DNA of 32,000 bases from an uncultured archaeon (lineage in GTDB: Archaea; Asgardarchaeota; Heimdallarchaeia; Heimdallarchaeales; Heimdallarchaeaceae). This document shows, in pieces, positions 1-32,000 of the stretch. Made by a program: the position numbers and the translations under genes. The stretch is taken from NCBI GenBank assembly GCA_964534625.1, contig CAZHRF010000010.1, forward strand, positions 41,430-73,429. Reading direction: 5' to 3'. Under the pieces are notes generated by a model. That model searched no databases. It was not told where the DNA came from and saw nothing but the letters and a program-made list of their open reading frames with translations. Within the stretch, counting starts at the first letter, position 1, and each line of letters starts with the position of its first letter.

Positions 1-424
1 TACCGTAAAAAGATATGCCTCTTACAACATTTTCAAATAAATACTGCGAATGCTTGGAACCAAGGTTCCCAAATCGGATAGCATCTAAAAGTGCAATCGG
101 CTTACATCCCTGAGACAAAACATCACGAATAATCCCGCCTACACCTGTGGAAGCACCATCATATGGGCTGATGGCGGAAGGATGATTATGGCTTTCTAAT
201 GCCAATCCAACTAAGGAATTATCACCTAAATTAATGATACCTGCCCCCTCACCTAACCCTAATTCTAAATGACGAGCTGACGTATTGAAAACATGGAACC
301 ATCGTTTTGATGATTTATATGAACAATGTTCTGACCACATAGCATCTAATATTGCAATTTCAGCTCTATTTGGTGCTCTCTTAAGTATCTTTACCACTTT
401 TGCATGTTCTTCACTTGTTAACAT
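1..424 (-). CDS. purL: FGAM synthase II (PurL), N-terminal 141 codons; the gene runs off the left edge of the window
   Basis: Not in the ORF track because it is truncated. Hand translation of the minus strand from the ATG at 424-422 gives MLTSEEHAKVVKILKRAPNRAEIAILDAMWSEHCSYKSSKRWF...LALESHNHPSAISPYDGASTGVGGIIRDVLSQGCKPIALLDAIRFG...VRGISFYG. WSEHCSYK, ESHNHPS and GVGGIIRD are classic small-PurL motifs. The ATG overlaps the purQ stop (ATGTTAA). Confidence 0.9.
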   Translation of the reverse strand, partial: MLTSEEHAKVVKILKRAPNRAEIAILDAMWSEHCSYKSSKRWFHVFNTSARHLELGLGEGAGIINLGDNSLVGLALESHNHPSAISPYDGASTGVGGIIRDVLSQGCKPIALLDAIRFGNLGSKHSQYLFENVVRGISFYG

Positions 425-1107
425 TTTAATGTCTCCTTTAAATTACTAAATATAACTCGCCCATCTATTCCCCTTAGATAGTTGAAGCTTGCTCGCTCAG
501 GATGAGGCATCATACCCAGTATATTTCCAGTTTTATTTGTTATTCCAGCGATATTTAATAAAGAACCGTTAGGATTGGATTTAGAGGTTATTTTTCCTTC
601 TTCATCACAGTACTGTAAAATTATTTGGTGATTTTTTTTCAGAGATTCAATGTTTCGTTTAATATCATAATAATTTCCTTCATAATGTGCTATGGGGAGT
701 TTGAGAACCTCGCCCGCTAAATTTTTTAATAAAGGAGTAACTGTTTCATTAACTCGAATATTTACCCATTTTGAAATAAATTTTGTTGAGGTGTTAGTTA
801 GTAATACACCAGGTAAAAGACCAGCCTCACACAACATTTGAAATCCATTACATATTCCCATAACTACTGATCCGTTCTTAGCAAACTCAATAACTCTAGT
901 CATTAACTGAGAATGTGCTGCTATTACACCAGGTCTAAGATAATCACCATAAGAAAAACCACCAGCCAATACTATTGCATCCATATTAGAAACAAGATGA
1001 GATTCGTAGTGTGGAATATAAACAACTTTCATATCCAAGTCATGTAGTATCCTCGCCACATCTTGTTCATTATTGGTTCCAGGAAATTTGGTTATTCCAA
1101 TTTGCAT
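418..1107 (-). CDS. purQ: FGAM synthase I, glutamine amidotransferase subunit (PurQ)
   Basis: 229 aa. Class I amidotransferase triad is present: GICNGFQ (Cys nucleophile) and MPHPERA (His/Glu). It sits between purC-purS and purL, 27 nt after the upstream gene, with a GGTGA Shine-Dalgarno-like element just before the ATG. Confidence 0.92.
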   Translation of the reverse strand: MQIGITKFPGTNNEQDVARILHDLDMKVVYIPHYESHLVSNMDAIVLAGGFSYGDYLRPGVIAAHSQLMTRVIEFAKNGSVVMGICNGFQMLCEAGLLPGVLLTNTSTKFISKWVNIRVNETVTPLLKNLAGEVLKLPIAHYEGNYYDIKRNIESLKKNHQIILQYCDEEGKITSKSNPNGSLLNIAGITNKTGNILGMMPHPERASFNYLRGIDGRVIFSNLKETLKC

Positions 1108-1134
1108 TTAATTCACCATACATCCACATTTAAT

Positions 1135-2118
1135 TCATTCTTCAAAGACTACTTCCATTTCAAAGTCTTCAATTAAAGGATTGGAGAGGATTTCCTTACA
1201 AATTTTTTCTGTCTTTTTGACTAAGTTATCCGATGGAACTTCTGTGAACTCTAATAGAGCACACTTACCAAGTCTTACCAGCTCCAGATTTTCATATCCT
1301 AAACGCTTTAATGCTCTGTGAGTTACCTCACCAGCTGGATCAAGAACAGAGGATTTCAAGGTTATGGAAACAACTATTTTAGTCTTGAGATCTAAAATAA
1401 ATGGTTTAATCTCACTTAGTCTATTATTTATTTCATCATAATGCTTAATTACATCTCCCAAGTTTTTCCTATATCGATCTTTATCTTTTATCTCACCCGT
1501 TTCTTTTTCCCATAAACGCATAGAATCAGCAGAAATTTCATCAGCAAGAACTAATCGCCCATCATTAGTTATACCAAATTCCAGTTTGAAATCAACCAAT
1601 TGTAATGAAATTTTATTAAATAATTCAATCAATATTTTATTTGTTGCCCGAGTTATAGCTTCCATAAGCATGGCTTGCTTTTTATTAACCCATCCTAGTT
1701 TAATAGATGCTTCTTTATTTACTAGCGGATCATGTAATTCATCATCTTTATAGAAAAATTCTATCAATGGTTCTGGGAAATGTTCTCCTTCTTTAATTCC
1801 ATATCTTCGGCAAAAACTACCCGCAGTTATGTTTCTACAAACTACTTCTACAGGTAATATGTTAACATAATCACAGATTAAAGAGGTTTCAGATAACTTG
1901 GAGATATAATGGGTAGGAATACCATTTTTTTCTAATAATTCAAATAATAATACAGTAGTCTTACAATTTGCTCGACCTTTACCTTCTAATTTATCTGTCT
2001 TTTTTCCATCAAATGCAGTAATTGAATCTCTAAAAATCAATTCAACTTTCCCATCTTCTCTTACAATAACATCTTTTGCTTTTCCTGAGTACTTTGTCAC
2101 TAATAACACCTTTTGCAT
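1135..2118 (-). CDS. purC: SAICAR synthetase (PurC) fused in frame to PurS (FGAM synthase PurS subunit)
   Basis: 327 aa. Residues 1 to about 235 are PurC-like (IFRDSITAFDG, VEVVCRN, LVDFKLEFG, LADEISADSMRLW). Residues about 245-327 match the PurS pattern (VVSITLKSSVLDPAGEVTHRALKRLGYENLELVRLGKCALLEF...ILSNPLIEDFEMEV). There is no stop codon between the two parts. Confidence 0.9.
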   Translation of the reverse strand: MQKVLLVTKYSGKAKDVIVREDGKVELIFRDSITAFDGKKTDKLEGKGRANCKTTVLLFELLEKNGIPTHYISKLSETSLICDYVNILPVEVVCRNITAGSFCRRYGIKEGEHFPEPLIEFFYKDDELHDPLVNKEASIKLGWVNKKQAMLMEAITRATNKILIELFNKISLQLVDFKLEFGITNDGRLVLADEISADSMRLWEKETGEIKDKDRYRKNLGDVIKHYDEINNRLSEIKPFILDLKTKIVVSITLKSSVLDPAGEVTHRALKRLGYENLELVRLGKCALLEFTEVPSDNLVKKTEKICKEILSNPLIEDFEMEVVFEE

Positions 2119-2140
2119 TACAATGTAAATTGTTCTTTTT

Positions 2141-2155
2141 GTGAATTTGTGAATT
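2141..2155. repeat. Tandem GTGAATT(T/C) repeat between a TATA-like box (2166-2176) and the purC-purS start codon
   Basis: GTGAATT occurs at 2141-2147 and 2149-2155, 23-37 nt upstream of the purC-purS ATG (2118, minus strand). It is a candidate operator. The repeat itself is seen directly; its function is not established. Confidence 0.4.
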
Positions 2156-2194
2156 CAAATGAGTTGTATTAATAAACTTTACGGCTCAGAAGAA

Positions 2195-2251
2195 AAAAGC
2201 ATAAATAGACGACAAAAAAAACAACGGGTCAAATATTCAGAAAAGCATAAA
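2195..2251. repeat. Two exact copies of AAAAGCATAAA (2195-2205 and 2241-2251), plus a degenerate third copy (2254-2266), in the pur divergent intergenic region
   Basis: Read directly from the sequence. The exact copies are 46 bp apart, in the 244-bp region between purC-purS and the HTH-PRT regulator gene. Confidence 0.4.
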
Positions 2252-2276
2252 AGAAAAGCAATAAAAAGGAAGAATT

Positions 2277-2318
2277 TTGCAAAACCTTGCAAAAAACGAA
2301 TCCCTATGAACCTATGAA
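2277..2318. repeat. Short tandem direct repeats: TTGCAAAA x2 (2277-2284, 2287-2294) and CCTATGAA x2 (2303-2310, 2311-2318)
   Basis: Read directly from the sequence. They lie 45-85 nt upstream of the regulator gene start (2363), so promoter or operator elements are possible. Confidence 0.35.
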
Positions 2319-2362
2319 AACCAAACCAATAACTTATTAGTTATTATATCTATTGCTTAGAT

Positions 2363-3133
2363 ATGCTACCTGAAAGTGTAATCGATGCTCAAGAGAAAAT
2401 TATGGCAATAACTTTACTACAAATGGCTTTTAAAAAACAGGATATGACACTTGAATCTATGAGCAATTTATTAGAAAAACAAGGGATCTCTCTATCTGTT
2501 GCAAACATATCTCGATATGTCAGGGGAAAAGCACTACCAAAATCAAAATTAAAAGACGAATTACTCAACTTTTTTGTGGAAAATAAAAATTTGGAGTTAA
2601 ATATCTCACATCTCATTGAAAATCATATTACAGTTATTTCAAGAGAATCTAAGACAACAGTAATTAATAACACCCATCTATTAAATGACTCTAACACACT
2701 TCAGATAATACTTTTTTCAGCCATATATCAAGGAATAATCCCGAGGGAAATAAATAAAGTCATTACATCTGAGGTTGATGGAATACCTGTTGCTATGACT
2801 CTTGCACATCTACTTAATGTTGATGGGGTATATGCCAGAAGAAAAAAACCCGTTGGTACTACAAAATTTATTTATGAAGATATTGAATCAACAAGTTCAA
2901 GCAGAATCGAAACTATCTTTTTTCCTGATAAATTCATAAGACCAAAAGAAAAAATTTTGATAGTAGATGATATTATTCGATCAGGTGCAACACAGAGAGC
3001 ACTAATTAATCTGGTTAGAAAAGCGGATGCCATTCCCACAAAATGTTTGGGTTTAATAGGTATTGGAGAACAGTGGAAAGAGATAACAGAATTAAAATCT
3101 GTGCCCTTTAAAGTCCTAAAGGTAATATGTTAA
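2363..3133 (+). CDS. Putative transcriptional regulator: N-terminal helix-turn-helix plus C-terminal type I phosphoribosyltransferase (PRPP-binding) domain
   Basis: 256 aa. The HTH-like segment is LESMSNLLEKQGISLSVANISRYVRGKALP. The canonical PRPP loop is KILIVDDIIRSGATQRAL. The gene is divergent from the purCS-purQ-purL operon. The architecture is analogous to Bacillus PurR (DNA-binding domain plus PRT fold). Confidence 0.7.
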   Translation: MLPESVIDAQEKIMAITLLQMAFKKQDMTLESMSNLLEKQGISLSVANISRYVRGKALPKSKLKDELLNFFVENKNLELNISHLIENHITVISRESKTTVINNTHLLNDSNTLQIILFSAIYQGIIPREINKVITSEVDGIPVAMTLAHLLNVDGVYARRKKPVGTTKFIYEDIESTSSSRIETIFFPDKFIRPKEKILIVDDIIRSGATQRALINLVRKADAIPTKCLGLIGIGEQWKEITELKSVPFKVLKVIC

Positions 3134-3203
3134 CGAAATGATAGCAATTAATACCAGCAAAATGTTTTTTTAGTATGATGATTAATGGTTCTTGGTTAGG
3201 TCT

Positions 3204-4100
3204 ATGAATCCTTATGAAAAAATGTCATCTAATCTCCATCAAAGTGTTTTAGCTCTTATACTAGGTTTAATCTTTAGTGCGCTTTTGATACCTGTTTTTG
3301 CAATCAATCCAGACCATATCAATAATGTGTTAATTTTAGTAATATTTGCGGTTCCACTGTTATTTATTGTGGCTCTTATTGCCATCTCAGAGTGTATTTA
3401 TTGCTATAAAGATGATGTTGATCTTGATAGAACCCTAGCCATGATAGGTCCTATGATGAAATCACTCTTTCTATCCATTCCTGCAGTACTCTTATATAGC
3501 GCCATAATTATTATTTTAAAAGCCTTAATTGAAGAGTTTGATAAAGCTATAGAACCTATTTTTTCAGAAGTAATACAAGGAGTAGACCCTATTGTTGCTA
3601 TTCCTATTATTAACTTTTTACCAATTTTTGTGATGATCACCGCTTTACCATTCATATTGTTCTTATATGGTAAGATACATGTATTAATCTGGGGAGAAAA
3701 AGAATCAAAGGAAGAAATGAAAAAATCCGAAAAAGAAAGGCAGGAGAAGACTTACCAAGAGAGACTAGAATCCGTATTAAAAAATTATAATACGCACATG
3801 AGGCAACTCAATTTATATGCAATGCAGATCCAAACAATACCAGATGAGATAGAACGAGTAAATGATCCAACCAAATATAAGAACCTCCATATGCGATTAG
3901 TAATGATGCGAGATTATGTATCTTCTATCGAAGTGAATACAGAAACAAAAAGTTATCAAAGGATAAAAGAGGAAGATAAAGTAAAAAGTAAGATAGAACA
4001 ATTTGAGAAAATAAAAAGTACACTGACAAAACTGATTAAGGAAAGTATAGCTACACTTGAAGAAGATAAAAAAGAGTTCAAGCCTAGTGATGATGATTAA
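3204..4100 (+). CDS. Hypothetical membrane protein: about 4-5 N-terminal TM helices plus a long charged C-terminal coiled-coil region
   Basis: The ORF track begins at TTG 3192; the first ATG is at 3204 (MNPYEKM...). Hydrophobic stretches extend to about residue 165. The rest is a K/E-rich heptad-like sequence (KESKEEMKKSEKERQEKTYQERLESVLK...KSKIEQFEKIKSTLTKLIKESIATLEEDKKE). I recognise no family motif. Confidence 0.65.
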   Translation: MNPYEKMSSNLHQSVLALILGLIFSALLIPVFAINPDHINNVLILVIFAVPLLFIVALIAISECIYCYKDDVDLDRTLAMIGPMMKSLFLSIPAVLLYSAIIIILKALIEEFDKAIEPIFSEVIQGVDPIVAIPIINFLPIFVMITALPFILFLYGKIHVLIWGEKESKEEMKKSEKERQEKTYQERLESVLKNYNTHMRQLNLYAMQIQTIPDEIERVNDPTKYKNLHMRLVMMRDYVSSIEVNTETKSYQRIKEEDKVKSKIEQFEKIKSTLTKLIKESIATLEEDKKEFKPSDDD

Positions 4101-4345
4101 TTTCCTCTTAAATAATGTGAGCAACAGGTGTTCCTGTCATCAAATCATTTATTTCTTTAAGTATTCCAATAATTTAAAACCCGTGTGTGTATTCAATAAT
4201 TGATTTTCAGACAAATTTATAACCACAATAATAATTAGTCATTGGGTAGAAAAAACTGAATGAAAAGAACAAGTTAGTTGAGTGGTTATCAATTATAGCA
4301 GAAAGATTATACATAAATGAGAGAAGTAAAGCAGCCTTACTCCTC

Positions 4346-5560
4346 ATGTCAATCATTGCCATGATCCCGTTATCAATCTTTGGTGCATATGTTGGTCTCT
4401 TCTTGGAAGAGATTGGAACAATAAACATCATAATTGGATTTGTTTTGGCAATGCGCAATATATTTCAAATTTTCTTACGTGTTCCTATGGGCAATTTTTC
4501 ACAGATTATTGGAAGGAGACCATTGCTTCTTAATGGTGTGTTCTGCTACTCATTTTCTTTATTTATTTTGTTTTTTTCTTCTCATTGGATTTTTGTGTTA
4601 ATCGCAGTTTTTTTCTTGGCGTTAGGTATGGCGAGTTATTGGCCTGTACTCTTTTCCTATATTGGTGATATTGAGAAAGAAAATATAGGTAATGTTCAAG
4701 GCCGAGTGTTCCAAGCCAATGATATAGGAACAATTATTGGATCCATTTTTGCTTATTTGTTACTAGAAAAATCAGGTGTAGGATTAGAACATCTGTTTGG
4801 TTGGGGAGCTCTAATTGGATTTGTGGGTGTAATAACTCTTTTTTATTTGCTTCCTGAAACACTACCTAAAGAACAACGATATCAAGTTGATTCTAAAATA
4901 TTGGCACTTCTCAATTCTTTTGTATCAATGCTCAGAACAGTATATAAGACTTCGAAAAACAAGTCGTTAGGACTTATTTACCTTTTTCAGCTGGTTATAA
5001 GTTTCTTAGAATATTTCGTATCATCATTCTTTCCCTTTCTAATTGTTTTTAAAGGGTATTCTAAAGGGGTAGTAGCCCAAATAGTGTGGATAACAGCTGC
5101 ATCATTATTGTTTTTCAAACCTTATTTTGGTGGGCTTATTGACAAATTTGGGGTTAAGAAGCCGCTTAGTATTAGTTTAATCTTATCTGCATCTGCTGTT
5201 TTTCTTCTCATTACTGTTGATTCACTTCTTTTTTTGATTCTTATCTATATGCTCTATAGTGCAACAATATTAACTTGTTATTTAGGAGTTAATACAGGTA
5301 CCACTTTAGCTTCTTCTCAAAAAGACAGAGGGATGGCACTAGGCACACTTGGTTTTTATGTTTCTTTAGGTAGATCTGTTTCAACAATAAGCTTATCGCC
5401 TCTGTGGGGTCCATTGGGTTTGGAAATGTTATTTGTATTAACAGCCCTTTTTGTGATTTTAACATCAGTGCTCTTATTATTTTTATCAAGAAATGTTACT
5501 ATCGATAGTATGAAGGAAATCCAATCCATAATGAGACAAGAAAGCGATAATAACAGTTAA
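4346..5560 (+). CDS. Major facilitator superfamily transporter
   Basis: 404 aa with about 12 hydrophobic segments in a 6+6 layout around a central loop. An MFS loop 2-3 signature is present (GNFSQIIGRRPLLLNG). Substrate unknown. Confidence 0.8.
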   Translation: MSIIAMIPLSIFGAYVGLFLEEIGTINIIIGFVLAMRNIFQIFLRVPMGNFSQIIGRRPLLLNGVFCYSFSLFILFFSSHWIFVLIAVFFLALGMASYWPVLFSYIGDIEKENIGNVQGRVFQANDIGTIIGSIFAYLLLEKSGVGLEHLFGWGALIGFVGVITLFYLLPETLPKEQRYQVDSKILALLNSFVSMLRTVYKTSKNKSLGLIYLFQLVISFLEYFVSSFFPFLIVFKGYSKGVVAQIVWITAASLLFFKPYFGGLIDKFGVKKPLSISLILSASAVFLLITVDSLLFLILIYMLYSATILTCYLGVNTGTTLASSQKDRGMALGTLGFYVSLGRSVSTISLSPLWGPLGLEMLFVLTALFVILTSVLLLFLSRNVTIDSMKEIQSIMRQESDNNS

Positions 5561-5636
5561 ATCCATTTGTTCGCAAATTCTTTACTTTTGCTTTTTAAGA
5601 AAAAAATGTTAAAAGAAAAAAGAGATTACACTGATT

Positions 5637-6296
5637 TTAAGACTTTTTATAAGCTTCCATTATTTTCTCTACAAAATGCTCTTCTGGGACAGCGCCTTCA
5701 AAAGACACTTTACCTTGATTAACTACAATCCTAGGTACTCCCATGACATGAAATTTATTAGATAATTCTGGGAATTCTTGTGCTTCTATCATTTCTCCAA
5801 TTATATTATTATTAGCCATTGCTATCTTATGCGCCATTCTTACTGCGCCAGGACAATAAGGGCATGTGGGTGTAACAAATACCATTATATGCATGGGTTT
5901 ATCTATTTTCTCAATTTTCTCTAAATTTTCTTTTTTCAAAGTTACACGCCCGAGAGAGAGATCAATAATATCTTCAATAATACTCCCAAATTCATATCCT
6001 GAAAATATTCCAGAAAATCTGATGTCTCTGTCATGTCCGCCATACAAGATTGTTGTGGGAAATCTTGTAACATGGTATTTTTTGAAGGTTTCACTGTCTT
6101 TTTCTTTATTATAGATCTGAAGATCGATTTTATTTTCTGGTGCTAAAGTTTTAATTAATTGTAAAATCTCTTCAGTTTGCTTACATGTTAAGCATCTCTC
6201 TTCTGATACAAAAAGTTTAATTGTTACAGTGTTTTGCATGTGCTTTAATAATTCTTCAACTTGTCTTTTTACATTATCTTCTATATCTAATGACAT
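5637..6296 (-). CDS. Protein disulfide oxidoreductase (archaeal PDO, two thioredoxin-fold units)
   Basis: 219 aa with two CxxC sites: CLTC in the N-terminal unit and the typical VTPTCPYCPGAVRMAHK in the C-terminal unit, followed by VMGVPRIVVN. This matches the Pyrococcus-type PDO/glutaredoxin-like architecture. Confidence 0.85.
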   Translation of the reverse strand: MSLDIEDNVKRQVEELLKHMQNTVTIKLFVSEERCLTCKQTEEILQLIKTLAPENKIDLQIYNKEKDSETFKKYHVTRFPTTILYGGHDRDIRFSGIFSGYEFGSIIEDIIDLSLGRVTLKKENLEKIEKIDKPMHIMVFVTPTCPYCPGAVRMAHKIAMANNNIIGEMIEAQEFPELSNKFHVMGVPRIVVNQGKVSFEGAVPEEHFVEKIMEAYKKS

Positions 6297-6520
6297 AAAT
6301 TACACTCTCTAATCACAAATTAAATACCTTTTTATGTATCAAAAATGTGAAAAATAACATATAAAACAAGAGAATATCCACTTTTTAGACATTATGATGA
6401 ACATATTGATGATATAAAATTTGCAGAAGAGATTAAATAGAGAGATGAACTACTCCACCCCAAGTGAGTGGGCATTCTGGCTAGTATAGGTAAAAAAATT
6501 GAAGAACTTCAAATCTTTTC

Positions 6521-7213
6521 TTATTCTAATATAATCCTAGCATCTATTGCCTTTATCCCTTTTTCTGTAACCATCAAAGGATTAAGATCTATTTCTTTAA
6601 TTATAGGGTTGTTTTCCACCAAGCCAGAGATGTTTAACATCAGTTCAGTTAATTCATTCATATCTATTGCAGGTTGTCCTCTAAATCCATGTAAAATTTT
6701 TTTCCCCGTAATTTCATCTACCATTTCCTCAACATCTTCTTTTGTAATAGGAATTAAGCGAAATGAAACATCTTTGTATACTTCCACAAATACCCCTCCT
6801 ATACCAAAGGCAATCATTTTACCGAATTGAGGATCAGTTGTTTGTCCAATTATTATTTCTACTCCGCTAACCATTTCTTCTATGCTTACACCTTCAATTT
6901 CAGCCTCAGGATAATTTTGCTTTATACTCTCCATCATATCGTCATATGATTCAACTAGTTGTTCTTCTGCACTAATACCTACTTTTACTCCACCGGCATC
7001 ACTTTTGTGAATAACATCTTCAGAAATAATTTTCAGAACTACAGGATAACCAATCTCTTTTGCTTTTTCCTTACATTCATCTATATTTTTTGCTACTGCC
7101 ATCTTATTGAGAGGTATATTAGCTTTTTTCATTACTTCACGTGATTCCTCATAAGTCAAAACCGTTCTATTTTGTTGCTTAATTTCATTTAATATATTAC
7201 TAATTTCTGGCAT
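6521..7213 (-). CDS. acdB: Acetate--CoA ligase (ADP-forming), beta subunit (ATP-grasp)
   Basis: 230 aa. ATP-grasp start motif GYPVVLKIISEDVIHKSDAGGVKVGI and C-terminal EIDLNPL. The start lies 2 nt after the stop of the alpha subunit gene. Confidence 0.88.
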   Translation of the reverse strand: MPEISNILNEIKQQNRTVLTYEESREVMKKANIPLNKMAVAKNIDECKEKAKEIGYPVVLKIISEDVIHKSDAGGVKVGISAEEQLVESYDDMMESIKQNYPEAEIEGVSIEEMVSGVEIIIGQTTDPQFGKMIAFGIGGVFVEVYKDVSFRLIPITKEDVEEMVDEITGKKILHGFRGQPAIDMNELTELMLNISGLVENNPIIKEIDLNPLMVTEKGIKAIDARIILE

Positions 7214-7215
7214 TT

Positions 7216-8655
7216 TTACTCGTCCTTTAGATTCTTTTTTCTCTTTTTTACCTTTTGTTTTCTAAGATATACTCCTCTATCAATTAGAGCTTTCATTGCT
7301 ACTATTGTTCGTTCAGGGGCACTCATTGTTGGTATTCCTTGATGATTTAACCATTTAAAAGCATCCAGGTGCTCCATTCCTACAAAAGAAGTCACCATTG
7401 GTTTTGTTGTGTTTTTTGCTACTTCCCATATAGCTTTGGCTACTTTAGCAGGTTCAGCTCTACTTCCAGGATTGAATAAGGGACATACTCCATGGACTTC
7501 AGGAGATTCAACCAATATCTGAAGTACATCTTTATATCTAATATGATCCGCGTCTCCAATGATATCAACAGGATTACTTTTACTCCATGTTGAAGGGCAA
7601 ATTTCATCAATTTTGTCCGTTGTATCGTTAGAAAGTTCAGCGAGTGTTAATTCTATATCAGCACACTTGTCAGCTGCTATAACAATCACACCCCCTGCAT
7701 TACTTACCAAAGCCACTTCTTCTCCCTCGGGGGGTAATTGAGTTGAAAATGCTTGTGCAACATCAAACAATTCAAACCATTCTTTAGCACGATACACGCC
7801 AGCTTGTTTAAAAGCTGCATCATAACTTGAATCGACAGTACTGATTGCTCCCGTATGACTTGAAGCTGCATTGGCTCCGTATTGAGTCCTCCCACTCTTA
7901 AGAACAACAATCGGAACACGATAAGTTAATTTTTTTGCCTCCTCATAGAAATTGCGCCCATTAGGCATGCTTTCTACATATAATCCTATACATTTAGTCT
8001 TTTCATCATGAGCAAAATAATTCAGTAAAGCTGCATCATCCACGTCAGGTTTATTCCCTATACTTACAAAATGAGAATACCCAATCCCAATTTTGTTACT
8101 GTGTAAAATTGCGGATATACATAAAGCCCCTGATTGACTCACAAAAGCTATATGACCCTTCTCGGGTGCTTCGTCGGCAAAAGTCCCATTAAAATTAATA
8201 TGGGGATTATATATCCCCAGACAATTTGGACCAATTATCCTCAGATTATATCTATGGGCAATGTCAACTATTCTTTGCTCCTCCTTTGTTTTTCCTACTT
8301 CAGCGAATCCCGCAGTAATAATTACTACAGACTTAACATTTTTTTTTCCACATTCTTCAACAACCCCTTCAACATATTTTGGGGGAACAACAATAATTGC
8401 TTGATCTACAGGACCCGGAATATCTAAAACAGTTTTATAGGCTTTATATCCCATAATTTGATCTGCTGTAGGATGAACGGGATAAATTTTTCCTTTAAAA
8501 CCTATTTTTGTATCTGCTCTTCCCACTTCGCCATGAACTAAATTATCAATCACACGGTTACCTATTTTATTGGGGGTAGGAGTAGCGCCAATTACTGCAA
8601 CACTTTCAGGTTCAAAGAAAGCCTTAATATTATCTTCAATTACCAATGAAGTCAC
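7216..8655 (-). CDS. acdA: Acetate--CoA ligase (ADP-forming), alpha subunit (CoA-binding plus ligase-CoA domains)
   Basis: 479 aa with a GTG start. Motifs: FEPESVAVIGATPTPNKIGN (CoA-binding), IGPNCLGI, and the phosphohistidine loop AASSHTGAIS. It has an unusual Lys-rich tail (RKQKVKKRKKNLKDE). Confidence 0.9.
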   Translation of the reverse strand: MTSLVIEDNIKAFFEPESVAVIGATPTPNKIGNRVIDNLVHGEVGRADTKIGFKGKIYPVHPTADQIMGYKAYKTVLDIPGPVDQAIIVVPPKYVEGVVEECGKKNVKSVVIITAGFAEVGKTKEEQRIVDIAHRYNLRIIGPNCLGIYNPHINFNGTFADEAPEKGHIAFVSQSGALCISAILHSNKIGIGYSHFVSIGNKPDVDDAALLNYFAHDEKTKCIGLYVESMPNGRNFYEEAKKLTYRVPIVVLKSGRTQYGANAASSHTGAISTVDSSYDAAFKQAGVYRAKEWFELFDVAQAFSTQLPPEGEEVALVSNAGGVIVIAADKCADIELTLAELSNDTTDKIDEICPSTWSKSNPVDIIGDADHIRYKDVLQILVESPEVHGVCPLFNPGSRAEPAKVAKAIWEVAKNTTKPMVTSFVGMEHLDAFKWLNHQGIPTMSAPERTIVAMKALIDRGVYLRKQKVKKRKKNLKDE

Positions 8656-8834
8656 CGAATTGAACTATGTAGGTAGTTTAAAGGCAATATAAAAAATATT
8701 CTACTAAACATGATATAGCCAGTCCAAATAAACTCTCAAAGATTAAAGAGAGTGAGGGGGAGGTGAATAAACAAAGGTAAATATTCAATTCCATAAGTTT
8801 TATATTTTTCTAAATTATCTCTCTCTTGAAAAAA

Positions 8835-10859
8835 ATGTCTGAACCTCTAATAATTAAGTTATCTGATGAACTTCCAGAATATCCCGAATTTGATGAAGAA
8901 TATAGAAGAGCACCTGTGAGAAAAGTTGACCCACCATTAACTGAGGATGAGATAACCTTAGCTGTCAAAAATGCTTTAAGATATGTTCCTGAATATTTGC
9001 ATAAACAGTTGGCTCCCGAATTTCTAGAAGAGCTTCTTACAAAAGGCAGAATTTATGGTTATAGATATCGCCCTAAGGGTAAAATTTATGGCAAGCCAAT
9101 CAATGAATATAAAGGTATTCAAGAGGCACGGGCTATTCAAGTAATGATTGATAATAATCTTGATTTTGATGTCGCTCTTTATCCTTATGAACTAGTAACA
9201 TACGGAGAATCTGGTCAAGTGTGTCAAAATTGGATGCAATATCAATTAATCAAAAAATATCTCCAAATTATGAAAGAAGATCAGACGCTTGTAGTTATGT
9301 CAGGTCATCCATTGGGTCTTTTTCCTTCAAAAAGAAATGCACCCCGGGTTATTTTCACTAATGGTTTGATGATAGGCATGTATGATACATCAGAAGACTT
9401 TCATCGAGCTCAAGCTCTAGGAGTAGCTAATTATGGCCAAATGACAGCTGGAGGATGGATGTATATTGGCCCTCAAGGTATCGTTCATGGTACATATCTT
9501 ACCTTGTTAAATGCTGGTAGGAAATATCTGAATTTAGGAGCTGAATCTGATTTAACAGGAATAACATATGTTAGCTCAGGTTTAGGCGGCATGAGTGGAG
9601 CCCAAGGTAAAGCAATTGAAATAGCCAATGGAATAGGGATAATAGCTGAAGTGGATTACTCAAGAATAGAAACAAGAGAGAAGCAAGGATGGATAACCAA
9701 GGTTTCTGCTGATTTGGATGAAGTCTTCAAATGGGTTGAAGAAGCGAAAAAGAAAAAGGAATCTATGTCAATAGCATACTATGGTAATATAGTAGATTTA
9801 TGGCAATATACTGTTGATAATAATATAACAATAGACTTGGCATCGGATCAAACAAGCTGTCATGCAGCATATGAAGGGGGATATACACCTGTTGGATTGA
9901 GCTTTGAAGAAGGAAGGAAATTGATTGAGAACAATGAAGAAAAATTCAAAGAAAAAGTAGATGAATCATTAAGAAAACAATATGAATTAATTAAAACAAT
10001 GACAGAGAGAGGAACAAAATTCTGGGATTATGGTAACTCTTTTCTTAAGGCAGTGTTTGATGCGGGAGTTGATGATATAGCAAAGAAAGGCGACCCCAGA
10101 CATGGATTCGTTTTTCCTTCCTATGTTGAGGATTTGATGGGGCCAATATGTTTTGATTATGGTTATGGTCCATTTAGATGGGTATGCCTCAGTGGAAAAC
10201 CTGAAGACTTAGATAAAACTGACCAATCAGCATTAAAGTACATTAAAGAGATAGAAGAGTCAAGAGAAGTAAAAAGAGGTCAAGACCATGATAATTATAT
10301 CTGGATACGTGATGCAAAGAAGAATAAATTAGTGGTGGGAACACAAGCAAGAATACTTTATGCAGATGGTGAAGGAAGAATAAAAATAGCCTTGAAATTT
10401 AATCAAATGGTTAGAAAAGGAGAAATAGGACCAGTAATGCTTGGAAGAGATCACCATGATGTTTCAGGTACAGACAGCCCATTTCGCGAAACAGCCAACA
10501 TACATGATGGGAGTAACATTATGAGTGATATGGCACATGTTGCGTGGGCAGGCAATGCAGCACGAGGTATGACAATGTGTGTGCTCAGTAATGGAGGAGG
10601 AGTAGGTACTGGGAAAGTAATTAATGGCGGGTTTGGGTTAGTATTAGATGGAAGTGAAAGAGTAGATAATATTATTAAAATAGCTCTAGATTGGGATGTT
10701 AATTGTGGAATAGCGAGGAGAGCATGGGCTAGAAACCCCCACGCCATTGAAACAGCAAATGAATGGAATAAAAAGAGCGATGGATATATTTCCATACCTT
10801 CAATTCCAAAAGAGGGATTCGTTGAAAAACTAGTGAAAGAGAGATTGGAAAATAAATAA
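8835..10859 (+). CDS. hutU: Urocanate hydratase (urocanase), long form
   Basis: The ORF track starts at TTG 8826; the first ATG is at 8835. Urocanase signatures: GQMTAGGWMYIGPQGIVHGT, SGLGGMSGAQ, SDQTSCH, RDHHDVSGTDSPFRET, GGGVG. A TATA-like TTTTATATTTTT lies about 30 nt upstream of the ATG. Confidence 0.9.
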   Translation: MSEPLIIKLSDELPEYPEFDEEYRRAPVRKVDPPLTEDEITLAVKNALRYVPEYLHKQLAPEFLEELLTKGRIYGYRYRPKGKIYGKPINEYKGIQEARAIQVMIDNNLDFDVALYPYELVTYGESGQVCQNWMQYQLIKKYLQIMKEDQTLVVMSGHPLGLFPSKRNAPRVIFTNGLMIGMYDTSEDFHRAQALGVANYGQMTAGGWMYIGPQGIVHGTYLTLLNAGRKYLNLGAESDLTGITYVSSGLGGMSGAQGKAIEIANGIGIIAEVDYSRIETREKQGWITKVSADLDEVFKWVEEAKKKKESMSIAYYGNIVDLWQYTVDNNITIDLASDQTSCHAAYEGGYTPVGLSFEEGRKLIENNEEKFKEKVDESLRKQYELIKTMTERGTKFWDYGNSFLKAVFDAGVDDIAKKGDPRHGFVFPSYVEDLMGPICFDYGYGPFRWVCLSGKPEDLDKTDQSALKYIKEIEESREVKRGQDHDNYIWIRDAKKNKLVVGTQARILYADGEGRIKIALKFNQMVRKGEIGPVMLGRDHHDVSGTDSPFRETANIHDGSNIMSDMAHVAWAGNAARGMTMCVLSNGGGVGTGKVINGGFGLVLDGSERVDNIIKIALDWDVNCGIARRAWARNPHAIETANEWNKKSDGYISIPSIPKEGFVEKLVKERLENK

Positions 10860-10896
10860 AGTCCAATCTTCACTCTTATTTTTTTTATATTAATTT

Positions 10897-11289
10897 TTAT
10901 GAAAACTTTCCTTTTATCCATTTCAAGGTGCCAAAAAAAACTGCTGCTGTTCCGGATATGATTGATAGTGATCTTAAGCCCGCTTTCAAAACAGAATAGT
11001 TTATGATAACACGGTTATTAAATAAAGTAAACCAAATATCATCTGAATAATCTAGTGGAATGCCTAAAACTCTAACTAACAAGGGGTATCTTTCAAAATT
11101 AAAGTGAAGTAGACCAAACCATACCCAAGAATAGCTTAGAGAAAATATTACGAGAATACTTAAAAGAAGGATCATAACCAGCCAATAAATAGCAACTTCC
11201 TTTTTAGATAATATTACTAATACAAAAACTATTCCAAAAAGACAGCATGCAATGAGAATTATTCCAAATAAAATGTATAAGAGATCCAT
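10897..11289 (-). CDS. Hypothetical small membrane protein (about 3-4 TM)
   Basis: 130 aa, strongly hydrophobic (LLYILFGIILIACCLFGIVFVLVIL, WLVMILLLSILVIFSL). No recognisable motif. Convergent with hutU. Confidence 0.55.
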   Translation of the reverse strand: MDLLYILFGIILIACCLFGIVFVLVILSKKEVAIYWLVMILLLSILVIFSLSYSWVWFGLLHFNFERYPLLVRVLGIPLDYSDDIWFTLFNNRVIINYSVLKAGLRSLSIISGTAAVFFGTLKWIKGKFS

Positions 11290-11566
11290 ATTTACATCAA
11301 TATATTATTATTCGAATAATTCATAAACATTGTTGCTAACATTTTCACATTAAGATTAGTCCACTAGATTAAACATAATTTAACATAGGGGTGTTGAAGC
11401 ATAGAAAAATACAAACACAAATCTTTTTATCTTATTAACTGTCTAAACGCGATTAGTTTTCATACATTGGAACTAAAGATACCTTATGAATAAAGATGAT
11501 TCTTTATTATTTTGATTAAACATGTTGCAAACAGAAAACTTATTTTTAACATAGCGATTTCTCCTT

Positions 11567-12916
11567 ATGAAAGTTATAATAATTGGACATGGAGCTTCAG
11601 GGTGGACTGTAACTTACACATTACGTGTGTGGGATAGAAAGGCAGATATCACAGTTGTTGATGCTAAAGATTACGATGTTTATCACCCTTGTGCTTTGCC
11701 TTACCCTATTGGAGGAACTCTTGAAGATGAAGAAACCCTTAAAGAGTCAATAGATTATGATAGAATGAAAATCAATTTCTTGCGAAAACACAAGGCTTTA
11801 TCGATCGATCGTAAGAACAAAGTAGTTTCAGTCAAAGATTTAGAAAGCGATGAACAAAAAAATCTCGAATATGACCATCTTGTACTTTGTACAGGATCTA
11901 AAGCATGGGCACCCCCCATACCTGGGAAAGATGCACCTAATGTTTACAAACTTAAATGGGTAGAAGATGCCACAAAAATACGCGAAGCAGCTGAAAAAAA
12001 TTCAAAAGCAGTTGTAGTTGGAGCATCTGCAATTGGATTAGAAGTAGGTACTGAACTTGCACATAGAGGAATTAATACCACAATTGTTGAATTACTGCCT
12101 CAAATTTTACCACGGGCATTAGATGATGATATTGCATCTACTGTTCAAGATCACCTTGTTTCAAAATATGATAAACTTAAAATTTTAACTGGCGTCTCCG
12201 CAAAAGAAATTGTTGTTGAAGATGGAAAAGCTAAAAAAGTTATTACTGACAAAGGCGATTTTGAAGCTGATTTTATTGTGATGGCTACGGGTGTACGTCC
12301 AGAAGTCACTCTTGCCAAAGAGGCAGGATTAGAAATTGGAGAACGAGGAGGAATTAAAACCGATAAAGAGATGGTTACGTCTGATAAAAATATTCTTGCA
12401 GCGGGTGATTGTGCAGAAACAGTAGATTTGATAATGAATGAACCTTTACTCCCTTTGTTAGCTACAAGTGGTGTACGTATGGGTCGTGTTGCAGCGATGA
12501 CAATAACTAAACCTAATAAGGTCACTTTTCCAGGAACGTTAAATAATTTTGTAGTTCCATTGCATGATCTTCATGTCGGTTCAATAGGTTTTCCAACCGA
12601 GTATCTCAAAGAAAAGGGGTACAAAATAGTGCCAGGAAAAATAAGAACCCATGATAAACCTGAATATATGCCAGACGCTACAGAATTCTATTTCAAGGTC
12701 TTAATAGACAAAAAAACAGGAAAATTTTTAGGAGCACAGGCAGTCGGAGCTTCCCAGGTCACAGATAACTTGAATGTTATTTCAATGGCTATGCAAAATG
12801 ACATGACTTTTACAGATGTGCTGGAATCAGACCTATGCTATGCTCCAGCTATAAATGAAACAATTTATCCAGTTACTAAAGCTATAGAAATTGCTGCAAG
12901 AAGATTATTAAGGTAA
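11567..12916 (+). CDS. FAD-dependent pyridine nucleotide-disulfide oxidoreductase of the NADH oxidase / CoA-disulfide reductase type (single redox Cys)
   Basis: 449 aa. FAD fold VIIIGHGASG, single active-site Cys in VYHPCALPY (CoADR/Nox/Npx position), NAD fold VVVGASAIGLE, and AAGDCA. There is no CxxxxC lipoamide-dehydrogenase disulfide. Confidence 0.85.
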   Translation: MKVIIIGHGASGWTVTYTLRVWDRKADITVVDAKDYDVYHPCALPYPIGGTLEDEETLKESIDYDRMKINFLRKHKALSIDRKNKVVSVKDLESDEQKNLEYDHLVLCTGSKAWAPPIPGKDAPNVYKLKWVEDATKIREAAEKNSKAVVVGASAIGLEVGTELAHRGINTTIVELLPQILPRALDDDIASTVQDHLVSKYDKLKILTGVSAKEIVVEDGKAKKVITDKGDFEADFIVMATGVRPEVTLAKEAGLEIGERGGIKTDKEMVTSDKNILAAGDCAETVDLIMNEPLLPLLATSGVRMGRVAAMTITKPNKVTFPGTLNNFVVPLHDLHVGSIGFPTEYLKEKGYKIVPGKIRTHDKPEYMPDATEFYFKVLIDKKTGKFLGAQAVGASQVTDNLNVISMAMQNDMTFTDVLESDLCYAPAINETIYPVTKAIEIAARRLLR

Positions 12917-13130
12917 TTCTTCATCCTTTCTTTTCTATTTTTTTCGTGAAGTGTGACGTTCATCTTATGTGTTTTTCAGCTCTAAATATTAACCAACAAA
13001 AATACTTTTGGTTGTCAACAGAGATGAACTCAAAGGTACATGTCTTCTTTTTTGTCTTTTAAAGTACAACGTACTATACGTACAATAACGTTTTTATTAG
13101 TTATTTGTGATTTTTTATTCGGTAATTATA

Positions 13131-14288
13131 ATGAGTGAAGAAGCTAAAAAAACCCAATTGTGGGAATGGCATGAAGATAATGGTGGAACGATGGTAGATT
13201 TTGCTGGGTGGTATTTGCCTGTAAAATTTACCGATATAGTCGAAGAGCATATGGCTGTTCGAGATAACATGGGTATCTTTGATGTTTCTCACATGGGACG
13301 TTATGAGATTAAGGGAAAATATGCTACTAAAGCTGTTGAATTATTAGTTCCCCGTAAGATCCGTGCTATGCCTGAAATGAAATGTGGTTATACATTTTAT
13401 CTAAATGAAAATGGTGGTTTTAGAGATGACACAATCGTTGGAAAAATTAATGAAGAGCATTATTGGATTGTATGTAATGCAGGTAATCTTGAAAAAATCA
13501 TGGCTTGGGCTAAAATGGTTTGTTTAATGGTTGAAGATATAACAGGCGAACCTCTTGAATTCAAAAATTATTCCGCTGAAACAGCTATGTATGCAGTTCA
13601 AGGTCCTAATGCCTATAAGATATTAGAACGTCTTGGTGTGGCTGATACTGGTCGTTGGTTGATTGTGAATGCTGAAGTTGAAGGGATAAAATGTATATTT
13701 ACGGGTACCGGGTATACAGGGGAATCGGGATTTGAAGTCACAGTATTCGATACAACAGTAGATAAGCCTATTAATGCTATTAAAGTTTGGGAAAAGATTT
13801 TGGAAGTAGGAGATGATCTAGGATTAGTACCTTGTGGTTTGGGAGCGAGAGATTCATTGCGATTAGAAGCTGGTTTACCGCTCTATGGTGATGAAATAAC
13901 GGAAGACATCAACCCTGTTGAAGCAGGTTTAGATCTATCCTTCTTTATGAATTTAGAAAGAGAAGAATACTTTATTGGTAGAAGTGCAATTGAAGAGATT
14001 AAAAAGAAGGGAGTAAACAAAAAAAGAATAGGGTTCATTATGAAAGGAAAAGGCATACCTCGTCACGAATATAAAATACTCAATGAAGATGAAGAAGAGA
14101 TAGGCATTGTTACTAGTGGTGCTTATTCACCATTAAACGAGACAGGAATAGGCATGGGCTATGTTCCTATCGATTATACTGAACCTAAAACGCCAATAAT
14201 TATTCAAATTCGTAATAGAAAAGTAGATGCGGAAATAGTAAAAATACCATTCTATGACCCAAGCAAATATGGCTGGAAAAGAAAATAA
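13131..14288 (+). CDS. gcvT: Glycine cleavage system T protein (aminomethyltransferase)
   Basis: The ORF track starts at GTG 13107; the ATG at 13131 gives MSEEAKKTQLWEWH. Motifs: MGIFDVSHMGR, GTGYTGESGFEV, GLGARDSLRLEAGLPLYG. Confidence 0.92.
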   Translation: MSEEAKKTQLWEWHEDNGGTMVDFAGWYLPVKFTDIVEEHMAVRDNMGIFDVSHMGRYEIKGKYATKAVELLVPRKIRAMPEMKCGYTFYLNENGGFRDDTIVGKINEEHYWIVCNAGNLEKIMAWAKMVCLMVEDITGEPLEFKNYSAETAMYAVQGPNAYKILERLGVADTGRWLIVNAEVEGIKCIFTGTGYTGESGFEVTVFDTTVDKPINAIKVWEKILEVGDDLGLVPCGLGARDSLRLEAGLPLYGDEITEDINPVEAGLDLSFFMNLEREEYFIGRSAIEEIKKKGVNKKRIGFIMKGKGIPRHEYKILNEDEEEIGIVTSGAYSPLNETGIGMGYVPIDYTEPKTPIIIQIRNRKVDAEIVKIPFYDPSKYGWKRK

Positions 14289-14380
14289 GGTGAAATAACA
14301 ATAAAACGTAAGTGTATTATACAAACAATATAACTAGAAGCAAAAGCAAATAACCGACCTTTTCTTTTTATAATCTTTTT

Positions 14381-15208
14381 TCAACCAATTATTTCTTGTT
14401 CTTTTTTAAGCTCTTCAAGATATTTATCAGGATCAGACCAAATGGGTATTTCCCCTTGTATGTGTTCATTTAGGAAAATAGTTGCGGCAGTATCTACATC
14501 AAGTTTTCCGCCTTTTTTGAGTCTATGTCTTTTTTTTGCAAATTTTCGCATAAAATCAACTGGGTCCTCATATTTTATTTCATAAGTTTTTGTAAGAACA
14601 TCAGGATTTATTTCATCAATTTTGTTAACTAATGCCCAAGCTGCTTTTAAAGCGTCGTCTAATTGTTCGTGCCTTTTTACGCCTAATAATATCTGTTCGA
14701 TCATAGGTAATGTAGTGGGAATTACTCCTGGTGTATCAAATATACGTAATCGAGTGGTTATTCGTAATATCTGCTCTGCTTTTGTATATCCAGGTATAGG
14801 AGCAACTGGTGCACTAGATCTACCTTTAAGTACATTCATTAATGAGCTTTTGCCAGTATTGGGTTGTCCAATAAAACAAGCAGTAATATAAAAATACTCA
14901 TCACCTGCTTCTCTGATTATGGTTCTTTTTAGTACAGCTGTACTTAATCTTTTTGTAGCAGAGGTAGTTAAAACCGTAAAACCCTCATTTTTAATAAGAT
15001 TTCTCCATTTGTTTACAATATGATCGGGAACTAGATCAACTTTATTCATAACTACAAGTAGCTTCTTTTTAGGATCACGGGTAACTTTTTTTTCATAGTG
15101 TCTATTACGAGAAAGCATAGGAAAACGTGCATCGATAACTTCAACTACAACATCACTTTTTTTAATCATTTTATTAACTGTACGACTGTAACTTCTTTTT
15201 TTAGGCAT
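14381..15208 (-). CDS. Circularly permuted GTPase of the YlqF/YawG (RbgA/Nog2/Lsg1-like) ribosome-biogenesis family
   Basis: 275 aa. The G motifs are in permuted order: G4 NKVD (VVMNKVDLV), then G1 GQPNTGKSS, then G3 DTPG. Confidence 0.85.
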   Translation of the reverse strand: MPKKRSYSRTVNKMIKKSDVVVEVIDARFPMLSRNRHYEKKVTRDPKKKLLVVMNKVDLVPDHIVNKWRNLIKNEGFTVLTTSATKRLSTAVLKRTIIREAGDEYFYITACFIGQPNTGKSSLMNVLKGRSSAPVAPIPGYTKAEQILRITTRLRIFDTPGVIPTTLPMIEQILLGVKRHEQLDDALKAAWALVNKIDEINPDVLTKTYEIKYEDPVDFMRKFAKKRHRLKKGGKLDVDTAATIFLNEHIQGEIPIWSDPDKYLEELKKEQEIIG

Positions 15209-15228
15209 CTAATCAACTCCAGTATAAT

Positions 15229-15414
15229 TTATTTTTTTGGAGGGCCCAAATCAGGATGATCTGGTTCTTTAAAGGGAAAATCTGGTGGAGTTGGTTTGCT
15301 TGGAAAGGGAAAATCTTTATCTTTGACATATTTTTTAAGAATTCTTTTTAATTGCGATACTTCTTTTTCCAATTCTGAAACTCTTTCTTCCAGAGATTTA
15401 ATCCTATCAGACAT
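15229..15414 (-). CDS. Hypothetical 61-aa protein: short coiled coil plus a Pro-rich tail with a repeated DFPF motif
   Basis: The internal ATG at 15414 gives MSDRIKSLEERVSELEKEVSQLKRILKKYVKDKDFPFPSKPTPPDFPFKEPDHPDLGPPKK. The track's 87-aa version would run through the neighbouring promoter region. The gene ends 20 nt upstream of the GTPase gene on the same strand. Confidence 0.5.
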   Translation of the reverse strand: MSDRIKSLEERVSELEKEVSQLKRILKKYVKDKDFPFPSKPTPPDFPFKEPDHPDLGPPKK

Positions 15415-15425
15415 AATTAACCGAG

Positions 15426-15463
15426 TATGATTCTTGTTATAAAACCTATGATTCTTGTTATAA
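15426..15463. promoter_or_regulatory. Two exact 17-bp direct repeats (TATGATTCTTGTTATAA) 21 bp apart, in a 51-bp divergent intergenic region; the first carries a central TTATAA(AA) TATA-like box
   Basis: The copies are at 15426-15442 and 15447-15463. The TTATAA of copy 1 (15437-15442) lies about 23-29 nt from both divergent ATGs (15414 on the minus strand, 15466 on the plus strand). Confidence 0.45.
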
Positions 15464-15465
15464 TA

Positions 15466-16233
15466 ATGAGATTTCACGATGCACATTGTCACTTAACAAA
15501 AAATTATTTTTATAATAATATTGATAATCTTATAACGGATTGGAAACAACAAGGGTTAGAACAGGTTATTGGTGTTTCAACAACGATTAGAGAAGCACAA
15601 ACAGCTATTGAATTACATGAGAGATATCCAGAAATAATACCCGGTATAGGTATTCATCCTTGGAAGGCAAAGAAACCATTAAACGAAAAAGTAAAAGAAA
15701 GTATACAAACTATACTTGATACACATGAAACGTTAGTATTAGGAGAAATTGGTTTAGATTTTCATTTTATTAAAGAAAAAGAACGCTATAAACATCAGCG
15801 AGAGTATTTACATTATTTTCTAGAGTTAGCAGAAAAAAAGCAATTACCTATTAATTTGCATACGAAAGGAGCAGAACATGAAATAATTGAGATGCTTGAG
15901 AGCTACAAATTAAAACCAACTAAGATTCTAATTCATTGGTACTCAGGACCAGAGAACATATTGAAAAAACTATCCGATAACGAAGTCTTTTTTACTATTA
16001 ATCCTTCAGTCTTAACTAATTCAACTCATAAAGAAGTTATTGAAATTGTTAAACTGGATCAGATTCTAACTGAGTCAGACGGAGATGTAAAATATACAGT
16101 TGATGGAAAGAGAATCAAAGGAACACCAGTTTTAGTCCCTAGAATTATTGAAAAGATAGCCAGTATAAAAGGTAAATCGATTCAAGAGATAACTGAGATA
16201 TTGCATAATAATTTCTTAAGATATATTTGGTGA
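15466..16233 (+). CDS. TatD-family metal-dependent hydrolase/nuclease
   Basis: The ATG at 15466 gives MRFHDAHCHL. The track's upstream extension is hydrophobic repeat read-through. TatD motifs: HDAHCHL, GEIGLDF, NLHTKGA, IHWYSG, TESDGD. Confidence 0.85.
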   Translation: MRFHDAHCHLTKNYFYNNIDNLITDWKQQGLEQVIGVSTTIREAQTAIELHERYPEIIPGIGIHPWKAKKPLNEKVKESIQTILDTHETLVLGEIGLDFHFIKEKERYKHQREYLHYFLELAEKKQLPINLHTKGAEHEIIEMLESYKLKPTKILIHWYSGPENILKKLSDNEVFFTINPSVLTNSTHKEVIEIVKLDQILTESDGDVKYTVDGKRIKGTPVLVPRIIEKIASIKGKSIQEITEILHNNFLRYIW

Positions 16234-16238
16234 TATTA

Positions 16239-17267
16239 ATGGTAATTCAATCTTTACAAGAACTATATTTACAAAAAGAAAAATATCAATCAGACATTTT
16301 TTCTCGTTTAATTGAAAAAACTCCCAAGGTAGCATATCATTTCAACTGTACAGATGGTACATGTTCTGCTGCAATTATTAGATCTCTATATCCGGATAAA
16401 GAACTACTCTTTCTTCCAATTGATCATCCTCTTTTTAATGATACTCAGATTGGTCCTTTAATGAAAGAGATTGAATGGTTTGCTATTTTAGACTTACCAC
16501 CTTTCTCGGATAAAAAATTAGAGATTTATGTTGATCATCATGTCTCTGTAGCAGGACAGCCCATGAGAGCGGATACAATTCACTTTGTAGCTGGTGCTCC
16601 TAGTGCTACAAATCTCCTTTATCTGACATATCAAGAGAGATTGCCTGCATATTTAAAAGAGGTAGCAGAAATAACAAAAATTACCGATACAGCTTCTTAC
16701 AAAATTGCAGCACCTATGGAACTAAAAACCGAATGGGAAGATTACTCGTGGAATGAAAAAGTATGGTTCTTGGAAGATGCGTGTAAAACAGCATATATAG
16801 TTGAAGAACATGATGAATTAATTCAAATTTTAGCTAAGGAAGGGATCAATGGATTATGGAAAAAAACTGTACTGGATAGGATTATAGATCTTAGGGAATA
16901 TAGGAAAGGATCATGGGTAAAAGCAAATGAAATTGAAATAGAAGAGTTCATTATATTAATAGATGATCCGCTATCATATAATTTGCCATTTATCGCCCAT
17001 GAACTAATGCACAAAGGAGCAATAGGTACATCTTATCTAACTGTTTATCCAGAAAATGTCAAAATCAGTTTTAGACTAAATAAGAAACTCTCAGAAAACG
17101 AAATTGAGAGGTATAGAACAGATATTTTAGCAAAAAAGATGGGAGGAGGAGGTCACAAACCAGCATCAGGTGCCCAAGCTCACTCATTAGAATATGCATT
17201 AGAAATGATTCAAGAATGGGCAAAAAAAATGGGGTTCAAAACCAAAATTGTTGATTTAAGAAAATAA
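16239..17267 (+). CDS. DHH/DHHA1-family phosphoesterase (NrnA/RecJ-like)
   Basis: The ATG at 16239 lies 5 nt after the TatD stop; a TTG at 16227 is also possible. Motifs: HFNCTDGTCSA (motif I, second Asp missing), ILDLPP, YVDHHVS (DHH), KITDTASY, and DHHA1 GGGGHKPASGAQ. Confidence 0.75.
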   Translation: MVIQSLQELYLQKEKYQSDIFSRLIEKTPKVAYHFNCTDGTCSAAIIRSLYPDKELLFLPIDHPLFNDTQIGPLMKEIEWFAILDLPPFSDKKLEIYVDHHVSVAGQPMRADTIHFVAGAPSATNLLYLTYQERLPAYLKEVAEITKITDTASYKIAAPMELKTEWEDYSWNEKVWFLEDACKTAYIVEEHDELIQILAKEGINGLWKKTVLDRIIDLREYRKGSWVKANEIEIEEFIILIDDPLSYNLPFIAHELMHKGAIGTSYLTVYPENVKISFRLNKKLSENEIERYRTDILAKKMGGGGHKPASGAQAHSLEYALEMIQEWAKKMGFKTKIVDLRK

Positions 17268-17301
17268 AAAAAAGAATTTTTTAGATATACTTCCCTATTT
17301 T

Positions 17302-18759
17302 TTATCCTTTAATGTTACCTATAGGTCTTAATCTTACTATAGGTTTTCCTATATTAGCCACCTTTAATGCTTTAACAACTTTATCAATGTCTTTATAGGC
17401 TATACCAGCTTCTTCAGCTAGACCGGCCATTGAAGCTCCCTTTATGTAGATGCCTTTTTCTCTTAATTCTTTCAGAAGTGTTTCTCCCCATACTTCTCTC
17501 TTTGCTTGACTTCTACTCATTGTTCGTCCAGCACCATGAGCAGTTGAACCAAAACTAACATCCATAGATCCTTGAGTTCCAGTTAAAACATATGAACCTG
17601 TTTCCATTGAACCTCCAATTAAGACTGGTTGTCCGATGTTTTGGTAATCTTTAGGAACTTCTGAATGATTTGGTGGGAAAGATCTAGTTGCCCCTTTACG
17701 ATGAACTACAACTTTACGTTTTTCGCCATTAATAGTATGATCTTCAAATTTAGCAATGTTATGAGCAACATCATAAACTAGTTTAATGGCAAGTTCATCT
17801 TGATCTTTTCCAAAAACTTCAGAAAATACTTTTCGAACATTATTGGTTATAACTTGTCTATTTGCAAAGGCCATATTAGCTGCACAACTCATAGCTGCGT
17901 AATAATCTTGTCCTTCTTCAGACTGAATAGGAGCACTAGCTAATTCTTTATCTCTAATTGGTATATTATATTTCTTCATTGCTTTAAGAAAAGACCTTAG
18001 GTAATCAGATCCAATTTGATGTCCAAAACCCCTAGAACCACAATGTATCATAATTGTAACATTACCAGGTTTCAGATTCAATTGTTTAGCTATTTTTTCA
18101 TCAAAAACATCATTTTCACTCAAAGTTTGTATTTCTAAAAAGTGATTACCAGAGCCTAATGTTCCAACCTGTTTATAACCCCGATTCATTGCTTTTTGAC
18201 TTACTGCCGCGGGATTCGCTTGTTCAAGATGTCCTTCATTTTCTGTGTGTCTAACATCTTCTTTAGTCGCATAACCATTTTCTTCACACCACTTTGATCC
18301 TCGTGTTATAACCCCTTCAAACTCTGATTTACTAATATGTAAAGCCCCTTTTACACCCACACCAGCTGGAACCTGTTGAAAAAGTTTTTCAACTAAATGT
18401 TTAATTTTAGGCCTTACTTCATCTTCGGCAAGATTAGTTGTCAATAATCTTACACCACAATTAATATCAAATCCTATACCTCCTGGGCTTATAACTCCTT
18501 CTTCTATATCCATAGCTGCAACGCCTCCAATTGGAAAACCATATCCAACGTGGGCATCGGGAAGTGCCAAAGAATAATTTTGAACACCAGGTAAAGTAGC
18601 TACATTGGTTATTTGGTCAATGACTTTTTTTTCAATAAATTCCTTAATTTCAGGTGTAGCAATAATTCTGGCAGGAACTTTCATTCCGTTCTTGTAGGAA
18701 GTGGGGATTTCCCATGTAAAATCGTTAATTTTCTTCATTTGTATATTATCTAATGACAT
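17302..18759 (-). CDS. rtcB: RNA-splicing ligase RtcB (3'-phosphate/5'-hydroxyl RNA ligase); no intein
   Basis: Motifs: GGIGFDINCGVR, IHCGSRGFGHQ, STAHGAGR (catalytic His). The track starts at TTG 18768. ATGs at 18759 (MSLDNIQMKKIND) and 18738 are both plausible starts. Confidence 0.93.
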   Translation of the reverse strand: MSLDNIQMKKINDFTWEIPTSYKNGMKVPARIIATPEIKEFIEKKVIDQITNVATLPGVQNYSLALPDAHVGYGFPIGGVAAMDIEEGVISPGGIGFDINCGVRLLTTNLAEDEVRPKIKHLVEKLFQQVPAGVGVKGALHISKSEFEGVITRGSKWCEENGYATKEDVRHTENEGHLEQANPAAVSQKAMNRGYKQVGTLGSGNHFLEIQTLSENDVFDEKIAKQLNLKPGNVTIMIHCGSRGFGHQIGSDYLRSFLKAMKKYNIPIRDKELASAPIQSEEGQDYYAAMSCAANMAFANRQVITNNVRKVFSEVFGKDQDELAIKLVYDVAHNIAKFEDHTINGEKRKVVVHRKGATRSFPPNHSEVPKDYQNIGQPVLIGGSMETGSYVLTGTQGSMDVSFGSTAHGAGRTMSRSQAKREVWGETLLKELREKGIYIKGASMAGLAEEAGIAYKDIDKVVKALKVANIGKPIVRLRPIGNIKG

Positions 18760-18897
18760 TAATCTCAAACTGTAGTAAACTTTATTTTTTAATAAACTCT
18801 GTCATTCATCAGTTTTTTGTAAATTCTCATCCATCAAAGTATTTTTTAAAAACTGCTAATATTTTTTATTCAATAGAATAGTATAAATGTGATAGAT

Positions 18898-19329
18898 ATG
18901 TATAATATCAATATTTTAGAAGATAGAATTATTGGTGACTTCGAGTTTGAAGTTACCGCTGATTCGCTTAATGAATTGTTTACGGGTGCGGGTATTGCTA
19001 CGGTTAAAGCAATGGTAGATCCTACTTCAATCAGTAATAATAAATCATGGAAAATAGAACTTGAGGAACAAGATTTAGAATTTTTATTATTTGATTTCTT
19101 AAACGAGATTATAGCATTAAAAGATAGTAAAACTGTTCTTTTTAGAGACTTTAGTGTAGATATATCAAAATCTGATGAAATGTATATACTTAAAGCCAGT
19201 TTTCATGGAGATAAAATAGATTATAATAATACCTCATTATTAACTGATGTAAAAGCTGTTACAATGCATGAATTTATCGTTGAAAAAAGAGATGAAATGT
19301 GGTTTTGTCACGTTATACTTGATTTATAA
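18898..19329 (+). CDS. Archease (RtcB activator)
   Basis: 143 aa from the ATG at 18898. It matches the archease pattern throughout (DSLNELFTGAGIATVKAMVD, EEQDLEFLLFDFLNEII, DVKAVTMHEFIVEK...WFCHVILDL) and is divergent from rtcB. The usual N-terminal HTAD motif reads IIGD here. Confidence 0.8.
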   Translation: MYNINILEDRIIGDFEFEVTADSLNELFTGAGIATVKAMVDPTSISNNKSWKIELEEQDLEFLLFDFLNEIIALKDSKTVLFRDFSVDISKSDEMYILKASFHGDKIDYNNTSLLTDVKAVTMHEFIVEKRDEMWFCHVILDL

Positions 19330-19446
19330 ATGAACCCTCACGTTATTCTATGTTGAATTTTTTTACACAGTAGTTGCTTGATAAAACTTTTAAGTAAACT
19401 ATCTAACCTAGAACACGATTCAGAGAATCATATGAGGTAAACAAAA

Positions 19447-19857
19447 ATGACTGATGTAATAAAAGTTTTAGATAAATATAGCGTTAGAAAAGACTGTTTG
19501 TACACTGAAAACCACGAATGGGTTCGCAAAGAAGGCGAAATCTACATTTATGGGATTTCCGACTATGCTCAACAAAAACTTGATGCATTAACTTTTGCAG
19601 AAGTTCCTGACGAAGGTTCTTCTTTTGATAAAGGAGAGGATATGGGTTTTGTCGAAGCACTAAAAACAACCGAAGACTATTATGCGCCTTTTGACTGTGA
19701 AGTTGTTGAAGCTAACAAAGACTTAGAAGAAGATGCTGAAGTTATAAATGATTCACCCTATGAAGATGGATGGATTGTTAAGATCAAAGCATTAGGTGAA
19801 GTAGAAGGATTACTTTCAGCTGAAGATTACGTAGAATTTATTAAAAATAATGAATAG
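19447..19857 (+). CDS. gcvH: Glycine cleavage system H protein (lipoyl carrier)
   Basis: 136 aa. Motifs: YTENHEWVR, GISDYAQQKL, lipoyl-lysine context VEALKTTEDYYAPFDCEV, and PYEDGWIVKI. GAGGT lies 9 nt upstream of the ATG. Confidence 0.92.
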   Translation: MTDVIKVLDKYSVRKDCLYTENHEWVRKEGEIYIYGISDYAQQKLDALTFAEVPDEGSSFDKGEDMGFVEALKTTEDYYAPFDCEVVEANKDLEEDAEVINDSPYEDGWIVKIKALGEVEGLLSAEDYVEFIKNNE

Positions 19858-19870
19858 GAGCAAAAACTCT

Positions 19871-21265
19871 ATGAACAATTTTTCGCACCCTTATCTTGGC
19901 AATTCTTCACAAGATATTCAAGAAATGCTAGATTTTTTAGGACTAAAATCTGTTGAAGATCTTTTTGCAGATATTCCTGACTCAATCAAATTTAAAGGAA
20001 AACTAACCAAAATCCCTCATTTTACGAGTGAATATGACGTTCTTCAACACATTGAAAAAACTCTCGCAAACAATATAACAACTCGAGAGTTTCACTCATT
20101 TTTAGGGGGCGGAATTCTTGACGTATATATTCCAGCTTCACAAGACGAACTACTACGCCGTTCTGAGTTTTATTCTGCATATACACCGTATCAACCCGAG
20201 ATAAGCCAAGGTATGCTTCAAAGTTTATTCGAATATCAGAGTTATATGTGTGAATTATTAGAGATGGACATTTCTAACTCTTCATTATATGATTGGGCAA
20301 CAGCACTAGGTGAATCTGCCCTTATGTGTGCACGTATAACTGGAAAAAACAAGTTCTTATATACACAAGCTATTTCTCCGCACAGATTGAAAGTTTTGGA
20401 GAACTACACCAAAGGGGCAGATATACAATTAATACCAATTCCTTATAATCCGACTACTGGAAAAATGGATATTGAGAAGGCTAAAGAATTAATTGATGAT
20501 GAAACAGCTGGAGTGTATTTTGAGAATCCAAACTATTTTGGGATAATTGAAGACAATATCCAGGAGATTACAGATTTTCTTAAAGATAAAAAAGCCTTAG
20601 CAGTAGCAGGAGTTGAACTTTCGACTCTTGGAATTATGGAAGCACCAGGTAATTATGGTGCAGATGTAGCAATTGGAGAAGGACAAACAATTGGTTCAGG
20701 ACCGTTAAGTTTTGGAGGACCACTACTTGGGGTATTCACAATGAAATTTGAAAGAAGATGGATACGCCATGCACCAGGTAGAATTGTAGGTCAAACCATC
20801 ACTCAAAATGAAGGAGAAGTTGCATACGTAAATACATTACAAACACGAGAGCAACATATACGAAGAGAAAAAGCAACAAGTAATATCTGTACTAATCAAG
20901 CATTAGCCGCTGTTAGTACAACCATCCACTTGTCATTGCTTGGACCTCAAGGTCTTCGAGAAACGGGTGAAAATATGTATTATAATGCCCACTACTTGGC
21001 TGATGAGCTAAGAAAAGCAGGAATAGATCTAAAATATTCTGGGGGATTTTTCAATTCGTTTGTGATAGATTTGAATATTGCAGAGAATATCAGAGAAGAT
21101 TTTGTCAAGTACATGATTAGTAAAAAGATTTTCCCGGGCATTCCAATACTCAATGAAGATGGTTCTGCGGATTATTTAGTTACTACTAGTTATTTGTTAA
21201 AAAAGGATAGTCTGGATACATTTGTTAAAGCATTAGTTGAATGGAGGAATGGAAATGGAATATAG
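19871..21265 (+). CDS. gcvPA: Glycine dehydrogenase (decarboxylating) subunit 1 (GcvPA)
   Basis: Motifs: YTPYQPEISQGMLQSLFEYQ and REQHIRREKATSNICTNQAL. The start is ambiguous. ATG 19850 overlaps the gcvH stop. ATG 19871 (MNNFSHPYLGN) has GGAG 10 nt upstream and gives an N-terminus more like known archaeal GcvPA proteins. Confidence 0.9.
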   Translation: MNNFSHPYLGNSSQDIQEMLDFLGLKSVEDLFADIPDSIKFKGKLTKIPHFTSEYDVLQHIEKTLANNITTREFHSFLGGGILDVYIPASQDELLRRSEFYSAYTPYQPEISQGMLQSLFEYQSYMCELLEMDISNSSLYDWATALGESALMCARITGKNKFLYTQAISPHRLKVLENYTKGADIQLIPIPYNPTTGKMDIEKAKELIDDETAGVYFENPNYFGIIEDNIQEITDFLKDKKALAVAGVELSTLGIMEAPGNYGADVAIGEGQTIGSGPLSFGGPLLGVFTMKFERRWIRHAPGRIVGQTITQNEGEVAYVNTLQTREQHIRREKATSNICTNQALAAVSTTIHLSLLGPQGLRETGENMYYNAHYLADELRKAGIDLKYSGGFFNSFVIDLNIAENIREDFVKYMISKKIFPGIPILNEDGSADYLVTTSYLLKKDSLDTFVKALVEWRNGNGI

Positions 21266-22760
21266 ACAAGCAAGGCACAATGAACCACTAATATTTGAGC
21301 TAAGCAAAAAGGGGAGAAGAGCATCTTTTCCAACACAGACAGATGTTCCAAAAAAAGATATCACTATACCCAAAAATATGCTGAGAAAAAACTCACCTTT
21401 ACTACCAGAAATGAGTGAAGGAGAAGTTTATCGCCATTTCTTGAAACTCTCACAAATGAATTATGCAATTGATGTGGGAACTTACCCATTAGGCTCTTGT
21501 ACAATGAAATTCAATCCAAAAATTAACGAAACAGTAGCGAGATTACCAAAAATAGCATATACACATCCCGCACAACCTTGTGAAACTGTACAAGGAGTTC
21601 TAAAAATCTTGTATGACCTTCAGAATGCTTTAAGTGAATTAGCAGGTCTACCCCATTGTACTCTTCAACCAGCTGCAGGTGCTCAAGGTGAATATGTTGG
21701 ATTAGCACTAATTCGAGCATACCATCATGATCATGGCGATACGCAAAGAGATGAAATTATTGTTCCTGATGCTAGTCATGGTACTAACCCAGCTAGCTCG
21801 TCCATGAATGGGTTCAAAACCATTGTAATTTCAACCAACGAGAAAGGACAAGTTGATCTTGATGAACTCAAAGCCGCTGTATCAGAGAAAACAGCGGGAT
21901 TAATGTTAACTAATCCCAATACTATTGGTATCTTTGAATCCAAAATTGAGGAAATTGCAAAAATTGTTAAGGAAGAAGGTGGGCTTTTGTACTATGACGG
22001 TGCGAATTTTAATGCGATAATGGGGAAAATCCGTCCAGGTGACATGGGATTTGATGTATTGCACTATAATCTACATAAAACTTTTTCTACACCTCACGGC
22101 GGTGGTGGTCCAGGGGTCGGGGCAGTTTGTTGTTCTAATGAACTTGCTCCATATTTACCAATTCCTATAATAGAAATTGATGATGAAAAAGGCATTTATA
22201 CAGCGAATTACGAGAAACCGAAGTCTATAGGAAAAATCCATGGGTTCTATGGTAATATAGGCGTATGTATAAGAGCATATGCATATATTTGCGCCTTGGG
22301 TAAAGAAGGACTGAAAAAAGTGGCAGAACATGCTGTTCTTGTTTCTAACTATATGTTACGAAACATGGAGAAGATTGAAGGGCTAAACTTAACTTATGCT
22401 CCAGAGACCCCTCGAAAACACGAATTTGTCCTTTCTGCAGATGAACTTAAGAAAGAATATAACATTTCAGCAATGGATGTTGCCAAACTGTTATTAAATA
22501 AAGGTTTGCATGCACCTACAGTTTATTTCCCCTTGAACATACATGAGGCATTGATGGTTGAACCAACAGAAAATGAAAACAAAGAACGAATAGACGCATA
22601 CGTCAAACTCTTAAAAGAAGAAATAGACAAAGCTAAAAAAGATGAAGAATATGCGCATCAAGCACCCAAAAACACAGCTATTGGTCGTGTAGATGATGTA
22701 TATGCTGCACGCAATTTCTTACTTTCTTGGAGATTGATAAAGCAAAAAAAGAACAAATAG
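21255..22760 (+). CDS. gcvPB: Glycine dehydrogenase (decarboxylating) subunit 2 (GcvPB)
   Basis: MEYRQARHNEPLIFE is a typical N-terminus. The PLP-lysine motif is NLHKTFSTPHGGGGPG. GGAGG (21243-21247) lies 7 nt upstream of ATG 21255. The gene overlaps the end of gcvPA by 11 nt. Confidence 0.92.
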   Translation: MEYRQARHNEPLIFELSKKGRRASFPTQTDVPKKDITIPKNMLRKNSPLLPEMSEGEVYRHFLKLSQMNYAIDVGTYPLGSCTMKFNPKINETVARLPKIAYTHPAQPCETVQGVLKILYDLQNALSELAGLPHCTLQPAAGAQGEYVGLALIRAYHHDHGDTQRDEIIVPDASHGTNPASSSMNGFKTIVISTNEKGQVDLDELKAAVSEKTAGLMLTNPNTIGIFESKIEEIAKIVKEEGGLLYYDGANFNAIMGKIRPGDMGFDVLHYNLHKTFSTPHGGGGPGVGAVCCSNELAPYLPIPIIEIDDEKGIYTANYEKPKSIGKIHGFYGNIGVCIRAYAYICALGKEGLKKVAEHAVLVSNYMLRNMEKIEGLNLTYAPETPRKHEFVLSADELKKEYNISAMDVAKLLLNKGLHAPTVYFPLNIHEALMVEPTENENKERIDAYVKLLKEEIDKAKKDEEYAHQAPKNTAIGRVDDVYAARNFLLSWRLIKQKKNK

Positions 22761-22786
22761 GGGAAAATCCCCTTTTACTATTTTTT
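22760..22786. terminator. GGGGA-AAA-TCCCC hairpin followed by T4 and T6 runs, between convergent genes
   Basis: GGGGAAAATCCCC at 22760-22772 starts within the gcvPB stop codon and is followed by TTTTACTATTTTTT. Both the hairpin and the oligo-T tracts are consistent with transcript termination. Confidence 0.5.
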
Positions 22787-22795
22787 ATCTGTTTT

Positions 22796-23263
22796 TTATC
22801 TTCTTTTTTCAACTGGAGGATTGAAGAAGACAGCAATTATTAATAAAATACTCATTCCAATTACTTCTTTTAGAGCTATATTATTTGCTAGATCTTCAGG
22901 CATTCCCTCACGAAAAACTTCAATCGCTTGAAATGCAAAGAATATAACAAGAATCTGAATTAAAAGATATAATATTATGGCTAGTGTCCCACCACGTAAA
23001 ATGTATTTCCAGACCAGCTCATCTGTAGGATTACGATTGCGGCTCATCAAATAATCACTGATTAACAAACCTACAGCTGTTAACCCAATTGCACCAAAGA
23101 TAGGAAAAGCTATCAATAACGCTACATAGCCTTCTTGGTTCAATTTCATAATTTCACTTAAATAATAATAATGGGGTAATTGCGCTAAAATTGACATTGC
23201 TAATAAAGCCAAAATTGTAGGCAAACCAGTTGTACGATTCCAAATTTTTATTTTATTACTCAT
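22796..23263 (-). CDS. Hypothetical membrane protein (about 4 TM)
   Basis: 155 aa with four clear hydrophobic segments (e.g. LPTILALLAMSILAQL, LLIAFPIFGAIGLTAVGLLI). No recognisable motif. Confidence 0.6.
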   Translation of the reverse strand: MSNKIKIWNRTTGLPTILALLAMSILAQLPHYYYLSEIMKLNQEGYVALLIAFPIFGAIGLTAVGLLISDYLMSRNRNPTDELVWKYILRGGTLAIILYLLIQILVIFFAFQAIEVFREGMPEDLANNIALKEVIGMSILLIIAVFFNPPVEKRR

Positions 23264-23424
23264 ATTAACAGCCCTTTTTCTTCTTTGCTACTTACACTAG
23301 TCGTTTTTTTAAAACTTTTGATGAAGATTATAATGTTTACTGTCGATGAGCAGTACAAGAATAACACTATTTCTTAATAGTTGCAAGCTAAAATCAAATC
23401 AAATCTAAAAAGAAAGATTTTTTC

Positions 23425-24987
23425 TTATGGTGCATCATCGTGTCCCTCGAAATAGTATCCTTTTTCTATTCTAAATTCGCAATATTTGTATCCAGTTCCA
23501 TGGCACTTTGTTTCTGTCACTATTGGGGGTTCCTTTAAGAGTAGAGATAACCTCCCAGCAATATATCCAGCCATGAAATCACATAATGTCTCATTAAGGT
23601 TGGTTTCAGATAAATCAGCACCAGAAGCATATGCACATTCATATATGCGGATATACATTTCATCTTCATCTTCACCATCATAAATCTCAACAAATGAGTA
23701 TTCTCTTTTAAGAATATTTGATGGATGAATTAGATATTTATGAAGAAATTCAACCGCTTCTTTCAATGAATCTAGCGGGAGTTTCTCTGCATCTAGAATT
23801 TCATAAATAATATTCTTACCAGGTCCTACAATACCCAACTCTCTTGCTGCTGTATAGAGAAGAGCTGCACAATACTTATCTCGAAATTTCAAGGACATAA
23901 TCTGTTGTTGTAACGTACTAATATGAACATAATCAATATCATTTGGTCTCAACTTTTCTTTCATCATTAATGACGCATAGCCATTTTTCATTGTTTCATG
24001 AATTAACTCGTAAAACATTTGTTTTCTGTACTCTTCAGCTGGCATGTCTCCAAAAAATTTAATTGTTTTATCTTCTTCTGATATTTCATGTTTTTTATAA
24101 GGGGCATATCCGGGTTCTTTGCCGATATATACGTTTATTTCAAATTCACAATATGGCGCTCCCAACCCCTTACAATTTGTTTCAACTACACGGGTTGCAG
24201 AACCAAGCATTGCTTCAACAGTACCAGCTATTTCTCCTGCTATGAAGTGACAGAGAGTTTCACCAACATTTATTGCACCAGCACTATTAACCAAATCATA
24301 TATACGTAATTTAGCCCTATATCCGTCTAATTCAGCCACATCAGTTTGTGTTGCTAAGTATAGTGGAATTTCACTATTGTGACTATAAAGTTTAGCTAAT
24401 CCAATTAAAACTTCCTGAAATCTTTCAGCAGGATTAATAGTACCAACTTTTGCATTCAAAACAGTAAGATAAAAAGGAAATGCACCATAAGTCCCTAGTT
24501 CGCGACCAGAGAGATAGAGTAATTGAGGAACAAGCGGATCTAATGAAAGTAATGATAATAAAACTTGCTGATACACAGAGATATGACAGTAATCCCCAAT
24601 ATTTTCGCGTAAAAGTTCTTGAGAGATTATACTATCTATAGTATTTTTTGTGAGAACCATCATTGATTCTTTACGTCGCGTATGACGTTCTTGAGAAACC
24701 ATTGTGGGTAAAATTTTTGACCAAATTCGTTCCCGTATTACATCTTCAGTAATCATTCCTTGTGCTAAGATTTCATTATTCATCATTAAAACAGGTACGG
24801 ACATGATTCCATATTGATTTGCTATTTCTTGTTCTTCTGAAATATCAATCTTGGACACATGAATTGTATCTTGCATAGATAATCCTACTACTTGTTCGAC
24901 GATACGTTCAACTTCTGGACAAGCAAAACAAGTTGGACTGGTGAATAAAAGCAATCTTATTTTCTCTGACATATCTTCATTTGACAT
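23425..24987 (-). CDS. Three-domain protein: N-terminal thioredoxin-like domain (CFAC) plus two tandem V4R (4-vinyl reductase / COG1719-type) domains
   Basis: 520 aa. The Trx-like part is LLLFTSPTCFACPEVERIVEQ...YGIMSVPVLMMNNE. The internal duplication of about 190 aa is visible by eye. Repeat A reads YCHISVYQQ...LYLSGRELG...ETLCHFIAGEIAGTVEAML...VVETNCKGLGAPYCEFEINV. Repeat B reads YVHISTLQQ...LYTAARELG...ETLCDFMAGYIAGRLSLLL...VTETKCHGTGYKYCEFRIEKG. The C...ExxCxxxGxxxCEF ending is the V4R hallmark. Confidence 0.75.
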   Translation of the reverse strand: MSNEDMSEKIRLLLFTSPTCFACPEVERIVEQVVGLSMQDTIHVSKIDISEEQEIANQYGIMSVPVLMMNNEILAQGMITEDVIRERIWSKILPTMVSQERHTRRKESMMVLTKNTIDSIISQELLRENIGDYCHISVYQQVLLSLLSLDPLVPQLLYLSGRELGTYGAFPFYLTVLNAKVGTINPAERFQEVLIGLAKLYSHNSEIPLYLATQTDVAELDGYRAKLRIYDLVNSAGAINVGETLCHFIAGEIAGTVEAMLGSATRVVETNCKGLGAPYCEFEINVYIGKEPGYAPYKKHEISEEDKTIKFFGDMPAEEYRKQMFYELIHETMKNGYASLMMKEKLRPNDIDYVHISTLQQQIMSLKFRDKYCAALLYTAARELGIVGPGKNIIYEILDAEKLPLDSLKEAVEFLHKYLIHPSNILKREYSFVEIYDGEDEDEMYIRIYECAYASGADLSETNLNETLCDFMAGYIAGRLSLLLKEPPIVTETKCHGTGYKYCEFRIEKGYYFEGHDDAP

Positions 24988-25052
24988 ACTGCTTTCTAAA
25001 ATATCAATCCTCTTTTAAACTATAAACATTTCCTATTGGGAAAAATTAACGT

Positions 25053-25757
25053 TTATTTATTATTAATAGGTAACAACTGCTCTGCAGGCGCATATCGACT
25101 TAAAACATTAAATTTTTCAGCATATTGAACACCACATTCCATTCCATTAGATCGTCTTCTAACATCGAGCCAGTCACCCATTCCCCAGCCATAGAATTCA
25201 GCATAAAGTTGGTAACCAGATCTCACTTTATCAAAGTTTTTTGTTATGTCAACGTGCACAACTCTGAGAGGTGAATTACTATCATAATACAAAAACATTG
25301 GTACATGATAACGTGGTCTGTGAGGTGGTTCGGGATCAGTTATACGGGGTAATCGTGCATAGGTAAGAGCATCATACAGAAGATTAACAGTACCACGATG
25401 ATCTGGATGGCTGTTCGTTTGGTTCCAAGTTACAATTGCATCGGGTTTTAATTGAGCTATTAATTTAGCCATTTTAAGAGCATTTTCTCTAGTACTAAAA
25501 ACTGATGTGTCTTTATGGTCCATAAAGAGAGTTTCACAGTCAATGATAGCTCCAATTTTCTTTCCTTGCTCTTCTCTAATATCTTTAACTTGATCGAAAG
25601 ACATACCGTCAAAAAACGAAGCCATTTCACCTGAAGTTGTCCAAGCCAATATGACTTTATCTCCATTATCTACGTGGTTTACAAGCGTTCCCAAACAGCT
25701 TAATTCGTCATCAGGATGCGCAAAACATGCAAAAATGGTTTTCTTTTTTTTATCCAT
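25053..25757 (-). CDS. PIG-L / LmbE-family N-acetylglucosaminyl deacetylase
   Basis: The ATG at 25757 gives MDKKKKTIFACFAHPDDE. The Zn-binding motifs AHPDDE and HPDH (NSHPDHRGT) are present. The track's longer N-terminus lacks support. Confidence 0.82.
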   Translation of the reverse strand: MDKKKKTIFACFAHPDDELSCLGTLVNHVDNGDKVILAWTTSGEMASFFDGMSFDQVKDIREEQGKKIGAIIDCETLFMDHKDTSVFSTRENALKMAKLIAQLKPDAIVTWNQTNSHPDHRGTVNLLYDALTYARLPRITDPEPPHRPRYHVPMFLYYDSNSPLRVVHVDITKNFDKVRSGYQLYAEFYGWGMGDWLDVRRRSNGMECGVQYAEKFNVLSRYAPAEQLLPINNK

Positions 25758-25940
25758 ACTATTACTTCCAAAATTATCAATTTTAATATTACGATTTGGC
25801 GACAGTTTAAACAAAAAAATTAACACTATACCTTCTTTCCACAGAAAATAATTATGTATACATTATTAAAATCTTATATTACTAGTAAATAGCCTTTTAT
25901 AATTAAATCTTTAAAATTTAAGTACCCAGAGGCTTAATAT

Positions 25941-26672
25941 ATGTACGATAGAACAAGAAGAAACAAACCTTCCAGGATAGTTGAAGTTCCTATCCCGTCT
26001 GATGTATGGGATATCTTAGAAGATCTTATTATGACCTATGGGAATAAAGAAGAAGCAATCATTGAATCTATTAAAGGGCATCATGAACAGTTATATGGTT
26101 CTGATGCACAACCCAAACCCGAACAATCGCCTGAAGACGAGTATGAATATGTTCGTATGCCTAAAAAAACTGAGAGGCACATAACAGATGGGAGATGGGA
26201 GAAGATTACAGAAAATGGTCAAAAGATGCGAATGAGGACAAATGAAGAACTGGAAAAAGTTGATGAATTACTAGAAAAAGTAAAAACGCTTTTTGAACAG
26301 AAAAAACAAGAAGCAAGACCTCAAACACCCATTAATGATAACGACAAAATAAACGAGCTTATTCGAAAAGTAGATAATTTATCTAAAATATCCGATTTAT
26401 CTAGTGAAATTAATTCAATAAAATATTTGCTCCGCAATATGGGCTCAGGAGAGATCAGTAGAAAAGGAAAACGAGCAGATCTTTCATCTCTAGAAATAAA
26501 TTTGTCAAAAGGTATAGATCCATCAATAACTTCTCCAGAGCGTCCTTTACTTGAGACAGCTTTAGACAGCATACTACTATTTGATGATGAGGATTTCGAT
26601 GAAGAGTTAGAGACAGAGAAAAATCCAGAAGGAGAAAAAAAGGGAGGATCTGATGAAAAAAATAAAAATTAA
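25941..26672 (+). CDS. Hypothetical protein: possible N-terminal ribbon-helix-helix, central coiled coil or low-complexity region, strongly acidic C-terminal tail
   Basis: 243 aa. The RHH-like beginning is SRIVEVPIPSDVWDILEDLIMTYGNKEEAIIESIKGHHE (strand-helix-helix pattern). A heptad-like stretch reads EELEKVDELLEKVKTLFEQKKQE. The tail reads LLFDDEDFDEELETEKNPEGEKKGGSDEKNKN. Confidence 0.6.
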   Translation: MYDRTRRNKPSRIVEVPIPSDVWDILEDLIMTYGNKEEAIIESIKGHHEQLYGSDAQPKPEQSPEDEYEYVRMPKKTERHITDGRWEKITENGQKMRMRTNEELEKVDELLEKVKTLFEQKKQEARPQTPINDNDKINELIRKVDNLSKISDLSSEINSIKYLLRNMGSGEISRKGKRADLSSLEINLSKGIDPSITSPERPLLETALDSILLFDDEDFDEELETEKNPEGEKKGGSDEKNKN

Positions 26673-26684
26673 ATTAACACAAAA

Positions 26685-27215
26685 CTATTTTTTTATAGCT
26701 TGTTTCACTAAACTATGAGCTAAATCTCTAAAAGCCTCATCCACATGGTCACCAGTAAGTGCACTAGTTTTTATGAACTTTTTACTAGCAATTGATTCAA
26801 CAAGTTCTTTACACTCTTCATCAGAAACAGATATTTTATCAGTTAAGTCTTTCTTATTTCCCACAACAATAGTGACAACATTAGGTCCACAAATCTCGAC
26901 AAGTTCTTTATTCCACTCTTTCAAATCTTGAAGGGTTGATTCTCTTGTCAAATCAAAAACCAGTAATGAAGCTTTGGCACCTCTGAAAAAATTATGCCTA
27001 ATGAATTTAAAACGGGATTGTCCAGCTATATCCCATATAGAAAGGGCTACAAGTGTGCCATTCTCCAATTCGATATACTTCTCGCTAGGTTCCATACCTA
27101 TTGTTAATAAATAATTTTGAGAAAACTTATCATGAATAAAACGTTGGACAAGTGATGTTTTACCAACTGCAGCGGCACCAAGTAATACTACTTTGAAATT
27201 ATAGTCGGGATGCAT
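26685..27215 (-). CDS. Ras-superfamily small GTPase, Rab-like
   Basis: 176 aa. G1 GAAAVGKTS, switch I YLLTIGMEP, G3 WDIAGQ, G4 GNKKD, G5 KTSAL. Counterparts of the Rab family motifs are LSIW, RFKFIR, FFRGA and LLVFDLT. There is no C-terminal Cys; the protein ends VKQAIKK. Confidence 0.88.
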   Translation of the reverse strand: MHPDYNFKVVLLGAAAVGKTSLVQRFIHDKFSQNYLLTIGMEPSEKYIELENGTLVALSIWDIAGQSRFKFIRHNFFRGAKASLLVFDLTRESTLQDLKEWNKELVEICGPNVVTIVVGNKKDLTDKISVSDEECKELVESIASKKFIKTSALTGDHVDEAFRDLAHSLVKQAIKK

Positions 27216-27242
27216 TTTATTATTAACCTCAATTGCGATAAA

Positions 27243-27542
27243 TTATACTGTTCTGGCATTTTCTAATTCTTGTTCCAAGCTTTCTAAGAAGTATTTCTCA
27301 AATGAACCATCTGCTCTTTTAATTGTAGTCAGTGAGATACATAAATCAAGAACAAAATCATATTTATCTTTTTCATTTGATGAATACTTGTAAGCTTCTA
27401 ATCTGGATTGAACTATTTTTGACATTTTTGATGCTTCTTTTTTATCTATATTACCTTGTTTATACTCAGAAAATATCTCTTGCATTATACTTAAAGCATC
27501 ATCTGTCGTTTCTATTTTTTTGGGTATAGAAAACTTATTCAT
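27243..27542 (-). CDS. Hypothetical 99-aa protein, predicted all-helical; first gene of the GTPase operon
   Basis: It ends 27 nt upstream of the GTPase ATG on the same strand. A TATA-like ATATATTA lies about 30 nt upstream of its ATG. The sequence (DDALSIMQEIFSEYKQG, EASKMSKIVQSRLEAYKY, YDFVLDLCISLTTIK, FEKYFLESLEQELENAR) looks like about 4 amphipathic helices. No family recognised. Confidence 0.6.
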   Translation of the reverse strand: MNKFSIPKKIETTDDALSIMQEIFSEYKQGNIDKKEASKMSKIVQSRLEAYKYSSNEKDKYDFVLDLCISLTTIKRADGSFEKYFLESLEQELENARTV

Positions 27543-27641
27543 TATACAACATCCTTGAAATAGATTAATATATGTTTTGCTAACTGAAGAATCTCAGTCA
27601 ACTGTGAATATAAAATATAGTTAACTAATAGTACGTCTGAT

Positions 27642-27680
27642 AAAAAAAGAAAATGTGATTGGAAAAGGGAAAAAATCCCC
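27642..27680 (-). terminator. Possible terminator of the wHTH gene: GGGGA-T5-TCCC-type mini hairpin plus T-runs on the minus strand
   Basis: The plus strand reads GGGAAAAAATCCCC (27667-27680) and A7 (27642-27648). On the minus strand this is a GC hairpin followed by TTTTCC and later T7, about 75-110 nt after the wHTH stop. Confidence 0.35.
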
Positions 27681-27752
27681 TCAACGTCCCGTACCCTCAT
27701 TCCAAAAAGGAATAGAATAATTAATTATTAGAAAAATTAATTATATAGTTCC

Positions 27753-28022
27753 TTAAGCTGATTGTTCAACTTCAGATTGTTCAGGAAGGAATTCAAATTT
27801 ACTCCTGAGTTCAGGATCTAAATAATAAAACACACTTCGCATGTCTCTTAAATTAGACATTTTCTTTAGTATTCCTTTCTCAAGTAATCTACGGATTCCA
27901 TACCTTACAGTACGCTCGGGTTGGTCAACTGAACGTAATATCTCTTTTTGGGTCATAGGACCGCGTTCATCCAATACTTTTATTATGTCCTCGCCACCGC
28001 GTGGCAATTTTCTACGTTTCAT
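27753..28022 (-). CDS. Small winged-helix DNA-binding protein (MarR/TrmB/ArsR-like)
   Basis: 89 aa. IIKVLDERGPMTQKEILRSVDQPERTVRYGIRRLLEKGILKK is a standard wHTH pattern (H2-turn-H3 followed by a wing). Confidence 0.75.
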   Translation of the reverse strand: MKRRKLPRGGEDIIKVLDERGPMTQKEILRSVDQPERTVRYGIRRLLEKGILKKMSNLRDMRSVFYYLDPELRSKFEFLPEQSEVEQSA

Positions 28023-28054
28023 AATTCATCACTTCTTTGTTATATTTGTACGAC

Positions 28055-28078
28055 TTGTGGAAATATTTAATCCCACAA
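28055..28078. promoter_or_regulatory. Inverted repeat TTGTGG-N12-CCACAA with an internal AAATATTT palindrome, just upstream of the wHTH gene
   Basis: TTGTGG is at 28055-28060 and CCACAA at 28073-28078, 33-56 nt upstream of the wHTH ATG (28022). A TATA-like AAATATA (minus-strand sense) lies immediately promoter-proximal. This is a candidate autoregulatory operator. Confidence 0.35.
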
Positions 28079-28372
28079 TCAACATTCGAGTTAAATTCTC
28101 GGTGATACCATTCGCACGTCTAATATTTATAAATGTTTGCCTTGTTCGAACAGAACAGTGCATTATAATTTACATTTAACTAGACGCGTAAAATATGTAT
28201 ATTAGATACATATCAATAGAGTGGTATACTCAACTCGCTAGTATTAAAACTATGTCTTTTTTGATATATAAACATTTAGGCTACCTGAACACGTGTAAGG
28301 AGAGATTTTCATATATTTGCAATTTTTTCTACAATCAGATAAATTTAAAATGGTACAGGCAAGAGACTATAT

Positions 28373-28747
28373 GTGACAAATTTCAACAAAAATGAGTTTT
28401 TACTATATTATGGTAGTGCCTATTTAGTTGTTGCTATATTGGAAACAGTATTATTTTCTGCCATCTTGGGAGATTGGACCTTTAGAATAATAATGCTGAA
28501 TTTTAGCATTTGGGGTGTTATTTGGTTAGTGTCTATGTTTGCCTTTCCTCTATTTATATTTGATGCAGAACCAACTATGTTAGCACTTTCCCCTTATTTA
28601 TCACTATTAGGCTATGTAATTATCATTGTAGTATTTTATATTACATATAAGATACATATTCACCAATTAGAAAAACGTACAAAAAAGAAATTGAATTTTA
28701 GTAAAATGATGGATTTATATTTCCCTATTGAAGAAGAGAAAGAATAA
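28373..28747 (+). CDS. Hypothetical small membrane protein (about 3-4 TM)
   Basis: 124 aa with a GTG start; there is no in-frame ATG before residue 41, so the start is uncertain. Hydrophobic segments include YLVVAILETVLFSAIL, IWGVIWLVSMFAFPLFIF and LLGYVIIIVVFYI. The tail is basic. Confidence 0.5.
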   Translation: MTNFNKNEFLLYYGSAYLVVAILETVLFSAILGDWTFRIIMLNFSIWGVIWLVSMFAFPLFIFDAEPTMLALSPYLSLLGYVIIIVVFYITYKIHIHQLEKRTKKKLNFSKMMDLYFPIEEEKE

Positions 28748-28813
28748 AACGGGTGTAAAGATACGTCCATGTTGAAATAACTTTATATAAACAAGTTCTG
28801 TATTTTTACCACT

Positions 28814-29932
28814 ATGTCTCTAACTATAGGTTTCATTCTTAATCCAATAGCTGGATTAGGAGGAAAAAAAGGATGGAAAGGCACAGACAATGTTGATAAA
28901 GCGTGGGATGTCTATCAAAAAGAAGAAAAATATTCAAGTAAAAGGATAGAACAAGCATTAGATTCCATTCCAAAAAGTTTCCCGCTTAAGATTTTATATT
29001 GTGACACACCAATGGGTAAAAGTATTATTACAGAATATCCATTTGAGAGTAAACAAATATATTCACCTGGAGTTGACAAGACTACAGCAAACCATACTAA
29101 AGAAGCATGTAAGGTTTTTCTTGACAAAAACATCGATCTTCTTGTCTTTGTTGGCGGTGATGGAACAGCTAATGATATATATTCAATTATCAAACAAGAT
29201 AAACCTGTTTTAGGTATTCCATCTGGTGTCAAAATGTTTAGTGGATGCTTTCTTTATCGGCCATCTGACTTTGGCTCCATATTACAAGCAATACATAATG
29301 AAGAAATTGAATATGAAACTGAAGAGATAATGGATGTTGACGAAGAAAAATTTAGAGACAATAGAGTAGAAACAAGATTAACTGGACATATGAAAGTCCC
29401 AATGAAAACGGGATTAATCCAAGGAGGAAAAGTTCCATCTGCCCATTCTTCTGAAAGCGATTATGGATCAATCAGCAAAGAACTAGAAGAATCCAAGAAA
29501 ATTCTCGAAGGATTTGTAATTTTAGGTCCTGGTTCAACAGTTTATCATGTAATGAAAAAACTTGGAATAGAGAAGACATTATTAGGCGTTGATATAATGG
29601 AAAATGGTAAACTCATAAAGAAAGATGTAGATGAGCATACACTTCATAATTATTCTAAGAACAGAGTAGCAAAGATTGTATTGACCCCTATTGGAGGACA
29701 AGGTTTTCTTTTAGGACGAGGTAATCAACAAATTAGTGCTAGAGTCTTAAAATCATTAAAAGATATAGAATTGGATATCATTGCAACTGAGTCAAAATCT
29801 CAAATTACAAAAACATTAGTTATAGATCTGGAAGAGGAGATAAAGTTTCCGCAAATAAAAAACGGATATATAAAAATCATAACTAGTTATAGACAATATA
29901 AACTAAAAAAAGTAAATCAAAGGAATAATTAA
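28814..29932 (+). CDS. ATP-NAD kinase / diacylglycerol-kinase-fold protein (COG3199-like predicted NAD kinase)
   Basis: 372 aa. N-terminal glycine-rich IGFILNPIAGLGGKKG and the signature DLLVFVGGDGTANDI. The size is typical of the AcoX/COG3199 group. True substrate unknown. Confidence 0.7.
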   Translation: MSLTIGFILNPIAGLGGKKGWKGTDNVDKAWDVYQKEEKYSSKRIEQALDSIPKSFPLKILYCDTPMGKSIITEYPFESKQIYSPGVDKTTANHTKEACKVFLDKNIDLLVFVGGDGTANDIYSIIKQDKPVLGIPSGVKMFSGCFLYRPSDFGSILQAIHNEEIEYETEEIMDVDEEKFRDNRVETRLTGHMKVPMKTGLIQGGKVPSAHSSESDYGSISKELEESKKILEGFVILGPGSTVYHVMKKLGIEKTLLGVDIMENGKLIKKDVDEHTLHNYSKNRVAKIVLTPIGGQGFLLGRGNQQISARVLKSLKDIELDIIATESKSQITKTLVIDLEEEIKFPQIKNGYIKIITSYRQYKLKKVNQRNN

Positions 29933-29936
29933 GTGT

Positions 29937-29979
29937 CTCCTTCCTATTAGAAAGTGGGAAGGGGAAACTTTTGTATTTT
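29937..29979. terminator. Hairpin (CTCCTTCC-N12-GGAAGGGG, one G-U pair) followed by a T-rich tract, between convergent genes
   Basis: Stem arms are at 29937-29944 and 29957-29964, followed by AAACTTTTGTATTTT. This is the only GC-rich element in the 56-bp convergent intergenic region. Confidence 0.5.
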
Positions 29980-29988
29980 CGTACACAA

Positions 29989-30900
29989 TTACAATTCTTT
30001 AAAGAACTCTTTTTTCAACTTCTGAACATCAGTATTATATTCTACTAGAACTATAGTATTCGATGATGTAAATTTTTTATTCAAGAATTCTTCCTTCAAA
30101 CTGAGTGCCCCTTCAACAACTTCTTTTTTATAAGCCTTTATTAAATATTCTTTTTCTCTCACTTCGTCTAACATTTTTGAGAGCATTAATGCTTTTTGTA
30201 TGATTATAGTTACTGGGAAGATATCTTCAAATACACTATATCGTTTTTCATCTATCATACACTGTTTTAAAGATCTTACAATATCAGGTAGAATGACTCC
30301 ATCCAGTTCCAAATTTATGCTTTTTTCGGTGACTAAGTAATCTAAAATTTGTAAAATCTTCATACGAAGTGGTTCATCATATAGTTTGAAATCTCTTGGT
30401 TTTAGTTCTAAATTATTATCTTTATCATATGCAGAAGGTATATCAACGGTTTTATCTTTAGTTTGAGTAGATTTTTTTGATTGCTTTTTCTTTTGTTTTA
30501 AATCGCTAATAGTTGCATCATCTGGTTTTACAAGTTCATTTTGGAGATGGTAAATTTTTCTGAAATCAAGAAATATACTTTGGCCTTTAATAGTTAATGA
30601 ATGAGACTCACCTGGCTCACGTATATACTGATTCTTGTATTTTGCTACAGCTTTAAATTCTCCATCTTCATATATAGGAAAGCGAACCAAAAAAGATTTT
30701 ACACCATTTTTTTTCACCAGCTCAAATCTCAACCCCTCTTGTGCTTTTTCAGTTAATCCATTATTCTTCCCAATTAATCTCAGTTCATTTACATATTTCT
30801 CATCTCCCGAATATTCAATTAGAAGAAAAACAAAGTCCTCCTCTTCAACGTTGACGCTAGAGAGATACAAAGGGAAGTCCAAATCATTTAGAGTATTCAT
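29989..30900 (-). CDS. Hypothetical two-domain protein: beta-rich N-terminal domain, Lys-rich linker, helical C-terminal domain
   Basis: 303 aa. A long clean ORF with coding-like composition. The linker reads SDLKQKKKQSKKSTQTKDKT. I recognise no family motif. Confidence 0.6.
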   Translation of the reverse strand: MNTLNDLDFPLYLSSVNVEEEDFVFLLIEYSGDEKYVNELRLIGKNNGLTEKAQEGLRFELVKKNGVKSFLVRFPIYEDGEFKAVAKYKNQYIREPGESHSLTIKGQSIFLDFRKIYHLQNELVKPDDATISDLKQKKKQSKKSTQTKDKTVDIPSAYDKDNNLELKPRDFKLYDEPLRMKILQILDYLVTEKSINLELDGVILPDIVRSLKQCMIDEKRYSVFEDIFPVTIIIQKALMLSKMLDEVREKEYLIKAYKKEVVEGALSLKEEFLNKKFTSSNTIVLVEYNTDVQKLKKEFFKEL

Positions 30901-30983
30901 TATGCTTCAGTAAAATACAGCAATACTCTAAAAAAAATGTTTCGGATAGATAAAAAAAAATAAAGAGAAATTAAAAAAACGAT

Positions 30984-32000
30984 TTAATGTTCTTTTAAAT
31001 AGTCTATGAGCACATTAGATACATAATGTATATCTTTTTCACTCAATGAAGTTACCATTGGTATTTCAAAATGATTTTTGGCTAAAAACTCAGCATTCGG
31101 ACACTCAACCTTTGAATAATCAGGATACTCTATGACACGTGATAAAGGCCAATTAGATAAATCTTGATAACAAGGTTGTTGATAAGATAAAATTGAATAA
31201 ATAGTTCTAGAACCAATACCATTTGATTTTAAGTGCTCAATAACATCTTCAGTTTTTATTCCTTCTTTTTCAATGACTGGAGCAAAAAGATAATCACTAT
31301 GTGAATGTCCAGGTAGAACATTTTGAATTAGCAAATCTCCAACATTCTTGAATGATTCTCTGTAGATACTACCATTTCTATGTCTTTTCTGTAGAATTTC
31401 TTCTGCCCTATCCATCTGAACATTCATTATTGCTGCTTGCATATCGGTCATTCTATAATTATAACCTATTCTGTAATGATTGTAACCACCTTTAGGATTA
31501 CGACCATGATTTTTAATGCTTTTAATCTTTTCAAACAAATCTTCATCATTACAAATGATAGCACCACCCTCTCCAGCGATTAAATTCTTTGTACCATAGA
31601 AAGAAAAACAGCCAAGATCACCAAAATTACCCGTATGTGTGCCATCTATTCTGGCATCATGAGATTGGGCACAATCTTCTATAATAAGTAAATTATTATC
31701 TTCTGCTATATCGCATATAGCATCCATTTCACAAGGATTCCCAAATATATGTACAGGCATAATAGCTTTTGTTTTATCTGTTATTGCAGATTCTATTTGT
31801 TCTGGATCTATATTGAAAGTATCTCTTTTCACATCTACAAAGATGGGGATGGCGCCAGTAAAGAGAATAGCGTTTGAAGAAGCAATGAACGTAAAAGGAG
31901 TGGTGATCACTTCATCTTTTGGACCAATGTTTAAAGCGGTCAAACCCAAATGTAGTGCTTGTGTTCCATTTATAACAGTACTACAGTATTTGGCACCAGT
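30984..32000 (-). CDS. DegT/DnrJ/EryC1/StrS-family PLP-dependent sugar aminotransferase; N-terminus lies beyond the right edge
   Basis: The frame stays open to position 32000 (TGAKYCSTVINGTQALHLGLTALNIGPKDEVITTPFTF...), so the track's TTG start at 31949 is internal. Motifs: DCAQSHDA and the Schiff-base lysine context FSFYGTKNLIAGEGGAI. Confidence 0.88.
   Translation of the reverse strand, partial: TGAKYCSTVINGTQALHLGLTALNIGPKDEVITTPFTFIASSNAILFTGAIPIFVDVKRDTFNIDPEQIESAITDKTKAIMPVHIFGNPCEMDAICDIAEDNNLLIIEDCAQSHDARIDGTHTGNFGDLGCFSFYGTKNLIAGEGGAIICNDEDLFEKIKSIKNHGRNPKGGYNHYRIGYNYRMTDMQAAIMNVQMDRAEEILQKRHRNGSIYRESFKNVGDLLIQNVLPGHSHSDYLFAPVIEKEGIKTEDVIEHLKSNGIGSRTIYSILSYQQPCYQDLSNWPLSRVIEYPDYSKVECPNAEFLAKNHFEIPMVTSLSEKDIHYVSNVLIDYLKEH

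Follow-up and report, generated by a model that had tools for sequence, protein, structure and literature searches.

The window analysed here, that is the whole stretch of 32,000 nucleotides, encodes a 520-aa protein with an ATG start, in which a thioredoxin (Trx) head is followed by two V4R modules (Trx-V4R-V4R; Table 1). This layout had been put forward in an earlier reading made from the letters alone (the sequence-only reading), and both the ORF and the Pfam matches, Thioredoxin_3 for the head and PF02830 for the modules, agree with it. On the far side from the membrane-protein gene, a gene for a Ras/Rab-like GTPase lies 1698 bp away from the Trx-V4R-V4R gene; a PIG-L deacetylase gene and an opposite-strand ORF of 243 aa are found in between. 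Because an opposite-strand gene separates them in the window, the Trx-V4R-V4R and GTPase genes do not belong to one operon.

Table 1. Features of the Trx-V4R-V4R locus, with positions counted from the first letter of the window.
Feature	Position	Strand	Basis
Trx-V4R-V4R gene, complete	23425..24987	(-)	ORF; Pfam Trx and two V4R stretches; architecture common to 36 close homologue clusters
Thioredoxin-fold head (aa 8-89), MJ0307-like	24721..24966	(-)	PDB 1fo5 match, TIGR00411, AF2 model
CxxC active-site motif C20-F-A-C23	24919..24930	(-)	C20 and C23 invariant in 22 homologues
Long connecting alpha-helix (aa 81-121), Trx head to V4R module 1	24625..24747	(-)	DSSP on AF2 model
V4R module 1 (aa 105-288)	24124..24675	(-)	Pfam V4R, AF2, Foldseek
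Predicted Cys3Glu metal site, module 1 (C246, E269, C272, C280)	24148..24252	(-)	Profile alignment with PoxR/MopR
Disordered linker of variable length (aa 289-317), module 1 to module 2	24037..24123	(-)	AF2 pLDDT, alignment gaps
V4R module 2 (aa 318-511)	23455..24036	(-)	Pfam V4R stretch; 36% identity to module 1
Predicted Cys3Glu metal site, module 2 (C469, E492, C495, C503)	23479..23583	(-)	Motif and spacing as in module 1
155-aa predicted multi-pass membrane protein	22796..23263	(-)	Same-strand downstream neighbour conserved in the window's clade; possible partner
Ras/Rab-like GTPase	26685..27215	(-)	Pfam Ras, E 4e-45

The thioredoxin head and the domain layout

The head is matched by Pfam Thioredoxin_3 at aa 17-86 (36.5 bits, cut-off 24.8) and by Pfam Thioredoxin (27.8 bits, cut-off 23.5), and in a search of PDB sequences the MJ0307 thioredoxin (PDB 1fo5) aligns with aa 8-89 at E 3e-12. 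The MJ0307 equivalog model TIGR00411 gives E 3e-16; since its score of 59.1 bits falls short of the cut-off of 92.75, the head is, judged by sequence, a relative of MJ0307 and not an equivalog. In the AF2 model it has the beta-alpha-beta topology of thioredoxins, with a pLDDT of about 80-87. The CFAC motif that the sequence-only reading had noted in the thioredoxin-like head lies at aa 20-23, within the Thioredoxin_3 match. CxxC is found in 49 of 50 full-length members, with a middle dipeptide that varies (FA, YA, AY, TW, GP, VY and others), and its cysteines and the cis-proline (P65) are nearly invariant among members that share only 27-40% identity. Across 22 homologues the invariant residues are C20, C23, P65, C246, E269, C272, C280 and C469; E492, C495 and C503 are kept in at least 90% of them.

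The two V4R modules, of about 185 aa each, share 36% identity in an alignment of 179 aa (E 1e-25), a similarity far above chance that is, by this alignment, a duplication, as the sequence-only reading had seen by eye. That reading had also recognised a hallmark C-terminal motif closing both copies, and it is present in both: one ends in ...TLCHFIAGEIAG...VVETNCKGLGAPYCEFEI and the other in ...TLCDFMAGYIAG...VTETKCHGTGYKYCEFRI. At the start of each module an R-x3-GDY-x-H-x4-Q motif is invariant. The linker between the modules has a pLDDT below 50 for aa 290-315 and is gapped in the 41%-identity clade, and the inter-domain helix (aa 81-121) is the insertion point of 30-60 residues in one divergent subgroup. 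The full-length AF2 model has a pTM of 0.68, a value compatible with a fixed domain arrangement.

The V4R modules and their conserved cysteines

The sequence-only reading had suggested Pfam searches with V4R (PF02830) and with TRAPP_Bet3 (PF04051) as a check on the modules, and only the former gave matches. PF02830 recognises two stretches in the full protein (94.1 bits, cut-off 31; best stretch aa 446-508), module 1 taken in isolation (E 1.3e-11) and all 14 isolated modules from seven family members (best E 6e-17). PF04051 matched neither the full protein at E<=0.1 nor any of the 14 modules at E<=10, a range in which the HMMER filters drop many matches above about 0.1. A search of PDB sequences with the whole protein matched only thioredoxins, by way of the head, and the V4R part was reached only with a module profile; this profile found MJ1460 at 1.2e-5, and no chain of Bet3 or of Thorarchaeota TRAPPC3 (Thor-TRAPPC3; 7YH2/7YH3) was found at E<=10. 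At the level of sequence profiles, the modules are V4R (PF02830; COG1719) and not TRAPP_Bet3.

The link between the V4R and Bet3 folds that the sequence-only reading took from the literature holds (Podar et al. 2008, PMC2253512), and is also seen in the structural comparison, where Bet3/TRAPPC3 reach TM values of 0.62-0.74. Foldseek was run with the full-length AF2 model and with that of module 1 (pLDDT 82, pTM 0.77), and the ligand-binding relatives found include MopR, PoxR, DmpR, MJ1460, Bet3, Thor-TRAPPC3 and H-NOX. The single-module model matched MopR at 2.4e-5, TRAPPC3 at 4e-5, DmpR at 9e-5, PoxR at 1.3e-4 and MJ1460 at 2e-4, so that V4R, Bet3 and H-NOX relatives are intermixed within one order of magnitude; the target-based TM score was 0.71-0.74 for Thor-TRAPPC3 and 0.62-0.68 for Bet3. 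By predicted fold, the module resembles MopR/PoxR/DmpR, eukaryotic Bet3 and Thorarchaeota TRAPPC3 to about the same degree. A closer affinity to Bet3, suggested by the full-length model (which ranks Bet3 first), was dropped, as the cleaner single-module model puts MopR first. Pairs of the helix-packing motif GxxxG are conserved in both modules (G161-x3-G165 and G251-x3-G255 in module 1; (G/A)381-x3-G385 and G474-x3-G478 in module 2), and paired GxxxG in helices alpha2 and alpha5 is a motif of the Bet3 fold (Podar et al. 2008, PMC2253512). Asgard TRAPPC3/V4R proteins have been described as zinc-containing dimers that are probably ligand-binding, and ligand binding or transport has been proposed for them (Tran et al. 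2024).

Each module carries a C-x22-E-x2-C-x7-C motif, present in two exact copies in 48 of 50 full-length members. In the profile alignment its four residues fall on the corresponding Cys, Glu, Cys and Cys of PoxR (5fru) and MopR, and its spacing is identical to that of the zinc ligands C149/E172/C175/C183 of XylR. A Cys3Glu structural zinc site has been described for PoxR/MopR/DmpR/XylR, the zinc ligands being proven in PoxR, MopR and DmpR, and each module here has a predicted Cys3Glu zinc site. E269, C272 and C280 of module 1 are invariant across 26 divergent members, and the module 2 motif is lost in a few divergent ones (P0054, P0055, P0063). The three conserved cysteines per V4R copy pointed out in the sequence-only reading are indeed there; their treatment as free redox cysteines by default is not supported, given the invariant glutamate and the alignment to the structural zinc site of PoxR/MopR.

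The same region resembles MsvR, in which mutation of C206, C232 and C240 (numbering of MaMsvR) alters redox-dependent DNA binding (PMC3729527) and which is re-reduced, when oxidised, by the Trx system of M. acetivorans (PMC7278568). The NCBIfam MsvR model (NF053755) matches the V4R part only, aligning aa 225-284 to profile positions 177-236 (E 6e-14). No HTH domain was matched by Pfam in the 520-aa protein, and membership in MsvR was ruled out by this absence together with a score of 52.3 bits against a cut-off of 220.

Distribution and gene neighbours

The full architecture makes up about 30 clusters at 50% identity. Almost all members that have a name come from Asgard archaea, chiefly Heimdall-, Hod-, Prometheo-, Borr- and Sifarchaeota; judged by these named members, the architecture is conserved and apparently Asgard-restricted so far. 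Membership was widened by successive profile searches, in which alignment A3 gave no new proteins and alignment A5 added those of Hodarchaeales and others, and a metagenome scan with alignment A4 yielded 8 loci. No paper describing the Trx-V4R-V4R architecture was found in the literature, in keeping with the sequence-only reading, which had not recognised it as a described one. A covalent V4R pair is not confined to organisms with Rab-like GTPases: Trx-less double V4R proteins are also found in Aenigmatarchaeota (DPANN) and Altiarchaeales. These lineages are not known for Rab-like GTPases.

The conserved neighbours vary by clade: that of the window has the 155-aa membrane protein, and another has an AhpC/TSA peroxiredoxin. 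The gene of the 155-aa protein was found at 31 loci of the window's clade (about 70% identity), immediately downstream at 29 and two genes away at L001 and L002, and it is retained even where both flanks are rearranged (L010, L028). No other clade has it: jackhmmer finds the protein only in the window's clade, and the small upstream ORFs of the Hodarchaeales loci and of L068 show no relation to it. Pfam gives no match for the 155-aa protein of the window, and an orthologue gives only a sub-threshold match to HGSNAT_cat. In the 161-bp gap that precedes this gene a T-rich stretch follows the upstream stop, so that co-transcription with the Trx-V4R-V4R gene is uncertain.

In the 41%-identity clade, 14 of the 16 loci have the AhpC/TSA peroxiredoxin gene (Pfam E 7.5e-43) directly after the stop codon of the Trx-V4R-V4R gene or overlapping with it, and the phospholipid-synthesis genes for PS decarboxylase and CDP-alcohol phosphatidyltransferase come next; other clades have membrane-protein neighbours. 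Outside the 41%-identity clade, and so also in that of the window, no peroxiredoxin was found within 8-10 kb. A low-molecular-weight-thiol pathway coupled to Trx through the PIG-L/BshB-like deacetylase was dropped as a family feature, its gene being adjacent only in the window and in a 97%-identical relative.

Linkage to a GTPase gene is not a conserved feature: a Ras-superfamily GTPase gene occurs within 10 kb at 3 of 74 loci, which represent 2 of about 15 independent contexts. The position given in the sequence-only reading, two genes away from a Rab-like GTPase operon, is correct; a linkage of the two is not supported. The GTPases of the window and of locus L006 were ruled out as a conserved gene pair, since they share just 37% identity and have unrelated small neighbours. 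Throughout the 1.08 Mb of flanks, taken from about 15 independent contexts, every Ras-superfamily GTPase (two independent cases) falls less than 2 kb from a Trx-V4R-V4R gene, and likewise within 2 kb are the sole Roadblock/LC7 gene and two independent Snf7 pairs, which belong to two different orders of Heimdallarchaeia. In an estimate that uses only positions within the analysed flanks, the chance of such clustering is roughly p 0.014 for the three GTPase-system genes and about 8e-4 once the Snf7 pairs are included, this category having been added post hoc. No longin gene was recognised among the conserved neighbours. The hint for the 'proto-TRAPP core' reading considered below is positional, and consists in the GTPase, Roadblock and Snf7 genes within 2 kb.

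Proposed function and comparison with known systems

Taking these results together, we propose with moderate confidence that Trx-V4R-V4R is a cytosolic, Asgard-specific and redox-coupled V4R protein, a ligand or zinc-thiolate sensor/binding protein, and not an exchange factor for the neighbouring GTPase. Of the two functions offered by the sequence-only reading, the redox-gated sensor survives as the most plausible class; the TRAPP-like GTPase partner is disfavoured by a linkage confined to 2 of about 15 contexts. A helix of about 40 residues tethers the MJ0307-type Trx head to the two paralogous V4R modules, which may pack as an intramolecular pseudo-dimer, like the homodimers of PoxR, MopR and Thorarchaeota TRAPPC3; each module may bury a pocket that takes a hydrophobic small molecule. 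The zinc-thiolate cysteines, placed where MsvR has its redox-sensitive ones, would be oxidisable, and, once oxidised, could be reset in cis by the tethered thioredoxin, as MsvR is in trans by the Trx system in Methanosarcina. The head would probably also donate electrons to the AhpC/TSA peroxiredoxin in the clade with the overlapping gene. Output would proceed through protein-protein contacts, because the protein has no DNA-binding or enzymatic output domain.

Three observations run against this sensor model. The zinc of PoxR, MopR and DmpR is structural and no switch, so the cysteines may never cycle; the peroxiredoxin link is limited to one clade of related genomes, where it could be inherited gene order, since both flanks are syntenic; and the model gives no explanation for the invariant R-x3-GDY-x-H-x4-Q motif.

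We regard it as improbable that the protein is an Asgard-specific, covalently paired Bet3-fold module acting together with small-GTPase and membrane-remodelling machinery (Rab-like GTPases, Roadblock, ESCRT-III) under thiol-redox control, a free-standing and redox-gated 'proto-TRAPP core', and we are equally doubtful of a primitive TRAPP-like partner, in which the V4R pair would mimic the Bet3-Trs33 or Bet3-Trs31 heterodimer as an exchange factor, effector or scaffold for Rab-like GTPases, or would act more widely alongside membrane-remodelling machinery. A TRAPP-like role is suggested by Bet3 and TRAPPC3 being among the best fold matches (Thor-TRAPPC3 up to 0.74), by the GxxxG doublets highlighted by Podar et al. 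(PMC2253512), by the restriction to Asgard as far as members carry names, and by the GTPases, Roadblock/LC7 and Snf7 pairs that all lie within 2 kb. However, the phenol-sensor V4R domains match the modules equally well, PF04051 gives no sequence match, double V4R without Trx exists in DPANN and Altiarchaeales, and the thioredoxin head is left unaccounted for; GTPases are found nearby in just 2 of about 15 independent contexts and these two share 37% identity, and in the window an opposite-strand gene stands between. The exchange surface of TRAPP is mainly formed by the longin subunits Bet5 and Trs23 (PDB 3CUE). The lack of a recognised longin gene among the conserved neighbours further argues against this role.

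The redox chemistry might instead serve peroxide detoxification, the Trx head reducing a BCP/PrxQ-type peroxiredoxin and the V4R pair binding or presenting hydrophobic (lipid) hydroperoxides or anchoring the system near membranes, which is possible though unlikely. The AhpC/TSA protein of the 41%-identity clade, its gene at the stop codon in 14 of 16 loci, has a PGC-x4-C motif, typical of Trx-dependent BCP-type enzymes. The phospholipid-synthesis genes that follow it, the membrane-protein neighbours in other clades and the hydrophobic ligands bound by Bet3 and V4R domains (Tran et al. 2024; PMC2253512) fit as well; yet peroxide binding by V4R is hypothetical, the linkage may be inherited synteny, and all other clades, that of the window included, are without a peroxiredoxin within 8-10 kb. 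Rather unlikely, too, is a carrier or adaptor without redox function, in which the zinc would be purely structural, the Trx fold kept as a binding or chaperone-like domain, and a hydrophobic metabolite carried or sensed. The structural zinc of PoxR, MopR and DmpR, the ligand binding or transport proposed for Asgard TRAPPC3/V4R proteins (Tran et al. 2024) and the very variable CxxC dipeptide, which suggests no tuned redox potential, all favour it, but CxxC cysteines and a cis-proline nearly invariant at 27-40% identity are the signature of a catalytically used site.

Links between archaeal proteins and the eukaryotic vesicle-tethering machinery are few, and the V4R/Bet3 fold provides one of them; Trx-V4R-V4R physically couples a V4R pair to a thioredoxin. 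Read as a 'Rosetta stone', the fusion leads to the prediction that thioredoxin has the V4R zinc-thiolate site as a substrate, which would generalise the MsvR-thioredoxin relationship of methanogens. The protein is also a tractable and soluble subject for finding out what the Bet3-fold proteins of Asgard archaea bind. Should the occasional closeness to genes for ESCRT-III, Roadblock and Rab-like proteins prove functional, the family would have a direct bearing on how trafficking regulators arose; if not, it would still be a new class of archaeal redox sensor.

Among known systems, the small thioredoxins of MJ0307/MTH895 type (PDB 1FO5, 1NHO) are like the head over its full length of about 82 residues, with CxxC and cis-Pro in register, but are stand-alone proteins of about 85 aa and not a fused domain. 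The sensor (A) domains of PoxR/MopR/DmpR/XylR, among the best single-module Foldseek matches (E 2.4e-5 to 1.6e-4, TM about 0.55-0.60), are dimers with a buried aromatic-ligand pocket; at 14-17% sequence identity, they occur as a single V4R copy with AAA+ and HTH outputs, whereas here a covalent V4R pair is joined to a thioredoxin and there is no output domain.

Bet3/TRAPPC3 and Thorarchaeota TRAPPC3 (PDB 7YH2/7YH3) have in common with the modules a two-layer alpha/beta fold and the GxxxG motifs, and have a dimeric working unit, the archaeal protein containing zinc. Thorarchaeota TRAPPC3 is a single-domain homodimer with four cysteines, and eukaryotic Bet3 is without zinc and works within a longin-containing complex; neither has a thioredoxin. 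The double-V4R proteins found in Aenigmatarchaeota, Altiarchaeales and other archaea are about 350-420 aa long, and some begin with a zinc ribbon at the N-terminus. They have the zinc motif in each module and often, as here, GDYxHxxxxQ in the second, but lack the thioredoxin head and the long helix.

MsvR, the methanogen-specific regulator composed of HTH and V4R, has three cysteines in the same spacing (C-x25-C-x7-C), and its function depends on thiol redox state, with re-reduction by the thioredoxin system. Unlike MsvR, Trx-V4R-V4R has no DNA-binding domain, contains two V4R modules, carries its thioredoxin fused in cis and belongs to Asgard archaea, not to methanogens.

Domain architecture and fold of Trx-V4R2

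The 520-aa window protein, which with its family we call Trx-V4R2, carries a thioredoxin fold at aa 17-86 (Pfam Thioredoxin_3, 36.5 bits; cut-off 24.8) and two V4R stretches (Pfam PF02830, 94.1 bits; cut-off 31). The head is nearest to the MJ0307 family of small archaeal thioredoxins (NCBIfam, E 3e-16, below the equivalog cut-off), and its aa 8-89 align to the MJ0307 structure 1FO5 with CxxC and cis-Pro loop in register; aa 225-284 are nearest to the V4R part of the methanogen regulator MsvR (NCBIfam, E 6e-14). The V4R modules span about aa 105-288 and 318-511, ~185 aa each, and share 36% identity across a 179-aa alignment (E 1e-25); the duplication, the CFAC motif and the module ends LCxF...ETxCxGxGxxYCEF reported in the sequence-only reading are all real.

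AlphaFold2 on the full-length protein (22-sequence alignment; pLDDT 73, pTM 0.68) gave the order Trx head, long helix (aa 81-121), module 1, disordered linker (aa 290-315) and module 2; one module modelled alone reached pLDDT 82 and pTM 0.77. At the start of both modules lies R-x3-G-D-Y-x-H-x4-Q (aa 127-140 and 347-360), and R127, D132, H135 and Q140 of this motif are kept by all of 26 divergent members. This motif falls in a low-pLDDT loop and is accounted for by none of the models proposed below.

In Foldseek, Bet3/TRAPPC3 ranked first for the full-length model (E 2e-4), while a single module matched MopR (E 2.4e-5), Naegleria TRAPPC3 (4e-5), DmpR (9e-5), PoxR (1.3e-4), MJ1460 (2e-4) and H-NOX domains (4e-4 to 1.6e-3), as well as Thorarchaeota TRAPPC3 (7YH3; TMt 0.71-0.74). 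This mixed ranking thus places the predicted module in a V4R/Bet3/H-NOX superfold, and comparing folds does not tell whether it is "Bet3-like" or "sensor-like". The assignment by sequence profile is clearly V4R: all 14 isolated modules matched Pfam V4R and none matched TRAPP_Bet3, and a module profile searched against the PDB found MJ1460 (1.2e-5), PoxR and MopR and neither Bet3 nor Thorarchaeota TRAPPC3. Both modules show the GxxxG pairs common to V4R and Bet3 (Podar et al., PMC2253512). Within the V4R family, Trx-V4R2 is a conserved new variant, apparently restricted to Asgard archaea; it is not a Bet3-family member.

Distribution and gene neighbourhoods

A word-indexed search returned 36 clusters, all Trx plus V4R (475-541 aa), whose named members are Heimdallarchaeota, Heimdallarchaeaceae or "Asgard group". 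When 1.84 billion representatives were searched exhaustively with an HMM, the full-length proteins fell into about 30 clusters at 50% identity, some with a 30-60 residue insert behind the Trx head and with named members from Heimdall-, Hod- and Promethearchaeota. The 49 loci in GTDB representative genomes are mostly Heimdallarchaeota, with Hod-, Wukong-, Borr- and Sifarchaeum; later matches include one Odinarchaeota-labelled record. Two records are labelled otherwise, one Bathyarchaeia and one Thorarchaeota; since the genes around each are ordered as in a clade labelled Heimdallarchaeota, both labels probably stem from binning or labelling problems. Trx-less double V4R proteins are not Asgard-specific: they occur in Aenigmatarchaeota and in Altiarchaeales, there with an N-terminal zinc ribbon, and their second module often has the R-x3-GDY-x-H-x4-Q motif too. 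Databases name the family "V4R domain-containing", "thioredoxin family" or "predicted hydrocarbon binding" proteins; our literature search found no paper describing the Trx-V4R-V4R fusion.

Neighbourhoods were compared at 74 loci (1.08 Mb, about 15 independent contexts), in which ORFs were called, clustered and searched. The conserved neighbours differ between clades. In the window's clade (~70% identity), a predicted membrane protein of 155-161 aa is encoded on the same strand by the very next gene downstream in 29 loci; it is two genes off in L001/L002, is kept in loci rearranged on both sides, was not found outside this clade among the 74 loci, and received no assignment in family searches. 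Of the 16 loci of the 41%-identity clade, 14 have an AhpC/TSA peroxiredoxin gene abutting or overlapping the Trx-V4R2 stop codon. In this clade Trx-V4R2 is followed on one strand, as in L003/L004/L005, by genes for peroxiredoxin, PS decarboxylase, CDP-alcohol phosphatidyltransferase and a KaiC-like ATPase, possibly a redox and phospholipid operon. Neighbours in the remaining clades include DapA together with isopropylmalate synthase, ribosomal proteins, rhomboid and a GT87-like protein, leuBCD, or OST-related genes.

In the window, the strand of Trx-V4R2 also carries a PIG-L family deacetylase gene 65 bp upstream of it; the best NCBIfam match of this deacetylase is BshB1, from bacillithiol biosynthesis (E 2e-21, far under the cut-off), and this possible low-molecular-weight-thiol enzyme adjoins the fusion only here and in the 97%-identical relative L056. 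The divergent "insert" subgroup has a conserved ~244-253-aa protein two to three genes downstream, which has no Pfam match and whose N-terminus (MAFFIVNHG...) might conjecturally suggest a longin- or roadblock-like fold. A further stretch of the window holds ordinary metabolism and RNA repair, including urocanase, a lipoamide-dehydrogenase-like flavoprotein, GcvT/H/P, a TatD-related DNase, RtcB and archease; in relatives, Trx-V4R2 sits at the edge of this urocanase-to-archease syntenic block, inverted or direct relative to gcvP.

Coordinates of Trx-V4R2 and neighbouring features (local to each locus)
Feature	Locus	Position	Strand
Trx-V4R2 ORF	window	23425-24987	-
R-x3-GDY-x-H-x4-Q, module 1	window	24568-24609	
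R-x3-GDY-x-H-x4-Q, module 2	window	23908-23949	
Metabolism and RNA repair	window	8826-22760	
PIG-L deacetylase	window	25053-25826	-
Four-gene block, GTPase	window	26685-27215	-
Four-gene block	window	27243-27542	-
Four-gene block	window	27753-28022	-
Four-gene block	window	25941-26672	+
Peroxiredoxin-to-KaiC-like run	L003/L004/L005	9484-10008 onward	one strand
Roadblock/LC7	L059	7093-7479	-
Snf7 pair, Heimdallarchaeaceae-like genome	L001	6448-7753	+
Snf7 pair, Heimdallarchaeaceae-like genome	L002	998-2303	+
Snf7 pair, Hodarchaeales contig	L067	5424-6740	-
Snf7 pair, Hodarchaeales contig	L070	1116-2421	-
~244-253-aa protein	L060	11710-12444	+
~244-253-aa protein	L057	11185-11946	
~244-253-aa protein	L059	11581-12312	
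~244-253-aa protein	L058	3609-4373	

Small GTPase, Roadblock and Snf7 genes near Trx-V4R2

The window GTPase is Ras/Rab-like (Pfam Ras, E 4e-45), has no C-terminal Cys and lies 1698 bp from Trx-V4R2 with two genes between. Two genes precede it, a 99-aa ORF without family matches at 27243-27542 and, at 27753-28022, one for a small winged-helix protein (HTH_24, MarR-like); after it, on the opposite strand at 25941-26672, is a highly charged 243-aa ORF of no significant family. Most relatives have thermosome and UbiA-type genes in place of this four-gene block. Across the 74 loci, a Ras-superfamily GTPase was found beside Trx-V4R2 only in the window, its 97%-identical relative and the very divergent member L006. 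Since the GTPase is this rare, the window and L006 copies share 37% identity with unrelated small neighbours, and an opposite-strand ORF separates the window GTPase from Trx-V4R2, there is essentially no linkage to small GTPases, the outcome that the sequence-only reading had itself named as speaking against its proposed partnership. That reading was half right: the architecture and the V4R-Bet3 fold link hold, but the GTPase partnership is not supported. Asgard GTPase genes generally lie outside the operons of their presumed regulators (Tran et al., PMC10933270), so absent linkage is weak negative evidence.

In L059, whose Trx-V4R2 is a divergent member, a divergently oriented Roadblock/LC7 gene (Pfam E 9e-15), the only one in the collected flanks, lies 0.3 kb upstream. 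Snf7/ESCRT-III paralogue pairs (about 203 aa and 222-229 aa) occur 0.25-2 kb away in two independent cases, a Heimdallarchaeaceae-like genome (L001/L002) and two Hodarchaeales contigs (L067/L070). The short and the long paralogue each have their orthologue in the other lineage (31-33% identity); the pairs differ in strand, and no Vps4 gene was found near either. That Trx-V4R2 is a TRAPP-like partner of a GTPase or of membrane-remodelling machinery would suit the position of every small GTPase (two independent cases), Roadblock and Snf7 gene in the flanks, all within 2 kb and none further out. Taking one locus per context, with 24% of flank bases within 2 kb, chance would place the three GTPase-system genes there with p about 0.014, or about 8e-4 once the Snf7 pairs, a category included post hoc, are added. 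The proximity is too sporadic to count as functional linkage, yet it leaves some room for a membrane or trafficking reading; with no conserved GTPase linkage among about 15 contexts, we judge such a partnership very unlikely.

Zinc-type motifs and redox precedents

Each module has one C-x22-E-x2-C-x7-C motif (C246/E269/C272/C280 and C469/E492/C495/C503). Of 50 full-length members, 48 contain it twice and 49 keep CxxC; a few divergent members have lost the module-2 copy. Even where identity falls to 27-40%, P65, E269, C272 and C280 do not vary, and at least 90% of these members retain C20 and C23.

Taking together (i) the intact Trx active site, (ii) two V4R modules with Zn-type motifs and (iii) conservation across Asgard lineages, and given that no output domain was found in Trx-V4R2, we propose a redox-coupled V4R sensor, a reading with an even chance of being right. 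The modules would pair as an intramolecular pseudo-dimer bearing ligand pockets, their Zn-thiolate sites could be oxidised and then reset by the tethered Trx, and the signal would pass on via protein contacts. In one clade the head may also reduce the adjacent peroxiredoxin; that the protein is a dedicated peroxiredoxin reductant with a lipid-binding V4R pair is unlikely, and a non-redox ligand carrier, set beside the retained CxxC, is quite improbable. While the function is what we infer, the architecture yields a testable prediction for the redox-coupled sensor, namely that the thioredoxin acts on the V4R zinc site.

The three conserved Cys that had been noted in each V4R copy are present and, as judged by alignment, are most likely zinc ligands, because the four motif positions align with the Cys, Glu, Cys and Cys of the bacterial phenol sensors PoxR and MopR, the spacing equals that of XylR C149/E172/C175/C183, and Thorarchaeota TRAPPC3 also binds zinc in the corresponding region (PMC10933270). 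This spacing marks the zinc site that PoxR, MopR and DmpR have been proven to carry and that is said to matter for the integrity of the domain (bioRxiv 10.1101/2021.01.17.427014). In M. acetivorans MsvR the same three Cys positions are C206/C232/C240, whose mutation alters redox-dependent DNA binding (PMC3729527), and the M. acetivorans thioredoxin system re-reduces oxidised MsvR (PMC7278568). In at least this relative such a site acts as a redox switch serviced by thioredoxin and, by analogy, the fusion of a thioredoxin to two such modules would fit the MsvR-thioredoxin relationship.

What the first reader, a model, noticed from the sequence alone, without database searches (positions are those of the whole stretch)
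26685..27542. Rab-like small GTPase in a two-gene operon with an unrecognisable 99-aa helical partner
The 176-aa GTPase has all G boxes. It also has recognisable counterparts of the Rab-family (RabF) motifs: TIGMEP for IGVDF, LSIW for KLQIW, RFKFIR for RFRSIT, FFRGA for YYRGA and LLVFDLT for LVYDIT. The catalytic Gln is retained in WDIAGQ.

It lacks any C-terminal Cys, so prenyl anchoring is not possible. That combination is a eukaryote-signature protein of the kind reported in Asgard archaea.

Prokaryotic Ras-like GTPases are usually paired with Roadblock/LC7 (MglB-type) or longin-like partners. Here the co-transcribed upstream gene (27-nt gap, own TATA-like box) is a 99-aa, apparently four-helix protein that resembles neither. 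It could be an undescribed GAP, GEF, effector or membrane adaptor for an archaeal Rab-like switch.
Basis: partly seen in the sequence, partly recalled or inferred. Interest (0 to 1): 0.72.

Follow-up and report, generated by a model that had tools for sequence, protein, structure and literature searches.

The report
Heimdall Rab-like GTPase with orphan partner
In one family of Asgard archaea, a Rab-like GTP switch protein is always made from the same short transcript as a previously undescribed 99-residue four-helix protein, which gives a rare, directly testable candidate for a GTPase and its cognate partner in close archaeal relatives of eukaryotes.

Summary
Window 27243-27542(-) encodes a 99-aa protein (P99). 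Window 26685-27215(-) encodes a 176-aa small GTPase with intact G1, G3, G4 and G5 motifs, the switch-I Thr, the catalytic Gln and no C-terminal Cys.

The GTPase belongs to the known Asgard "RasL/Rab-like" group. Its best solved relative is Thorarchaeota Rab, followed by eukaryotic Rab11 and Rab1. Published phylogenies do not place such proteins specifically sister to Rabs.

P99 is a real protein under purifying selection. AF2 predicts a four-helix bundle (pLDDT 91). It has no Pfam, NCBIfam, PDB-sequence or Foldseek relative. Its family has about 39 clusters, and every member that carries an organism name is from Heimdallarchaeota/Heimdallarchaeaceae.

P99 sits immediately upstream of the same GTPase orthogroup in every locus examined (about 20). 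The gap ranges from an 8-nt overlap to 27 nt, across four different arrangements of neighbouring genes. P99 is absent next to paralogues that are 50-55% identical.

A conserved BRE/TATA element ends 22-26 nt upstream of the P99 start codon, which implies a leaderless bicistronic mRNA.

P99 has an invariant Arg76 at a loop apex inside a strongly conserved helix-loop-helix face.

Most likely P99 is the cognate binding partner (GAP, effector or adaptor) of this one GTPase.

The parts
27565..27580 (-). Archaeal promoter: TATA box ATATATTAA (27565-27573) with an upstream A-rich, BRE-like GCAAAAC (27574-27580). The TATA box ends 22 nt before the P99 ATG, which implies a leaderless mRNA.
   Evidence: The motif is conserved at -34 to -22 relative to the ATG in the 15 loci examined, including rearranged ones. 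The 12-mer occurs only once in the window.
27243..27542 (-). P99: an orphan 99-aa four-helix-bundle protein and the first cistron. The conserved face covers residues 66-89 with invariant Arg76 at the helix3-helix4 loop.
   Evidence: ORF. The family has 39 clusters. In the 38-sequence alignment, L67, S70, T73, R76, F81, S88 and L89 are invariant. AF2 gives pLDDT 87-91. dN/dS is 0.03-0.3 in most pairs. No family or fold match was found.
27216..27242 (-). 27-nt intercistronic spacer with a Shine-Dalgarno-like GAGGT (27226-27230) 10 nt before the GTPase ATG. There is no room for a promoter.
   Evidence: Sequence. Junctions in orthologous loci range from an 8-nt overlap to 27 nt, and SD-like GAGGAG or AGGAG occurs in other lineages.
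26685..27215 (-). RasL/Rab-like small GTPase, 176 aa, the second cistron. It has complete G1, G3, G4 and G5 boxes, the switch-I Thr38 (G2) aligned with the Rab Thr, catalytic Gln66 and no C-terminal Cys.
   Evidence: Pfam Ras 3.8e-45. The best PDB match is 7ezb Thorarchaeota Rab at 8.5e-35; the other 59 of the top 60 hits are all eukaryotic Rabs/Ypts, led by Rab11 and Rab1. Motifs. An orthogroup at 58-93% identity is found in Heimdallarchaeota.
26630..26684 (-). T-rich tract (TTTTGTGTTAATTTAATTTTTATTTTTTT) directly after the GTPase stop codon. It is a plausible archaeal oligo-T terminator and overlaps the 3' end of the convergent CC243 gene.
   Evidence: Sequence printed. Its role is inferred and was not tested.
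27753..28022 (-). Neighbour: an 89-aa winged-helix (MarR/HTH_24-like) protein. It is a separate transcription unit and usually lies upstream of the pair, but rearrangements in some genomes separate it from the pair.
   Evidence: Pfam HTH_24 6e-06. It is separated from P99 by CC243 and PIG-L in L009 and L010, absent in L006, and separated by an inserted gene in L024. A terminator-like GC hairpin plus T-run follows it.
28373..28747 (+). Neighbour: TM124, a 124-aa membrane protein with 3-4 hydrophobic helices. It stays close to the pair in most genomes with variable orientation, and is a speculative membrane anchor.
   Evidence: Synteny. Hydropathy. No Pfam match.
25941..26672 (+). Neighbour: CC243, an acidic 243-aa protein of unknown function, convergent with the GTPase gene. 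It is conserved nearby in most genomes but not all.

Best explanation
The locus is a leaderless, bicistronic operon specific to Heimdallarchaeaceae. A conserved BRE/TATA promoter drives P99, an orphan 99-aa four-helix bundle. A RasL/Rab-like small GTPase is translated from the same mRNA through a very short or overlapping junction.

Shown:
- Gene structure, promoter conservation and strict adjacency.
- Matching phyletic distribution of P99 and one GTPase orthogroup.
- Purifying selection on both genes.
- The predicted fold of P99 and its lack of known relatives.

Inferred:
- P99 is the dedicated binding partner of this one GTPase paralogue, out of the dozens each genome encodes.
- P99 contacts the GTPase's switch I, interswitch and switch II surface through its conserved helix3-loop-helix4 face (residues 66-89).
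- In doing so it either supplies invariant Arg76 as a catalytic finger (GAP) or reads out the GTP state as an effector or adaptor.

The GTPase has no lipid anchor, so the partner or the nearby membrane protein TM124 may provide localisation.
For: 1. Adjacency. P99 and the GTPase are adjacent and co-oriented in 17 of 17 loci analysed, and in 2 further GTPase-anchored loci. The gap ranges from an 8-nt overlap to 27 nt.
2. Robustness to rearrangement. The pair is intact in four gene orders: the standard order; L009 and L010, where CC243 and PIG-L lie between wHTH and P99; L006, where the flanks are an aminotransferase and V-ATPase genes; and L024, which has an inserted gene. Links between other neighbours break in these cases.
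3. Shared distribution. GTPase-anchored look-ups found a small upstream ORF in 6 of 6 cases, and 5 were verified as P99. No P99 was found beside 50-55% identical paralogues under a max-sensitivity HMM search. An exhaustive scan of 1.84 billion representative proteins gave only 6 credible clusters.
4. Promoter. It is conserved before P99 only, and there is no room for one before the GTPase gene.
5. P99 conservation. Arg76 is invariant in 38 of 38 sequences and lies in a conserved 24-residue helix-loop-helix.
6. Orthogroup-specific GTPase residues. 9 of 17 fall in residues 30-78, the switch I to switch II stretch (Fisher p=0.019). A further three form an N-terminal PDxN motif.
7. Catalytic set-up. 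The GTPase keeps catalytic Gln66. At the position of Thor-Rab Arg37, the proposed intrinsic finger, it has Leu, so a trans-acting Arg would make sense (alignment; PMC10933270).
8. Precedents. MglA-MglB and ArvA-ArvB/C are prokaryotic small GTPases whose operon neighbours act with them (PMC10927574; PMC13408092).
Against: - No physical interaction was modelled or measured.
- The whole 7-gene neighbourhood is fairly collinear among these genomes, so part of the linkage is simple inheritance within one archaeal family.
- A four-helix bundle is a generic fold, and the Foldseek matches are non-specific (best E 0.74).
- Arg76 could be purely structural, for example salt-bridged to D66 or E82.
- Enrichment of paralogue-specific residues in the switch region is expected for any Rab-type paralogue, and its p-value is modest.
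- dN/dS is 0.72 for P99 between the two closest genomes, though this rests on few substitutions.
Confidence: 0.55

Rival explanations
1. P99 is specifically a minimal GTPase-activating protein. It docks on the switch regions and inserts invariant Arg76, from the helix3-helix4 loop, into the active site to complement Gln66, like the arginine fingers of the all-helical RasGAP and RhoGAP domains.
For: - Arg76 is invariant in 38 of 38 sequences and sits at a loop apex inside the most conserved segment.
- The GTPase retains Gln66 and lacks the switch-I Arg seen in Thor-Rab and MglA (PMC10933270).
- The classic prokaryotic operon partner, MglB, accelerates hydrolysis. This last point is general knowledge.
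Against: - P99 shows no sequence or fold similarity to RasGAP, RhoGAP, TBC or any other GAP.
- It has no TBC IxxDxxR or YxQ motifs.
- At 99 aa it is much smaller than known helical GAP domains.
- No interface model is available.
Confidence: 0.2
2. P99 is co-expressed with the GTPase but does not bind it. It acts elsewhere in the same pathway, or on another neighbour such as TM124, wHTH or CC243, or it is an unrelated small protein that shares a promoter.
For: - Operon membership does not prove contact.
- The wider neighbourhood of small genes is also conserved.
- P99 has a generic interaction-module fold.
Against: - P99-GTPase is the only link that never breaks across four arrangements.
- The junctions are overlapping or nearly so, which suggests translational coupling and matched stoichiometry.
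- The two genes have an exact shared phyletic range.
Confidence: 0.2
3. The linkage is only inherited synteny within a narrow clade and carries no functional meaning. P99 is a lineage-specific orphan of little consequence.
For: The family is confined to one archaeal family, and much of the surrounding block is collinear.
Against: - The genomes are deeply diverged: P99 identity is 33-46%, GTPase identity is 58-69%, and dS is saturated.
- Several rearrangements hit the neighbourhood without ever splitting the pair.
- A conserved promoter and strong purifying selection on a defined P99 surface point to function.
Confidence: 0.05

Closest known systems
Asgard RasL / 'Rab-like' small GTPases (e.g. 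Thorarchaeota Rab, PDB 7EZB; Tran et al. 2024, PMC10933270)
   Same: Same fold family and G boxes. It is the best PDB match, at 8.5e-35 over residues 3-172. Both have RabF-like motifs and no prenylation Cys. NCBI already names orthologues 'Rab family GTPase'.
   Different: This orthogroup has Leu or Met where Thor-Rab has the putative intrinsic Arg37. It carries an orthogroup-specific N-terminal PDxN motif and specific switch and interswitch residues. Unlike the MK-D1 GTPases, which are described as generally not in operons with regulators, it has a fixed operon partner.
MglA-MglB (and RomX) of Myxococcus/Thermus: a prokaryotic Ras-like GTPase with a genetically linked regulator
   Same: A small Ras-superfamily GTPase is co-transcribed with a small dedicated partner. 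RomX is likewise a small protein that binds MglA-GTP directly (PMC13408092).
   Different: MglB is a Roadblock/LC7 alpha/beta protein, whereas P99 is all-helical with no Roadblock or longin signal. MglA lacks the catalytic Gln arrangement of Rab/Ras. No homology between P99 and either partner was detected.
ArvA-ArvB-ArvC operon of Euryarchaeota/DPANN (PMC10927574)
   Same: An archaeal small GTPase is conserved in an operon with small proteins of unknown function, and those proteins are required for the GTPase's cellular role in vesicle formation. Linkage was used as the key evidence: 93% of ArvB homologues lie directly adjacent.
   Different: ArvA is an Arf/MMR_HSR1-like GTPase and its partners lie downstream (DUF2073 and a Zn-ribbon DUF2072). 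Here the GTPase is Rab/Ras-like, and the single helical partner lies upstream. No function has been demonstrated for this locus.
Helical Rab-binding domains and arginine-finger GAPs of eukaryotes (RILP or Rab11-FIP type helical RBDs; RasGAP, RhoGAP and TBC domains)
   Same: These are all-alpha modules that engage the switch and interswitch surface. The GAPs supply an Arg from a loop between helices. This comparison rests on general knowledge.
   Different: No sequence or structural similarity was detected. The RILP hit (E 0.02) appears in only 2 of 38 members and is noise. Foldseek found no GAP or RBD.

Membership tests
Ras superfamily small GTPase (Pfam PF00071 Ras) | Score above the Pfam gathering threshold over the full domain | tested here: met
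   153.8 bits against a cut-off of 21.6, covering residues 8-169 of 176. TIGR00231 small_GTP scored 89 bits against a cut-off of 42.5.
Ras superfamily small GTPase (Pfam PF00071 Ras) | G1 GxxxxGK[ST], G2 Thr, G3 DxxGQ, G4 NKxD and G5 SA[K/L] all present | tested here: met
   GAAAVGKT at 13, DIAGQ at 62, NKKD at 120 and SAL at 151. The G2 Thr is T38 in YLLTIG, aligned with the Rab switch-I Thr.
Eukaryotic Rab family proper | RabF1-F5 motifs | tested here: inconclusive
   The aligned positions read IGMEP, ALSIW, RFKFIR, FFRGA and LVFDLT, against IGVEF, KAQIW, RYRAIT, YYRGA and LVYDIT in Rab11. About half the residues are identical, and several are shared with Ras, Rho and Ran.
Eukaryotic Rab family proper | C-terminal Cys prenylation motif (CC, CXC or CAAX) | tested here: not met
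   The protein ends in ...LVKQAIKK and has no Cys after position 135. Orthologues also lack one.
Eukaryotic Rab family proper | Phylogenetic placement inside or sister to the Rab clade | not tested
   Only similarity ranking was done. The top 60 PDB hits are Thor-Rab plus 59 eukaryotic Rabs/Ypts. The published tree finds Asgard RasL not specifically sister to Rabs.
Asgard RasL GTPases (Klinger 2016; Vargova 2024) | An Asgard-encoded Ras-like GTPase clustering with Rab, Ras, Rho, Ran and Rup1 rather than with the Arf, Rag or MglA groups | tested here: met
   The homologues that carry a source name are nearly all Heimdallarchaeota or other Asgard, with two labelled Bathyarchaeota/Bathyarchaeia and one Zixibacteria. 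Similarity to Arf is weakest, at 46 bits. Gtr1_RagA gives only a partial hit.
Roadblock/LC7 (MglB-type) or longin GTPase partners, tested for P99 | A Pfam Robl_LC7 or longin match, or an alpha/beta roadblock fold | tested here: not met
   None of the 38 members gives such a Pfam hit among the top families. The AF2 model is all-alpha with four helices.
TBC, RasGAP or RhoGAP domains, tested for P99 | A family HMM match, or a fold match to solved GAP domains | tested here: not met
   No RabGAP-TBC, RasGAP or RhoGAP catalytic-domain Pfam family is among the families listed, and the only GAP-related entry is an N-terminal domain of RHG29/45 in 1 of 38 members at E 0.022. No GAP structure appears in the Foldseek lists, where the best E-values are 1.1 and 0.74.
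Vps28 C-terminal helical bundle, considered for P99 because an ESCRT/ubiquitin cluster lies nearby in some genomes | A PF03997 match or a fold match to Vps28-C structures | tested here: not met
   PF03997 VPS28 is not among the 25 families listed for the 38 members. The profile-versus-PDB search gave only E=0.43 to the Vps28 N-terminal core 2f6m_B. No Vps28 structure is among the top Foldseek hits.
Bicistronic operon (co-transcription of P99 and GTPase) | Same strand, a gap too short for a promoter, one conserved upstream promoter, and conservation of the arrangement | tested here: met
   Direct evidence from RNA-seq or a mapped transcription start site is not available with these tools.

The most novel reading that the evidence does not exclude
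P99 is a previously unrecognised, minimal regulator of a Rab/Ras-type GTPase: a 99-residue arginine-finger GAP, or a primordial helical effector or adaptor. It would have evolved in Heimdallarchaeaceae independently of the Roadblock, longin, TBC and RasGAP families. That would give the first genetically matched GTPase-regulator pair of the Rab/Ras type in close archaeal relatives of eukaryotes.
Probability: 0.2. Interest if true: 0.8.

Novelty: new variant of a known kind. Interest (0 to 1): 0.55.

Why it matters
Asgard genomes encode dozens of Ras-superfamily GTPases, but almost none can be matched to a regulator or effector. Tran et al. 2024 note that operon context generally does not help.

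This locus has a strictly conserved, apparently translationally coupled pair. One member is a Rab-like switch and the other is an orphan helical protein with an invariant Arg. That offers a concrete two-protein system for biochemistry and structure determination. It could show how Rab/Ras-type switches were regulated or localised before prenylation, TBC GAPs and DENN or TRAPP GEFs existed.

If P99 proves inert, the locus is simply one more Asgard Rab-like GTPase.

Tried and rejected
1. AF2 model of the complex. A block alignment with a GS-linker fusion misaligned the partner rows. No interface prediction was possible.

2. Remote homology for P99. All of the following were negative or inconsistent noise:
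- Pfam and NCBIfam on the single sequence.
- Pfam on all 38 members.
- PDB by phmmer and by profile.
- Foldseek against PDB with two models.
- Exhaustive hmmsearch of 1.84 billion representatives.

Two long repetitive hits (P0130 and P0131) were dismissed as low-complexity or coiled-coil matches.

3. A diverged P99 beside more distant GTPase homologues (L020-L022). None was found. The 81-aa ORF in L020 is an unrelated Cys-rich peptide.

4. Vps28-C, RILP and CheR-like ideas. These were prompted by the neighbouring ESCRT genes, weak Pfam hits and a JGI label. None is supported.

5. Known RNA families in 25800-28500. None at E<=0.1.

6. A formal phylogeny with eukaryotic Rab, Ras, Rho and Ran. 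Not done, because no reference set is available offline.

Full report
**Observation**

The two ORFs are present exactly as described. A 176-aa ORF lies at 26685-27215(-) and a 99-aa ORF (P99) at 27243-27542(-). They are separated by 27 nt and share a reading frame.

The larger protein is an unambiguous Ras-superfamily GTPase:
- Pfam Ras at 3.8e-45 and TIGR00231 at 2.7e-25.
- G1 GAAAVGKT, G3 DIAGQ, G4 NKKD and G5 SAL.
- No Cys after residue 135.

Its best solved relative is the Thorarchaeota Rab 7EZB, at 8.5e-35. Every other entry in the top 60 is a eukaryotic Rab or Ypt. It gave Rab1A 120 bits, Rab7A 104, Ran 89, RhoA 80, Rap1A 78, HRas 58 and Arf1 46.

**Origin**

Homologues of both proteins that carry names come from Candidatus Heimdallarchaeota or Heimdallarchaeaceae MAGs. 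Related loci include the closed genomes of Ca. Heimdallarchaeum aukensis and Ca. H. endolithica. The window is therefore Asgard DNA with about 33% GC.

NCBI already labels orthologues 'Rab family GTPase'. Vargova et al. class such proteins as RasL and explicitly did not recover any Asgard sequence as specific sister to eukaryotic Rabs. The GTPase itself is a new member of a known kind.

**The partner protein**

P99 has no hit in Pfam, NCBIfam or PDB sequences, either alone or as a 38-sequence profile. A scan of each of the 38 family members separately gives only scattered, mutually inconsistent sub-threshold matches.

AF2 predicts a compact up-down four-helix bundle:
- pLDDT 87.3 with 3 sequences.
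- pLDDT 91.1 and pTM 0.81 with 38 sequences.
- Helices at 13-28, 34-49, 55-76 and 79-96.

Foldseek against the PDB returns nothing better than E=0.74, and the matches are only generic helical bundles.

The family is small and narrow:
- The word-indexed search with the window protein alone found 3 clusters, counting the window's own sequence.
- A profile search found 39 clusters, all 77-107 aa and all 'hypothetical'.
- An exhaustive HMM scan of 1.84 billion representatives found only six credible clusters.

P99 is a genuine protein under constraint. dN/dS is 0.03-0.3 in four of five close pairs. It is 0.72 between the two nearest genomes, where substitutions are few.

Conservation is concentrated in D66-L-C-I-S-L-x-T-I-x-R76-A-x-G-x-F-E-x-F-Y-L-x-S-L89. 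In 38 sequences, L67, S70, T73, R76, F81, S88 and L89 are invariant. Arg76 sits at the apex of the helix3-helix4 turn.

**Linkage**

Using phmmer on all ORFs of the fetched loci, P99 and the GTPase orthologue are adjacent and co-oriented in 17 of 17 loci with enough DNA. The same holds in two further GTPase-anchored loci.

Starting from the GTPase side, 6 of 6 orthologues had a small ORF immediately upstream. Five of these were verified as P99 homologues at 36-46% identity. The sixth had no DNA available.

The junction ranges from an 8-nt overlap to 27 nt.

The surrounding genes are rearranged in at least four ways:
- The common order is NADK(-), TM124(-), wHTH(+), P99, GTPase, CC243(-), PIG-L(+).
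- In the two closed Heimdallarchaeum genomes, CC243 and PIG-L lie between wHTH and P99.
- In L006, the pair is flanked by an aminotransferase, TM124 and V-ATPase genes, with no wHTH or CC243.
- In L024, a 186-aa gene is inserted between wHTH and P99.

Only the P99-GTPase link is never broken.

Paralogous or more distant GTPases at 50-55% identity lack P99. One has an unrelated Cys-rich 81-aa ORF instead.

Asgard genomes carry roughly 36 small GTPases each; the published figure is 291 in 8 MAGs (PMC8813620). P99 therefore tracks one specific paralogue.

**Transcription signals**

The sequence GCAAAAC-ATATATTAA (27565-27580, minus strand), or the variant CAAAT-TATATTAA, ends 22-26 nt upstream of the P99 ATG. 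This holds in all 15 loci examined, including the rearranged ones.

That spacing is the canonical distance between an archaeal BRE/TATA element and the transcription start, which implies a leaderless mRNA. This step rests on established knowledge of archaeal promoters.

There is no space for a second promoter before the GTPase gene. SD-like GAGGT, GAGGAG or AGGAG motifs precede its start codon in several lineages.

In most standard-order loci a GC hairpin plus T-run follows the wHTH gene, so wHTH is a separate unit. A T-rich tract follows the GTPase stop codon.

No Rfam family overlaps the region.

**Mechanistic inference**

The GTPase keeps catalytic Gln66. At the position of Thor-Rab Arg37, which has been proposed as an intrinsic finger like MglA Arg53, it has Leu or Met (PMC10933270).

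Residues invariant in the P99-linked orthogroup but different in the P99-less paralogues number 17. Nine lie in residues 30-78, the switch I, interswitch and switch II stretch (Fisher p=0.019). Three form an N-terminal PDxN motif. These are the surfaces that Rab partners normally read.

Together with the invariant loop Arg on P99, this supports P99 as a cognate binder of the switch surface. I rate that general claim at about 0.55. Within it, a GAP role through Arg76 and an effector or adaptor role are about equally likely, and a GEF or chaperone role is less likely.

No interaction could be modelled.

**Comparison with known systems**

The logic matches two precedents. One is MglA-MglB/RomX. 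The other is the archaeal ArvA-ArvB-ArvC operon, where conserved adjacency correctly flagged functional partners.

P99 differs from all known partner families. It is not Roadblock or longin, not TBC, RasGAP or RhoGAP, and not Vps28-C.

Tran et al. state that Asgard (MK-D1) GTPase genes are generally not in operons with regulator genes, which makes it hard to match GTPases to their regulators. This locus is an exception and could be useful for that reason.

**Verdict**

The GTPase is ordinary for an Asgard genome. The conserved operon with an orphan helical protein bearing an invariant Arg is a new variant of the 'small GTPase plus operon-encoded partner' theme, confined to one archaeal family. 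Interest is moderate (0.55) and would rise to about 0.8 if a GAP or effector activity is demonstrated.

Noticed in passing
window 23425-24987 (-): A 520-aa protein has an N-terminal thioredoxin/glutaredoxin-like domain and two V4R domains. V4R is the fold shared with the TRAPPC3/Bet3 subunits of the eukaryotic Rab GEF TRAPP (PMC10933270). It lies 1.7 kb from the Rab-like GTPase here and in L002, but not in other genomes, so the linkage is not conserved.
   Followed up: partly
L001 10127-12297; L007 7572-10442; L008 7585-10455: In several Heimdallarchaeaceae genomes a ubiquitin, ThiF (E1) and UQ_con/VPS28-fusion (ESCRT-I-like) cluster lies about 2 kb downstream of the P99-GTPase pair. This cluster is not present in the window.
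   Followed up: partly
L020 153-398: An unrelated 81-aa Cys-rich, zinc-ribbon-like ORF overlaps the start of a 55%-identical paralogous GTPase gene, and PIG-L is still nearby. A different small partner for a sister GTPase is possible. It is reminiscent of the ArvC Zn-ribbon.
   Followed up: no
window 28373-28747 (+), 27753-28022 (-), 25941-26672 (+), 25053-25826 (-): A loose neighbourhood of genes stays near the pair in most genomes, although order and orientation vary. It comprises TM124 (3-4 TM helices), an 89-aa winged-helix protein, the acidic 243-aa CC243 and a PIG-L-family deacetylase. In L001 and L006, TM124 is co-oriented with the pair.
   Followed up: partly
protein cluster of P0132 (P0168, P0169): JGI/IMG labels some P99 family members 'chemotaxis methyl-accepting protein methylase'. 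No Pfam evidence supports this, so it looks like a spurious automated annotation.
   Followed up: yes
window 17302-19329: A divergent RtcB tRNA-splicing ligase and archease gene pair. This is an expected functional pairing.
   Followed up: no
window 13107-14288 and 19447-22760: Glycine cleavage system genes are split into two blocks in the window: T protein in one, and H, P1 and P2 in the other.
   Followed up: no
window 14381-15208 (-): A second, unrelated GTPase of 275 aa, of the MMR_HSR1/RsgA type and probably a ribosome-biogenesis GTPase.
   Followed up: no
L024 1955-2515 (-): A 186-aa gene with no annotation is inserted between the wHTH gene and the P99 promoter in one genome. The P99 promoter and the pair are untouched.
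   Followed up: no
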